DNA of 64,000 bases from Eledone cirrhosa (lineage: Eukaryota), in contig OZ024740.1 of the NCBI GenBank assembly GCA_964016885.1, positions 145,514,001 through 145,578,000 of the forward strand, read 5' to 3'. The notes beneath the pieces were generated by a model. It had not been told where the DNA came from, did no database searches, and saw nothing but the letters and a program-made list of their open reading frames with translations. Numbering within the stretch: position 1 is the stretch's first letter; each line of letters begins with the position of its first letter. Positions 1-64,000 of this stretch are shown here, one piece after another. The position numbers were made by a program, and so were the translations under genes.

Positions 1-2434
1 CTGAAATCGAGCTACTTGCTTGCTGAAAAGATTGCGCCTTTCCAAAGCCGTAATATATAGAGCTACATTCACTCCACTAGATGACATCCCGAAGAACTAT
101 ATGGAGCGTACCGCTAACAACTTGAAGCAACTGGGTAATCAACATCTGGACTCGTTTAGGTTCACAACAGAGTAAATTCTACTTTCCTGCATCGTTTTAA
201 TTGGAAGGTTAGAGACCAAGGGTAGGACTATCCCACTATAACATGGAACATTGTCGATAAAGCCCCACCATACACCAGTGGATTACGTGTTTGCAGGTTC
301 TGTCTCTTTGAGAAGCTGCATATCCTGAAGTAACCTGTGATTTTGTTCAGCCTATAAACTCTGAAATAGCGCCCGGGAAATTAGAGTTCATTCACTTTTT
401 AACTAAAGTTAATCTGGACAGAGTTGATTGTTTCTTTTGTACCCTAGTAGCGCTTCACACTCTAATAGCGCTTTGCAGTGATTCACACTAACAATCTACA
501 ATAATTTGTATCATTTTACCTGGTTCGTTGAACAGAAACCAAATTTAACAACAACTATACTAAGGGCCACCACTCACAAAGCATCGGAATACCCGAGTTG
601 GCGGAAAACACTTGACCGAAATATCAGCCTTTTTAACTATGCATCCCAGCTTGCGCCCGTCATAGTATAAGGTTGACTACCAGACAATAATTACTAGAAT
701 ACCAATACAGAGTGTATGATAAATAAATGAATATATCGTGCCCTATCCATAGCCATACAGTAGACCCGAACTTAGCTGCCCCAGCTGATAGTACAGGGAA
801 TGGGCCCTTATCCAGGATTATGGATTCATCCTCAACTTCGAAATTCTGGCTTGGTATTTGATTCTTGTTGAGAAAGGAGGTCGGGTAGAATGTTAAGACT
901 AGCAAACTTAGCTTCAGTACTGAAAGTGCTACAGAAACGAGGCAAGTCACTCACAGTTCTATAGGGAGCGGGAGAAACTAAGACTAAAACATATCCATAA
1001 GTATTCAGACATGCTATGAGGGCCTTTTCGGCAGCTTGGAATGAGTATCGAACCCACAGACTTAATACATACAGATGTATAATAATATTTATATATTCAT
1101 AACCCACTCAATAGTGTCATTCTGTAAGTGTGTAAGCGTGCGCGCGTATGTGTGCGTAGGCGCGCTTGCATATGCGGGATTAAAGAAATTTGAGAATCAT
1201 CTTAATACACGTTATTACTTTTTAAAACCTCCAGCTAAATAGAATATGTTTTATGTGTTGGTTTAGAAATTCATTCTTCTTGTGCTATTTTATGCTTCGT
1301 TAAGGAAAAGTTGCATTAAGTTGCAAAGGCAAAAGAGGAAGGGCGATGAGGAAAGTGTAAATATTGACGTAAACGATGTCATAGATTTACGGAGTGATAA
1401 AGAGGAAAGCAAACATTAACAAACAACATGACTTCTCTTCTTTTATTTTATTTTATTTTATTTATTTATTATTTTTTTTACACACGGTTCCAACAAAAAG
1501 AAAGTGGGTGAGAAAAATGAAAATGATGTCAGATTAATTTCATTAGATTGAACATAAAGGTAGCAAGCAACGTGTATTTATTTTTATTTTTTCGTACTAA
1601 TGTGTTTAACGATATCGGAAATAACCTGCTTTACCTGAACACGCCCTACTACAGCTATGTTTAGAAGGAATAAATGAGATATAAACAGACAGAAAATTGA
1701 TATATAAAGTTTTAAATGATTTTACGTAAACACAAGGGAAAAGAATAAGTCAAAAAGATTTTATAATCTAAAATTAAAGATAATTTTGTTTAAATAGTTA
1801 ATTAGTCATTGCTTCTTTCTATTTAATGGTGACAAGTGTTGTCTTTTTTTACGGAGACTACACTATGAAATGCTATACGTTTGAATGTTCATAGAAGCAT
1901 TAACTTTTCAGTAACGTGTTGTTTATATAAGCACATCCTATTGCCAGTAACTGTTTACATACAACTAAATCCCTTAAATTATCATCGCTATGTTGGAAAC
2001 ATATCTTTCAACACTATTCGCCGACCGCCATATTTTTCAAATACAGTTTGCAGTATACCGGTAAATATCAATCTCCATTACCGGAAATAATCTATCAGTA
2101 TTTCCCTGTTCGCTTAAATGTGACAGTTGTTTAATAACTAAATCAAATCACATGCATTAGTTTATAGTTGGTTTTAAACATTTTCTCATGTGTTATTTTA
2201 ATGAGATATGCAAGATAAATATCGGGAAATTTCTTTCTCTTCTTATTTCATATATTTTTTCCTGACAAGTACTACTAATTTAATGAGATTTGAAACCGCA
2301 GTTTTTAAATCCACTGAAATATCGATTAACAAGTTTAATTTGGTTCTTTGTTTATTTTTTAATTTAATTTGGATTACTTCTAACTTAATTCCTAATTTCT
2401 ACTCGTGGGTTTTTCGCGTTAGCATAAACTTGCT

Positions 2435-2534
<100 letters not shown>

Positions 2535-2550
2535 GCTATATATATATATA

Positions 2551-3531
2551 AGAAGGAAGTACAGCATAATCGAAGCTCTGGTTGCAGCCAAGCTAACGAA
2601 TGCAGTCGGGATGTGTACTCAATAAGGAATTTTACCTTAGAGTTATAACATTACGTTTAGACAGCTATGCAAATTGAAGACAGCGACCGATAAGCGAGCG
2701 GCTAGGACCAGAACAACGAAAAAAACCGACTCAGGAAAATTTTGACATACCTGGACCATCGTGGAGATATTATATATCTCCGCTAGGGTGGTGGCTTGGC
2801 AGTATCGGTAGAGGGTCGGACGCCATGCTTTCCAGCATAGTTACGTCCCTTTGCGGTCTGAGTTCAAATCCCACCGAGGTTAACTTTGCCTTTCATCCTT
2901 ACGGGGTCGATAAAATAAAGTACCAGTAATGCACTGGGTAATTGATGGCCTTGTGCCAAAAGTAGAAACAATTATATATCTCCGCTAGGTTTCTGTAAAT
3001 CCGAAATCAACAAAATCCATTTGCAGGGGCCTGCAAGTTATTGGCTTTGGAAGATAGAACAGTGGAATTTACTTCGTCAACAAGTTTTTGTTCTGCCGCC
3101 ACCGGTTGTAAGAACTAGCAGTAAACACTGCTAGTAGTCACGTGGTTTATCCGAAGGGAGGGTACCCCCGGTTTTGGCGGTCAAATTCAAAATTTGAACA
3201 AAGGATTTAAATCCTTTACACAAACCGAATGAAAGCTCTCTACCAGATGTTATTAAACAAACATAAACAATTAACCAATCAATAGAATTGTCTAATTAAA
3301 TTAATCAATTATTCATTAAGTTTAGGAGATAATAATATAAGAAAGAAGTAAGGCATAATCGAAGCTCTGGTTGCAGCCAAGCTAACGAATGCAGTCGGAA
3401 TGTGCTGCTAAAGCACTCAATAAGGAATTTTACCTTAGAGTTATAACATTACGTTTAGACAGCTATGCAAATTGAAGCCAGCGACCGAAAAGCGAGCCGC
3501 TAGGACCAGAACAACAAAAAAAGACTCTCTC
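2551..3531 (-). mobile_element. Non-coding element with ~175-bp terminal direct repeat and degenerate hammerhead (retrozyme/PLE-like), interrupted by a SINE
   Basis: 2551-2725 is repeated at 3339-3522; (TA)n on both sides. Minus strand reads TTGACGA-aGTAAATTC...GGATTTACa-GAAA-CCT...AGG-TA once the SINE is removed. Confidence 0.45.
2788..2970 (+). mobile_element. tRNA-derived SINE (short ~185-bp family)
   Basis: A-box-like TGGCAGTATCGG and B-box GAGTTCAAATCCC; flanking duplication ATTATATATCTCCGCTAGG (2769-2787 / 2971-2989); several copies in the window. Confidence 0.9.
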
Positions 3532-3623
3532 TATATATATATATATATAAATCAAATTAGAATTTGATTTTTCGCTCTCATATCATAGCAGATTATATAA
3601 ATGTATTTATGAGTTTTATATCG

Positions 3624-3638
3624 AATAATAATAATAAC

Positions 3639-3671
<33 letters not shown>
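3624..3671. repeat. (AAT)n tract at the 3' junction of Tx1 element 1
   Basis: Direct reading. Confidence 0.95.
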
Positions 3672-3673
<2 letters not shown>

Positions 3674-3921
3674 TTTCTTTATTAACCACAAGGGTTTACA
3701 TAAAGTAGACATTAAGGACAGTGCAGGACAATACAGGACGGTACAAATGGGCATTTCTGCGTGTAAAAAACAAAAACAGAGGATGTAACAAAAAATAACA
3801 ATGAAAAATTCCCCAATAGGGGGGAGACTTCGGAGGGACACATGTGGAGAAATCCCATTAAAAGGCCACAATGACCCTGACCACCAAGGCAAGTGCCCTC
3901 TCCCAGTTTTCCACCTTTAAT

Positions 3922-6900
3922 TTACAGACACATACTCAGAGTAGGCCCATTCACTCGGGCCATTCTTGCTTCTCTCACCCATCTTTCAACAAAATGCTGG
4001 GAAGAGAGCACTTCCCTCTCTACTCTGATTTTCCTTTTCAAATGAAATTTGAAAAAGTCAATCAGAGCATCACCGAAGAGGTAAGTGCTCGCCTTCAGCC
4101 CTTTCAAACGTGTCCACCATACTATCTCTTTCGCCATGGCCACCAGACAGATAAAAACTGCCTGCCCTTCCCGGCTAAAGGAGGAGGGCGGGGCAATCCT
4201 CACGATGGACTCAGATGATAGCCGGATCCGTCCTAAACGCGACAACAGGTGTTGACATAAACCCACAAGTCAGCAATTTTCGGACACTGGACGAGTGCGT
4301 GCAGGACGGTTTCGTCGCCCTGCGCGCATCTCGGACATGCCCGGCTGACGGCACCTCCATGCCCGTAGAGTTTATCCCGAACTGGCAAAGCTCCTCGGTA
4401 GCACTGCCAGGCCAGAGATTTCTGGAAGTTGTCCATAGGCCCTGGCCCGAAAGTTCTTCCGAAGAGATTGGCTAGTTGATTTTCGTCGACGCCTAGAGTT
4501 TCCCCAAGTACGTCGTCGCTCTTCCCCTCCACTAATCCTCTATAGAACGCCGAGGTGGAGTTTCCACCGATCACATTGCCCGATTGGTCGAGGGCTGTGA
4601 GCGCCTGAAGACATTCCAGTCTCCAGGCGCTCCCTCTCGGTCTTCGCTTGACTCAGGACTGCAGCTCCGTCAAGGAAACGAGCTGGGGAAATACGTGTCT
4701 AGCAAACGGCGACCACACCTGATCACCGTCGAGGAAGAGGTGGAGATGTCGTAGCCTGAGCGCATGTCTGCGCATCATCAGCCACGGTATGCCCAGCCCT
4801 CCACGTAGCGGGTGTTGAGAACAGATGGACCGCCTGACCATCGGAGCGCGTCCCTTCCACAAAAAGCGAAAGAGCAAACGCTCCAGCGCAGTCAGGGGAG
4901 GCTTAGGACAAGGTACAATGGTCAGGCGGTAGCAGATGACAGACGCGATGTACGCGTTAGCCACCTCCGCTCGACCTTTCAGGGATAGCTTCCTCTCCGC
5001 CCATTTCTGGGTGAGAGAAGCCACCCTGCTCGTCACCTCGTCCCAGTTTTTGTTCGTCTGGAGGTCCGGACCGAACCAGATCCCTAGCAATTTAACCGGT
5101 CCATCCGTCCAGCGTCCGACGACGCTGTTGGACGGCATGGACCTGCCTCTCCAGGTGCCGAGCTGCAGGCCCACTGACTTTTCCTGGTTGATCATTGCTC
5201 CTGTCACCGCTTCGTATTCTCTTAATGTAGTGCCGATCGCCTCGATGTGTTTGGCGTTCGACACCACTACGGTGACAGCGTCCGCATATGCTGACACGGA
5301 TCTTCCGCATCCTAGTTCGCGCGGGATGCCCCTCAACGTCTCCAATTTGTGCAGTAATGGCTCGAGAGTCAATACGTACAATAGGGACGAGAGGGGACAT
5401 CCTTGGCGGACCGAGCGCATGATGCTGAACGGTTCCGACAGGTGACCGTTCACTCTCACCACAGAGCAGATGTCGCTGTGCATGGCAGCGATCCAGCCTC
5501 TGAAGACGGGCCCAAAGCCAGCCGCCCTCAGGACTGCCGCTAGGTAACGATAGTCGACCCTATCGAAAGCTTTCGACTGATCTAAATTGATCAAGGACCC
5601 ACCCGTGCCAGGTTCCCTAGCTACCCTCTCTACGATGTATCGCATGAGGTGGAGGTTGTCGTGGGTGGATCTGTCGGGAATGGCGCATGTCTGCGCCTCT
5701 CCCACCAGACCACCAACGACAAGCGCCAACCTCTTTGCTAGCACCTTGGACAAAATCTTGAACTCTGTGTTTAGCAGAGTTATGGGCCGGAAATTATCTA
5801 TGTTATCCCCTTGTTCGGATCCTTTCTCAGTAGTGCCACCGCTCCTCGGCTCACAGAACTGGGAATTCTCCCGTTCTGTTGCCAGTTGCAGTAGACATCC
5901 GCCAAGAGGCCTCCGAACAAGTCTGGCATCTGTACGTAAAGTTCATAGGGCAGACCATCCAAACCAGGCGATTTACCCCTTGTGCAGCCAGTCATTGCCT
6001 CCCTTACTTCAGCGGCTGTTATCGGCTTTTCGCAACACCTCGCCTCAGTGGCCGAGAGCCGCGGCAGTCCGTCGAGGTAGACACTAAAGTCCATCCCTCG
6101 ACCCGGCCCACCGCTGCCCCCGAACAGCTGAGTGAAGTGTCGCTGAAAAGCTTCACACATTTGCCCGGGATCGAGTAGCATGCGCCCCCGTCGTGGTCCA
6201 CCAAAGACCGGATCGTGGCTTTGTTGCCACGACGCGCCTCCGCCACTCGGGCCCATTGAACGGCTTTCGTCCCCTCGTGTCTGAGACCACGCACCCTTGC
6301 TCTGACAACGCAGCCTTCGTGCTTTGCATTGAAGAATTGGTCAAGGGCCAATTTCGCTGCAAGCACGTCGGTCGCAATGCCTTTGCTAAGCGCCTCGTCT
6401 AATTTTCTTATTAGTTCTCCCTCTGCTCTATTTTTCTCTATTGCTAAAGCCTTACTAAACCTAATGGATTCTATTCTAATCGCTCTTTTCAGAGCAAACC
6501 ACCACTTGTTGTTGACGATGGCCCCCGTCAACGCCCGCTTAACTAGTTCGCTGATCCGGTCTCTGTAGGCCTTGCGCGCTGTTAAGCACGCGTTTAGCTT
6601 CCAGTAGCCGGGTCCTCGTCTATGAAGCCTATCTAAGTCAAGCACTCAGATCACGAATTTGTGGTCCGTGTAGCTGACTATCTTGAATTGTGGACAGCCT
6701 ATGCTAAACCTATCTATTTCCCTACAAAATACTCTATCTAGATATGATCTGGATGACCATATGCGATTTGTCCAAGTCCACATTGGCACATTCGGGAAAT
6801 CCAATCGGTACCTGTCAGACAGTTCAAAACGCCTGAGCAGGTTGGTGAGGCTCTTGCACCCTCCACCCCTATCCGTTAATCCCACACAGTCCCAGCATGC

Positions 6901-7346
6901 ATCTAAGATCCCGTTCCAGTCGCCCACTAACACTAAAGAGCGGGACGTTCCAAGAAAGGTCTCCAGACGCCGGAAGAAATCAGGCCGCCCTGCTCCTGTC
7001 GGGGCATAGACGGCCACTAGCCTGAAAGCTTGCCCGTCTCCGCTGGTCACGTCCAGCACCACCAACTTACCCTCTGGGTCCAGGAAGATGGCCCGTATGG
7101 CGAGATCCAAACCTCTCCGAAAAAGCACAGCAACTCCCCCCCCCCCCCCGATCCAGGACGGCTGGGAGATACGTACACATCGTAGCCGCCGAAGATCGGT
7201 GCGAAGGCCCGTGCTTCGGAGATTCTGGTCTCGCTGATGGCCACTACATCTATGTTTAGTGACCTGAGGTCGTTGAGCAGGTGAGCCTGCTTCCATGACG
7301 ACCCCAAGCCACGCGCATTTATGCTGCCTATTCTGAGTGAGGTCAT
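3922..7346 (-). pseudogene. ORF2 of Tx1 copy 1 (APE endonuclease, reverse transcriptase, C-terminal CCHC), disrupted
   Basis: SINARGL, AISET, VGDWN, YLDRVF, TDHK (APE); KSPGLDGLP, LDQSKAFDRV, VRQGCPLS, YADA (RT, mutated YADD); CPRCAQGDETVLHALVQC; split across several ORFs. Confidence 0.92.
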
Positions 7347-7381
7347 GTTTAAAATAGAGTGGAAAAGATGGGAAAGACCAC

Positions 7382-9521
7382 TTACCGTACTTTTCGTAGA
7401 GGAGGGATGGTTTTTACATCCCTTTTCACTTGATCGTCTGGTGAAGGGACCGTTGAATCGTCCCTTCGGCTGGTCATCGGCTCTTCTATGAGTATGTCCG
7501 AATATACTCTTCGGTTGTTAGTTCCTCCTAGGTCTCTGAAATCACTAACTGCGTTGGGGAATTTCGTTTTAATTTTTGTGTATTGTTTCTGTGCTATTTT
7601 TAGCAGTCTTATGTTAGTTGGCGTTTTGATTGGTGCTGGTATTATGTAGTCGTGTTGTGAAATGTCTGTGTGTTTTATTATGTAAGTCATTAGTTTCTTG
7701 TTGCGTGTATTTATTGCCGTGCATTTGTTTTTCTGTGGGTGGGGTGTGGTTCTGCTATTTTCTTGTCGTTTTTGCTGGGTGTGTGTGTTTTGTTGTTGTG
7801 TTTGCGATGTTGGTGCTTGTGGTGGTGGTGTTGAAGGTGTTGTTGTTGTTGGCGGTGGGGTTGTCGCCGGTGGTGATGGCGGTGCTAGTGTGGGTGGTGA
7901 TGGTATTGGTGGTGTTGCTGCTGTGAGTCTCTTTGCAGTGGACTTTACCCTTTTTCATTTCTTTCCTCCCTTTTCAAAGGCGACGATGCGCTGCTTCTGC
8001 GTTTGTGCCTTCTTACGACCTTTTGCCATCCCTCTCCCACCTCACACTCCATGTCTGATTCTGTGAGGTCGGGGAGGGGTACCAGCTCCACTCTTTCACT
8101 TGTTGTTGTTGGTGATGTTTGCACTGGAGTCGCTGTTGCAGCTGCATTTGGTATTGCTGTTGTTGTTGTTGTTAATACTTCCACTGCTGCTGCTGTTTTT
8201 GATTTCCGTGGCGTGGGTATGGGTGCCACGGACCTATCCTTCCTGGTTGCCGCTTGTCCTGTTGCTGGTAGCCGTGGAGCCGGTTTCGGAAGGAGGGGGA
8301 TTTTCTCCTTTCTCAGGGTCTTCTCGTTGCAGAAGGCCCTGAGGTGAGTCTTCGATCTACAGCGAAAGCATTTCGGGCGTTTGCCCTCAACACTTATGGG
8401 CAGTTGAGTGCCGTTATCGAAGTCTATCACATCCGGGATAGCTTCGATGCACTCCTGGTTGGTTTGGATTAACATCTCAATGGAGGTGCCGACCCAATCT
8501 TCTCTTACTTTTTTCTGTACTTGCAGTACAGTTGTTTTGTCCTCGATTCCGACGAGGACAGACGCGGCCAGCCAAGAAGGGGCCATCCCGGGGGGGGGAC
8601 GTGGGTCAGTTTGACCCTCACAATTTTTGGCCCGCAGTAGGAGGGCACCAACACCATTTCCTCGCTCCTTAGGGTCACTACGGATTGAGCCTTTGCCTCC
8701 TGGGGTGTGGCAAAAAGTACGTCTACGGTGGCATATTTCTTGCCTCGGGTGATGTGTGTTTTCCGCTGCCACACAGACCCCAAGGCTTTTTGTATTTGAG
8801 CCTCTGTGGCTCTTTCCACCCTACGGGATTTTGTACTTATTGTACGGTACGTGACCGTACAGTGCTGTTGGGTTTCGAAAAATTTTTCCGATGCCTTGCA
8901 GATTCCTCGGTGTCCAGTTTTTGTCACCATCTTCTTCGCTTCCTCTAATTCCTCATTTGTTATGAGGATGGTTTCCAGGTTCTTTGCGATACCTGTAAAC
9001 GAGATTGGTTTTTCTTTGCTGCTGTTGTTGTTGTTGTTGTTGTCGTCAGAGCTGCTGTTACTTTTGTTGTTGCTGCAGGTACTACGACTACTGCCGCCGC
9101 CGCTGTTGCTGTGGTTGTTGTTGTTGTTGCTGCTGCTGCTGCTGTTGTTGTTGCTGCTAATGCTGTTGTTGTTTATGCTGCTGCTGATGCTGTTGCGGCT
9201 GCTACTGTTGTTTTCCTTGTCACTGTTGCTGCTGTTATTACGGCTGCTACTGCTATTATTCCTGACGTCAGACGAATGAAATGGGTTTTCGTATTTCCCG
9301 CACACCTTTTTCGTCGTTGTCGTCGTCGTCGTGGAGAAATCTTGCTCGCTTTGCACGTGATTTTTCTTTTCTGGCGTCGCTTGTGAAAGAGAAGGGAGGG
9401 AGAGAGACACATTTAGAGAAGGGAGGGAGAGAGACAATCTTCTCTCTGCTGTAGTGACGATTGAGGAAGAAGAAGACGGAATGAGTGGGAGTGACCTATG
9501 AAAATTCTTTTTCGTAGCCAT
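7382..9521 (-). pseudogene. ORF1 (gag-like, CCHC knuckle) of Tx1 copy 1, two frameshifts
   Basis: CFRCRSKTHLRAFC knuckle; ORFs 8505-9521, 7945-8772 and 7382-7690 join through frameshifts at a G-run (~8590) and a T-run (~7951). Confidence 0.8.
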
Positions 9522-9738
9522 GTTGTTTTTCTTTGTTTAAAGTAAATATTGGGCACAAAACCCCAATAGGCGGTTATTTCACCCCGAAGGGCCAAATAAC
9601 GGGCAGAAAGACCCCTCTCACGAGGAGGAGGGTGTTTTTGTCTACAAGTTGGTTAAAGTTTTAAACAATTTACAATTGTTATAGCGGTCAAAATTTGCAA
9701 TACCTTACAGAGCCGAGCCTCCGTCAACCATAGCATTC

Positions 9739-9786
<48 letters not shown>
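9739..9786. repeat. (AAT)n tract separating the two Tx1 copies
   Basis: Direct reading. Confidence 0.95.
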
Positions 9787-9788
<2 letters not shown>

Positions 9789-10035
9789 TTTCTTTATTAA
9801 CCACAAGGGTTTACATAAAGTAGACATTAAGGACAGTGCAGGACAATACAGTACGGTACAAATGGGCATTTCTGCGTGTAAAAAACAAAAACAGTGGCTG
9901 TAACAAAAAAAACAATGAAAAATTCCCCAATACGAGGGAGACTTCCGAGGGACATTCGTGGAGAAAGCCCATTAAAAAGCCACAGTGACCCTGACCTCCA
10001 GGACAAGTGCCCTCTCCCAGTTTTCCACCTTTAAT

Positions 10036-13000
10036 TTACAGACACATACTCAGAGAAGGCCCATTCACTCGGGCCATTCTTGCCTCTCTCACCCATCTTT
10101 CAACAAAATGCTGGGAAGAGAGCACTTCCCTCTCTACCCTGATTTTCCTTTTCAAATGAAATTTGAAAAAGTTAATCACGGTATTACCGAAGAGGTAAGT
10201 GCTTGTCTTCAGTCCTTTCAAACGTGTCCACCATACTATCTCTTTCGCCATGGCCACCAGACAGATAAAAACTGCCTGCCCTTCTCGGCTAAAGGAAGAG
10301 GGCGGGGCAATCCTCACGATGGACTCAGCTGATAGCTGGATCGTCCTACACGCGACAGCAGCTGTTCGACATAAACCCACAAGTCAGCAATGCTCGGACA
10401 CTGGACGAGTGCGTGCAGGACGGTTTCGTCGCCCTGCGCGCATCTCGGACATGTCCGGCTGACGGCACCTCCATGCCTGTAGAGTTTATCCCGAACTGGC
10501 AAAGCTCCTCGGTAGCACTGCCAGGCCAGGGATTTCTGGAAGTTGTCCATAGGCTCCGGCCCGAAAGTTCTTCCAAAGAGATTGGCTAGTTGATTTTCGT
10601 CGACGCCTAGAGTTTCCCCAAGTACGTCGTCGCTCTTCCCCTCCACTAATCCTCTACAGAACGCCAAGGTGGAGTTTCCACCGATCACATTGCCCGATTG
10701 GTCGAGGGCTGTGAGCGCCTGAAGACATTCCAGTCTCCAAGCGCTCCCTCTCGGTCTTCGCTTGACCCAGGACTGCAGCTCCGTCAAGGAAACGAGCTGG
10801 GGAAAGACGCGTCTAGCAAACGGCGACCACACCTGATCACCGTCGAGGAAGAGGTGGAGATGTCGTAGCCTGAGCGCGTGTCTGCGCATCATCAGCCACG
10901 GCTTGCCCAGCCCTCCACGTAGCGGGTGTTGACAGCAGATGGACCGCCTGACCATCGGAGCGCGTTCCTTCCACAAAAAGCGAAAGAGCAAACGCTCCAG
11001 CGCAGTCAGGCGGGGCTTAGGACAAGGTACGACGGTCAGGCGGTAGTAGATGACGGACGCGATGTACGCGTTAGCCACCTCCGCTCGACCTTTCAAGGAT
11101 AGCTTCCTCTCCGCCCATTTCTGGGTGAGAGAAGCCACCCTGCTCGTCACCTCGTCCCAGTTTTTGTCCGTCTGGAGGTCCGGACCGAACCAGACCCCTA
11201 GCAATTTAACCGGTTCGTCCGTCCAGCGCCCGACGGCGCTGTTGGACGGCATGGACCTGCCTCTCCAGGTGCCGAGCTGCAGGCCCACTGACTTTTCCTG
11301 GTTGATCATTGTTCATGTCACCGCTTCGTATTCTCTTAGTGTAGTGCCGATCGCCTCGATGTGTTTGGCGTTCGACACCACTACGGTGACATCGTCTGCA
11401 TATGCTGACACGGATCTTCCGCATCCTAGTTCGTGGGGGACGCCCCTCAACGTCTCTAGTTTGTGCAGTAATGGCTCGAGAGTCAATACGTACAAGAGGG
11501 ACGAGAGGGGACATCCTTGGCGGACCGAGCGCATGATGTTGAACAGAGCAGATGTCGCTGTGCATGGCAGCGATCCAGCCTCTGAAGACGGGCCCAAAGC
11601 CAGCCGCCCTCAGGACTGCCGCTAGGTAACGATGGTCGACCCTGTCGAAAGCTTTCGACTGATCTAAATTAATCAAGGATCCACTCGTGCCAGGTTCCTT
11701 AGCTACCCTCTCTACGATGTATCGCATGAGGTGGAGGTTGTCGTGGATGGATCTGTCGGGAATGGCGCATGTCTGCGCCTCTCCCACCAGACCACCAACG
11801 ACAAGCGCCAACCTCTTTGCTAGCACCTTGGCCAAAATCTTGAACTCTGTGTTTAGCAGAGTTATGGGCCGGAAATTATCTATGTTATCCCCTTGTTCGG
11901 ATCCTTTCTCAGCAGCGCCATAGCTCCTCGGCTCACAGAGCTGGGAATTCTCCCGTTCTGTTGCCAGTTGCAGTAGACGTCCGCCAAGAGGCCTCCGAAC
12001 AAGTCTGGCATATGTACGTAAAGTTCATAGGGCAGACCATCCAAACCAAGCGATTTACCCCTTGTGCAGCCAGTCATTGCTCCCGTACTTCAGCGGCTGT
12101 TATCGGCTTTTCGCAACACTCCGCCTCAGTGGCCGAGAGCCGCGGCAATCCGTCGAGGTAGACACTAAAGTCCATCCCTCGATTCGGCCCGCCGCTGCCC
12201 CCGAACAGCTGAGTGAAGTGTCGCTGAAAAGCTTCACACATTTGCCCGGGATCGAGTAGCATGCGCCCGTCGTGGTCCACCAAAGACCGGATCGTGGCTT
12301 TGTTGCCACGACTGCCTCCGCCACTCGGGCCCATTGAACGGCTTTCGTCCCCTCGTGTCTGAGAGCACGCACCCTAGCTCTGACAACGCAGCCTTCGTGC
12401 TTTGCATTGAAGAATTAGTCAAGGGCCAATTTCGCTGCAAGCACGTCGGTCGCAATGCCTTTGCTAAGCGCCTTGTCTAATTTTCTAACTAGTTCTCCCT
12501 CTGCTCTATTTTTCTCTATTGCTAAAGCCTTACTAGACCTAATGGACTCTATTCTAATCGCTCTTTTCAGAGCAAACCACCACTTGTTGTTGACGATGGC
12601 CCCCGTCAACGCCCGCTTAACTAGTTCGCTAATCCGGTCTCTGTAGGGCTTGCGCGCTAGCAAAGACGCGTTTAGCTTCCAGTAGCCGGGTCCTCGTCTA
12701 TGAAGCCTATCTAAGTCAAGCACACAGATCACGAATTTGTGGTCCGTGTAGCTGACTATCTTGAATTGTTGACAGCCTATGCTAAACCTATCTATTTCCC
12801 TACAAAATACTCTATCTAGATATGATCTGGATGACCCTATGCGATTTGTCCAAGTCCACATTGGCACATTCGGGAAATCCAATCGGTACCTGTCAGACAG
12901 TTCAAAACGCCTGAGCAGGTTAGTGAGGCTCTTGCACCCTCCTCCCCTATCCGCTAATCCCACACAGTCCCAGCATGCATCTAAGATCCCGTTCCAGTCG

Positions 13001-13419
13001 CCCACTAACACTAAAGAGTGGGACGTTCCAAGAAAGGTCTCCAGACGCCGGAAGAAATCAGGCCGCCCTGCTCCTGTCGGGGCATAGACGGCCACTAGCC
13101 TGAAATCTTGCCCGTCTCCGCTGGTCACGTCCAGCACCACTAACTTACCTTCTGGGTCCAGGAAGATGGCCCGTATGGCGAGATCCAAACCTCTCCGAAA
13201 AAGCACAGCAACTCCTCTCCCCGATCCAGGACGGCTGGGAGATGCGTACACATCGTAGCCGCCGAAGATCGGTGCGAAGGCCCGTGCTTCGGAGATTCTG
13301 GTCTCGCTGATGGCCACTACATCTATGTTTAGTGACCTGAGGTCGTTGAGCAGGTGGCCCTGCTTCCATGACGACCCCAAGCCACGCGCATTTATACTGC
13401 CTATTCTGAGTGAGGTCAT
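10036..13419 (-). pseudogene. ORF2 of Tx1 copy 2 (APE-RT-CCHC), disrupted
   Basis: Intact APE ORF 12415-13419; RT with YADD; ~30-bp deletion near 11543 relative to copy 1; further frameshifts and stops. Confidence 0.92.
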
Positions 13420-13453
13420 GTTGAAATGGAGTGGAAAAGATGGGAAAGACCAC

Positions 13454-15333
13454 TTATCTTACTTCTCCTAGAGGAAGGATGGTTTCTCCATCCTTTTCAC
13501 TGCTTGTGGCCTCCTCCGGAAGGATGTCCTTATAAATCCTCCTGGAGAGTGCTTGTCGGAAGTCTCTGATGTCTTTGGGGAATTTTTGTTTTAGTGTCGT
13601 GTACGTTTTCTGTGTGATGCGAGTGATTTGTATGTGTGGAGGTGGTATGAACTTTGGGGGTGTTGTGTAGTCTTTTTCTGTGATGCAGGTGTTGTGTTGG
13701 ATGTAGTGTAATAATTGGTTGTTGTTCAAATTTAATGCTGTGTAGTGTGTATCGTTTTGGTTGTTTTGTTTCGTTTGCATTTATTGTGGGTTTGTTTCTG
13801 TTTCGCTTTTTGGTGACTTTTGTGGTGTTGGGGTTAATGGTGGTGATGGTGTTGGTGTTTGTGGTGATGGGGTTGGTGATGCTGGTGTGGATGGTGGCAT
13901 AGCTGTCCTAACTTTTTTGTTTGATAGTTTATTTGTTTCCCTCTGTATTTTGTTTTTGGAGGGGGGAGGAAGAGGATTTTTTCTTGTGGGGCTTCTTTTT
14001 CTTTTTTTCTTTTTTCCTGATACCGTTTCCCACTCCTCGTCGTCACAATCTGTTTCCAGTTGCGATAGGTCAGGGAGTGGAAAATCCTCCACAGGCGTTG
14101 GTTTTGGTTGTGGCGTGGTGGATGGTGTAGGCGCTGGTGCTAGTTCTGGCGCGTTGGGTGGTGGTGGTGGTGTTGGTTTTGCTACTGTTGCTGGGGTTGT
14201 TGCTGTTCCAGTTGCTTCTGTTGTTGCTGCTACAGTTGTTGCTGCCATTTCTGCTGCTGGTCGTGTTGATGGTTGAGTCACTGGGGTGGGTAAGAGAGGT
14301 GGCGTCAACCTTTTAGCCTGAGGGCAGAAAGCCCTTAGGTGGGTTCCTTCACCACAAACGACACACCTAGGCCTTCTGCCCTCGACGATTACGGTGAGGT
14401 GGCTGCCGTCAGTGAGGTCTATTACCTCTGGGATCTCCTCAATGCTTTTTTGGTCCGCTTGGATCAGGAGCTCCATCCCAGATCCGGACCAGTTCTGCTT
14501 TTCTTTCGCTATTTCGATTATCTTGGTGTTGGCCTCGATGCCGGCGAGGACGGCAGCCATTAGCCAGGGAATTTCGATGGCCGGTGGAACGTGGGTCACC
14601 CTGATCTTCACGAGTCTCTGGCCACAATAGCTTGGGACGAGTGTGAAGTCGTCACTTCTTAATGGGGCCATGGAGTGTTCTCTGGCCTCCTTTGGTGTTC
14701 CAAAGAACACGTCCACGGTTCCATATTTCTGCCCACGTCTGATGTGGGGTTTTTTTGCCCACACATGTCCCAAAGCTTTTGGGATTTGGGACTCGGATGC
14801 CCGTTCCAGTTGGCACCGATGCTCCATTTTATTAGGTGGGGGGTGAGGCTGACCCTATGCCCATCTTTCTTTACCATTCTCTGGGCTTCATCTAATTCCT
14901 CCTGAGTTACCTAGATTGCTTCGCACTTTTTTGCTGCTTTAGCAAAAGACACGTTGGTTTTGTTATTCTCATTGTTGCTGTTGCTGTTGTTGTTATCGTT
15001 ATTTTTGTTATTGTTATTTTTAGTTTCAGTTATGGTGGTGGTGGCGTCAGTGGTGTTCGGTGTGGAAGAGTCCATTCTGGGTGAATCCATTTCGATGTCA
15101 CGAGATAATTTATTTTTTTATTTTGTTTCTGTTGTCGCTGTGGTGGTGGTGGGGGTGGCGGCTTCAACACCTGCAGTCATTGGTAATGGCGGGAAATGAA
15201 TGTCTGCATGAGACAAATTTAAATTATTGCTACTGCTTATATTTTTAGTGTTGGCAAACGTAGTAATATTTACAATGGTGGTGTCGGTGTGAGGTGTTAG
15301 TTTGTGAGGAAGGTGTGGCTGTGAGTCGTCCAT
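13454..15333 (-). pseudogene. ORF1 (gag-like, CCHC knuckle) of Tx1 copy 2
   Basis: CVVCGEGTHLRAFC knuckle; LVPSYCG...THVPP shared with copy 1; in-frame TAA at 13781-13783; 5' part is frameshifted. Confidence 0.78.
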
Positions 15334-15547
15334 GGTTTTTCAAAGAAATTTTTTTGTTTGATAATTATAAAAGTTTAAATTTTGGGCTCAAGGCCCCAAT
15401 CTTTTTGAGTGTCCTTTTCCGAAAGCAAATTGTGTGACCTTATAAACAGTTAACAACAAAAATTTTCCATAAATGGCAATTTTAAACAAACGAAAACAAC
15501 AAACCTTTGCGGAGCTCACAATGATACGATTTCCTACGTAGGTCGCC

Positions 15548-15598
<51 letters not shown>
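15548..15598. repeat. (AAT)n tract at the 5' junction of Tx1 copy 2
   Basis: Direct reading. Confidence 0.95.
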
Positions 15599-15850
15599 TG
15601 TTTTGACTGGTACTGCACACGTATTAAGAAGAGCACTATCTCTGTAAGATTGATATCCCTCCTTGTATTTACATATGCATATGCACATGTGTATATATGT
15701 ATACTTTTTGTTTTTTGTTTTGTTTAATTATAATCAATGTGCTGTATTAACTGGCTTACCAATGCACACTTTCAATTTATTTGCCCTAGGTGTCAAGAAG
15801 ACATTCGGTATATATCTCAGAAACAATAATGAAAGAAAATAAAATGATAA

Positions 15851-16469
15851 TAATAATAATATTCGACTAGTTTGTAAGCAAACAGCCTCATTACGCTATA
15901 TTTTCATCCGTTCGTTCAACAGTAACATCGAAGAACAGTCAACATGTTTCTGGGTTATTGCCCTATGTCAAGACTGTATACTTCTCTGCCACTCGTTTGA
16001 ACTGTTGAAAATATGTAGTCTCATTTGCATACCGAGCGATTTTACGGCGGGATTTGCCGAAAATTAAAAACAAATTCTACCAACCATGTATAGAAGCTGA
16101 AAGAGGGCTCTACTGGTAACAACATCAGCTACAGCAGAATAATGTAAACTCTACGTCAATAGTTCTAAGACGTGCGAATTCTGCAGCACAGAGAGATGGC
16201 TTATATGGAAATAATCACAGGACCTAAACTCATGTTTCAACTCAGGGGAACGAGATATGTAAGCCATGCCCGCATAGCACAAAATATATACTCCAGTTTT
16301 GATAACCAAATATCGAAACATCAATCTGTCACCACGGATAACATGATCCAGGACCACTGGGCAATTACCCTAACATTTTGGAAACCGAATAACGAAATAA
16401 CGAAATATTCTTGATAAAAATACTATCAGCAAATTGTCCCTCTCCTGCACCGATTATAAAGATATATAC

Positions 16470-16470
<1 letters not shown>
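15851..16470 (-). mobile_element. Degenerate non-coding PLE/retrozyme-like element (relative of 51322-51862)
   Basis: Shares AATAATATTCGA...GCAAAC-AGCCTCATT, ATGTTTCTGGGT and ATTTGCATA blocks with 51.3-51.9 kb; decayed hammerhead at 15935-15977 (ACAGTC..GAAA-CATG-TT-GACTGT). Confidence 0.4.

Positions 16471-16476
<6 letters not shown>

Positions 16477-16554
<78 letters not shown>
16477..16554. repeat. (TG)n microsatellite
   Basis: Direct reading. Confidence 0.95.
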
Positions 16555-16559
<5 letters not shown>

Positions 16560-17336
16560 ACATATGTGGGCTTGTGCACGTGTGTACAAACAACATACAC
16601 ACGTGTGTGTGTGCAGATATATGCATATATCTGTGCATGTCTTTGTGTATGTGTATGTGTGTGTCCATTCATAAGTGTAGATACGTGTGTGTGTGTGTGT
16701 GTGTGCTTGTGTACGGATACTGTGCGTGTGTGAGAGTATGTGTACGTATTCACAGGGATAGTTTTTCATCTACTGAAGTATCACCGGTGGTCACCCATTT
16801 TCCAATGACTGACGAACGAAGCAACAATAACATCAACTTACTTCAGGAAACTCCGAGTACCTAGGTAGGTATACGCCAGTTTGTTATGTATTTAAAGTTT
16901 GTTTTACATTATCAGTAATCTTAGGCTTCTTTTCCTTTCCACCAGACGTTTGCTTCTCTATTAAGTTCTGATTAGAAAAATATGAAATCGATTAAGTTAG
17001 TTTTGTATATTTTTAGGGGTTAAGGACACAGCGAACATTAATAGGTACTCTGAAATTTAGATAAAGGGAATACGCAACCCCCATTTTATCTCAAGAAGGA
17101 AAAATGTAGATGTAGAGAAGAGAAAATACTGGGAAGGAAGAAAACAGACAGCTTGAAAGTGAACTTTCGAAGCATGGATCTTCGGAAGAACTACCAAGAT
17201 TAGTTAAAAGAAGTTGGAATTGCAGAATAAACAGAATAGGCCCCACTAGTTATAAGGTCTTCCTTCAACTGATCGGAGGCAAATGTTCAAATTTCATTTC
17301 TTTACAGAAATCTAAGTAAATGTGATGATGCAATAG

Positions 17337-17530
17337 CATACCTGCCAACCTCTAAAATCCCAAACGGGGAGTACCATGAAAAAAGGTGCCCCAAAACAGA
17401 GAGAAATTAGACAAAATGGGGAGATTTACATAATGAAAGTTATACCCATTTTCCCAAAAGAAGACATCTCTTACCCACCCCAAAGTGGGTGGGAGATCTC
17501 CCCGTCGGACGGAGAGAGTTGACTGGTCTG
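17337..17530. mobile_element. ~195-bp MITE (non-autonomous DNA transposon)
   Basis: Imperfect TIRs CATACCTGCCAAC / GTTGACTGGTCTG; inverted copy at 22043-22237. Confidence 0.65.
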
Positions 17531-18439
17531 GAATAGTATAAAGAAAATGACCTGGTTATAATCATGTGGGATTTGCCTGTCAAGATTAACAAGGATTTCA
17601 AGACAGACGTCCGAATATAATTATCATGGACAGGAACGAAAATGTGTGTGCTCTGATATGCATTTTTTACATTTGTTATATGAATGTGTTATATTCCTAT
17701 CACGTATCGATATAATATCCAAGACAGGTGGGCATTATTTAAAAAGAATATGCGAGGGAAAAACGAAGCTAAATATTTAGGGAAACTACGAACACACTTG
17801 AAAATGTACGGGGGCTTATGAAAATTTAAATAGAACAACTCACAGAAAGAATATACAGTGAAAATAAAACAACACTGACTATACATTAAAAATATTACCT
17901 GCTGCAAACCAATAACAGCATCACAATAGAACCCACCAAATGTAAAACATAAGATTACACAAAAATGAAAATAACAGAACAAAAACAGCTACATATAAAC
18001 TATATGAGCCCGGAAAACGCAATGAAAATATTGTAGAACCCATCTCGCAAGAACGAATAAAGCATTAGAGCAAATCAAAAGCAGGCAAAGAAGAAGAAAT
18101 AATATACATGATGGGAAATATCATAGAAATCTTCATGAAACTATTCAACCAAATACAAAGTCAATACAAATATAGCTTTGGCACCACACAGCTAGATCAA
18201 AGCGGTGTGCTGTGGAAAGGCATTCCTCATGAACAGAAACTACACATTTTCACCATCTAGAAATCTCTGCAAATGCCGTAGCCTCATCGAATGCTAATGC
18301 ATCATCAGTTATGGTATTGCAGAGTGCCGCGTGTTGAACTCACCCCCAACCAGTTGAACTCACCCCCAACCCCCAACCCCCATAATAAATAGAAGGGCAG
18401 ATGCTCCAGTCTCGTTACACGAGGAATGGGGAAAGGCAT

Positions 18440-19450
18440 AAGAACAGTAGATGAAAGGTGATTTTAAGGAGAAAAAAAGAAGGCATGATGGAGATCTGCA
18501 CGATGAATACGGCTTATAACTGAATCCTTACAAACGCAACTCTGTTCGACATAATTTCATAAGTCAGCAATACTTGCAAAACTGAAGGAGTGTCAGCAAA
18601 CAGTTTCGTCGTTCTGCGTGCGTCTCAAATAGTTACGGTTCACGGCACCTCCGTTTCAGTACAGTTTATCCTGCACTCACAATGCCTCCAGTAACACTGT
18701 GAGACCGAGTATTTCTGAAGATTGTTCATTGTCTCCAGGCTAAAAGTTCTTTGAAATAAATTGTTCAGTTGATTTTTTTGTCGGTACCTCGAGTCATCAT
18801 GAGAATGTCGTCACTCATTTCTGCCACTAGCCGTCTATATAATGTTATTGCTAACGTACCATCCACTGCATTTCTCGACTGGTAGAGAACTGTGAATACT
18901 TTAAAACGTGTTGTGCTATGTGGCAGACACTCAACCTTGCTCGACCCAAAACTGGACTGCAGTTCTACCAACGAGATGAGCTGTGAAGTACCGTAACCAG
19001 CTACTACACCTCTCAGCTCATTTCATCGTGATTCTGCCGACTTGTTCTGATTACATACTCCTATTACCAAATCGTATTCTTTTGTGTGCCGACCACTTCG
19101 ATTCCATAGAGTCTGCCACCACCAAAGTTACATCAACGCAACCTGCCCGTGTCACAGTTCCAGGGGGATACTCCATAACACCTGTAACATCCACAACAGT
19201 GGTTCAAAGTCCAAAGGGTACTGGAGTGACGAGAAAAGACTACTGTGATGGACTGATCATGTGATTCGAAACGGTTTTGATAGTTACTGATTTAGTCTGA
19301 CCAGCAGTTCCCGCTGTACTTTAAAGCGATTCAGCCTCTGAAAATGGGACCGAAATCGGCTGCACTGCAGATAAATGATGACCAACCCTTTTAAAAGCTT
19401 TTGAAGATCCAAGTGGATCAGAATCCTACCTAAGCCAGGATTATTAACCT
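18440..19450 (-). mobile_element. Old, decayed fragment of the Tx1 family
   Basis: 18530-18800 resembles 4230-4520, and 19325-19400 resembles the RT region 5488-5575. Confidence 0.7.
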
Positions 19451-20509
19451 TTATCTCCATTTATAGTGTTGTTTCCATCGTCGATGTCATTGTGGTGAGG
19501 AGCGTTGTATGTTATAAAGTTCTCAGAAAACAAATATATGGCATGGATTTGTCACTGATATAAAATATATCGGTATAACAATTCCTTATCATTAGAGTTC
19601 AAGCCAAATTTGTGAACCTCTAAAGCCATATGAAAATCATAACGCCCTAAATCTGTTGCCTTTGAAGTTTGGTTAAAGTCTACAATTAATTATTCTGGTT
19701 GATTGTGTTATTTGATCTTATTTCTTCCTATCTAAATAAATGTGCCAAAAAAAATTTTACGTCTGATTTATTTTGTATACACTATAAACAAAAACGTTTG
19801 CATATTTCGAATGCTTGAAGAAAATAAAAGCAAGCAAGTTAATTAAATAGAGAAATATTGTCTAGAAAGTAATTATTTCTGCTTTCTCTAATGGCAGCAT
19901 AAATACAATTAGAAGATGAATACGTATACTGCTATATATTATTATCTTTTTGTTCGTATCTGGTGAGATCGTGGTGGCAACACGCAGGTATTTATAGCCG
20001 CATTGGCACCGTTCAAGAACCGGGATTAAGTTTTATTGTTTAGTGCTCGGTATTCAAATTATTTCTAGATAGCCAATTCAGTTTATTCACTTCCTGCAAT
20101 TCTAGTCTCAGGCTTGTGTTTTAACAGCAAAAGAAGAAAAGATTAAATTTGCTTTTTAGTTTACCCTCCCCCCCCCCCCCCCCCCCCCCCCCGCGCTATT
20201 CTTAAAAAAAAAGAATAACGTGCTTGTACATTATTTTATCTTATACATTACTGGAGAGAAACATTGCTACATTTTTGTATGAATTCAGTCAGTCTTGAAA
20301 GACGAAGCATCTAAATAACAAATGCAATATTATATTTTCGTAGAAACTGGCTAATGCCAGAACTGATAGAAAGATAGACAAAATTCCTTGTGATTTTGAG
20401 TTGAATTCTTTATATTCTGAGTTCAAATCTCGCCGAGAACGATTTTGGTTTTTAACTCTCGATAAAATAAACACCTGTTGAGTCCTGGAGGTCGATCTGT
20501 TCGAGCATG

Positions 20510-20806
20510 TATGTACGGATCAGTATCTCCTGGTGGAATCGTAAAAGCGTCATAATGACATACAGCTTGTACTGGATATTTTAAACCTGGCAGAGCCCAG
20601 TCCCTCTCCATGTCTGAATACCGCCGATTTCTTCCTGAGAATGAGAGAGAGAGTAATATAGAGGACGAGAGAAAGATATAGAAGAAGAATCGACCCTAGC
20701 ACTAGACTGATATGTTTTTTTATGGCAGTATTCGTACACAAAGCCGGAACGGATATTGCAAAGCGTTCTATCTGACGTCCTAATAGCTCAGTTAATTCGC
20801 CGCCTT
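20510..20806 (-). mobile_element. tRNA-SINE, long family with purine-rich/microsatellite middle and conserved tail
   Basis: Similar to 37110-37390, 41975-42242 and 43176-43480. Confidence 0.6.
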
Positions 20807-22042
20807 CTAATACAATATACCCATTCCCAAAATTGAGTCTTTTTACCTATGTTAGAAATCAAAATCATATTCCCACAAGAGCGGCGGATTAGCAGAATCG
20901 ATACAGTGACGAATAAAATGCTTTACAGTATTCAATTCTGTCTCTTTATAATTCTACCAAAATTGATTTTACTTCTCATTCTCTCAAAGTCGATAAAATA
21001 GGAACCAGTACTGGGTCGATTTAAACGACTCTATGTTCTTGAGTTCATATGTTACAATATTACGTTTGCACAACAATTCGGATTTAGGAAGAAGAGTGGG
21101 CTCCGCCAGGTGCACAATACGAGCCACTACGACTCCATCAGAAAATCTGTTTTATCTGTGGACAAAAACCAAGTTACGAGAAAAAAATCTCTGTCCATTG
21201 TGTTAGTTGATAATTATAGGAATGGAACTCCATCGGTTTCGATTATGAGTATTCGAGTTTTTTATCAACAGAACAGCCTGTCCTGGAAATTAACTTATCA
21301 GAAGCTGAGCATTCCACAAACACGTGTACCTTTAACGGAATTTTTATAGAAAATTAGCGTAGCACAGTGGGTAACAAAGCTAACCCTTTTAATTACAGGT
21401 ACAGTCCACCTGACAAACTTCCAAACAGTTTCTGTCTGCCCAGTTTCACTAACAAGGATTAGATCGACGCGAGCCTATGATAATACGCAGTGGGATCGGA
21501 CCCGAGACCTGATGATTGCTAAGCGAACTCCTAGCCATTCGGCTATATTGCATCCACGGTAATTGTAGACTTTTAACAGAGGCACAACAATTGAGAAGGG
21601 TACAGTTGATTTGATTGACGCCAGTATTTGATATTTATTTTATCGACCCAAGAAGAGTGAAAGACTAAGTCGACTATTCGAGATTTGAACTTAGAACTTC
21701 ATGTCCTACTGATTAAGTCATCGCCCATGGGTTTTGATAATTATTAAGGTGCGAGAGTGCGGAAGGAACTAATTTAGACAAGAAAATACGATCTGCAGAT
21801 GAAGGTTTCTTGCAGACAATTTGCTTCTGTTTGATACTTTTTGTTTTTGTCTTTGTTCATTGGCAGTCATTAATTTACTTTCTAAGGCCCGATATTAATA
21901 CCGAATCTAACCGCAGCGTTGGCATGGGGAGCGAGTTTTTATGCTATTTTTCTTCTGCGTAGTTTGTCGTTGATAGGCTGTTGTGGTTGCCGTCATTGTT
22001 TAATCCCGGGTCAGTATTGATTGAGCAGACGTGATTACATGT

Positions 22043-22237
22043 CAGACCTGTCAACTCTCCTCGTTCGGCGTGAAGATCTCTCACCCACTTTGGGGTGGGT
22101 GAAATATGTCTTCTCTTGTGAAAATGGGTATAGTTTTCATTATGTAAAATCTCCCTATTTTGCCTCATTTCTCCCTGTTTTGGGGCACCTTTTTTCATGG
22201 TACTCTCCGTTTGGGTTTTTAGAAGTTGGCACGTCTG
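22043..22237. mobile_element. ~195-bp MITE copy
   Basis: TIRs CAGACCTGTCAAC / GTTGGCACGTCTG; reverse complement of 17337-17530. Confidence 0.65.
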
Positions 22238-23700
22238 AAAAGTGTTCCAGCTGTAAATATCCCGTCAGAGATAGACCACGTAGAAATATATCCATTATCC
22301 AGTATATCTGTTACATTGCTGTCCATGCTTCCGAGACAGTCATGGAAACATTTGTTTTTAAATAATAGTTGAGAACAACCGTACGATATACTTTGTCAGA
22401 TGGTGGGCGTGATTCTTCTGCATCTTACATATTCTTGCGCAGTCTATCACCAAGAACGTGACAGTGAACATGATCCGTATACGTTTTAGAGCAAACATAA
22501 ATGCTGTCAAACTCAACATGTTTGGCAACATGTATATTGGAGAATGCCACAACTACATCTCTGGTTACACAGAACCTGAGTCATTATGCCGCCATAGAAA
22601 TGCCGAACAATGGTGACTAACTCTATCAACAGTTGAAACTAATCGTTATTTTGCAACGCCCGTTTCTACTATCTGGAGTGCTTTAAGTAAGATGAATAAA
22701 GTTTATACATCATGGAGCTGCTTATGTCGGCAAACCTTCGGATTGCACTAAACACAGTTCTCGCAAATAGATAAATTTAACCAACGAGAGAACCTCTATG
22801 TGATATATAGGCCTGCTCGAAATAACATCTAAATCTCCCTCAAATCACATATTATATTTTCAAAAAGCAATGATATAGTTCTAGATACACCAATGTCTGG
22901 AATGATTAGGGATGAAACGTCTTTTTTTTTTCTCTTGAAAGTCCCAAACAAGGCGTGAAGCCATTTAATGTGAGTGACTATGAAGAAGGAGAAATTAAGA
23001 CGAAAGAAATGAATTTACTTTAGACTTAAAAGGGTTCGGGTCATAAGAAGGGAGAAAACAATGTGATGGAAGAGAGTTTCAAAGTCTGGCAGTTCGAGGG
23101 GAAAAGCTACGATCATAGCAAGGCTTCGTTATTCATGGAACCACAACAGCATCCGGATGAAGACACTGTGTGTTACGAGGTGGGTGGGATGGTACAAAGT
23201 GACCTGGAACTAAAAGAAAAGGTTCATCAGAGCACTTCCTATAATCTTTTATTATAGGTTCTGCTCGATCTGGACTGATCTGGGGTTAAATAAAAATTAG
23301 GTAATTCATACGACCTTCATGAGGAATATTTTATTTACACTCCTCGGAGAAAATTTATTCCTTTCATGTATTTTTAAATGATCTAAATAAGCTTTCATAT
23401 TTTCAAAATCACGTCAGTTTCCAGTATCTCTAAAGCACACAACCAGAAAATTTTAGGGGAAAGGACAAAGTTGATTAAATCAACCCCAATACTTGACAAG
23501 TACTTTATTTTGTCGACCAAGGAAGAATGAAAGGTAAAGTTGACCTCAACGAGCTTTGCACTCAGAATGTAACAAGCCATAACAAATATCACAATGACAT
23601 TTTATCCGACGCTCTGCCAATTCTGCCAATCTGGCACCCTCTAGCATATTTAAAATAATACCGTTCTTATTGATGATTAATAGTTTCTATAACTTCTTCA

Positions 23701-23821
23701 AAGGCGGCCAATTGGTAGAGTCTTTAGAACGTCGGATAAAACGGTCTCTATACTGAATTCAAATCCCACCGACGTCAATTTTGCTTTTAATCCTTTGGTG
23801 CTGGGGTTGATTCTTCCACTT

Positions 23822-23822
<1 letters not shown>
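23701..23822 (+). mobile_element. SINE head (long family); its tail resumes at 33484-33620
   Basis: GGCGGCCAATTGGTAGAG...TGAATTCAAATCCC head; collinear with the intact copy at 43176-43480. Confidence 0.6.
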
Positions 23823-23894
<72 letters not shown>

Positions 23895-23906
23895 GGGGGG
23901 ACATAC

Positions 23907-24255
23907 ATGATGGCTGCAAACTCGTGTTCGAGCATAGCCATCACCCGATAAAATGCTCAAAAATGTGAGGAACGAATGTGGCTCTTGAAACCAGCCAAAG
24001 ACTTGCACCCTCTGGCACATATAGGGCAACTGTAGGTTCCTCCGGGACTTTCCATTGCTTTGTTCTGGCTGTGTGTTCTCGTGTGTCTTTTAAGACCTCC
24101 CATGCGAGCACATTCCTTGCACCTTTTCAGATCATTAGCTACATGAGGTCTACTGATATGACTTTGTTCGTGTCTAGTCAAACCAGCTTTACACAGGCAG
24201 ACTCGACCACAGTGCTGGCAAACCAGATCATGTTCAACAGCAGGCAGTTCAAAAC
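23907..24255 (-). mobile_element. RTE-clade LINE 3' fragment (family Z) with C2H2 fingers
   Basis: CQHCGRVCLCKAGLTRHEQSH ... CPICARGCKSLAGFKSHIRSSH*; 3' end GCAGCCATCAT-GTATGT. Confidence 0.75.
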
Positions 24256-24334
24256 GAGCGAACGAACGAACGAACGAACGAACGAACGAACGAACGCACG
24301 AACGCACGAACGCACGCACGCACGCACGCACGAA

Positions 24335-24370
<36 letters not shown>

Positions 24371-24441
24371 CACACACATACATACATACATACATACATA
24401 CATACATACATACATACATACATACATACATACATACATAC
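24256..24441. repeat. Compound microsatellite (AACG)n(CACG)n(CA)n(CATA)n
   Basis: Direct reading. Confidence 0.95.
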
Positions 24442-24976
24442 ATGATGGCTGCTCCCTCGTTATCGAGTATGGCCATTGCACGAGAAAAAAAAAGAAAAAA
24501 AAACATAATAATAACAATAATAATAATAATAACAACAATAATAGTAACGACAACAACAACAATAATAATATATATATATATAATATACACGCACGCACAT
24601 AAACATATCTATACACACACACGATAGCAATTAACAGCGCTGCGATCGAATGTGGCTTTTTAGCCCAGCCAATTATCTAAAATGTCTTGCATAGAGTCGG
24701 CAACCAAAACATTCACTGGGAATAGCCGGCTTTGGTTGGAGTTCATGTACTTTTGCATGTCGTTTGAGCCCTCCTGCTGATTTACATTCTCTACCACATG
24801 CTTGGCAAGCATGATGAGTAGCATCTCCAACAGCAGCCTGGTAGTCAACCACTGGTCTTACTTTATGACTGCGAAGAGGACTTTCGAGTCCAGCTTTGCT
24901 TAGGCAGAGTCTCGCACAGACGCTGCATGTCAGCACCATAGGAGGACCTTCGCCGTCTGGAAGTGCAACAGCAATG
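24442..24976 (-). mobile_element. RTE-clade LINE 3' fragment (family Y), three C2H2-like fingers
   Basis: CSVCARLCLSKAGL, CQACGRECKSAGGLKRHAKVH, ..LAGLKSHIRSQ; 3' end CTCGATAACGAGGGAGCAGCCATCAT followed by (GTAT)n. Confidence 0.75.
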
Positions 24977-24993
24977 CATACATACATACATAC

Positions 24994-25396
24994 ATGGTGG
25001 CTGCCAACTCGTTTTCGAGTACGGCCACTACTTTATATCCATGTAGGAGAACCCCTACCGATGCGCTGAACGAATGTGACTTTTTAGTCCAGCCAGCAAC
25101 TTGAAAACTCTGGTACAAAGACTACACTTGTGACCATTATTGACACATAGTGCAGGACCCATGGTACCATGTGATGACAAGTGCAGAGAGATCTCCAGAT
25201 ATAAAGCAATGCCTGTGCCGTGAAGCTTTTATAGTGAGCAAAGGCACTGCACAAAGCCAGTCCCACTCTCTTAACCAAGATGATATTTACCAAAAAGAAG
25301 AACAAGTCAACATCATTGGATACCATCAGGGTTGCAGGTGTTATATCAGAGTTTTCCTTCTCCTAGAATTCTGCCTTGACAAAGGCTAAGGGGTCA
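24994..25396 (-). mobile_element. Non-autonomous RTE-derived element X, 5'-truncated
   Basis: Near-identical to 29444-30048, 32807-33415 and 48378-48986. Confidence 0.8.
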
Positions 25397-25413
25397 TATA
25401 CATACATACATAC

Positions 25414-26000
25414 ATGATGATGGCTGCCCCCTCGTTATCGAGTATGGCCATTGCACGATATACCATTATTAATAATTATTAATTAATTCTATCGTGCAAT
25501 GCCTGTGCGTGAAGATAATTTTTAAAGTGAGGAAAGACTGTGCACTGAGCCAATCCCACTCTCTGAGCGACAGTAGCTATAACCCGAAAAGAAGAAAAGA
25601 TCAACATCATCGGTAACTACTGAGCTGCAGGTTTTATATCGGAGGTATCCCAGTTTCCTGAGTTGCCTTCTCCTAGAAGAATCCCGACTATTTCTATGTC
25701 CCCGTGCATATACATACACATGCTCCCATGTATATACACATATGTACATATGTACATGTGTATATACATATACATACATATGTACATGTCTATATACATA
25801 TTTACACACTTTTGGATGGCCGTTGACTCTTATGAGTTCTTCCACCCTTTGTCAGGTTTTGTTTTTTGTCCTGCAAGGTATCCAAAATTACCCTCCTCAC
25901 CAAGTAAACTTGGTGGGGTTGCCGATTTAGTCGCCGACGACCCGACCAGCGACAGGTTGTACTGGGTTACATGTTACCAGTAGCACTCAAGAGTGACCCG
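25414..26000 (-). mobile_element. Bipartite non-autonomous RTE element (X-like 5' part plus family-Y 3' terminus)
   Basis: 25810-26000 is homologous to the 5' part of X; 25414-25458 matches the RTE-Y 3' end. Confidence 0.7.
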
Positions 26001-26016
26001 ACATACATACATACAC

Positions 26017-26443
26017 ATCTGCAGATACTCCACCCTGATTACACCTTCAGATTTATGCCTGTGATTATTAGGGCACTAGGATATGTTAGTAACTGCCTCA
26101 ATACAAATCTTGAGAAGCTAGGCTTCACAGGAACAGAAAGAACACAACTAGTTAGGAAATTACAAGTACAATCCATTAATGGAACAGTAAAAATATGTAA
26201 AACATTCCAAAGAAAGTCTAATAACTGCATATACACATGAACAGATTCAAAGCATATACACATGCACACATACAACTCAAAACATACACATCCACACATA
26301 CAATAACATCCATATCTACACATGCATGCATACATACATATAGTTGATGCTGTGTAAATTCCAATGAGAGAGTCTTGTGTCTATGTTAGAAACCGACTCT
26401 CTCTCTATTGGTAAAATTTTGTGAAATTATAAAACCAGAAGAA
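26017..26443 (+). mobile_element. R4/Dong-clade LINE family A, short 3' fragment
   Basis: Near-identical to 28982-29426; ends ...AAAACCAGAAGAA followed by (CATA)n. Confidence 0.85.
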
Positions 26444-26476
26444 CATACATACATACATACATACATACATACATAC

Positions 26477-26638
26477 ATGATGATGGCTGCCCCCTCGTTA
26501 TCGAGTATGGCCATTGCACGAAGAGAAAAAAAAATTAATAAATAAATAAAAAAGAAAAGAAAAATAAAAAGAAAAGAAAAAAAAAATATATATATATATA
26601 TATACACATACACACATACACACACATACATTAATAAC

Positions 26639-26715
<77 letters not shown>

Positions 26716-26892
26716 CAATGATAATAACGACAACAACAATAATAATATACATATACATATATATATACACATACACGCACACACATAAGCATATCTATAC
26801 ACACACACACACGATAGCAACTAACAGCGCTGCGATCGAATGTGGCTTTTTAGCCCAGCCAATGATCTAAAATGTCTTGCACAGAGTCGGCA
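26477..26892 (-). mobile_element. RTE family Y 3' fragment, second copy
   Basis: Matches 24442-24703, with expanded internal (AAT)n. Confidence 0.8.
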
Positions 26893-26928
26893 ACATACAT
26901 ACATACATACATACATACATACATACAT

Positions 26929-29193
26929 AACTCCAAGATAAGAAAACACCAGGAAGAGACATGATTGTCGGCTACTGGCACAAAAAACTAATATTCTATC
27001 GGAGGTATCTTACTGACCTCTACCAACAAGTTCTTAAGGGAGATACACTTATACCAGAATGGTTGACATAAGCACAAACGTTACTGGTCCCCAAGAACAA
27101 AGACACCCACTTGGCAAAAAACTACCGACCCATTGCATGCCAGAGCCTGATGTATAAGATGTATACAGCCTGCCTCAACCTATTCCTCCAAGATCACTGT
27201 GAAAATAATAACATCATCACAGATGAACAAGCAGCTGGAAAGAAAAGGGTTTGGGGATGTGCTGAACAACTCCTAATCAACAAAACTGCGATGTTGGAGG
27301 TGTGACAACTTAGGAGGAATATGACTACAGTCTGGCTGGACTACAAGAAAGCTTTCGATTCTGTTGCCCACTCTTGGATGATAGAGGCCCTCCAACTTGC
27401 TAAAGTCCCAGACATTATTGTCAGAGCCATAGAGAGGCTGTCTTCTTCTTGGGCTACTATCCTAAGGTTAAAGACAGAGAGGGAGGACTCTATTTTCACT
27501 GATAAAATAAAATATTGCAGGGGTATATTTCAGGAGGACAGTCTCTCTGTGATATTGTTCATCTTGTCATTAAACCCCTTGTACTTTCTGCTCAAGAAAT
27601 GTGAGGGATACATCATTGGCTCACAGGAGGACAGAAATACGAACCTAACCCATAACTTCTTTGTGGACGATCTGAAACTCTATGCCAAGAACATGGATGG
27701 GATGAAGAAAAATCTTGACCTGGTTACAACGTTCTCAAAGGATATAGGAATGGAGTTTGGCCAAGATAAATGCTCATACATGACTGTAAAGCGGGAAAAA
27801 ACAACAACCCAATATAGCAACATTGTCATCAATGGTCTAACTGTTTCACCGATATCTGATGAGGACTGCTGCAGATACCTGAGGATAGATGAGAACATAT
27901 CCTATAATGGTATCTGTAATAAAGAACGCGTAACCAGGGAATACTACACCCGATTAAGAAAGATCTGGTCATCGGAACTCTCTGCGCAAAACAAAACAGT
28001 GGCTCACAATGTGTTTGCTGTGCCTGTCCTAACACCAACGTTTGGAATACTCAATTGGACGATAGACGAAATCCGAGCAGTTGATGTTGGAACTCGAAAA
28101 ATACTGAACAACACCGGAAACTTCCACATCAACAGTGACATAGACCGCCTTTACTTGAAACGTAAGCAGGGAGGCAGAGGCCTAACATCAGTCCAGACAA
28201 CATTTGAATGTCGCATCTTATCTCTCCGACAACATCTACGAACCTCGAAGCGTAGGAGCCCGCTTCTCGAGCAAGTCTATCTGCATGAAACAGATAAGAT
28301 CATGAGAGTTGGGAAGGAACTCCTTGAGAGATATTCCCTGTGTGATAATCAAAAACTCACACCCAGGGATGTCGCTCAGCAGTATCGCAGTGAATCCATG
28401 GATGAAAAACTGCATGCCTATCAGCAAAAAATCATGCATGGATATGTTGCCAGGAAGCTCCAGAGTGAGAGTAATATAGATAAGGAAAGTAGTCTATCTT
28501 GGACCAACAACCGCTACATTGGCTCCCACTTTGAAGGATACGATTTTGCACAAAAGAGATAGGGATGCAGGCAAAACACCTAGATGTGATAACAAGTGCA
28601 GACTCTGCAGAACTAACATCGTGGATATCACCCATGTCATCAGCAGCTGCCCAAAGATGTCATCGCGGTATTATCTATCTATTTTGCATGATGTAGTGGC
28701 CAAAACTCTGTACAATGCAGTCCGTAAAAAAGATAGCCCCGATAATAAACACATTAAAAGCTACAACAATGTGGAAGACATCCATGTACATAATATGAAA
28801 GAGTACTGGTGGAATGTTCCAGTAAAAACCTCAATAAAATGCAGGCATAACAGACCAGATATTATGATATGGGACAGGGAGAAGAAAACATGCACAGTAG
28901 TGGAAATTAGCTGCCCAGCAGATGCCAATATAATATCAAAGATTAGTGAAAAGGAGAATATTTATGCAGAACTGATGAGAAATCTGCAGATACTCCACCC
29001 TGATTACACCTTCAGATTTATGCCTGTGATTATTGGGGCACTGGGGTATGTTAGTAATTGCCTCAATACAAATCTTGAGAAGCTAGGCTTCACAGGAACA
29101 GAAAGAACACAACTAGTTAGGAAATTACAAGTACAATCCATTAATGGAACAGTAAAAATATGTAAAAGATTCCAAAAATGTTGCATCGAATAA
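26929..29193 (+). pseudogene. RT-RLE ORF of Dong family A (disrupted)
   Basis: NYRPIAC, WLDYKKAFDSV, GIFQEDSLS, FFVDDLKLY, GGRGL, CRLCRTNIVDITHVISSC, RPDIMIWD..VVEISCP..KENIY; stop at ~27303 and frameshift at ~28550. Confidence 0.88.
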
Positions 29194-29426
29194 CTGCATA
29201 TACACATGTACAGATACAAAGCATATACACATGCACACATACAACTCAAAACATACACATCCACACATACAATAACATCCATATCTACACATGCATGCAT
29301 GCAGACATACATACATATCTACCTAGTTGAGGTTGTGTAAATTCCAATGAGAGAGTCTTGTGTCTATGTTAGAAACCGACTCTCTCTCTATTGGTAAAAC
29401 TTTGGGAAATTATAAAACCAGAAGAA
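26929..29426 (+). mobile_element. R4/Dong-clade RLE LINE family A, 5'-truncated
   Basis: RT plus CCHC plus restriction-like endonuclease; (CATA)n on both sides. Confidence 0.88.
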
Positions 29427-29443
29427 CATACATACATACATAC

Positions 29444-30048
29444 ATGGTGGCTGCCAACTCGTTTTCGAGTACGGCCACTACTTTATATCCATGTAGGAGA
29501 ACCCCTACTGATGCGCTGAACGAGTGTGACTTTTTAGTCCAGCCAGCGACTTGAAAACTCTGGTACAAACACTACACTTGTGACAATTACTGACACATAG
29601 TGTTGGGCCCATTGTACCCTGTGATGACAAGTGCAGAGAAATCTCCAGATATAAAGCAATGCCTGTGCCGTGAAGCTTTTATAGTGAGCAAAGGCACTGC
29701 ACAAAGCCAGTTCCACTCTCTTAACCAAGATGATATTTACCAAAAAGAAGAACAAGTCAACATCATTGGATACCATCAGAGTTGCGGGTGCTATAACAGA
29801 GTTTTCCTTCTCCTAGAATTCTGCCCCGACAAAGGCTAAGGGGTCATCTCTCCCGGTGATTTTGGATGGCCATTGACTCTTAAGAGCTCCTTTGCCCTTT
29901 GACAGGTTTTGTTTTTAGTCCTGCAGGATGTCCAAAGTCACCCTCCTCACCAAGAAACCTTGGTGGGGTTGCCAGTTTAGTCGCCAACGACCCGACCATG
30001 AGACAGGTTGTACTGGGATACATGTTACCAGTAGCACCAACTAGTGAC
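29444..30048 (-). mobile_element. Non-autonomous RTE-derived element X (~605 bp, full length)
   Basis: No credible ORF; RTE-type 3' end CGAGTTGGCAGCCACCAT followed by (GTAT)n; four copies in the window. Confidence 0.8.
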
Positions 30049-30137
30049 CATACATACATACATACATACATACATACATACATACATACATACATACATA
30101 CATACATACATACATACATACATACATACATACATAC

Positions 30138-31001
30138 AAAATTGACCAATTTACAGAAAAAGATGTGCACGGGTACTTGAGACGTAAAACACAGACCATA
30201 GAGGGGATAAACCACTCAAAAATCCTGGCATGGAGTTCCGACAAGTTTATGACATCACAACTTGAGGGATATCTCTCTGCAATACAGGAACAAGAACTCC
30301 CTACCAAATATCTGGTGCACAAAAGAGGAAGGCCATCAGCTGACAATAAATGCAGACTATGTAAAACAAAGATAGAAGATGTAAGCCACATTGTTGCCAG
30401 CTGCGAAAGAATGTCATCTCGCTACTACCTCCCATGAGACAGGATGGGATAGCTAGAACCATCTGGAACGCATTTCGGAAATCAAAATTAACAACAAACG
30501 AGGAAGAATATATTGAGACAGATGGCACTAAGGAAGACTGGTGGAACCTGAAAATAAAAACTGCCACCAAATTAAAGCACAACCGGCCTGATATTGTTGT
30601 TTGGGACCACACATTGAAAACGTGTTCTGTTGTGGAGATCAGCTGCTCACTTGATGTAAACGTTGTCAGAAAAATACAGGAGAAGGAGGACATCTACGGA
30701 CCATTGATGAGGAGTTTACAAATCCAGTATCCAAGATACACCTTTAGCTTCTTACCCATCATTATTGGAGCTACGGGTTATATACCAACCCGCTTGGACC
30801 AATGTATAATTGAACTTGGATTTGCGGACAAAGAGCGCAGCTCCCTAATTCATAGTCTACAAATGGCTGCGATAGCTGGCACCTTCAAAATTTGCAAAAC
30901 ATTCTTGCGATTCAAGGGATGACAATTTCTTTTCTTTTACAACCTTGCCACCAGGAAGGTGGCCGGTCAAAAATAAACTCGAAATTAAGAGAAAGAGATA
31001 A
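30138..31001 (+). mobile_element. R4/Dong-clade LINE family B, 3' fragment
   Basis: AIQEQEL, CRLCKTKIEDVSHIVASC, NRPDIVVWD..VVEISC..KEDIY; ends GAGAAAGAGATAA followed by (CATA)n. Confidence 0.85.
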
Positions 31002-31091
31002 CATACATACATACATACATACATACATACATACATACGTACGTACATACATACATACATACATACATACATACATACATACATACATACA

Positions 31092-31121
<30 letters not shown>

Positions 31122-31122
<1 letters not shown>

Positions 31123-32789
31123 TTTGAAAAATAAATACAAAATATTAGTGAATAGACGAACTCATCATGGTAAAACGTACAAGTCTTCTTCGACCAAATC
31201 GCAACTACAACCGTTATATACAGTGGAGCTACGAGCTTAACAAAGAATTATATGAAGCATACAAACAATCTGAACCCCAAAAGTTCGGTTTTATGCAAAG
31301 GCTAAAAACTTTATGGAACTCCAAACACCCAGAATTAGACTTTTCTCCAAAGCATTTAAATGAACAGGCAAAACGTATTATTAGATGTAAATTGATACAT
31401 CTAACGGAATTGAGCGATACTACAAATACAGCCCTTGCAGACAACCACCCCACCTCCACTGACAGACAAAGAGAATGGCCAGCTAAATCTAACAGTGAAC
31501 AGCTCACCAACAATTTTGCAGAAATCCATCCCTCTTCCACTGAAGAACAACGAGAATGGTCAGCTAACTCTAGTAGTAATTGTCACCACATCAACAACGA
31601 GGCTGAAATTCATGACTCTACAGTACAAGCAGAACACCAAAAACTTGTGGACACCTTACAAGTGATATGGAACGTTATGTTTCAAGAGATACACAGCCTT
31701 AATGTGAGTGACAGACCATACAACACCAGAATCAGTAAAGAACCCACTAAATTGGAATTGTAAGCGGTGAACTAAATAGCTGACAATTATCTGAAGGCTA
31801 TACGATCTAAAGGTGTAGAAACGACATTTGAAACGCTTAACATTTTGTTATATGTTTCAGCTGTCACATTGCTATCATATAACAAACATCTAAAACCACG
31901 CAATCAAGATACAAACAAAAAGCCTGAACCAGCGTGGATGCGAAATTTAAAAGGCAAAATTTTGTCCCTGAGACGAAGTATCTCACACATCGCAGTCGTT
32001 ATGAAATTCAACATAGAGAGCAACTTCACACGACACCAGGAAGCCCTAAAAAAAGTTCGAGACGATTTGGAGATACAAAATTTAAAACTTTAAACTCCAA
32101 ATTACACCAGTTGAAACAACAACTCACAGCTACAACAGAAAGACTAAAATATAAGTCAACAGCACATAAACGACAAGTGCTAAATAGATTGTTTGCCAGA
32201 GATCCTAAAACAGTTTATCGCAGCTTCGGTGGTAAAAGCTCAATCTCTGTAAATGACACCCCTTCAAAAGAACAGGTTGGGAGCTACTGGAGATCTGTAT
32301 GGAAAACGGATGATGGATTCAACAGACAAACTAATTGGCTAAAAGAACTGGAACAGGACTACTGCCAACATGTCCAGACAAAACAATATGACATAGATGG
32401 GTCAATACTGGAAACAGCTCTACAGAAAATGTCGAATAGGAAATCACGTTGTCAGAAAAATACAGGAGAAGGAGGACATCTACGGACCATTGATGAGGAG
32501 TTTACAAATCCAGTATCCAAGATACACTTTTAGCTTCATACCCATCATTATTGGAGCTACGGATTATATACCAACCCGCTTGGACCAAAGTATGACTGAA
32601 CTTGGATTTGCGGACAAAGAGCGCAGCTCCCTAATTCATAGTCTACAAATGGCTGCGATAGCTGGCACCTTCAAATTTTGCAAAACATTCTTGTGATTCA
32701 AGGGATGACAATTTCTTTTCTTTTACAACCTTGCCACCAGGAAGGTGGCCGGTCAAAAAAATATACTTGAAATTAAGAGAAAGAGATAA
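31122..32789 (+). mobile_element. R4/Dong family B with intact 5' end and internal deletion of the RT
   Basis: N-terminus WSYELNKELYEAY..GFMQRLKTLWNSKHP; jumps at ~32446 from the pre-RT region into the RLE segment equivalent to 30660 onward. Confidence 0.8.
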
Positions 32790-32806
32790 CATACATACAT
32801 ACATAC

Positions 32807-33415
32807 ATGGTGGCTGCCAACTCGTTTTCGAGTACGCCCACTACTTTATATCCATGTAGGAGAACCCCTACCGATGCGCTGAACGAGTGTGACTTTTTAG
32901 TCCAGCCAGCGACTTGAAAACTCTGGTACAAACACTACACTTCTGACAATTATTGACACATAGTGCTGGGCCCATGGTACCATGTGATGACAAGTGCAGA
33001 GAGATCTCCAGATATAAAGCAATGCCTGTGCCGTGAAGCTTTTATAGTGAGCAAAGGCACTGCACAAAGCCAGTTCCACTCTCTTAACCAAGATTGTATT
33101 TACCAAAAAGAATAACAAGTCAACATCATTGGTAACCACCAGGGTTGCAGGTGTTATATCAGAGTTTTCCTTCTCCTAGAATTCTGCCTTGACAAAGGCT
33201 AAGGGGTCATCTCTCCCAGTGATTTTGGATGGCCATTGACTCTTAAGAGCTCCTTTGCCCTTTGACAGGTTTTGTTTTTAGTCATGCAGGATGTCCAAAG
33301 TCACCCTCCTCATAAAGAAACCTTGGTGGGGTTGCCAGTTTAGTCGCCAACGACCCGACCATGAGACAGGTTGTACTGGGATACATGTTACCAGTAGCAC
33401 CAACTGGTGACCTGA
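32807..33415 (-). mobile_element. Non-autonomous RTE-derived element X (full length)
   Basis: Copy of 29444-30048, flanked by (CATA)n. Confidence 0.8.
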
Positions 33416-33453
33416 CATACATACATACATACATACATACATACATACATACA

Positions 33454-33484
<31 letters not shown>

Positions 33485-33808
33485 CGTTCTCTTTCTCTAG
33501 AAGATATTGTCTATGTTCAGACCTGGTGGGCTCCAACAGATTTAAGTGCCTAATACACGCCGTGTCTCGACGGGATGCCACTACGACTCCATCGAGAATT
33601 AAGTTCCACGCATGCATTACCTCTTTAAGATTGATAGTTTACTTCTACATCTACTAGAATTGGCCAAGTATTTTTAATTTCTTTCAAAAGATGTTTCTAT
33701 CGTTTCTTCATATATTGTATAAAAGTGTTGATGTATCGACAGCTCTCTTAGTTCATTGGTTTATGTTGTATGGGACACCTAAAAAGGCTTCGTATGTAAA
33801 ATCTCCCT

Positions 33809-33998
33809 GTGGCGGTGGATTGGCAGTATCGGTAGAGGGTCGGACGCCATGCTTTGACGCATAGAGTTACGGCCCTTGCCATTCTGAGTTCAAATCCCGC
33901 GTAGGTTAACTTTGCCTTTCATCCTTACGGAATCGATAAAATAAAGTACCAGTAATGTACTGGGTAATTGCTGGCCTTGTGCCAAAAGTAGAAACAAT
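33809..33998 (+). mobile_element. tRNA-SINE (short family) inserted into a MITE copy (33793-34095)
   Basis: 16-bp TSD TATGTAAAATCTCCCT (33793-33808 / 33999-34014); the uninterrupted site is visible at 22141. Confidence 0.88.
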
Positions 33999-34129
33999 TA
34001 TGTAAAATCTCCCTATTGTGCCTCATTTCTCCCCGTTTGGGGGCTCTTCATTTCATGGTACTCCTCGTTTGGGTTTTTAGGGGTTGGCAGGTATGTGTCT
34101 AATTCTACAAACATGTTAATGCTCTTATA

Positions 34130-34160
<31 letters not shown>

Positions 34161-34212
34161 ACATATACACTAAAACAAAAAATTTCTAACAAGGACTGAA
34201 CATAAAAGAATC

Positions 34213-34345
34213 AAATTCCCATTGTCACTGCCCCCATCTCTCTCGCTCTCCCCCATCTCTCACTATTATAAGTAGATGGGGGCCCACGCGCTGGCCGCGC
34301 CGCGGCCCCGGCGGACAGAATAAAGAAGGCGTTTGCCCGATATCA
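34213..34345 (-). mobile_element. CRE-clade LINE 3'-terminal fragment
   Basis: Similar to 49627-49750. Confidence 0.6.
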
Positions 34346-34889
34346 ACATATCTTTCATCGGCAGATTATTTACTTTCTTTTATTGTCCTTCTTTTCTTTT
34401 CCTATAATTTACTTTATCTCTTAAAGTATTTTGTGGTTATATTTGATATACCTTCTAATTGAAACAATACTACCTATATCTGGGAAAATGTTTTGTTGTT
34501 GTTGTTGTTGTTGTTGTTGTTTTTTTTTTGGGGGGGGGGGTGAAAAATTAATTCGTATTACCATAGTGTGTACAAACTAATAAGGAAATAAACTGAAACA
34601 TCACCAGGAAATGGATTTTTGAAAGCTAGGAAATCATACAGGAAAAAATGGAAAGCCACAAACATATACGATGGCTTTTATAGCTTAGATGAAGGACAAC
34701 GCTCATTGTATTTTCAAAACCTCCGAAACTAGAGAGTGGAAGTAAAGTAGGGAAGAAGTTATACTTAGGAGGGAGACCTAGCCAGAATGTTAGTAATTAG
34801 AGTGGACACCGCTGAAGACATCCAAGGATCAGGTTCTAAAAGCAAGATTAAGTGGAACCTAAAATGTATTGATTTCTAATTTAGACATA

Positions 34890-35065
34890 ATTGTTTCTAC
34901 TTTAGGCACAAGGCCAGCAATTACCCAGTGCATTACTGGTACTTTATTTTATCGACCCCGTAAGGATGAAAGGCAAAGTCAACCTCGGCGGGATTTGAAC
35001 TCAGATCGTAAAGGGACGTAACTATGCTGGAAAGCATGGCGTCCGACCCTCTACCGATACTGCCA
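34890..35065 (-). mobile_element. tRNA-SINE (short family)
   Basis: Reverse complement of 2788-2970. Confidence 0.88.
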
Positions 35066-35339
35066 CAGCAAATTTAATGGGGGGGGGGGGGGGGGGCGAC
35101 AAAGACGATTAAATCAACCCAAGTACATTATTTTATCCGGCTTAAAAGAATGAAAGACGAAGTTGACCTCAAGAGGATTTGAACTTGGAATGTAGAGAGC
35201 CAGAATATATTCCACAATTACATTTTATTTAATGCTCTACCAATTCGACTATCCAAATATATTGAAAGCGTAAACGTCAAGATTGAACTTGGTAGCTTTT
35301 TTTTTCTTTCTTTTTCATGATAAAAAAATCTTTCAGAAA

Positions 35340-36720
35340 CATGAAAACTTTGGCTGTGATTCTTCGTGCCTGCTTGTAGAAGGAGGACTTATTTCCAAGC
35401 CAAACTTTGTAGGCCTACTTCTTTGCTCTGGTGGCATTTTTGACATCTTGGTTAAATCAAGCTTCTTTCGCTCGCAGCATTTAACTGAGCTGAACAATCT
35501 CACCTCCGTTTCAACGCCCTCAGTTTCCTCAGGGTGTTCTCTGAATTTGGATGCAATAATATCTACATACCTGGTCCTGACTTCCTTATCCACCAATTAT
35601 TCCCACTTTAACCTGTAGGTCGCCCTGGGCTTGCCAGTTTTGTGGGCTTCTTTAGGTAATTTCAAGTTGCAGATAACTAGATGGTGGTCAGTTGACAACT
35701 CAGCCCCTTTCTTAACATGAACATCCATCCCAAAATCGAAGAGATCAGAAACAATAACAAAATCAATTATTGATCTCTGTCCCTGATTTCCCTTATACCC
35801 TGTATAATTATGGATGTCTCTCTGCTGGAAGAATGTATTCATAATAGAGAGTCCATTCCAAGAACAGAAGTCTAATAAAGCCTCTCTATTCGTATTTAGA
35901 TCGGGATCGCCATTCCTTCCAATCACTCCTTTCCATGTCAGGTGGTCGGTGTCAACATGTGCATTGAAGTCTCCCATTAAAATATATGACAAGCTGGGGG
36001 CTTGTGAGTATCCCCACTCCCGCCTGTACAGTCATTTCTGGCACCACACCTGAATAATGGAGTTTCCATCTTCCATGCAAAAGTACAGTATCAGAGCCAC
36101 TGGACTTTGTTGAGGAAACCCACACTATATCTAGCCGGTAGCATCTAGCCTCCCCCACTAGTTCCTGCTCTTTACCTGTAAGCGTTGTGATGTTCTAGGT
36201 TCCAATTGTCATGGTTTGCTCCCTTCCGAACCCTCTTTGGGTCTCAGGATAGACAATTTTTGTATGTCCACCCCACACCTCCCAAGACAGGTCGCAGGCC
36301 CATCACCAGTTTTTACGGCATGAAATGGAGACTGCAATATATTTTTCGAACAGGCCCCTGTATCTAAGGCCTCAATGGCTCCCTCGTTAACTCGCGCGAA
36401 GGACGATGTGGTATTGTTTTTTCCGTATCTCTCACCATATTGCAGTTTCAGTGGTCTTATTCGCGCCAGTCACCAATCTGGTACTTTCTCAAACCCGCGA
36501 AGACTAGGCTTTTTTAGAGGCAGCCTTTACTCGCCTCGTCATAGCTATATCACTGGGTTGTGAGAGTTTTCTTGGGAGTTACAGGTGTCACCCATTGCTC
36601 TATCTCCCTTATTAGTTTACCGCTGTTGGTTCGGGGCTGCTTATTCGTCCGGCAGCTGCCCGTTTATATCACAATTAACCATCATATCGGGTGGCCGTAT
36701 CGCTATCTGCCACAAGCAAA
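35340..36720 (-). mobile_element. RTE-clade LINE 5' part (5'UTR plus APE endonuclease), decayed
   Basis: ILMGDFNAHV, GVIGRNG, LSIMNTFF, SIIDFVIV, STDHHLV. Confidence 0.8.
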
Positions 36721-37608
36721 TTTGAGAAATGAAAGACTTGGTCTTTCATTTCTCAAATGTTTATATAACATGAACCAATAATGTACTGTGTCGACTTAAT
36801 CGTCTATATCCGCTTTATACCATTGTAAACACTTAATGGCGCATGGTATTCCCTCTAACACTTAAAATTCCTACTAGTCAAATATTTGTTTCTTTTTATC
36901 TCGCATCCTGAGCCTTATTTTTGGAGAGGAAATGGGAAGTTATTATGCTTATGCATTTTGTAAAGGAGTTAGTGGTGCAAACGGAATAAATTTCATTTCA
37001 GCCAATTATCAGAAACTGTGACATTCATTCCTCTTCCAACCATATGTTAAACGTTAACGAGACATGAAGTCGACTATTTGTAGGATTGTATGAATATATG
37101 GAACAGTAACTCCTAATGGAGTTGTGGGGATGTCGTCGTTAAACATGGCGTAGCCCACCCCGTCTCCTGGTCTGAACACAGCCGACTTCTTACACAGAAA
37201 TGGAGAGTTAGAGAGAAGGAAAGTAAGAAAGAGATACAGAGAAAGAATCGACCCCTATACTAGACTGGTACTATTTTTTTTTTCGACCTCAGAAGGATGA
37301 ATGGCAAAGCTGACGTCGGCAGAATTTGAAATCAGAACTCAAAGAACCGGAGCGAATTTCGCAAAAGAATTCTATCCGACGTTCTAACGACTTTGCAATC
37401 CGCCGTTTGTAGATTTATCTTCCACTAAACTATGCCTATCTATTGATAGAATCATGTTATCAATTTCAGAGGATTAAAAAAAAGACAAGACGTCTCAGTT
37501 GTATTTAAACCCTTTTTTTCTCTTTCGCGTTATTCCTTTTAATGTGGTCTACTTTTTGAGAGAGTGTGTGTGGTATTAGCATTGATAGTAATATATAAGG
37601 TGTTACAG

Positions 37609-37824
37609 GGCAGTGGATTAGCAGGGCCAGTAGAACGTGGAAAAAATGTTTTGCGGTATTTAGTTAGGACTTTCTACGGTTTGAGTTCAAGTCCTGTCGA
37701 GGTCAACTTTGCTTTTCATCCTTCTATGGTCGATAAAATAAAGTACCAGTGAGGTACTGGAGTCGACATGTTCGACTTTCTCCTTTCCTCAAAACTGTTG
37801 GTCTTGTGCCTAAATTTGAAACAA
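37609..37824 (+). mobile_element. tRNA-SINE, older subfamily
   Basis: B-box GAGTTCAAGTCC; ~18-bp TSD ATATATA(A/G)GGTGTTACAG. Confidence 0.75.
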
Positions 37825-39611
37825 ATATATAGGGTGTTACAGATAGATGATATTCATGAGATAACAGGATTGTTACTTCACCAACGATTTATATTTGGGC
37901 TCGCATGTTGGCACAAATTGGTAATTGATTAAATCAACTCCAGTCCTTTGACTACTACTTTAAGTTATCAATTATGGGAGGATGGATGACTATCTTGACC
38001 TCGGGCGATTGGAACTCAGTATATGAAGGGCAGGAGTAAATACCGCAAGTATTTCGTCCGATACATTAATGACGTTCGTATATAATAGTATTTAAGTGTA
38101 AGAAATGTATTTTTACCGGGGGTTACAGAAGATAAAGGAATGTATTATATACGAACTAGTTTGGGGTTTATTGAAACCCTAGTTGAATACAAATAACCGA
38201 TGACGCAAAATAAAAAGAAGGTATCGTTTTCCAAATTGTATCTTAGATGAGTTGAATATTCTAACCAGTGGGGGAACTAAAACAAGAGGTAGTTTTCTGA
38301 GCAGTTTCAACAATAGTTCTAGGTACGACCAAAATAACGTGACGTATCCGCTCTGAGTTCAATTCCCTCCGAGGTCAACTTTGCCGTTCATCCTTTCGAG
38401 GTCGATAAAAAGTACCAGTCAAGTACTGGTGTTGAGTTTCCTCTATATCTTTTTTGTCACTCCCCCTCTCTCCGAAAGAAACGGGCTGTAGGGGATGGAC
38501 TCCTCCAGGTTTTAAAAATACCCAAGAAACGCCGTATGTAACTGCGGCGCCCTATTATTCCATCGGGAATTACGGGTCCATTCATACATACATTGCAGTT
38601 TCTTAGGCAAATTAAATCTAATAAGTGCAGCATATTTTAGAGAATGGAATTATTATCTGTATAAAATTGAGTTAAGTGGCCACTAACTTTTCATGCTGCA
38701 GATGTCCCTGTGTATTTCCCCGATTTATTTAAAATTGATCCGTAACTAAAGTAACTAGCATGCCTCAAAACTGGAAATAAAAAAAAATACATAAACATAT
38801 AAAGCTTGAGATTTTTGCAATGAAAAGCTGATATTTCTACTGATGTTATAAGTAAGTGAAATGGTTTTAACATAGATGTAATCAAACAGTTCTATAATAG
38901 AATCGAAACCAAGTTACAGATTCGGTTCGCTTAGAACTCATTGTCATACTGAAACGTCTGCCAGAAAAAAAAAACTATCAGAAGTAATAAAAACAAAAGC
39001 AAATTAGGTAAATATTTATTTTTAAATTTAAAAAAATACGATGCACCTGTTATGATGGGGGTAAACCTTATTTTCTTTTCTACCTTCTGCTTCACAGAAT
39101 CGAGGATAAACATCTAATATGGGGAAAATATGTACAACAAATTTTCCTTCAAATTTTTCTTTCTTATTTTGGCACTAATGCCAACGAGAGCTCATCCTGG
39201 AACACACTTAAGAAGTGAACTGAGAAGGAACGTAAAAAATGATATAGTCTCTGTTGTCATTGGAATGTTAACGCCAATGTAACCAGACAAAACTAACGAG
39301 GAGTAAGATCAATGGTTAATAGTTACAGAACAGACGCATATTTAAAATTAAGTTCCTAGTTTAATCACCATGGAAAGCTAACGGTGTTTTTTCTGCTTTG
39401 CCGCTTCAAGCTAAATATCATCTGACCTAACCAATGCTCCAATCTATTTCTTTTTCAGTGCATCATAAGAATAGATCAATAACACAGTATTTGTATTTTT
39501 AAGTATAGCGTCTATTTATGGACATGGTACAAATATATAAATTATTTACGTAATATATTTGATAAACAAGTTTGATAAATTTAATCAAAATGTTATCGGA
39601 TTTTCCCTAAA

Positions 39612-39729
39612 TAATTGTTTCTACGTTAGACACAAGGCCAGCAATTACCCAGTGCATTACTGGTACTTTATTTTATCGACCCCGTAAGGATGAAAGGCAA
39701 AGTCAACCTCGGCGGGATTTGAACTCAGA
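39612..39729 (-). mobile_element. tRNA-SINE (short family), 5'-truncated
   Basis: Matches 34890-35005. Confidence 0.8.
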
Positions 39730-40329
39730 ATAATATTAACCAAATATAGAAAGAATAGTCTAAGATGAGTTTTGTTTATATGATTAGAACTTTTAGAACA
39801 ATTTACTTTTAGAAACTTTTACTTTTAGAACTATATTTAAAGATGATATATGTTTCAATGTTTACTTTTGAGTTCAAATCTTGCCGAGGTCAGCTGTACC
39901 CTTCATCGTTCCGGGGTCAATAAGATAAAGTGAAAGTCGTCAAGTACTGGGATCGACTATACTATCTCCAAAATCAACGGCACTTAAAACTATGATTCCA
40001 TCGGTTCTTATCGTCATCAATTGCCTTAGTCACGGTTTTGTACACAGAATCCAACTGGATTCGAACTAAAAACCTTTATTACTAAATTGAAGTTTAAGAA
40101 CGTTTTTGCGGGTATGTCAAACTAGCTTCATATATTTATATCCTGCAGCGAGTCGTCTATTTAATTTGAAGCTGGTTTCAGTTGTTCGACTTCTACATGT
40201 CTAAAACGTAGTAGGTTGCTATACGAAGAAAATACATCCAGATATTGGATATTATTTACTATACAACGATTAATATTTTGTTTCAATTGTTCAATTTCTA
40301 CATGTTTAAAACGTAGCAGGCCAAACCTT

Positions 40330-41570
40330 CCATAAATAGATGTCTAATGGGGGAAACTAGCAAAACTTTCGAGAAATAGAGCTGACAAGAACCTTGCAGT
40401 TAGCGCCCCAACTCCCTTAAACATCTCGAACGCCACAGGCTGGAAAATGTAATAAACCAGCAGATCACGGTATTTCAGGATTTTGTTCCGTTCAGCTGCG
40501 AAAGCTGTAGTTCTCGCCCTAACCACAGCATCCAGGATGTGGGAAGAAGCAAAAGAGTTTCTAATTGTGACATCCCAGATACGACACCTAATTCTTATCC
40601 AGGGGCACAGGGTAAGACCGCCAGGTCTTTTCCCATCAATTCTGGAAACCCAGACGGTTCTAAAATTGAAGGGATGTTTGCTCGGGCCAAATCTCTCTTG
40701 ATGATAAGGTTTAGCTTAGTGTGACGCGCGAAGCGACCGGCATTCAGGCAGCAAGATAGACCGTGAAGGCTTGTGGAGTCATTTCAGACCCGTACAGATG
40801 TCGGCTCCCACTCTGAGGGCAATGAAGACACGAAGCTTGTCCAAGCTGAGTAGGCCACAAATGTTACGCACGGGTAGGGCATCAACCCAGTCACCTGAGT
40901 ATTTGACGCCAGCAGACAGTAAGCGACAGCTTGAGACCTGATCTGACTGGTCAAAGAGAGAGTCAAATGTGGCCTTCGAATGTATGATGTCCGAAGCCCT
41001 TTGAGTCCGTTTGTCCTCCACCTTTTCAGGAACAGACAAACCCAACTCTCTCCACCGAAGAAGAACTTCATCGATCTCCCTGTTGGAACTAGTCCATGTT
41101 GGAAAGGAGAGGATGATACTCACCAGGGTGGAGCAAGCGTGGGTGGAGGAAAGGAAGCAGGGGAGAGAGAGGAACGAGCATTTACGTAGACCAAGACCGC
41201 CAAATCGCTTGGGCAACGCAGCCTGACCACGGGATTTTGGAGATAGTCTGACATTGACCAAGCACTCGAGTTTCTCGAAGATTGGGTCGTCAAAGCGTTG
41301 GAAACATGACGAAAATCTGTGAGATGGGCTAACCCTGAGCCTATATAGAAGCTTAAGAATCGAAAGGTAGTTCCTGAGTATGAAAAAACCTTGATGGGGT
41401 TCGATTGCCTCAATATTCTTCAATAATTGCTCAAAGCCAACCATCTTCGATTGGAAAATTGACTCAAAGGCAAGGTCTGTAATCGGGGCTCCTAAGGAGT
41501 ACCAAGCCGTCAGGGGAGGGTCGCAATGGAAGGAAAGGACTCTGCAAACAGGTCAATTGTCTGTTGATGT
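40330..41570 (-). mobile_element. CRE-clade RLE LINE 3' fragment, decayed
   Basis: AALPKRFGGLGLR, SGDWVDALP, HGLSC..GRFARH, DGKRPGGLT..PW..WDVT, FQPVAFE. Confidence 0.75.
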
Positions 41571-42085
41571 TGAGAAGTTGGGTGGATAAGAATTAATAAT
41601 AAAACTGTGGGTACCAAATTATCACAGTATGGTTTAAAACGGTGATTAGAAAAATATTAAGGGTTAGCTAACTTTGTTCTCTGGTCGAGTAAACAAGGGA
41701 AACAACACCGAACGTTTCTGAATTCTTAGCTGCAGTCGGAGGAAGTATATCGTAATATTTGCCATAGCTTGCTGGCACTGTAATAACTAGCTTACGATGT
41801 AGAAATGTTCGTAAAAATCATTTAGTGGTGCTTGGGAATGAAATTGGCTGATGATTTATTTATATAGAGGTGATAACTGCATTTTATTGTAATGATAATG
41901 GTTTGGATTATTTTCAATTACTTCAGTATCAAATCACAATAGTGTTATATGTTTTTGTATAAACCCGTAACTTCAGATGGGGCCGTAGGGACACCATTAT
42001 GACATCGGCGTGCCATGGGCATTTTAAACTGCGCAGAATCCATGCCCTCTCCAAGTCTGAACAAGCCGGTTTCTTCCAGAGAGAG

Positions 42086-42167
<82 letters not shown>

Positions 42168-42242
42168 AGAAGAAGAAGAAGAATCGACCCCCAGTACTGG
42201 ACTGATAATTTTTTATCGACCTCGAAAGGGTGAAAGGCAAAT

Positions 42243-42840
42243 TGTAGCGAGATCTGTCCACGCCTTGAACCTTCGGTGACACCTAAAGGTCAAATTCTAG
42301 GTCGCCACCTTTTTGGTGTGAACAGGTTGATGCGTTGGCTATCCCCAAGGTGGGAGGCAGAAAGCGACAGGTATATAAAGCTTATATTTTCCCACCTTGA
42401 ACAGAAAGATCGGAGCATTACTCTAGCAACTAACTATGTAAAGATTCACCGCTACCTTCAGGCCCTTGAGGTCTACAGAAACACAGAGATATCGGGAGCC
42501 CTACTATTACAGACCTGCTATGTGAAAGATTCACCGCTATCTACAGGCCACACTGGTCTATAGTCATCTACAGACCATTCAGAAGTATACAAACCATTAC
42601 TCTCTCTCACTCACTATGGTCTCAGACTCACGACGACAACGTCAACCTTCGCAACTCTTGGTAACTTGTTTTATTGTACTTTTATGATTCACGTGAAGTA
42701 AACCATATATAAACTAAAATCATTTATTCTTATTATACTTGTTATTACATCTAACAACTGTTATAATCACATCTAACTATCATATTAATCCATCTAACCA
42801 TTTCTTACTTATACAATCTTAAAAAATACCCTTCGTTAAA
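42243..42840 (+). mobile_element. Solo LTR inserted in a minus-strand SINE (41975-42242 plus 42841-42918)
   Basis: Termini TGTAGCGA...TCGTTAAA (decayed TG..CA inverted ends); TATA-like TATATAAA at ~42373; splits the SINE motif GGCAAAG/TTGACCTC. Confidence 0.65.
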
Positions 42841-43175
42841 AAGTTGACCTCGATGGGATTTGAACTCAGAGAGCACTAGAACAAATACCACAAAGTATTC
42901 TATCCATCGTTCTAAAGACTCTATCAATTTGCCGTCTAGTGTTATATATTGGGATTATGAAAATTTATCAAGAGTAAGCTAACATTATTCTATGGTCGAG
43001 AAAATAAGAATTTGATTCTCGAATGTTGTCAATATTTGATATTTAATAAATTAAAACCGTTCTTATTTATTTCATCTACTTCAATTATCTATCGAAAATA
43101 TATCCGGGTTTCACGGCTATTTTATTTATCCAAACATAATAGTGAGTGATAAATATTCACAATATAAACATCAAA

Positions 43176-43480
43176 AAGGTGGCGAATTAGCAGGGTCGAT
43201 AGAACGTCGGATAAAATGCTGAGTTCAAATCCAACCGACGTCCACTATGCCTTTCATCCTTTCGAAATGGATAAATAGTCAGGAATTGGAGTCGATTCTT
43301 CCTCTGTTTTTCTCTTTCACTGTCCCTTTCTATCATTTTCTTTTCTCTCTTTGGACGAAATCGACTATTTTCAGACCGGGAGAGAGATGAACTCCGCTAC
43401 ATTTAAATGTTCAAGATACGCCGTATATCAGTACGGCACCCCTGCGACTACATCCGGAGTTAAGGGACAATAGCATGACC
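43176..43480 (+). mobile_element. tRNA-SINE, long family, uninterrupted
   Basis: Head GGTGGCGAATTAGCAG..GAGTTCAAATCC, pyrimidine-rich middle, conserved tail. Confidence 0.65.
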
Positions 43481-44157
43481 AGCATTAAAGTGAATTCCTT
43501 CCAAACCGCCATCAAAACTACTTGTATCAATCGACTATTGAATCCATTTCATTCAATCTCAAGATTTGACAGCAACTTAAAATACATCCTAAAACTCAAC
43601 TGGTGTCTCGTTAGACGTAAATGCCACAGAGTGTGGGAAATTGTTTCCCCTTGTTAAACCTACATTAATCAAACATTATATAAGAACAGCCAAAAGGTGT
43701 GAGACAGAAATAGGCAGCTATACAAACAGAGATTTATGAAACGCTGATAAAGTTATCATGGCATGTCTATGAAAATTTTTTTGGGTTTTTTTTTTTTGTT
43801 AGTAAAAGCAAATATCGTCCTCGGTCAACGCCTTTTGATATTAAGAACCAGACGATAAATATATTAAAATACGTTCTCTTACAAAATTAAGATGTTTTCT
43901 AAATATTGTTTCTGTGGAGCTTACAGTGCAGTTGAATGTTTTCAGACTTCCATTTCCATTGTAGCTTATAAGTCAGTGACTCTCGGAAAGTGAAACTATT
44001 GCATTCCATGAATATGCGAGATGGTGAGAACAATAAAATGTTGCAATAAACAGCAATGGATATGAAAAGTTGATTGGTAATCGTTCAAGAATGATTCAGT
44101 AAAAAGTGTGGAACTGCAGTTAACTCAAACACATTAGTGGGAATTCCTAACAAAGAA

Positions 44158-44200
<43 letters not shown>

Positions 44201-44830
44201 TTGGGGGTATTAAGTTAGATTTGCCATATAATAGTAATGCGTTATTGGTGAATAACCAGCCATACAGACAAAAACAATAATTATGAAACTTGAGAAGACT
44301 ATTACATTAACAAGGTAACAAGGTTTTTTCAGCCTAAGTAAATATGTTGAGTAATCGGCACATTGGCTCTTGATTTCTTTCTCAAATTATTTACATTTCG
44401 TAAAATGACTTTATTATATAAGCATATTCCAAGAAGATACACATAACAGCTAACGACAAGGTAATATATAACATTCAATTAAGATCAAACATGTTTTATG
44501 AACCTTATCTTTGCATCGACTTACATAATCCTTGATCGTAATTTCTTAAATAAGGCTAAAAAGTTCGTGATATCTTTCATAACCACAGCTCAGAACTGTA
44601 CTCCATAAAGAAAGGTGATATCAATTTATTTACTGTTTATTTCAGAATTGAGCCTCCTTTCAAGTTTGCAAATTTTCTTGAAATAAGGACCTCTACAATA
44701 TCTGGCAATGACAATTTGACAAGTTAGTCTCACTACGAAATTTCAAAACTTGTCATAATACTACGTGTATGAAATAATATTTTTCTTAATTACAAAACGT
44801 TAACAGTAACTTTTAACTTTGATAATAAAG

Positions 44831-44994
44831 GCCGGTGGATTGGCAGTATCGGTAGAGGGTCGGGCGCCATGCTTTTCGGCATAGAGTTACGGCCTTTGCG
44901 CTCTGAGTTCAAATCCCGCCGAGGTTAATTTTGCCTTTCATAAAGCACCAGTAATGCACTAGGATAATTGCTGGCCTTGTGCCAAAAGTAGAAA
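44831..44994 (+). mobile_element. tRNA-SINE (short family), internally deleted
   Basis: Matches 2788-2970. Confidence 0.8.
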
Positions 44995-45524
44995 CTTTGA
45001 TAGATATGTATTTTGTAACGATTAGAAGGTGTCATATATATATCATGTATCCAAATCCATGCAGTAAATAACTAGGGCTAATAGATCTTAAGTTACTTTT
45101 CCTTTATATTCAGGACCTATTTTTCGTATACATAAAACCTACAATCTATCCTACCAGTGTTCAACGTGTGATCAGCTCAATCCTAAGACCTTTAAACTTG
45201 TTGGTGCTAAGTTGATGAGTGGTACCAAGTTACCCAATAATATTATCATTGTTTTCGTGGGTCCAATCCCCTTAAATCTAGGTCAGCTATTATCTAACAC
45301 TCTCTAAAATATTAAAAATGTCTATTTGTATGTTTGCTCGAGCTGAAACTATGTTTTGATTTATGCACTTTTGAGACAAATACAACTTGCACGAAGTTTG
45401 ATACAGTATAACTGTTGCAATTAATGACTGTATTTTTACAATTAATCAATAGAAAAGATGACATCGGGGGTAGTCATGACAGAGACACACGAACATGCAC
45501 ACACACAGACAGACAGACACACAC

Positions 45525-45576
<52 letters not shown>

Positions 45577-45643
45577 AAGGTTTAGTAAATAATGAAAAAG
45601 TTTCAAAATAAATTTTAAAAAATTGACTTTACCCACTATAGTT

Positions 45644-45727
45644 ACCTTTACCGATCGGTTTCGAATCCCAAAAATAAAACGTAGGCCATACGGCCTTCGT
45701 TGCAAAGAGAGATTCTCGTCAGAAGGT
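45644..45727 (-). ncRNA. Type I hammerhead ribozyme
   Basis: Reverse complement of 46582-46665. Confidence 0.85.
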
Positions 45728-46581
45728 TCTTTTCATTCAAAGAATATAAAATTCCTGAATTTAAATCACAAACTAGCGCTATCAAAGACTGTTCCTGGGA
45801 TGAGAGTGGATGATGTAGAACAGGTTTATCAAGGGCCGTAGTAAAGATAGAGGCAAAAGGAGGTAGGTCAAACTAGCCACCGCTGTTATCAGCAGCAGTC
45901 GGAATGACCCGGTTTGTTCTCAACGTATGTGGAGGTAGTAGTAATATGAAATACGTCCTTTCACGCACAAGGCGCCAAGGTACGCATGTATTGTCCAACC
46001 AAGTGCCAGTGTGGTTCAATGGCGGGTTAATAAATTAACGAGCCAGAACAAATATAAACAAGGTTTAGTAAATAATGAAAAAGTTTCAAAATAAATTTTA
46101 AAAAATTGACTTTACCCACTATAGTTGGGCCTACGTATGGCCTACGTTTTATTTTTGGGATTCGAAACCGATCGGTAAAGGTAACTATAGTGGGTAAAGT
46201 CAATTTTTTAAAATTTATTTTGAAACTTTTTCATTATTTACTAAACCTTGTTTATATTTGTTCTGGCTCGTTAATTTATTAACCCGCCATTGAACCACAC
46301 TGGCACTTGGTTGGACAATACATGCGTACCTTGGCGCCTTGTGCGTGAAAGGCCGTATTTCATATTACTACTACCTCCACATACGTTGAGAACAAACCGG
46401 GTCATTCCGACTGCTGCTGATAACAGCGGTGGCTAGTTTGACCTACCTCCTTTTGCCTCTATCTTTACTACGGCCCTTGATAAACCTGTTCTACATCATC
46501 CACTCTCATCCCAGGAACAGTCTTTGATAGCGCTAGTTTGTGATTTAAATTCAGGAATTTTATATTCTTTGAATGAAAAGA

Positions 46582-46665
46582 ACCTTCTGACGAGAATCTC
46601 TCTTTGCAACGAAGGCCGTATGGCCTACGTTTTATTTTTGGGATTCGAAACCGATCGGTAAAGGT
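46582..46665 (+). ncRNA. Type I hammerhead ribozyme
   Basis: ACCTT-CTGACGA-GAATCTC..GGGATTC-GAAA-CCGATCGG-TA/AAGGT: complete core, stems I and II, palindromic stem III, GUA cleavage after 46660. Confidence 0.88.
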
Positions 46666-47064
46666 AACTATAGTGGGTAAAGTCAATTTTTTAAAATTTA
46701 TTTTGAAACTTTTTCATTATTTACTAAACCTTGTTTATATTTGTTCTGGCTCGTTAATTTATTAACCCGCCATTGAACCACACTGGCACTTGGTTGGACA
46801 ATACATGCGTACCTTGGCGCCTTGTGCGTGAAAGGACGTATTTCATATTACTACTACCTCCACATACGTTGAGAACAAACCGGGTCATTCCGACTGCTGC
46901 TGATAACAGCGGTGGCTAGTTTGACCTACCTCCTTTTGCCTCTATCTTTACTACGGCCCTTGATAAACCTGTTCTACATCATCCACTCTCATCCCAGGAA
47001 CAGTCTTTGATAGCGCTAGTTTGTGATTTAAATTCAGGAATTTTATATTCTTTGAATGAAAAGA

Positions 47065-47148
47065 ACCTTCTGACGAGAATCTCTCTTTGCAACGAAGGCC
47101 GTATGGCCTACGTTTTATTTTTGGGATTCGAAACCGATCGGTAAAGGT
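47065..47148 (+). ncRNA. Type I hammerhead ribozyme
   Basis: Identical motif 483 bp downstream; cleavage after 47143. Confidence 0.88.
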
Positions 47149-47321
47149 AACTATAGTGGGTAAAGTCAATTTTTTAAAATTTATTTTGAAACTTTTTCAT
47201 TATTTACTAAACCTTGTTTATATTTGTTCTGGCTCGTTAATTTATTAACCCGCCATTGAACCACACTGGCACTTGGTTGGACAATACATGCGTACCTTGG
47301 CGCCTTGTGCGTGAAAGGACG

Positions 47322-47368
<47 letters not shown>

Positions 47369-47373
<5 letters not shown>

Positions 47374-48010
47374 ATTAGAGTTAAAACTCAATTGGAACCC
47401 TGTAACTATTAAGCTCCAAGTATAAAAATACTGAGCCGATTAATAATATATTTGCCAACGTTCACACAGAAAGATGAATTTGTCACCTCGTGCTTCGCTA
47501 GTCAAACGTGGTAAGCGTGTATTGAATAGAAATAACAGTCCAACACACACAACTTAATAAGCTCAACTTTTATACTTGGAGCTTAATAGTTACAGGGTTC
47601 CAATTGAGTTTTAACTCTAATTTTCATATATATTTCTGCTCCCTCACAAGTTGAGCTTATTAAGTTGCGTGTGTTGGACTGTTATTTCTATTCAATACAC
47701 GCTTACCACGTTTGACTAGCGAAGCACGAGGTGACAAATTCATCTTTCTGTGTGAACGTTGGCAAATAGTGTTTGTTGCATTTAATCTGATTCTCTCGCT
47801 GATGATACCTAGGATTATCTGTTACAAACACACTCAGGGCGAAACAGATTAGGGATAATCTGTCCGAGAGATATAATGGTTATTGAGGCGGTTTGTATAA
47901 TAATATATTTTTATTTTATCATTCTGTCTGCTTCTTGGTTAAATATTTCAAACAAATGTGGTTTTTCAACCCTTGTAATTTTAGACACACGGCTTACTGT
48001 GTTTCTTACT
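47369..48010 (+). mobile_element. Non-coding PLE-like/retrozyme element with interleaved inverted 5' segments
   Basis: 47369-47428 inverted at 47568-47627; 47450-47569 inverted at 47648-47767; hammerhead inside; (TA)n flanks. Confidence 0.65.
47792..47871 (+). ncRNA. Type I hammerhead ribozyme
   Basis: TCTCTCG-CTGATGA-...-GAAA-CAGATTA(GGGA)TAATCTG-TC/CGAGAGA: perfect 7-bp stems I and III, GUC site; stem II weak. Confidence 0.78.
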
Positions 48011-48036
48011 ATATATTATATATATATATATATATA

Positions 48037-48357
48037 AAGACACTCCGTCAGTTACGTCGACAAGTGTTCCAGTTGATACGATCAATGGAACAGCCTCCTC
48101 GTGAAACTAACGTGCAAGTGATGGAGCATTCCACAGACACGCGTACCCTTAACGTAGTTCTTAGGGAGATTCAGCGTGACACACAATGTGACAAGGCTGG
48201 CCCTTCGAATTACAGGTACAACTCATTTTTGCCAGCTGAGTGGACTTGAGCAACGTGAAATAAAGTGTGTTGCTCAAAGACACAATGCCCCGCCGGGGAT
48301 CAAACTCACATTTCGATTGTGAGCCGAATACCCAAAACAGAAAGCCAGGCGCCTTTC
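48037..48357 (-). mobile_element. tRNA-derived SINE, third family
   Basis: Decayed B-box (GAGTTTGATCCCC) followed by TTGTGTCTTTGAGCAACACACTTT; related pieces at 63320-63740. Confidence 0.7.
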
Positions 48358-48377
48358 ACACATACATACATACATAC

Positions 48378-48986
48378 ATGGTGGCTGCCAACTCGTTTTC
48401 GAGTACGGCCACTACTTTATATCCATGTAGGAGAACCCCTACCGATGCGCTGAACGAGTGTGACTTTTTAGTCCAGCCAGCGACTTGAAAACTCTGGTAC
48501 AAACACTACACTTGTGACAATTATTGACACATAGTGCTTTACCTTTGGTACCATGTGACGACAAGTGCAGAGAGATCTCCAGATACAAAACAATGCCTGT
48601 GCCGTGAAGCTTTTATAGTGAGCAAAGGCACTGTACAAAGCCAGTTCCACTCTCTTAACCAAGATGATATTTACCAAAAAGAAGAACAAGTCAACATCAT
48701 TGGATACCATCAGGGTTGCAGGTGTTATATCAGAGTTTTCCTTCTCCTAGAATTCTGCCTTGACAAAGGCTAAGGGGTCATCTCTCCCAGTGATTTTGGA
48801 TGGCCATTGACTCTTAAGAGCTCCTTTGCCCTTTGACAGGTTTTGTTTTTAGTCCTGCAGGATGTCCAAAGTCACCCTCCTCACCAAGAAACCTTGGTGC
48901 GGTTGCCAGTTTAGTCGCCAACGACCCGACCATGAGACAGGTTGTACTGGGATACATGTTACCAGTAGCACCAAGTGGTGTCCTGA
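48378..48986 (-). mobile_element. Non-autonomous RTE-derived element X (full length), outside the nest
   Basis: Copy of X with (CATA)n on both sides. Confidence 0.8.
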
Positions 48987-49343
48987 CATACATACATACA
49001 TAGATACATACATACATACATACATACATACATACATACATACATACATACATACATAAATACATACATACATACATACATACATACATACATACATACA
49101 TACAAACGTCACAACGAACGCCTTTATAGGGGTGACAACATAAGGATCGATTCGATTTGCTAGAAATGGCAGTCAGACACCATAAAATCACACACACAAA
49201 CGTCATAACGAACGCCTTCTTATACATAAAACAACACAAAACGACTGATTTGACCTGCTAGAAATAACAGCCAGCATGTGAGTGTCCATGTCCGTTTTTA
49301 AAGCTTCAGAAGGGTCTAAGCAATGCAATGAAGAACAATATAA

Positions 49344-49533
49344 TTGTTTCTACTTTTGTCACACGGCCAGCAATTATCCCAGTGCATTACTGGTACTTTA
49401 TTTTATCGACCTCGTAAGGATGAAAGGTAAAGTTAACCTCGGCAGGATTTGAACTCAGGGCGTAAAGGGCCGTGACTCTATGCTGCAAAGCATGGTATCC
49501 GACTCTCTACTGATACAGCCAATCCACCGCCCT
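49344..49533 (-). mobile_element. tRNA-SINE (short family)
   Basis: 15-bp TSD TGAAGAACAATATAA. Confidence 0.88.
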
Positions 49534-49624
49534 TGAAGAACAATATAAAACTTATATATATGTATGAATCACTACCTCCCTACGGACAACTGATGCCGCA
49601 TACAAGGTCCGAACACGGAAGAGC

Positions 49625-50560
49625 GGAACTCCCACTGTCATCACCTCCATCTCTCTCGCCCTCCCCATCTATCTATATTATGAGTAAATGGGGTCCCACA
49701 TGCTGGCCGCCCCACGGCCCCGGCGGATAGAATGGAGAAGGCGTTTCCCAGGATGATGATAAAGGAGATGCGCTGGAAGAGCCATTCCATCTTCCGAGGC
49801 TCCACTACGGCTAGCCAGCTCAGCGCCTATGTAGGTAAGTAGGGAGGTATTCCTAGAGCCAAGGACACCAGAAGTCTCCACTGCTTGGAGCACGACCACA
49901 AACCTGTCGGAGAGCGACCGGTACTTGAAGAGTTTGCCCTCCTCAGCCCGAAGTGCAGCAGAACCTGGATTAATCTCAGACTGCACCAGGCTGTGGCTGG
50001 AGAATTTGTCGCTGCAAATGGCATCCCAGACGAGGAGTTTGCCACCGCAGAACGCGAAGATGGTCATACCGTCTGGCCTTTTGTCGTCCCCTCGGTCCAG
50101 CCTCACCTGCTCGAGCTGGGAGGGGAAGCCTGCATTTTCCAAGCCATGCTTTATGACCTCGTTGAGAGCAGCATGGCGTGGAAGGTGGCCGGCACAGTAT
50201 CAACAGGAAAGCGGGTGGAGGCCGAAAGAGTTCACGATGGATCCACAGCGACATTTGTGTGGCCCGCAGGTCCTGAGGCCAAGCCTCAGAGAAACCCCGA
50301 TGCGCAAGTTATCGTTGTCCAGCTGTGTGCCAGTGGAGAAGGAGGGTAAGGCATGGAGCCAGCCACCGCTGTGTGGTTTTGCGGCATCGCGAAAACATGC
50401 AAGGCGGTGCTGGTCGAGCTGGCGCGCTAGCCTGTCTGAAGCCATGTTGCTCTGGATGGCATCCCAAATAATCTGTGGGAACTTGACGTCAGCAGGTGGA
50501 GAAGGAGGAGAACGTCTACTGGGCTGAGTCCAAGCCAGTTCCACGTCTCGCAGGCGACCT
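49625..50560 (-). mobile_element. CRE-clade RLE LINE 3' fragment
   Basis: HSGGWLHALP, LRIGVSLRLG..CRCG..GLHPLSC, DDKRPDGMT..GKLLVWD, AVETSG. Confidence 0.78.
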
Positions 50561-51080
50561 CACATTCCTCGGTCACAGTGGGTTCCAATGTTCCCCAAAA
50601 AAGATCAATATAAGTACCAAACTTACATATATGACGATAAGTTGCCTCCCTTTATTTCTCGTTTGTGGAAATAAAAGAGTTGTTTTACAACTATTTACAC
50701 TTAAAGAGAGATAGCAATAGATTTCTTTTTCTTTTTCATGTAAATGTCACGAATAGCTAAAATAAAACAACAGAATTAAGAATACATGAAAAATAGGAAA
50801 TAATTGCGTTTACCCCCCCCCCCCCCCCCCCCCCCCCGGGTAAACAGGAGAAGCAACTAATTGTTGTTATTTATATTTTTTAAACGAACATAAAATGTGA
50901 CTGCTTTTATTATAACCTTGCAACACTTCTCAATCACTTCGTCTTGGGTTGATTATATATATATATATATATATAAGACCGAAACCGTAGTGATTTCCAG
51001 AGGTTAACTGAGGAGGTGCCACTGGCTGTCTTTCCCTTGTTTTTTTCCATTGCCTTTGAATATATATATATATATATATA

Positions 51081-51138
51081 ATAATGAAATGACAGGAGGC
51101 TGGATTTACACAAATCCAGCCTCCTGTCATTTCATTAT
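51081..51138. repeat. Perfect 27-bp-arm inverted repeat
   Basis: ATAATGAAATGACAGGAGGCTGGATTT-ACAC-AAATCCAGCCTCCTGTCATTTCATTAT. Confidence 0.9.
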
Positions 51139-51278
51139 AATATTTAACTCCGTAATAGCACCACCAACTACAAAAACAAAGACGGTTGAACTGCTTTACG
51201 TTGAGTACTCTCTATATTATTGCATTACGATTGACCATACGGAATAGACCAGCTCTATACAGTGGTGAACCTCAAACC

Positions 51279-51321
<43 letters not shown>

Positions 51322-51327
<6 letters not shown>

Positions 51328-51862
51328 GTAATCTGAGTTGTTCGAATATTAATAATAATATTCGATTCGTTTGCAATTATGCAAACAAGCCTCATTTTTA
51401 AAGCCATGCCAGTAGAATGAACCCCTCATTCTTGCTCTTGTGTTGGCATGTAAACAGAACTGCAGAACTAATGTTTCTGGGTATTACTCTTCATCAGTAC
51501 AGCTCACTGTTCACCTGCCAACTGTCAGAGCTAGTGAAAATATATGATATTTTCTAAAATGTCCAGTGACTGACTGGCCTGATTTGCATATTAGCAGATC
51601 CACTGATCAGACAGATTTGCATATCAACAGACTGGCCAGTCAGCTTCCTCTATAGGAGCGATGAATGGCCAGCTTTGCCATATTCAAATAAAAAATTTTT
51701 TAAATGTTCGCTCTACATGGTTGAATACAATAAATGTAATCCGAGTTTTTCGAATATTAATTATAATATTCGATTCGTTTGCAATTATGCAAAAAAGCCT
51801 CATTTTGAAAGCCATGTCAATAGAATGAACCCTTTATTCTTGCTCTTGTGTTGGCATGTAAT
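51322..51862 (-). mobile_element. ~409-bp-unit partial tandem with degenerate minimal hammerhead
   Basis: 51322-51452 is repeated at 51731-51861; minus strand 51460-51502 reads CTGTA-CTGATGA-..-GAAA-..TC/TGCAG. Confidence 0.6.
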
Positions 51863-51874
51863 TTTTTTTTTATA

Positions 51875-52513
51875 CTAGCAGAAAAACCACCCTTCGGGTG
51901 GTTTTCTGTTAGCATGTGTAGTGTGTATATTGATATTATACGCAAGTATATATGCGTGTAGATATGATACATCAAATAAAATCGTAATTGACAATACACA
52001 GAAATTGAACGAAGACTGCGTTACACTGTCTTGTGTAATCAGTAACGTAATCCATGATACATTTATAACGGAATACTCCTATGTTTTACCGGCGAAGATT
52101 CGAAACCGAATCTGAGCTTTCTCGCCTCTGGGAAGTTGGAAGTTCTCACCATTGTCTTGTCAAGACAACGATGATAAATTTACATTCCATCTGACCTGTG
52201 ACCCAACCTCTTGGGAAACGATAACCACAGATCTGATCATAAATCAACCTCATATATCCATCCTTCTAACTTTAGCACTTACTATAAATACAAGGAGTTA
52301 AGGAACCCAAGGGTTAGACTCGAAGCAGCAGTCAACGAGATAACGATGTAGCATCAGTAGACCTGTCACTCTATCTTTCTCCTGGCCCTTACTGGCTTAC
52401 CTCCTCGGCCACCGAAACAGACAGCCTCGGCCACCGAAACAGACAGCCAGCCAACGATGCCTGCCTGACAGATTGACCACTACTACTATGAGAATAATAT
52501 ATTCTAAGAATAG

Positions 52514-52559
<46 letters not shown>

Positions 52560-53135
52560 TAAGTTCATATTGTTACATTATACTCTCATCCTATTCTTCC
52601 CTGTCATATTGTATCTGCAAGACACAACACAACTGTTACATCATCTTCTCTGATACATGGATTCACGTTAGCTCGTAGTAGCTAATAATTTAATGTACGG
52701 ATATTTTCATGTCATAAATGTTATTACTCAGTGTTCAAATCAAATATTGTTATTATAAAATAAACATTGTTAACAACTCAATCATGGCATTATTCTTTTC
52801 ATTAAAACTACCATACAAAGAATACAACCTATCCGTTACACATTAAAAAAAGACGATATTATATATAAACTGTATTAGGAGAAAATTAGTGACGGAAATA
52901 TATGAATGTTTATTTAAGCGATCGCTAACTGAAAGTGTTGACATTTGAAAATTTCAAAGAAGTAAATCTTAAAATAACCAACAAAATTATTTATATTTTA
53001 TCAAGAATAACGAAATTTAGTAGATAAATTATGTAATATTCATTCATTATTTATTCAAAGTAATCCAACTTATTTTACAAACGGGATAAAAAAAAACATA
53101 TTCTGGACGCAGTCCAACACTCCTTACTTTATTAT

Positions 53136-53138
<3 letters not shown>
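51875..53138 (-). mobile_element. Non-autonomous Helitron carrying a solo LTR
   Basis: 3' hairpin GAAAACCACCC..GGGTGGTTTTTC then CTAG|T; second copy at 61722-62395. Confidence 0.7.
52064..52840 (+). mobile_element. Solo LTR (Gypsy-like, 4-bp TSD)
   Basis: Termini TATAACGGA...TCCGTTACA; TSD CATT; empty site in the Helitron copy at ~62195-62205; TATAAA and AATAAA inside. Confidence 0.8.
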
Positions 53139-53175
<37 letters not shown>

Positions 53176-53334
53176 CAAGCCGTTTCGACGGCTATTTCTA
53201 GACGTCGAAACGTCGAAACGGCTTGAGCTCTGCCGTCGGGAGTCATACTTGTTCCTAATACCCACTCTACTACACTAAGTATTGAGTACTTTGGTGGGTT
53301 ATGGTCCATCTGGTTCCTTACCACAATTCCTTCG

Positions 53335-53404
<70 letters not shown>

Positions 53405-53407
<3 letters not shown>

Positions 53408-53748
53408 AGTCACTTCTGAATGGCGCCAGTTTGTAATTTGAACTCGGGAATTTTATATTTTCCGAGAGAGAAAACTCTTCTGACGATGATCTCTTTCTCA
53501 ATAGAAATCCGCTTGGATTATCTATTTGTTTGGGATCTGAAACCGCGGTAAGGGCACATATAGTAAGTACAGTGAATTTTTTGGAATTTAATTTATTATT
53601 TTTTAAGATATTTTCTGTGTTTACACTCCCTTGATTTTATATGTTCTGGCTTGTTAATTTATTAACATGCCATTGAACCACACTGGCATGCGGTTGGACT
53701 ATACTTGTGTCCCTGTGTGTATTAATTACATGTAGGAACACATACTTT

Positions 53749-53750
<2 letters not shown>
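53405..53750 (+). mobile_element. Diverged member of the 483-bp hammerhead family (single partial unit)
   Basis: Collinear with 46528-46810; (TA)n on both flanks. Confidence 0.75.
53476..53554 (+). ncRNA. Type I hammerhead ribozyme (diverged)
   Basis: TCTT-CTGACGA-tGATCTC..GGGATCt-GAAA-CCGCGG-TA/AGGG. Confidence 0.7.
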
Positions 53751-53846
<96 letters not shown>

Positions 53847-54302
53847 CGAAGGAAATGTGGTAAGGAACCAGGTGGACCATAACGCACCAAAGTACTCAAT
53901 ACTTAGGGTAGTAGAGTGGGTAATAGGAACGAGTAGGACCCCGACGGCTGAGCTCAAGCCGTTTCGACGGCTAATTCTGGACTAAATGAAAATTTTTATC
54001 CTGGTATATGAATAGCCGAGCTACTCATCCATATATGGTAAAAGTGATTGTCACAAGGATTGGTCAAAAGTTTGTTGTTGAGACACATAATTCTATCATG
54101 GCAATTTGTGGAAGGAAAGGGTAGGTGAACCTGCCAGTATAAGAAAGAGGGAGAGGGAGTGGAGGAAACCCAGTCGTGCGTTGATAGTGCCAACTACAGC
54201 AGGATCCTAAGGGCAGGAGGTCAAGCAAGTATACTAGGGAGGGGGAGGGGGAGGAAGTCGAAACAATAAGTAAATCAATATAGAAGAATACCAAGAATGT
54301 TA

Positions 54303-54393
<91 letters not shown>

Positions 54394-54505
54394 TAAAACA
54401 TGTCTATAGAATCACCAGATAAAATATATACCGTTTCCTCTCCCAATTAGCATAATTAACCATATAAAAAATCAATTAGACCAAGCTATAAGAATAAAAG
54501 CTCCT

Positions 54506-54931
54506 ATGAAGAAATCTCTAGATATCCAACTGGCCCACTCAGGTCCTTCTCTACGCGGACAGCTAACCAAAAGACACTCCACCAGACATGACAACTGCTG
54601 CAGGCTAGCCAACTGCCCCATCAACGACACAGACCTATGCCACCAGGCTTACGTCGTATACAGACTAGAGTGTGACAAATGCAGCAACTTCTACGTAGGT
54701 AGCACCACCAGACCACTCCACATAAGAATAAAAGAACACCTCAATACTAACGCTTCCTCATTTAAGAAACACCTAGTTAAATGCAAAAACACCGACAAAA
54801 CCATAACAGTTAGGATAGAAACTAAGGAAAGAAACCTCGGCAATCTTAGAATTAAGGAAGCACTAATTATAGACAAAATACAACCACCAATAAATAATAG
54901 ACTAGAACTCAACACCCAATTTATAACTTGA
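54506..54931 (+). pseudogene. Penelope C-terminal GIY-YIG endonuclease fragment
   Basis: CCRLANCP..LC, VVYRLECDKCSNFYVGSTTRPLHIRIKEH, LRIKEALII..QPPIN. Confidence 0.85.
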
Positions 54932-54971
54932 TAGAGCATCTAGTCTCATATTTACACACACACCCACCCAC

Positions 54972-55020
<49 letters not shown>

Positions 55021-55400
55021 TACACCTCCACTTATTCTCTCTCACACACACACATACACACACAAAGACCAGTTCTAACACGAGATAACATCTATCCCCC
55101 ACATTTACGTATAGACATATCTTCTCACGCTCACACACACACACTCACATACTTACACCTTCATGCATTCTCCCACACACTTAAACAGGCATGTACAAAA
55201 AAAAAACCTTTTAAAGGGAGACTACTCTTTATCCACCTAACCTAACTCTTTGACATTAGAGATAGAACAGATACTCTATACCATTTCCTTTCAGCATGAC
55301 TTGGCAAGCTATTTAGAACACTTGTTTAACCGCTTTACTTCCCTCCGAAGAAGAGATATTATCTCGAAAGTTAAGGACATTTAAATAAATCTAGGACATT
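54515..55400 (+). mobile_element. Penelope-like element 3' fragment (GIY-YIG plus 3'UTR)
   Basis: GIY-YIG ORF; (CA)n UTR; decayed minimal hammerhead CCGAAGA-aGAGAT..ATCTC-GAAA at ~55340-55378. Confidence 0.8.
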
Positions 55401-55462
55401 TAAATAAATCTAATTATAGTATATGTCCATAGAATCCTATGGATTCTATGGACATATATTAT

Positions 55463-56322
55463 AATTAAATAATCAGAGCAATATACTATAAAGTATGTCC
55501 ATAGAATCCTATGGATTCTATGGACATATTTTGTAGTATATTGCTCTGATTATTTAATTTATTAATTCATCATTGAACCACATCGTGAATGGTTGCCAAA
55601 ACATATATATCTCTGACTTTTTCTAGTTGTGTATATGTAAATCTTTATATTTAATAATCTCCCATAAGGTTGAGATGCAATTTGGGCAATATTGGGCTGC
55701 GCTTTCTAGCAACCAGCCCACTCGCCGTAAGCAACCAATCACATTATTTCTGACTTGACCACTGCCACGTCACAGTTCTTAGCCATTTTGAATTCGTTTC
55801 TGGTGAAAATCACTTAAGAAAATTCTTTGTCCAAATGAGTTTGTTTCCTGATGAGTTCGAAGCTCGAGATTTTATCCTTAATAGGATATTTCCAAAAGCG
55901 AACGAAACTCTAGGGTAGAAACGTAATCCTGGTATGTATATATGCATTTTTTCTTGTAACTTTAATTTTATACCTAATTGTGTATGGTTGACGGTATACT
56001 TAATCGATTTCCACGTGCTGTTGAAATGTTGGGTAAATATTCTATGGCGGTTGGTCGCGAAGAGATTGCTGTCGTTTATTTATCTACTATTTCTTCATAA
56101 GTGCCTTTTAATCTTATAGCCTAGTCTAATTGATTTTTTGTGTGGTTAATTATGCTAATTGGGAGAGGAAATGGTGTATATATATTATCAAATGATTCTA
56201 TGGACATACTTTATAGTATATTGCTCTGATTATTTAATTTATTAATTCATCATTGAGCCACATCGTGAATGTTTGCCAAAACATATATATCTGTGACTTT
56301 GTCTAGTTGTGTATATGTAAAT

Positions 56323-56330
<8 letters not shown>
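55463..56330 (+). mobile_element. ~681-bp-unit non-coding hammerhead element (1.2 units, short inverted 5' end)
   Basis: 55513-55650 is repeated at 56194-56330; inverted piece at 55463-55508; ends in (TA)n. Confidence 0.72.
55843..55922 (+). ncRNA. Type I hammerhead ribozyme
   Basis: GTTTC-CTGATGA-GTTCG..CGAAC-GAAA-CTCTAGGG-TA/GAAAC. Confidence 0.85.
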
Positions 56331-57470
<1,140 letters not shown>

Positions 57471-57474
57471 CACG

Positions 57475-58235
57475 TTTATAGACATAGTCGAACAGGTGCC
57501 ATTACTTAGACCTTGGATGCATCCATGTTACATGATCGCCTTTGTATTGGAATTGTGTGCTGGAAATAAACAGCTTAAATTCGGTGCATAGTTCAAGTAA
57601 GAGTAAGCCATTGTCGTTTACCTTACCCACACCAAATCGTCCAATCCTTGCCAACCCTAGCATTGAAGTCACCAAGAAGGATAATCATGTCCGAATTGGA
57701 AATAGATCGCAATAAATTTTGGAGATCTTAATAAAACCGGTTCTTGTCATCCTCAGTATTCACGATGGTAGGTGCATAGATGCTGATCAGGGAAGCAGTG
57801 TCATGATTCAGTCGGTGATACCACGGGGAAACTCACACAGCTCCGAAACTATGGTGTTATGGATTGTGAATCAAATATCTGCTTCTCTTGTATCTTCAAG
57901 CTTTCTACCTTTCGAAAAAAGGTATAACCTCCAGCAGGTTCTTGTATTTGGCCATCTTCAGCAAGCCGAGTCTCTGAGACAGAATATTTTTGGATCCCTC
58001 AGGATTGTCAATGAGTGTCCTCACATTCCAAAATATATTTAGTTTTATATTGAACCTTTTAGGCATTTTGTTGTTTCCAGCACATGGTGGACATCAACCA
58101 GCCGCGCTATACTGGCTAGAAGGATTACAGAAGCAATCAATATTTGGGTAACCTTTTCTAGACCCCGTCCAGATTTACTGGTGAGCAGTGCTATCCCTAA
58201 AAAGGCTACTCAGTCACCTTTGGAGCAACCGAAAA
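57475..58235 (-). mobile_element. RTE (BovB-like) 5'/APE fragment, decayed
   Basis: IGRFGVGKVNDNGLLLLELCTE..WHLFDYV read on the minus strand. Confidence 0.65.
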
Positions 58236-58239
58236 CGTA

Positions 58240-59435
58240 AACTGGGAGGTGAAGGCTTAACATCAGTCCAGACAGCATTCTAATGTCGCATCATACCCCT
58301 CCGACAACATCTACGAACTACCAACCGTAGGAGCCCATCTAGTGAACAAGCCTGTCTACACGAGACAGATAACGACATGAGATTTGGGAAGGAGCTCCAT
58401 GAGAAGTTCTCCCTGCATGATAACCAAAACTTCACACCCAGGGAAATTGCACATCAATACAGAATACCGTAATGAATCCTTGGATGAAAAGCAGCATGTT
58501 TATCAGCAAAAAATCATGCATGGCTATGCTGCCAGGAAGCTGCAAAGTGAGAGTAATATAGATAAACAAATTAGTCTATCTTAGACCAACAACTGCCATA
58601 TTGGCTCTCACTTTGAGGGGTATACTTTTGCATGAAATAACTACAAAATACCTAATTCACAAAAGATAGTGATGCAGGCAAAAGAGCTAGATGTGATAAC
58701 AGATGCAGACTCTGCGGAATTAACATCGAAAGTGTCACCCATACCATAAGCAGCTGTCCAAAGATGTCATCACGGTACTACCTGTTTATGAGGCATGATG
58801 TACTGACCAAAACACTATACAATACAATTCGTAAAAAGGATAGCTCCGACAATAAATATATAAAAAGCTACAGCATGAAGAAGGTGGAATGTTCCAGTCA
58901 AAACCCCAATAAAATGCAAACACAACAAACCAAACATAGCGGTATGGTCAGAGAAAAGAAGGCTTGCACAGTAGTAAAAGTCAGCTTCCCGGCAGATATC
59001 AATATAATGGAAAAGGAGAACATTTATGCTGGACTAATGAGGAATCTGCAGACACTCCACTCTGACTATACTTTTAGATTTATACCTGTGGTCATTGGGG
59101 CTCTTGGATACGTTACTAACTGCATCAGTACAAATCTTGAGAAGCTGGGCTTCACAAAACCAGAAAGCGCGCAGCTAGTTAGGAGGTTGCAAGTACAGTC
59201 CATTAGCGAAACTGTAAAATTATGTGAAACCTTTCAGAAATTTTGCATGTAGTAACTGCATATACACATGTATAGACACAGAAACGTATGCACCTGTACA
59301 CATATGACTCAGAACATGCAGATCCACCTATACAATAACATCCATAGCTGTATACACACGCACATTTACCTAGTTGATGTTGTCTAAATTCTAATGAAAG
59401 AGTCTTGTGTCTATGTTAGAAACTGGATCTCTTTC
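58240..59435 (+). mobile_element. Older, decayed R4/Dong family A 3' fragment
   Basis: Collinear with 28170-29390. Confidence 0.82.
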
Positions 59436-60029
59436 TCTCTCTCGCTCTCTCTCTCTCTCTTCTACATATACTACAACGAAAGAAAAAAGAAAAGACCATG
59501 CTCACAAAACACATGTGAAAGTCATTTAGATCAAGTGATCCTGTGCTTGAAGCTTTTTCAAGTGAAGAAAGGTTTTGCAAGCGTGATGTTTTTTGGGGGG
59601 GTTTTTTGTTTTATTTTATTTTAGTACTTACAGCGCCATTTAAATAACCTAAGGGAGAGAACTTTTTATAATTGTCTCCCTTATTGGATTTACTTCATCA
59701 GATTTTGTAAGGGAGGCAATTGCAATTTTGCTGTTTCTGGTTTCATCTCGCATAACACTTCCCCAACAAGCTATTATTACTTTTGTTTCCTTTTCTAATT
59801 CGGTAAATAAAAACTTAAAATAATTAATAATTTGCGTCAAAAACGAGCTTGAAACGAGGAATCACTGATCATTAGCTTGTGAATGAGTTACATCAGTGTT
59901 TTGTGAAGAATCAAAATGTACAAAGGTTCCCAGTTCATTACTATGGAAATTACATTTATATTATAAAAGGGAAAGGTCTGGAAGAGTCTATGACTTGAAT
60001 AGTCTATAGTAAGATTTGAGATTCATCAA

Positions 60030-60290
60030 TATAAATATGGATTATCGAGAAACAATACTGTCTCAGGAAAGAATCACTAGACAAATTTTACAAACAAAAC
60101 CAACCGGCAAGAAACCTAGGGGTTGGATAACAAGAAGGTTGGATAACATCCATGAAATTCAGCTGGTCTCGCTTAAAGATCTGGTCAGATCAGTTGAAGA
60201 TAGCTGCTTCTGACAGGATCTGCTGGAAGGAGTATTTGAGGACTCAGCCCCTACGACCGTCTTGGGAAGAAGAAGAAGAAGAAGAAGAAT
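60030..60290 (+). mobile_element. RTE-like LINE 3' terminus with (GAA)n tail
   Basis: RITRQIL..PTGKKPRG..RLDNI followed by (GAA)n. Confidence 0.55.
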
Positions 60291-60516
60291 GGGGAGAAGA
60301 CGGAGGAGGAGAACCAATTCAGCAATCTACCTGAAAAGAACACCAAATTACTGTTAGGAGGACAATGTTGTGTTAGTCATTTGTTGTGACAAATAAGTTC
60401 TAAATATGATTACACTTTGACAGCTATTAAAATGTATTATATATTTTTAAATATTTATTTTTCATTTTCTTTTGTTTTTTCCATTAACCCTTTAGAAATC
60501 ACATTATTCTATATAT

Positions 60517-61680
60517 CATCATCATCATCATCATCAGGTTTAGCGTCCGTGTTCCACGCTTGCATGGGTTTGGACGGGGGTTTTCCCACTTGAGGCAAGA
60601 GTGGTTGTCTTGCTCGCATAGGACTGTCTGGCGGGTTTTCTACAGTTGGATGCCCTTCCTAACACCAACCACATTTACAGTGTGGGGCTGGGAGGTTTTT
60701 ACCGTGTTGCCTACACAGCCACATTACAGCGTGGACTGTCTGGCGGGTTTTCTACAGCTGGATGCCCTTCCTAACACCAACCACATTTACAGTGTGGGGC
60801 TGGGAGGTTTTTACCGTGTTGCCTACACGGCCACATTTACAGCGTGGACTGTGTGTTTTTTGTCGTGACACCTACACGATCTCATTTGTTTCGGCCTGGA
60901 TGTTGTGGGACCAACATAACTTTACATTGAAAGGGGCGGTGTGGAGGTGGTGGGACGGGGGTGTGTTTTGATAGAGATGCCTACTGACTGTAGTAGGTTT
61001 TTACTTTGTATTTAGGTAAGGCGGGTCTTCTCTATTACTGAGTACCGCCAAAGGTCTCGGTCCAGTGACATTGTCTTGGAGAGGTGTAAGCGTGTGAGGT
61101 CGGAATTTATCAGCTCGTCCCATGTTTTTCTGGGTCTGCCTACTCCGTGGCTACCGTCTATCTTTATTGCCCTGCACTTTGTTATACAGCTGTCGTCTTT
61201 CATGCGCATCACGTGACCATACCAACGTAGCCTTCTCTCGAGTAAACAACATCTGATCCCTCTTATTTCTAATTTTTTCCTTAGTTCGTTTATGCTTTGC
61301 CGTTCACGTATATTACTATTGCACATCCAGCGGAGCATGCAAGCTTCGTTCCTCTCTAGTCTGCGTATATCCTCTGCACACAATGCCCAGGTCTCACTGC
61401 CATGCAGCATTGCTGTTCGTATGCAGGCATCGTATAACCTGCCTTTCATTTTTAGGGAGAACCCTCTAGCGGCTAATAGTGGTATAAGCTCTCTGAACTT
61501 TTTCCATCCAGTTCTGACTCTAGCTACTGTACTTTCAGAGCACCCTCCCCCACTGCTGATTTTGTCACCCAGATAACGGAAGCTGTCCACTATTTCTATA
61601 GAACCCTCTGCGCAGTTGAAGGAGCTAGTATTTGTGGGCACTTGCTGCTACTTATTGCACCAGAGCACCGGCCACATGTA
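60517..61680 (-). mobile_element. RTE-group LINE 3' fragment with (GAT)n tail and ~111-bp duplication in the 3'UTR
   Basis: ORF 61012-61641: FRYLG, HGSETW, MLRWMC, LRWYGHVMR, GRPRKTW. Confidence 0.82.
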
Positions 61681-61721
61681 AAATCTTTTTGTAATAAAGG
61701 CTTTATCTCACAAAATTATTT

Positions 61722-62395
61722 AAACTAGTATAATAAAGGAAGGTCTGCAGGATTGCGTACGTTTTTTTGTTTTTTTTATCCCGTTTGTAAAATAAGTTGG
61801 ATTACTTTGAATAAATAATTGTTTCTACTTTTGGCACAAGGCCAGCAATTACCCAGTGCATTACTGGTACTTTATTTTATCGACCCCGTAAGGATGAAAG
61901 GCAAAGTCAACCTCGGCGGGATTTGAACTCAGATCGTAAAGGGACGTAACTATGCTGGAAAGCATGGCGTCCGACCCTCTACCGATACTGCCAATCCACC
62001 GCCCTTTGAATAAATAATGAATGAATATTACATAATTTATCTACTAAATTTCGTGGCTGTTCATTAAATATATTTTGTTTATTTAAAGATTCACTTCTTT
62101 AAAATTTCTGAAATGTCAACACTTCCGGTTGGCCATCGCTTAAATAAACATACTAATTTTCTCCTAATGCAGTTTATATATAATATCGTTTTTTTTAATG
62201 TATCATGGATTACGTTACTGATTAAATAAGACAGTGTAACGCAGTCTTCGTTCAATTTCTATGTATTATATATTGTCAATTACGATTTTATTTGACGTAT
62301 CATATCTAAATGTATATATAATATTTGCATATAATATCAATATACACACTACACATGCTAGCAGAAAACCACCCCAAGGGTGGTTTTTCTGCTAG
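61722..62395 (+). mobile_element. Non-autonomous Helitron carrying a SINE
   Basis: 3' hairpin plus CTAG|T; homologous to 51875-53138. Confidence 0.7.
61820..62003 (-). mobile_element. tRNA-SINE (short family)
   Basis: 15-bp TSD CTTTGAATAAATAAT; empty site at ~53045-53060. Confidence 0.9.
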
Positions 62396-63319
62396 TCTCT
62401 CATAATATTGAATCTATGAGATTTTGATGTTATTTATTTTGAGAACAATATCTTAATATCAGTATGAGTGGCCAGTTACAGCCGGTTTGAACAGAAAGGT
62501 GGGAGAATTCTGGCCGGATAAGGCTGGTTTAAATGCTAATCAGAAAAATATTCTTCTTGGTTGACATCTCAGCAGTTTGTTTTATCTAAAAGATGAACTT
62601 CTTGATTGCTCTGAACATTTTGAGAGCTGAATAATTAAATTACAAACAACATGCAGCTCTCTGGTAGCTTTTTTGTCAAACCGATAGCTGTTGAAGCATC
62701 CTCTGCCCTTGAATCACATCCATACTCACTACTATCATGATGAAAATTACTATCTACAAGGATGATCCCCATTAAGTGAACTGGTTCTTTCAGTACATCC
62801 CCTTTACAATCTTCCAGAACAATGCATTCATTATTTTGTCCAATGGGACCATGAAACATTTGCATAACACAAAGATTTTGTTTACTAAATAAAATGTAAA
62901 CAACCACAGGAATATGTCTTTGTGAAACCCAACTAGTGAGGTTATCACTCACATAAACATGATAGAATAAAATTATACTTTTCCAGTTTATTAACCTCGT
63001 CGGTATACTTTATATTTATATTTATACTACATTTTTAATCTTTGATTGTTATCACTTGTCTTATTCCTAAATATGTTGATTTCTCATGACTGGATTCAAA
63101 CTAATAACCTTTTTATTAAAACTAAGGATAATAATTTCCTTAGTCACTGGCATACTGACTCTCTTGATAAGCACATTATTACTTTTAGTTTATAGACTTA
63201 AATTGAATCCAGTGCTGAACCATCCAGAAATATAACAAACAATGATGAATGGAAATCAAATCGATAATGAAAGAGATAAATATTGTTTAAATATAAGGTT
63301 AATACTCTAGGAAATTGGT

Positions 63320-63900
63320 ATGGGCCTCCATCAGTTTTGATGAGGAGTGTTTCAGTTGTTCAATCAACAGAACAGCCTCCTCCTAAAATTAACATGCAAG
63401 TGACTGAGCATTCCACAAGCCCATGTACCCTGATCTTAATTCTCAGGGAGATTTAATGTGATACAGTGTGATAAGGTTGGCCCTTTGAATTATAGTTACA
63501 GTTTATCTGACGAGCCATTATTTTTCCTATCACTAAATTTCTATCATAGCAAAGGAAAAAACCTCCATCTGTTTCAACAATGAGTGTTCCAATTGCTGAA
63601 TCAATAAAACAGCCTGTTCATGAACTTAACATATAAATGGCTGAGCATTCCAGACATCTGTACCTTTAATGTAATTCTTAAGGAGATTCAGCATGACACA
63701 TTGTGTGACAAGACTGGTCCCTTGAATTAAAGGTACAATCCAACTGATGGATATTCAAAGTTTCCATCAACCCAATTTCACTCACAAGGCTTGGGTCTGT
63801 CTGAGGCTATGGTAAATGACACTTGTCCAAGATGTCATGCAGTGGGATTGAACCTGAGACCCAATGATCGTGAAGCAAACTTCTTAAACATTTGGCCATG
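63320..63900 (-). mobile_element. Cluster of decayed SINE fragments
   Basis: Two pieces similar to 48040-48220, plus a tRNA-like head at 63770-63900. Confidence 0.55.
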
Positions 63901-64000
63901 CTGTGTCCATTCTAGAAAATTACAATCCTATTTCAAACCCATTTCAGTCATTTAGACATAAGTATTGAATGGCTTAGATCATATAGCCTAATACATCAAT

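Follow-up and report, generated by a model that had tools for sequence, protein, structure and literature searches.

LINEs are well known to recruit new 5' ends, by mechanisms argued from old or homologous breakpoints. Among the cases closest to the one described here are L1MdTf and L1MdGf, mouse L1 recombinants between families, alongside 5'UTR recruitment; in these the front of one family (5'UTR and ORF1) sits on the ORF2 of another. In the part of the source available to us, families with non-homologous 5'UTRs are active together and exchange occurs along ORF2; breakpoints fall in aligned ORF2, ORF1 or 3'UTR, and none of the three mechanisms listed there is splicing (PMC3600994). Splicing did found two SVA subfamilies, SVA_F1 (with MAST2 exon 1) and pt_SVA_D6 (with STK40 exon 1), where a promoter-bearing 5' part was spliced to an internal acceptor and then amplified; in the accessible text these elements are non-autonomous, took a host exon and number 84 and 94 copies (PMC6139936). 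For CR1/L2 LINEs, the passages available describe a reticulate ORF1, moving between lineages, and a tree-like ORF2, inferred from deep trees (PMC4120745). Tx1 elements are described in microsatellites, such as Kibi in (TC)n, Koshi in (TTC)n and crocodilian elements in (TTCC)n/(TTTC)n (PMC4494074, in part).

The Eledone family A studied here resembles the mouse recombinants in its front and, together with its relative B, in the joint activity of two fronts and in exchange along ORF2. As far as the mouse text goes, it differs in that its ORF1 is only 41% identical to that of B, its join is offset and lies on a splice donor motif, and its host is an invertebrate. Its proposed origin is like that of the SVA subfamilies described, except that an autonomous LINE would have taken the promoter and whole ORF1 of a sister LINE and exceeded 2,000 copies. 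ORF1 passes between lineages as in CR1/L2, but the event is recent, compared with what that source infers. Here a single genome holds both parents, the tandem substrate, a join placed to the single base, and the order in time.

Two tandem elements and the limit of their likeness

The window, the whole stretch of 64,000 nucleotides in which coordinates are given, contains two full-length L1-group LINEs, A and B, inserted in tandem in (ATT)n, both on the minus strand (Table 1). Both copies are decayed, with frameshifts, stops and small deletions; in intact A copies ORF2 encodes 1139 aa. It comprises an N-terminal AP-like endonuclease, a reverse transcriptase (RT) and a C-terminal zinc motif, as in the L1 group (PF03372, PF00078 and PF13966, all above the Pfam cut-off), and among solved structures it comes closest to LINE-1 ORF2p (E 1.5e-52), with R2 behind at 1e-21. 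The separate ORF1 carries predicted RNA-binding domains, again as in the L1 group. Type A opens with a low-complexity N-terminal part, followed by two predicted RRM domains with a CCHC knuckle, a Pro/Thr-rich linker and a C-terminal domain. The folds that best match its structural model (pLDDT 92.5) belong to proteins with tandem RRMs (TM 0.36, E about 1e-4), and the Cys of the CCHC motif are conserved; the Pfam search of ORF1 gave no family above the cut-off and an MBD match below it.

Table 1. Features of elements A and B in the 64,000-nt window (a slash marks the join position)
Feature	Position	Strand	Basis
(ATT)n run, 3' end of element A	3624..3671	-	sequence
Element A, full-length hybrid LINE: oA front with B-derived ORF2/3'UTR, decayed	3672..9739	-	
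3'UTR of A	3672..3921	-	ORF2 match stops at 3925
Predicted helix 3' arm of A, directly behind ORF2 stop	3888..3914	-	prediction only
ORF2 of A: endonuclease, reverse transcriptase, zf-RVT; four frameshifts	3922..7346	-	
B-derived spacer in A, starting with GTAAGT donor motif that overlaps ORF1 stop (7384-7382)	7347..7385	-	
B-derived ORF1 end in A: last 12 codons and added G	7386..7428	-	
Join in A: oA side ends CAAG, B side begins TGAAAAGG	7428..7429	-	
ORF1 type A, ~698 aa when intact	7382..9521	-	
5'UTR type A	9522..9739	-	
(ATT)n run separating B 3' end from A 5' end	9740..9786	-	
Element B, full-length LINE, ancestral front and ORF2, decayed mid-age copy	9787..15547	-	
Predicted helix 3' arm of B	10001..10028	-	prediction only
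ORF2 of B, broken: deletion near 11543 and frameshifts	10036..13419	-	
Family B position (GCAG/TGAAAAGG) where A front was attached	13499..13500	-	
ORF1 type B, homologue of type A, broken in window copy	13454..15333	-	
5'UTR type B	15334..15547	-	
(ATT)n run, 5' end of B	15548..15599	-	

Genome-wide, ATT repeats lie upstream of 52 of 52 sampled 5' ends and downstream of 50 of 51 sampled 3' ends, well above the >20% of flanks with the same repeat that marks a target preference in the accessible part of PMC4494074. Like Kibi and Koshi as described there, A and B are two-ORF endonuclease-RT LINEs inserting into a specific microsatellite, but their target is (ATT)n, and they are candidates for the Tx1 label given in the sequence-only reading. 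Among the 120 homologues listed there is no named Tx1 reference; the closest named homologue among the matches listed is an Argonauta protein (73%).

As DNA, 3672-7430 and 9787-13501 (ORF2 and 3'UTR) are 95.0% identical over 3,760 columns. The sequence-only reading had noted this near-identity and placed its collapse exactly at the ORF1 stop. The former holds, but the likeness passes the stop (7384-7382 in A, 13456-13454 in B) by about 45 nt, ending between 7429 and 7428 in A and between 13500 and 13499 in B, so that the last 12 ORF1 codons are common to both. Further upstream, DNA aligns in the ORF1 core only (8329-8818 with 14324-14808, 64%), and comparison of the 5'UTRs gave no significant match, in line with their earlier description as unalignable. 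In the near-intact copies L017 and L005, the ORF2 proteins are 96.8% identical, the ORF1 proteins 41% (489 columns), rising to 55% for the folded core. The ORF1s, earlier read as "only distantly homologous", are homologous over their full length, and the quoted motifs (LVPSYCG, THVPP, VEG.RP.C..C...THLRAFC) occur in both.

Parentage and spread of the hybrid

In modern A, the 5'UTR and ORF1 come from family oA, whereas the end of ORF1, the spacer, ORF2 and the 3'UTR derive from family B. The parental junction, the A front on oA's own ORF2, has 74 matches in the genome; among the 59 such loci examined, 57 are oA and two are family C, with the B spacer in none, and oA copies retain their own ORF2 and spacer. 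The ORF1-core tree (73 rows) unites oA with modern A (99), separate from oB and B, whereas in the ORF2 tree (72 rows) modern A falls within the B lineage and oA pairs with family C (100, branch 0.095). Congruent trees had been named beforehand as a refuting result: the two are incongruent, and forcing all A-fronted rows together in ORF2 is rejected (AU test, p = 7.5e-76, 25 rows), while monophyly of modern A in ORF2 is simply not rejected (p = 0.119). Compared by ORF2 column majorities, mid-age B and the oldest hybrids show no difference in 1,116 codons, whereas dS to oA is 0.46.

With trees in conflict across a family-wide breakpoint, A is an inter-family recombinant. The transfer was one-way, from the A front onto B's ORF2, and B retained the ancestral pairing. 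Of the module recombination first proposed, there remain a whole 5'UTR-plus-ORF1 module on a foreign ORF2 and two combinations that were both amplified and coexist; an exchange of modules at the ORF1 stop gives way to a single transfer, whose breakpoint lies 45 nt within ORF1 and joins positions that are not homologous.

A combination confined to this locus had been named beforehand as refuting the idea, but both occur in thousands of dispersed copies. The ORF2 start has 4,714 matches, and the A and B markers (2,399 and 2,145 matches) put each type above 2,000 copies. For either junction query, all 40 scored matches extend along practically the full query, and contigs from public runs cross the A junction (two records) and the B junction (one record). 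For the ORF1 core, a word-index search of the genome was empty and a profile-free full search gave matches. No third front on the modern ORF2 was seen in 60 sampled loci and 16 more, nor among the first 100 of 4,348 ORF1-motif matches; family C carries its own ORF2, with the exception of L107. More remote relatives, at 65-75%, were also encountered. Pairwise differences among 37 oA copies average 8.2% (minimum 4.2%), compared with 5.2% in the oldest hybrids, 0.45% in young A and 1.1% in young B. The hybrid arose as oA faded, and oA is now inactive.

Origin of the join

The founding join is sharp and shared by all sampled hybrids. It is offset by 42 nt, which are duplicated, and is therefore no crossover at homologous, aligned positions; segment 7386..7428 duplicates the homologous oA segment immediately upstream. 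Beyond CAAG, parent oA reads on into GTAAGT: the join sits on the sole AG/GTAAGT of a 5,980-nt oA copy and, on the B side, directly after CAG. CAAG/GTAAGT is present in all parental loci examined, and the 5' part ends exactly at this donor motif. Only 1.1-1.7% of possible joins in the viable interval would land there, a figure that assumes uniform joins and was calculated after the coincidence was noticed. A longer word common at the aligned donor went unused.

Is this position compatible with RNA splicing? As the join falls exactly on a splice-start motif, we find it rather likely that the oA front was joined to B once, by splicing of a read-through RNA. Starting in an oA copy, transcription would have crossed the (ATT)n linker and entered the B copy behind; of 57 oA loci, 7 indeed have a B front downstream in the sequence retrieved. 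The oA GTAAGT donor would then have been spliced to a weak CAG acceptor in B, the spliced RNA would have been retrotransposed as founder of the hybrid family, and a one-base gain would have returned ORF1 to B's stop. The added base is found in 33 of 34 sampled hybrids, and the four genomic copies that lack it may have lost it afterwards. In a predicted helix, the donor and spacer ahead of ORF2 pair with a 3' arm behind the ORF2 stop, the pairing being family-matched; this would favour joins taking the B spacer and ORF2 together. The acceptor context is weak: CAG lacks a pyrimidine tract and is closely preceded by AGs, and a more acceptor-like ACTCTCCAG/G, located 42 nt upstream, was not used. 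The AG common to both parents is a 2-nt microhomology, too. Exact patterns, which overlook decayed or differently continued copies, gave no genome-wide match to a second join at the oA donor, no spliced copy behind a B-type donor among 12 variants, and no match lacking a putative 52-nt mini-intron. The splice reading concerns a single event.

The same hybrid could have come from a reverse-transcriptase template switch from B RNA to oA RNA at the common AG or, in a variant, from RNA pairing with a genomic copy at insertion. Taken together, these routes are possible but appreciably less probable, and the landing on the donor would then reflect chance, a free 5' exon end or the helix edge. Such mechanisms are discussed for mouse L1 recombinants, with a younger 3' end recruiting an older 5' end, in the part of PMC3600994 available; here, oA and B overlapped in time, ORF2 mosaics and L107 show that splice-free exchange is common in these LINEs, and the B acceptor is weak. 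A homology-guided switch should, however, prefer the aligned GGTAAGT word, of which no product occurs in nine matches or in any of 57 oA loci, and a switch alone leaves the exact donor position unexplained at the frequency given above. A homologous crossover at the aligned donor is likewise absent from the nine matches; L185, the sole odd match in that search, is an internally deleted B copy.

Tandem oA-then-B loci could also serve a DNA deletion across oA-(ATT)n-B with 2-nt microhomology repair, and copies have many internal deletions with short overlaps; this origin, or the insertion of a 5'-truncated B into oA, is nevertheless unlikely, the donor position being again unexplained and insertions otherwise occurring at (ATT)n. 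That no transfer took place, and that old families had ORF2s homogenised by continual gene conversion, or that the locus reflects local duplication or assembly collapse, is highly improbable: ORF2 mosaics do occur, but the ORF2 and spacer kept by oA, the one offset join, the dispersed copies with junctions bridged in independent contigs, and the conflicting trees and AU test all contradict it. An origin in two steps, with a 5-nt AGTGA overlap first and a loss of 5 nt afterwards, was rejected for lack of an intermediate (4 of 4 matches have the direct join). A mini-intron fusing ORF1 and ORF2 in frame was also discarded as unsupported (no genomic copy shows its removal, and by reading the frame fails in oA). 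Nor were the internal deletions in ORF2 taken for splice products: by eye, the ends listed do not read GT-AG.

The join suggests splicing, a route that the compared literature, in those parts available, describes for SVAs, which are non-autonomous, but not for LINEs that are autonomous. Our search, mostly outside subscription journals and outside Repbase, found no report combining tandem insertion, splicing and a chimeric family. More speculatively, and with considerable doubt, the conserved ORF1-end donor and the family-matched ORF2 helix might form a built-in hinge: since elements stack head-to-tail in (ATT)n, the spliceosome could graft promoter and ORF1 onto another enzyme cassette and rescue the front of a dying family, with rapid divergence of the fronts at silent sites to dodge sequence-based silencing and ORF2 as a common pool. 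Can splicing shuffle LINE modules by way of target-site tandem arrays, and do two fronts on one common ORF2 let two families stay active together? Both questions are testable.

Later exchange and selection

Since the founding event, A and B have swapped ORF2 blocks in both directions: at least four non-CpG alleles of the other lineage are present in 5 of 34 copies with an A front and in 6 of 43 with a B front. Unlike the founding join, these mosaics are aligned exchanges. In L107, a C front crosses to a B-type ORF2 at about +900 to +1200.

The ORF1 core is under purifying selection in both lineages (dN/dS 0.07-0.08), and positive selection on it was dismissed; low-complexity parts alone approach 1. 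At silent sites, the ORF1 core changes 3-4 times faster than ORF2, a hint, and the sole point, in favour of the possible escape from host silencing that the sequence-only reading had envisaged.

A pair of LINEs with a common 3' part

The two full-length LINEs of the window, A and B, lie head-to-tail, with (ATT)n runs between them and at both sides. Their 3' parts are 95.0% identical over 3,760 alignment columns (A 3672 to 7430, B 9787 to 13501); upstream of this match, only the ORF1 core can be aligned, at 64%. The boundary of similarity is directly preceded by a 42-nt alignment gap and falls about 45 nt upstream of the ORF1 stop (7384-7382 in A, 13456-13454 in B), not at the stop itself, where the sequence-only reading had set the breakpoint. 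Between near-intact copies, ORF2 is 96.8% identical and ORF1 41% over 489 columns, the B copy used (L005) lacking the N-terminal part through a frameshift. ORF2 contains endonuclease, RT and zf-RVT domains, and its nearest relative among solved structures is LINE-1 ORF2p. The fold predicted with confidence for the ORF1 core resembles tandem RRM proteins, and the named ORF1 relatives (7 among 10 looked up) come without exception from octopods. Among the other repeats of the window, the 400-700-bp repeat and the longer element likely form another retroelement family.

Elements and other repeats of the window
Feature	Positions	Strand	Remark
Element A, full-length LINE	3672-9739	minus	
Element B, full-length LINE	9787-15547	minus	
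Decayed pieces, distant ORF2 relative	18491-19448		35-53% (amino acids)
400-700-bp repeat	24977-33483, 48360-49107, 58233-59436		four copies, 96%
Longer element related to this repeat	27306-29193		open frames
Near-perfect 1.17-kb palindrome	45569-47331		nested duplications, 97-100% identity

With exact short markers, the ORF2 start was matched 4,714 times in the genome, the A front (5'UTR plus ORF1) 2,399 times and the B front 2,145 times. Of the ORF2-start matches, the first 60 in the list, a non-random sample since all are from one contig (C1), comprised 18 A and 42 B fronts and no other type. The exact 5' end was kept in 52 of these 60 copies, with ATT upstream in every one, and 50 of 51 sampled 3' ends had an ATT tail. 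This full-length share is high for a LINE, in a sample conditioned on copies reaching the ORF2 start. Microsatellite targeting is described for Tx1-clade elements (PMC4494074), and in Octopus vulgaris, L1-Tx1 families belong to those with recent activity (PMC13282606).

Young A copies diverge by 0.45% and young B copies by 1.1% (A versus B, 3.6% in ORF2 plus 3'UTR), so that both were recently active. Both ORFs are open in four A copies and in none of the sampled B copies, partly due to a slippage site: L005 and other B copies have a poly-C run of variable length directly upstream of the ORF1 core, and in most of the 12 B copies examined this run throws ORF1 out of frame. Five young A copies, each about 99% identical to the near-intact L017, form a tandem at G000:C1:55.42-55.46 Mb (L077-L080), adjoined by a far older relative (66%).

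Parent families of A

Older relatives fall into three groups: oB, with a B front and B-type ORF2; oA, with an A front on its own spacer and ORF2; and C, with an A-related front and its own ORF2. In the ORF1-core tree (rows with <250 aligned bases excluded), oA groups with mid-age and young A (support 99), next to C and apart from oB and B. In the ORF2 tree (8 old rows removed for low coverage, modern rows subsampled), oA joins C on a long branch (100) and every modern A falls among B. Constraining all A-fronted rows to one ORF2 group is 734 log-likelihood units worse (AU p=7.5e-76, 25 rows), whereas constraining modern A alone is not rejected (p=0.119, 25 rows). ORF2 column majorities are identical between the oldest copies of modern A, the putative hybrid, and mid-age B across 1,116 codons and 248 UTR bases, with oA ORF2 at dS 0.46 from them; in the ORF1 core, no more than dS 0.03 separates the oldest hybrids from oA.

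The tree conflict, the identical ORF2 majorities and the closeness of the front to oA together argue that A acquired B's ORF2 while B retained the old pairing. A hybrid origin of A is thus close to certain. The transfer of a 5'UTR-plus-ORF1 module, proposed from the sequence, is upheld by the conflicting trees and by the discovery of both parents; the reciprocal exchange proposed with it is not.

The parental junction has 74 exact genomic matches, and the 59 that were read comprise 57 oA and 2 C copies. Copies of oA are old (mean pairwise divergence 8.2%, nearest pair 4.2%, 37 copies), compared with 5.2% for the oldest hybrids and 5.6% for mid-age B, which shows that the hybrid rose while oA faded. 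By marker counts, the hybrid is now about thirty-fold commoner than oA.

Recruitment of 5' ends and recombination between families are established in mouse L1, where families with non-homologous promoters coexist (PMC3600994), and L1 families are reported to coexist long-term outside mammals (PMC5381506). Element A is a real, well-resolved variant of such front-end recruitment. SVA subfamilies founded by splicing are also established (PMC6139936); our literature search, of incomplete coverage, found no splice-made hybrid of two autonomous LINEs.

The join

At the join (marked by a slash), oA reads GATCAAG/GTAAGTGA, B reads AAGCAG/TGAAAAGG and the hybrid GATCAAG/TGAAAAGGG. The segments preceding the GTAAGT donors of oA and B are homologous, so the hybrid carries both versions in series; the join is offset and no crossover. 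It sits on the sole AG/GTAAGT of a 5,980-nt oA copy, and a break at the donor base is expected in 1.1-1.7% of joins preserving ORF1 and B's spacer, a chance calculated post hoc. A longer shared word exists at the aligned donor, and the join did not use it. For a two-step route to the join, a sequence-match search found no intermediate in the genome.

A B front lies downstream of oA in 7 of 57 oA loci, within the fetched stretch, and such tandems would offer a substrate for read-through RNA. Splicing is, by a narrow balance, the probable cause of the hybrid. Against it speaks the weak acceptor on the B side, all the more as a site 42 nt upstream of the B join, which looks better, was unused. 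Exact genomic pattern searches also found neither a second product of the oA donor nor a spliced copy behind the B-type donor.

In 33 of 34 sampled hybrids, one added base brings ORF1 back into the frame of B, so that it ends at B's stop; the remaining hybrid has a deletion at this site. Four genomic hybrid copies, two of old type, lack the added base. Two runs labelled as other organisms (X4, X6) contain low-depth contigs that are 97-98% alike to A/B (compared over window 3600-15600), junctions included.

A predicted duplex pairs the ORF1/ORF2 junction with sequence behind the ORF2 stop, and beats 100 of 100 shuffles in all four copies. The B-type 5' arm is predicted to pair with its own group's 3' arm at -58 to -63 kcal/mol in three of four groups (-55 in the fourth) and with the oA 3' arm at -39 to -45; the oA 5' arm reaches -57 with its own 3' arm, -49 to -53 with B-type and -68 with C's. 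Pairing thus seems partly family-matched. Such a helix would bias joins towards positions upstream of this B spacer, in agreement with the one observed.

Selection and exchange after the fusion

The ORF1 core, with a dN/dS of 0.07-0.08 (0.08-0.12 for ORF2), shows no indication of protein-level escape; values near 1 are confined to low-complexity parts of ORF1. Since the fusion, fourfold-degenerate sites changed more often in the core (15/100 in A, 8/81 in B) than in ORF2 (20/566 and 18/562), with a Fisher p of 4e-5 for A and 0.01 for B. Silent change in the folded core is thus 3-4 times the ORF2 rate in both lineages (window 8350-9040 versus 3922-7346; families genome-wide). Escape from small-RNA silencing could account for this fast change, as could constraint on ORF2 silent sites or a resetting of ORF2 by recombination. 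Changes in the core are gradual and mostly non-CpG, and fourfold sites of the Pro/Thr-rich part of ORF1 are as slow as those of ORF2.

When the mid-age ORF2 common to both lineages is taken as ancestor and CpG sites are left out, 70 sites tell the lineages apart. Among the A-fronted copies, 5 of 34 have at least four other-lineage alleles, as do 6 of the 43 with a B front; these alleles often form blocks (L008, L049, L029, L060, L057, L013), which argues that ORF2 acts as a pool common to the two fronts. The mosaics may have arisen at the RNA level or within tandem DNA arrays. One copy among 20 C loci (L107:2643-6268) has a C front and the first ~1 kb of C ORF2, followed by B-type ORF2, a crossover joining families about 18% apart.

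What the first reader, a model, noticed from the sequence alone, without database searches (positions are those of the whole stretch)
23901..33482. 9.6-kb (CATA)n nest shared by two unrelated LINE clades with a strict strand rule
Seen: 11 inserts, each separated by (CATA)n. All seven RTE-derived pieces are minus-strand with (GTAT)n after their 3' end; all four R4/Dong pieces (two families) are plus-strand and followed by CATACATA. Known: RTE elements use APE and often end in short tandem tails, while Dong/R4 elements use an RLE and include microsatellite-specific families. Inference: a self-amplifying safe harbour in which each insertion regenerates target for both clades, with convergent specificity of two endonuclease types on opposite strands.
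Basis: partly seen in the sequence, partly recalled or inferred. Interest (0 to 1): 0.72.

Follow-up and report, generated by a model that had tools for sequence, protein, structure and literature searches.

The report
Two jumping-gene clades share CATA repeats
Eleven pieces of two unrelated kinds of jumping gene are stacked in one CATA repeat facing opposite ways, the same rule holds for their copies across this (likely octopus) genome, and the stack likely grew because each insertion copies a short stretch of the repeat and so leaves landing sites for the next.

Summary
The nest is real: 7 minus-strand RTE-derived and 4 plus-strand R4/Dong-like pieces separated by (CATA)n. It is the long tail of a genome-wide pattern, not a special locus. 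In 800 kb sampled at random, 9 of 9 Dong 3' ends run into ACAT; 19 of 19 RTE-type ends run into ATGT (10) or (AT)n-type tracts (9); a control SINE scores 0 of 74. 5' junctions also lie in the repeat (88 expected strand, 1 opposite), so it is a pre-existing target, not a tail. All 33 adjacent pairs obey the strand rule; four other nests of 7-8 were found. Target-site duplications (about 9-21 bp) leave repeat on both sides, so self-renewal is supported; rate acceleration and 'safe harbour' are untested. 'Convergent endonuclease specificity' is not shown: RTE strand choice fits a TpA nick plus RNA-end pairing equally well. Precedents: Dong (TAA)n, Waldo ACAY, TRAS/SART opposite orientations. New in my searches: ACAT-targeting Dong lineage and strongly microsatellite-bound RTEs. 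This scan noted the same system on other DNA of this genome at least six times.

The parts
23901..23908 (.). left remnant of the target tract (two ACAT units)
   Evidence: sequence
23909..24258 (-). insert 1: 3' fragment of RTE family R1 (C2H2 zinc-finger C-terminus, 3' UTR); oldest piece, 4.3% from family majority
   Evidence: longer R1 copies are 54-60% identical to the RTE-2 RT region
24262..24443 (.). compound (CGAA/CGCA/CA) tract then 68-bp (ACAT)n spacer
24444..24976 (-). insert 2: 3' fragment of autonomous family RTE-2 (zinc fingers, microsatellite-rich 3' UTR)
   Evidence: full-length copies carry APE and RT
24996..25397 (-). insert 3: 5'-truncated R3 (non-coding RTE-derived short element), flanked by 19- and 18-bp spacers of TSD size
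25416..26000 (-). insert 4: R4, non-coding element with an R3-like head, part of the RTE-2 5' UTR (91%) and the RTE-2 3' end (97-100% over 42 nt)
26016..26442 (+). insert 5: 3' fragment of R4/Dong-like family DA
   Evidence: 95-96% to insert 7
26479..26892 (-). insert 6: short 3' fragment of RTE-2
26930..29425 (+). insert 7: 5'-truncated DA with broken RT, CCHC knuckle and RPD...E(I/V)SC restriction-like endonuclease motif
29446..30048 (-). insert 8: full-length R3
30139..31000 (+). insert 9: 3' fragment of R4/Dong-like family DB (RLE region, 3' UTR)
31122..32788 (+). insert 10: DB, 5' UTR truncated, N-terminal Myb/SANT-like region, internal deletion of about 1.9 kb at 32445/32446
32809..33414 (-). 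insert 11: full-length R3
33415..33483 (.). right (ACAT)n tract, 69 bp; unique DNA beyond

Best explanation
This is a stack of eleven independent insertions by R4/Dong-like and RTE-type retrotransposons that sit in (ACAT)n repeats in fixed opposite orientations throughout this genome, and it likely grew because each insertion duplicates a few repeat units and leaves a usable landing site on both sides. Shown: genome-wide placement in pre-existing repeat at both junctions, fixed polarity, TSDs made of repeat, independence of the copies, near-contemporary ages. Inferred: Dong (RLE) binds the tract through its N-terminal Myb-like domain, nicks the ATGT strand and primes there; the RTE enzyme (APE) nicks the other strand at the pyrimidine-A step, as RTEs are reported to do, and priming succeeds where the primer end pairs with the RNA's terminal AU(GU), which admits (ATGT)n and (AT)n but not (ACAT)n on the sense strand; the autonomous RTEs move R3 and R4 in trans; slippage lengthens the spacers afterwards. 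An 11-member nest is then the expected extreme of a growth process (a handful per genome).
For: Random 800 kb (80 x 10 kb from 7 contigs): Dong 9 of 9 ACAT; RTE-type 10 of 19 ATGT and 9 of 19 (AT)n-type; control SINE 0 of 74. 5' junction runs of 11 bp or more, expected:opposite strand: R3 36:0 of 60, DB 28:1 of 44, DA 24:0 of 38; background 0.6%. First bases after the element end: AT in 156 of 166 RTE-type copies (ATGT 125, ATAT 28), ACAT in 50 of 59 DA. Full-length DB and RTE-2 copies begin inside the repeat. TSDs of about 9-21 bp in imperfect tracts. 33 of 87 anchor copies have a directly adjacent family member and 33 of 33 obey the rule. Four other nests with 7-8 inserts among 19 loci followed up; 61 of 61 ends with a tract obey, 9 had none. 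In-nest copies of one family are 95-96.5% identical, as are genome-wide pairs. DB 5' tracts are longer than 3' tracts (median 46 vs 18 bp, p=0.003). Geometric extrapolation gives about 4 nests of 11 or more, a homogeneous Poisson 0.002. RTE TA-step signature and RNA-end pairing model: PMC6007223, PMC13295347 (passages).
Against: No biochemistry; nick positions are inferred from junctions inside a repeat and are uncertain by 1-2 nt, most of all for DB, whose 3' end is ragged. RTE copies that start in pure (AT)n still lean to GT-polarity neighbours 7:1 (p about 0.08), hinting at tract-level recognition beyond local pairing. ATGT is used far more than its share relative to ATAT (9:8 in the random sample against 1:11 site abundance), which two-base pairing alone does not explain. 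DA shows no 5'/3' tract asymmetry (p=0.66) and R1 5' junctions were mostly not in repeat with the short reference used (2 of 17). One random R3 copy sits in an AT tract with opposite-polarity neighbours (L204). Divergences (1-3.5%, R1 4.3%) cannot order the insertions. Clustering cannot separate growth from unequal tract quality; the independent-allocation rates (0.12-0.19) rest on rough hand estimates. Two thirds of tracts are empty. Most junction counts come from search-anchored loci, not the random sample.
Confidence: 0.65

Rival explanations
1. One reading: both endonucleases recognise the repeat themselves and converged on opposite strands; the RNA end plays no part in strand choice.
For: Strong preference of RTEs for ATGT over the far commoner ATAT; 7:1 GT polarity around AT-junction copies; APE elements can be ACAY-specific (Waldo; PMC3812793 passages).
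Against: RTE copies use (AT)n in 9 of 19 random cases; the junction begins AT in 156 of 166, matching the RNA end; published RTE model ties the first TSD base to the RNA tail.
Confidence: 0.3
2. No growth: the nest marks an unusually long or tolerated tract that was hit many times independently.
For: Spacers total 521 bp; tract lengths vary widely (12-124 bp perfect); heterogeneity mimics growth statistically.
Against: No sampled tract approached several hundred perfect bases; five internal spacers are 15-20 bp, the size of one TSD, and insert 3 has 19 and 18 bp on its two sides, which fits re-use of a short spacer; occupied tracts are no longer than empty ones (p=0.71).
Confidence: 0.2
3. Builder and tenant: RTEs carry an (ATGT)n tail that creates the tract, and Dong then targets RTE tails.
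For: RTEs generate microsatellites in Lepidoptera (PMC2887409 passages); many tail-to-tail RTE-Dong pairs (16 of 33 adjacent pairs are cross-clade).
Against: RTE 5' junctions lie in the repeat (36:0); copies in (AT)n carry no ATGT tail; 64 of 95 tracts have no family member beside them.
Confidence: 0.05
4. Assembly artefact or local tandem duplication.
For: Short-read contigs could not verify the internal junctions; a duplicated DA pair exists elsewhere (L205).
Against: Same-family copies in the nest differ by 3.5-5% with different truncation points; similar nests occur on four other contigs or arms.
Confidence: 0.02

Closest known systems
Dong (R4 clade; Bombyx, Anopheles, Biomphalaria, ostracod)
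   Same: Single ORF with N-terminal Myb/SANT-like domain, RT, CCHC and RLE; fixed insertion into a microsatellite (PMC7998251 and PMC3812793 passages).
   Different: Reported target is (TAA)n; DA and DB use (ACAT)n and form a clade (100/100) only about 29-30% identical to a TAA-type Dong-like family in the same genome.
RTE clade LINEs and their short derivatives (BovB, RTE-2_OV, Tn-TA signature)
   Same: APE + RT + C-terminal C2H2 in one ORF, microsatellite-rich UTRs, short (CAT)n-like end, TSD starting with A.
   Different: RTEs are described as not sequence-specific or as dispersed; here 55 of 60 R3 copies have a purine-pyrimidine tract at the 3' side and 51 of 60 at the 5' side against 9% background.
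WaldoAg1/2, WaldoFs1 (R1 clade)
   Same: APE-type LINEs inserted in ACAY microsatellites.
   Different: Different clade and host group; no shared use with an RLE element was seen in the passages read.
TRAS and SART in Bombyx telomeric repeats
   Same: Two families enter one tandem repeat in opposite orientations and build arrays (PMC10088271 passages).
   Different: Both are R1-clade APE elements at telomeres; here the partners use different endonuclease types at dispersed microsatellites.

Membership tests
R4/Dong clade | RT followed by CCHC knuckle and restriction-like endonuclease motif, no APE | tested here: met
   RVT_1, no Exo_endo_phos in near-full DB and DA copies; CCHC and RPD...E(I/V)SC motifs; best PDB sequence hits are R2 proteins
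R4/Dong clade | N-terminal diverged Myb/SANT-like domain without zinc fingers | tested here: inconclusive
   Predicted three-helix bundle at residues 22-74; most top matches are Myb/SANT domains but at Z 5-5.9, in the range of common arrangements; Foldseek E above 1
R4/Dong clade | RT phylogeny with named R4/Dong references | tested here: inconclusive
   Tree built but no homologue carried the name Dong or R4; the clade label rests on architecture
Dong sensu stricto | (TAA)n target | tested here: not met
   ACAT at both junctions
RTE clade | Single ORF with APE then RT, no ORF1, no RNase H | tested here: met
   L127: Exo_endo_phos E 2e-12 and RVT_1 E 2e-30; homologues share APE-RT-C2H2 layout; 5' UTR runs straight into the ORF
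RTE clade | RT phylogeny with named RTE references | not tested
   No named reference among hits; label rests on architecture and on octopus RTE descriptions
RTE clade | Tn-TA insertion signature (T stretch about 10 nt upstream, TSD starts at TA) | tested here: inconclusive
   Informative TSDs start with A after T (5) or C (3) by eye; no T stretch is possible inside the repeat
RTE-derived non-autonomous short elements | Shared 5' UTR and 3' end with an autonomous RTE, no ORF | tested here: met
   R4: 91% to RTE-2 5' UTR, 97-100% at the 3' 42 nt; R3: 68% and 87% over 30 nt, no ORF, own autonomous parent not found
Target-specific LINE (endonuclease-determined) | Enzyme cleaves the target sequence specifically | not testable with these tools
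   Needs in vitro nicking assay

The most novel reading that the evidence does not exclude
An RTE lineage has become near-obligately microsatellite-targeted and shares one TpA step with a retargeted Dong lineage, the two RNA ends (AU versus AC) picking opposite strands; together about 100,000 copies build self-renewing polarised arrays, one of several such repeat-specific niches (ACAT, TAA) that partition this genome and even nest inside each other's UTRs.
Probability: 0.35. Interest if true: 0.7.

Novelty: new variant of a known kind. Interest (0 to 1): 0.5.

Why it matters
It gives a natural, high-copy test of how LINEs choose targets: an RLE lineage that moved from TAA to ACAT next to a TAA-type relative in the same genome, and an APE clade usually called dispersed that is here tied to one repeat class. 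If the RNA end sets RTE orientation, that is relevant to RTE-based gene-writing tools, now described as random integrators. It also offers a mechanism for TE hotspots and microsatellite-marker trouble in octopod genomes. The locus itself holds only dead fragments.

Tried and rejected
Genome search with the R3 3' end returned nothing because the tool skips very common words; R3 copies were taken from other loci and the random sample instead. Rfam found no ribozyme or other real family in the nest or in full-length 5' UTRs, only repeat-driven miRNA noise. PDB sequence search found nothing for the DB C-terminal half or the RTE-2 endonuclease region. The idea that full-length RTE-2 starts in (TAT)n was rejected: that tract is internal to its 5' UTR and is hit by other elements. 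An ORF first taken as R1 (L129:257-1252) proved to be another family (33%); adjacency was recounted without it and did not change. Divergence dating could not order the inserts. Eight literature searches gave no paper on ACAT-targeting Dong or microsatellite-targeting RTE in cephalopods; Repbase/Dfam family notes, Kojima and Fujiwara 2003/2004 and all supplements were not seen and may already record these targets.
Full report
Setting. The window lies in a 3.0-Gb animal genome. The best named relative of the DB protein is from Argonauta hians at 50%, so the host is likely an octopod; this is inference.

Observation. Minus strand: R1 (23909-24258), RTE-2 (24444-24976, 26479-26892), R4 (25416-26000) and R3 (24996-25397, 29446-30048, 32809-33414). 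Plus strand: DA (26016-26442, 26930-29425) and DB (30139-31000, 31122-32788). Spacers are 8, 68, 19, 18, 15, 36, 37, 20, 90, 121, 20 and 69 bp. All pieces are truncated, broken or non-coding.

Identity. Long RTE-2 copies encode APE (E 2e-12) and RT (E 2e-30) and end in C2H2 fingers; R1 is 54-60% identical to RTE-2 in RT. R4 joins an R3-like head to part of the RTE-2 5' UTR (91%) and its 3' end; R3 is related at 68% and 87% and has no ORF. DA and DB have RT, CCHC and an RLE motif without APE; the DB N-terminus models as a three-helix bundle whose top matches are mostly Myb/SANT domains at Z 5-5.9, a weak result that fits the domain reported for R4/Dong (PMC7998251, passages). DA and DB are 51-56% identical, sit in one clade (100/100) and are about 29-30% identical to a third family found in (TAA)n. 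No named reference was in the tree, so the clade labels rest on architecture.

Genome-wide test. In 80 random 10-kb stretches from seven contigs, all 9 Dong 3' ends run into ACAT (two may be one duplicated copy); of 19 RTE-type ends, 10 run into ATGT and 9 into (AT)n-type tracts, one of them beside opposite-polarity repeats. A common SINE has 0 of 74. Over all fetched loci, which are mostly search-anchored, RTE-type ends are followed by AT in 156 of 166 and DA by ACAT in 50 of 59. The 5' junctions decide tail versus target: perfect runs of 11 bp or more on the expected versus opposite strand were 36:0 of 60 (R3), 28:1 of 44 (DB) and 24:0 of 38 (DA), background 0.6%; R1 gave 2:0 of 17 with a reference too short to find true junctions. 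Full-length DB (3 of 4 in perfect, 1 in imperfect repeat) and RTE-2 (2 inspected) also start in the tract. The repeat is therefore a pre-existing target. The sample extrapolates roughly to 100,000 copies with intact 3' ends (28 per 0.8 Mb).

Nesting. 33 of 87 anchor copies (DA, DB, R1; window copies left out) have a family member directly beyond the 3' tract, and all 33 obey the rule. Nineteen loci chosen because they held several inserts or ran off the edge were extended (20 stretches): four held 7-8 inserts, and 61 of 61 ends with a tract obeyed the rule, 9 having none. One-sided adjacency of 0.38 exceeds the 0.12-0.19 expected from independent allocation (rough inputs), and a geometric process predicts about 4 nests of 11 or more per genome against 0.002 for a homogeneous Poisson. 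This nest is thus the tail of a common pattern. In-nest copies of one family are 95-96.5% identical, like genome-wide pairs, so they are separate insertions. Ten pieces lie 1-3.5% from their family majority and R1 4.3%; one burst, order unresolved.

Self-renewal. In imperfect tracts TSDs of about 9-21 bp are visible for R3, DB and DA; most junctions are uninformative because both sides are pure repeat (36 of 62, 28 of 43, 7 of 11) and some informative ones show no TSD. Five internal spacers are 15-20 bp, and insert 3 has 19 and 18 bp on its sides, which fits re-use and doubling of one short spacer (inferred). Against a special harbour: 64 of 95 sampled tract clusters have no family member and are no shorter than occupied ones. 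Growth and unequal tract quality cannot be separated here.

Strand rule. A sequence-directed LINE must have one orientation in an asymmetric repeat, and DA and DB share ancestry, so the opposite orientation is one binary outcome. The duplex has one TpA step per unit on each strand. After it the sense strand reads AT on (ATGT)n and (AT)n and AC on (ACAT)n, matching the RTE and DA junctions. With the published RTE model of TA-step cleavage and RNA-end pairing (PMC6007223, PMC13295347, passages) this explains RTE orientation without a new enzyme specificity. It does not explain the preference for ATGT over the 11-fold commoner ATAT sites or the 7:1 polarity lean in AT tracts (p about 0.08); longer read-through pairing or enzyme preference is needed. 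For DB the longer 5' tract (46 vs 18 bp, p=0.003; not seen for DA) fits upstream binding.

Known versus new. Dong targets (TAA)n and Waldo ACAY (PMC3812793, passages); TRAS and SART enter one repeat in opposite orientations (PMC10088271, passages); RTE sites are described as not sequence-specific (PMC2887409, passages; PMC13708176, passages). [quoted passage not shown] PMC3124438 and PMC8869645 (passages) added nothing specific. Eight searches found no report of this pairing; Repbase, Dfam, the Kojima and Fujiwara papers and supplements were not seen. Earlier notes of this scan describe the same system on other DNA of this genome; they are unchecked and were read after my junction tests.

Verdict. 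Real, genome-wide, a new variant of microsatellite-targeting LINEs; self-renewal likely, safe harbour and endonuclease convergence unproven. Interest 0.5.

Noticed in passing
L143, L152, L163, L164 and others of L141-L170 (RTE-2 5' UTR): The RTE-2 5' UTR carries a (TAT)n tract that is itself entered by a TAA-type Dong-like family in reverse orientation, by Tx1-like LINEs and by a SINE: a second microsatellite niche nested inside the element.
   Followed up: partly
window 3624-15598: Array of Tx1-like LINEs (label from recall of the layout) on the minus strand separated by (AAT)n tracts at 3624, 9739 and 15548.
   Followed up: no
window 48360-49104: Solo full-length R3 between (CATA)5 and about (CATA)29, same polarity as in the nest.
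   Followed up: yes
window 58233-59436: Old DA-like copy, 17% from the young family, 3' end lost in a (TC)n tract and no CATA flank.
   Followed up: partly
window 29194-29317 and 26227-26340: The DA 3' UTR contains its own degenerate ACAT-rich stretch, a possible captured target or internal landing site.
   Followed up: no
R3 5' end, e.g. L048, L050, L058, L080: Several full-length R3 copies begin with a shared imperfect target-like lead ending in TATGTCAG, suggesting the transcript starts inside repeat-like sequence.
   Followed up: no
window 46134-47331 and 47328-47630: 2.5 copies of a 483-bp tandem unit at 99% identity, followed by an inverted repeat of about 120 bp.
   Followed up: no
L200, L221, L050: Further RTE-like 3' ends not in my library lie against ACAT tracts with the same polarity, so more families share the niche.
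   Followed up: no

What the first reader, a model, noticed from the sequence alone, without database searches (positions are those of the whole stretch)
46752..46800. Conserved pseudoknot-like motif downstream of the ribozyme in three families
Seen: TTAATTTATTAA-[stem]-TTGAACCACA-[stem']-..GGTTG occurs in the 483-bp unit (stem GCCA/TGGC), at ~53653-53698 (ATGCCA/TGGCAT) and at ~55553-55596 and ~56233-56275 (ATTCAT/GTGAAT), although the 681-bp family is otherwise dissimilar. The loop AACC can pair with the downstream GGTT, forming an H-type pseudoknot. An analogous fold (GTAA/TTAC; loop AGACACA with TGTGTTT) ends the 47.4-48.0 kb element. Several inserts terminate shortly 3' of the motif. Inference: an undescribed cis-acting RNA element, possibly the RT recognition or priming signal of the helper PLE.
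Basis: inference. Interest (0 to 1): 0.72.

Follow-up and report, generated by a model that had tools for sequence, protein, structure and literature searches.

The report
Twin hairpins mark retrozyme copying starts
The shared motif is real, but it is best read as the right half of a small predicted bulged hairpin, not a pseudoknot; it comes in pairs in these non-coding ribozyme repeats and in protein-coding Hydra-type Penelope jumping genes of marine animals, and inserted copies end a few letters before one hairpin or the other, so the pair likely tells the helper enzyme where to start copying.

Summary
The motif is real (1,920 exact genome matches, control 0), but the pseudoknot is not the best reading. 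It has three both-side changes between the 483- and 681-bp families. A second, shorter copy lies 114 nt downstream. Insertions into (TA)n end just before one or the other: 18 of 19 ends in a sample picked without the motif, and 6 of 6 two-armed insertions use one site per arm. The stretch between the sites is the Penelope 'tail'. The same pair sits in an intact, young Hydra-clade element of this genome, and two motif halves occur in 28 of 39 Hydra-clade loci from marine metagenomes. Likely function: a protein-binding signal that sets two internal reverse-transcription starts and lets these retrozymes use Hydra enzymes. Binding and the exact helper family are untested. Five literature searches did not find it. 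This scan reported the twin hairpin before on other DNA of this genome (13 notes).

The parts
46743..46778 (+). Hairpin H1 of the 483-bp unit: lower stem GTTC/GAAC, TT bulge on the 3' side, upper stem TGGC/GCCA, apical A/U stem
   Evidence: further copies 46260-46295, 47226-47261 (+) and 46014-46049 (-)
46736..46741 (+). End site 1: TA-like stretch just 5' of H1 (junction blurred by match to the TA target); used by the left, inverted arm, which ends at about 45574
46784..46795 (+).
46803..46842 (+). Variable tail hairpin before site 2 (approximate limits)
   Evidence: predicted
46845..46854 (+). End site 2: TA-like stretch just 5' of H2; used by the right arm, which ends at about 47328
46857..46874 (+). 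Hairpin H2: CTC/GAG stem, C-G pair, TT bulge; 114 nt after H1
   Evidence: searches (offset; fold, slightly different register), coordinates read
46583..46664 (+). Type I hammerhead motif of the 483-bp unit, long loop II, palindromic stem III
   Evidence: descriptor, coordinates read; no Rfam match at gathering score
45574..47328 (.). Whole two-armed 483-bp insertion (inverted arm 45574-46126, direct arm 46134-47328) between two TA tracts
53643..53678 (+). H1 of the 53.4-53.75 kb element (483-related subfamily; hammerhead about 53476-53554; ends at site 2)
55543..55578 (+). H1 of the first 681-bp unit; this copy has a C-A mismatch in the lower stem
56223..56258 (+). H1 of the second 681-bp unit: GCTC/GAGC, TGAT/ATCA (family norm)
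55658..55675 (+). H2 of the 681-bp unit: TCTC/GAGA, CC/GG, TT bulge
55844..55921 (+). Hammerhead motif of the 681-bp unit
   Evidence: coordinates read
47413..47436 (-). H1 of the 467-bp family (47.4-48.0 kb element), in the tail of its inverted arm, which ends at site 2 (about 47370)
47638..47656 (+). H2 of the 467-bp family; the direct arm ends at site 1 (about 48009); hammerhead about 47793-47870
   Evidence: coordinates read

Best explanation
The motif is the 3' half of the first of two predicted bulged hairpins that bracket the Penelope 'tail', insertions end a few bases 5' of one or the other, and the hairpins likely are the RNA sites that a Hydra-clade Penelope protein binds to start reverse transcription. 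Shown: the 483, 681 and 467-bp units are non-coding tandem repeats with a hammerhead motif, inserted in (TA)n; each has order hammerhead, TA-like site 1, H1, tail, TA-like site 2, H2; an intact coding Hydra element has the same order with its ORF behind H2. Inferred: the protein nicks (TA)n, binds a hairpin on a more-than-unit RNA, and primes at the TA-like stretch just 5' of it, so the bound hairpin is not copied. Starting at site 1 gives a tail-less end, starting at site 2 gives an end that carries H1 and the tail. Using one site on each nicked strand, perhaps as a protein dimer, would give the two-armed insertions with a tail on one side. The retrozymes would keep the two hairpins to be moved in trans.
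For: Ends: 18 of 19 ends of 13 insertions picked by hammerhead-side sequence fall at site 1 (11) or site 2 (7); 6 of 6 two-armed insertions use one of each. In motif- or unit-picked loci, TA-flanked ends at the two sites: 31 of 31 (483), 71 of 73 (681), 36 of 36 (467), 30 of 30 (Hydra); one site per arm in 7 of 8, 13 of 16, 11 of 11, 4 of 4. Structure: RNAalifold consensus of 43 distinct copies is H1; 95.9% of cells paired, 3 pairs with both-side change, slid controls 14-48%. A hairpin descriptor gives 168 hits in 0.96 Mb of fetched loci against 1-3 in three shuffles, with 13 different upper stems. Coding partner: 832-aa ORF, 4,199-bp tandem unit, copies 99% identical, Hydra motifs. Other animals: 35 hairpins in 11,635 nt upstream of Hydra ORFs against 13 in 82,182 coding nt; two halves in 28 of 39 loci; the unselected fifth pair is C-G 36, T-A 14, T-G 5, mismatch 6 of 61; 8 of 11 informative ends stop 0-4 nt before a hairpin. 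Published: a Poseidon protein starts at two internal RNA sites that bound the tail (PMC11167929).
Against: No binding, priming or probing data. The three both-side changes between 483 and 681 may be three events on one branch. The eighth pair is T-T in 24 of 68 681-type copies, H2 is short and varies in register, and upper pairs 6-8 hold in only 35, 38 and 25 of 61 foreign halves. Single-sequence folds are not unusually stable (z -0.5 to -0.7 for the 483 and 681 tails). 9 of 39 foreign loci show one half and 2 none; 3 of 11 informative foreign ends do not fit. The retrozyme units show no sequence likeness to the Hydra element's non-coding part, so the helper is assigned by motif only. The window's 681 copies sit directly against fragments of a non-Hydra element. 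The two-site result was shown for Poseidon, not Hydra.
Confidence: 0.7

Rival explanations
1. The hairpins act as DNA: the endonuclease or a resolution step recognises them in cDNA or in the donor copy and trims or cuts just 5' of them.
For: PMC11167929 reports that the Drosophila Penelope tail was needed for endonuclease recognition of plasmids. Pairs in the conserved stems are nearly all Watson-Crick, which suits DNA as well.
Against: In the only in vitro system, the tail ends are reverse-transcription starts on RNA. Strand asymmetry (bulge always on the 3' side of the RNA sense, end always 5' of it) fits a bound template.
Confidence: 0.13
2. The reader's H-type pseudoknot is the working fold, or a second fold that switches H1 off in the 483/681 lineage so that site 2 is used.
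For: Both helices can form in most copies: 483-type P1 35-38 of 40 and P2 33-39 of 40; 681-type three P1 pairs 69-74 of 74 and P2 70-74 of 74; one P1 pair changes C-G to T-A between the families. GGTTG is kept in both. In the 53.6-kb copy P2 rivals the lower stem (0.34 against 0.32-0.45). ViennaRNA cannot score pseudoknots.
Against: It uses the same bases as H1. H1's upper stem outweighs P1 in 8 of 9 sequences, the exception being the mutant 55554 copy. P1 has 3 pairs in register in 681 types; the A-to-G loop change gives G-U in P2 (68 of 74) but a C-G pair in H1. Some copies were picked with GGYTG in the pattern, which favours P2. By eye, four other families with H1, the coding Hydra element among them, have no 4-bp downstream partner.
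Confidence: 0.09
3. The hairpins mark RNA processing or pause points, so that transcripts themselves end near sites 1 and 2 and are copied from their 3' ends as in LINEs.
For: PMC11167929 notes RNA-seq read ends at the two sites. Fixed ends would also result.
Against: A signal 3' of the end must be on the RNA when the site is chosen; in vitro the Poseidon product did not change size with longer 3' ends.
Confidence: 0.05
4. The shared block is leftover common ancestry without function.
For: 483 and 681 units share layout and spacing and probably an ancestor.
Against: Flanks are at background identity while the block is 78% identical; the motif recurs twice per element in distant animals and tracks the ends.
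Confidence: 0.03

Closest known systems
Animal non-LTR retrozymes (PMC7229834, passages; bioRxiv 10.64898/2026.07.22.740005, parts 1-3 of 5, through Discussion)
   Same: Non-coding tandem repeats with a type I hammerhead in each unit, proposed to be moved by Penelope-like elements.
   Different: Units of 467-681 bp with a long loop II. The text I read names no shared cis signal, no fixed end sites and no helper clade by motif. Cleavage and circular RNA are untested here.
Hydra clade of C-terminal EN+ Penelope-like elements (PMC8557442, section 11, passages, supplement rows)
   Same: The coding element L236 has the clade's protein motifs, a hammerhead-type motif and TA targets; the paper also describes inverted 5' copies and a tail at one end.
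   Different: Unit 4.2 kb (paper: generally under 3 kb); tails 80-166 nt (paper: 30-40). No tail hairpins in the parts read.
Internal initiation and tail of Poseidon from Anolis (PMC11167929, parts 1-2 of 4)
   Same: Two internal start sites downstream of the hammerhead bound the tail; AT-rich target; binding site proposed near the starts; dimer predicted.
   Different: Other clade; starts lie in an AC-rich stem loop inside the ORF; no duplicated, covarying hairpin is defined. Its supplementary figures were not visible as text.
3' stem-loops shared by LINE-SINE pairs (recalled, no call)
   Same: A small RNA stem shared by a coding element and its non-coding passengers serves enzyme recognition.
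   Different: There the stem is single and is copied into the insert; here it is doubled and lies beyond the start it appears to set.

Membership tests
Animal non-LTR retrozyme | Type I hammerhead motif in each tandem unit | tested here: met
   Descriptor hits in 483, 681-type and 467 units; Rfam gives no match at gathering score
Animal non-LTR retrozyme | Non-coding, dispersed monomers to tandem multimers | tested here: met
   no match to the Hydra protein below E 0.16
Animal non-LTR retrozyme | Self-cleavage and circular RNA | not testable with these tools
   No RNA holder listed; needs bench work
Penelope-type insertion structure | Partial tandem, inverted 5' arm, tail at one end only | tested here: met
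Hydra-clade PLE (coding partner L236) | RT plus C-terminal GIY-YIG-type endonuclease in one ORF | tested here: met
   832-aa ORF; YRDD in 28 of 30 aligned proteins; best fold match TERT, E 1.5e-8, weak TM 0.28. Endonuclease read by eye; this protein was not scanned against Pfam
Hydra-clade PLE (coding partner L236) | DKT, RWK, CxCX5C linker, CxxC and CxH motifs | tested here: met
   DKT 26 of 30; RWK 15 and RWR 7 of 30 (L236 has RWR); CxCX5C 25, CxxC 30, CxH 30 of 30; definition
Hydra-clade PLE (coding partner L236) | No CCHH motif in the endonuclease | tested here: met
   By eye: one cysteine in the core; the scripted count stopped on an error
Hydra-clade PLE (coding partner L236) | Placement in the clade on an RT tree with reference sequences | not tested
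H-type pseudoknot (reader) | Two interleaved helices kept in register with compensating changes across families | tested here: not met
   Register shifts, 3-pair P1 in 681 types, one both-side change; no 4-bp partner by eye in four other families
RT initiation signal | Protein binding and start-site dependence on pairing | not testable with these tools
   Only positional and comparative support

The most novel reading that the evidence does not exclude
Hydra-clade Penelope enzymes read a doubled RNA hairpin that lies outside the copied region, one hairpin per nicked DNA strand, which explains the one-sided tail; and several unrelated-looking retrozyme families, with thousands of copies in this genome, parasitise that clade by carrying the two hairpins, so a retrozyme's helper can be read from its tail. 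In the 483/681 lineage a competing pseudoknot may switch the first hairpin off.
Probability: 0.55. Interest if true: 0.8.

Novelty: new variant of a known kind. Interest (0 to 1): 0.62.

Why it matters
How Penelope-like reverse transcriptases, the closest relatives of telomerase, choose their template and start site is open, and so is the identity of the enzyme that moves animal retrozymes. A small doubled motif that predicts both insertion ends gives direct mutational tests for both questions, with a young intact Hydra element and its passengers in one genome. A short portable signal for insertion into (TA)n would also be of use for RNA-templated gene insertion.

Tried and rejected
Rfam scan of the window: 0 matches. 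Helper search among other Penelope families: family A, Neptune-type families and one Nematis-type locus showed no H1-type descriptor hit in their 3' ends; that descriptor needs four upper pairs and would miss H2-type stems, the output was cut, and a dedicated control on these tails was not run. The open frame at 54410-54520 is not part of family A: it is an inverted 681-type fragment. A branch-point or splice reading of the A/U block was dropped: it forms the apical stem and varies freely between families. Hairpin rows had an index error and were redone; only its pseudoknot rows and Fisher value are used. MAFFT alignment of 18 family representatives misaligned the short-loop families and was not counted. 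A scripted test of the pseudoknot in other families was not run; that point rests on reading by eye. Two copies of Hydra residues 1-470: no answer, score 0.00, neither for nor against. Sequence look-ups in earlier findings found nothing. Supplement search of PMC11167929 gave no text.

Full report
Observation. The pattern occurs six times in the window against none expected and 1,920 times in the 3.0-Gb genome with a reversed control of 0. The 483-bp and 53.4-kb elements are 73% identical over 298 nt, so they are one group; the 483 and 681 units match only over about 47 nt, 31 of 40 bases across the motif against 4-8 of 20 in flanking blocks. All units carry a type I hammerhead motif upstream, have no Rfam match and lie in (TA)n.

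Two fixed ends. Reading flanks showed that copies stop either about 65 nt after the motif or just before it. BLAST mapping gave TA-flanked ends at the two sites in 31 of 31 (483 query), 71 of 73 (681), 36 of 36 (467) and 30 of 30 (Hydra); ends without a TA run and away from both sites numbered 16, 5, 1 and 4, and I take most of the 16 to be alignments stopping in diverged subfamilies. These loci were picked by the motif or whole unit, so I repeated the test on 30 loci picked by the hammerhead side only: 13 insertions, the window's own included, 19 ends, 11 at site 1, 7 at site 2, 1 elsewhere; all 6 insertions with both arms seen use one site per arm. The sites are TA-like, so junctions are blurred by several bases. 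This is the tail-at-one-end structure of PMC8557442 (passages), and PMC11167929 shows for a Poseidon element that tail ends are two internal reverse-transcription starts.

The fold. A diverged family in locus L191 showed that the motif's GCCA and GAAC pair leftward. H1 spans 46743-46778. In 33 of 37 483-type copies (4 dropped, 5' side missing or shifted) its eight pairs hold in 31-33; in 68 of 77 681-type copies seven pairs hold in 63-67 and the eighth in 43. On 43 distinct copies, a subset of the 80 distinct rows found, RNAalifold returns H1, with 95.9% of cells paired, three pairs changed on both sides and slid controls at 14-48%; these are probably three events on one branch. The pseudoknot helices can also form in most copies, with one both-side change, but P1 has three pairs in register in 681 types and the loop A-to-G change leaves a G-U in 68 of 74. 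Pair probabilities favour H1's upper stem over P1 in 8 of 9 sequences; the program cannot score pseudoknots. Tail folds are not unusually stable for 483 and 681.

More families. A descriptor for this hairpin behind an AT-rich stretch gave 168 hits in 958,790 bases against 1, 3 and 2 in shuffles; 141 come from the four families I had fetched, and the 18 rows show 13 different upper stems, chosen for pairing. A shorter hairpin with the same CTC/GAG stem and TT bulge follows site 2, at 114, 115, 80 and 166 nt from H1 in the four mapped families.

The coding partner. One hairpin family proved to be a young element (39 of 40 best copies 99% identical, the other being the query) with an endonuclease upstream. 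A 4,199-bp tandem holds an 832-aa ORF that begins behind H2. Its motifs match the Hydra definition, and its model (pLDDT 82.6) best matches TERT, weakly. Other Penelope families sampled showed no H1-type hit in their ends, an incomplete control. The retrozyme units share no detectable sequence with this element, so the clade is inferred from the motif and the helper family is not named.

Other animals. An alignment of this protein with 29 of 100 homologues fetched 78 metagenome loci. In 43 of them with upstream sequence, hairpins ran at 3.0 per kb before the ORF against 0.16 in coding DNA. Of 39 loci with at least 110 nt upstream, 28 have two 3' halves, 9 one and 2 none; the list of accepted halves was written. 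For 61 of 65 halves with a 5' half in range, the fifth pair, not used in selection, is C-G 36, T-A 14, T-G 5, mismatch 6 (Fisher p 2.7e-9, not corrected for kinship). Of 21 loci with a downstream copy, 9 stop at the contig end, 1 runs on, 8 stop 0-4 nt before a hairpin and 3 do not fit (partly read by eye). Host species are not known.

Mechanism. Shown: order of parts, two end sites, one per arm, conserved doubled hairpin shared with Hydra elements. Inferred: the protein binds a hairpin and primes from nicked (TA)n at the TA-like stretch 5' of it; one site per strand gives the tailed and tail-less arms; retrozymes keep the pair to be moved in trans. A dimer is borrowed from a prediction for Poseidon. 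Confidence 0.7; rivals are a DNA-level signal (0.13), the pseudoknot as working or switching fold (0.09), RNA processing (0.05) and ancestry alone (0.03).

Novelty. Retrozymes, Hydra elements, tails and internal initiation are published. Five searches found no description of this hairpin pair or of a pseudoknot here. I saw parts 1-2 of PMC11167929, section 11, passages and supplement rows of PMC8557442, parts 1-3 of the 2026 preprint, and passages of PMC7229834, PMC4209133 and PMC6765202; figures, the preprint's supplements and subscription journals were not visible. What this window adds is the correction of the pseudoknot and the link to three non-coding families. New variant of a known kind; interest 0.62.

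Noticed in passing
window 54392-55412: An inverted 681-type fragment ending at site 1 (54392-54520) is joined without a TA run to a 5'-truncated copy of another Penelope family (GIY-YIG, 54521-54931), whose 3' part is cut before its own end and joined to 681 units after a 19-bp duplication; possibly template switching between different element RNAs.
   Followed up: partly
window 56385-57500 (-): Neptune-type Penelope fragment with a degenerate hammerhead-like end, back to back with the 681 insertion across a TA tract.
   Followed up: partly
window 2540-3550 (-): Another repeat family with an H1 of the ACTC/GAGT type at 2617-2643 and 3415-3441.
   Followed up: partly
window 53175-53335 and 53846-53985: Small inverted elements in TA tracts with an ACTC/GAGT hairpin near 53265-53288 and a palindromic core.
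   Followed up: no
window 51147-51205: H1-like stem closing a loop of about 45 nt, after a TA-flanked inverted end; read by eye.
   Followed up: no
window 46665-46690, 53555-53580, 55922-55945: GTAAGT/GTATGT-like sequence followed by a T-rich tract just after the hammerhead in several families; could be an intron remnant.
   Followed up: no
L063-L075, L161-L210, L005, L138: Family A, several Neptune-type families and others also have two fixed ends and a 40-60 nt tail, without this hairpin by the descriptor; they may use signals of their own.
   Followed up: partly
window 49678-50559 (-) and 58656-59252 (+): Broken reading frames resembling C-terminal parts of non-LTR retrotransposons (recalled likeness; no Pfam match for the two frames scanned).
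   Followed up: no
G000:C1:82116310-82120243: An inverted copy followed by eight tandem 483-bp units, a longer array of the same family.
   Followed up: no
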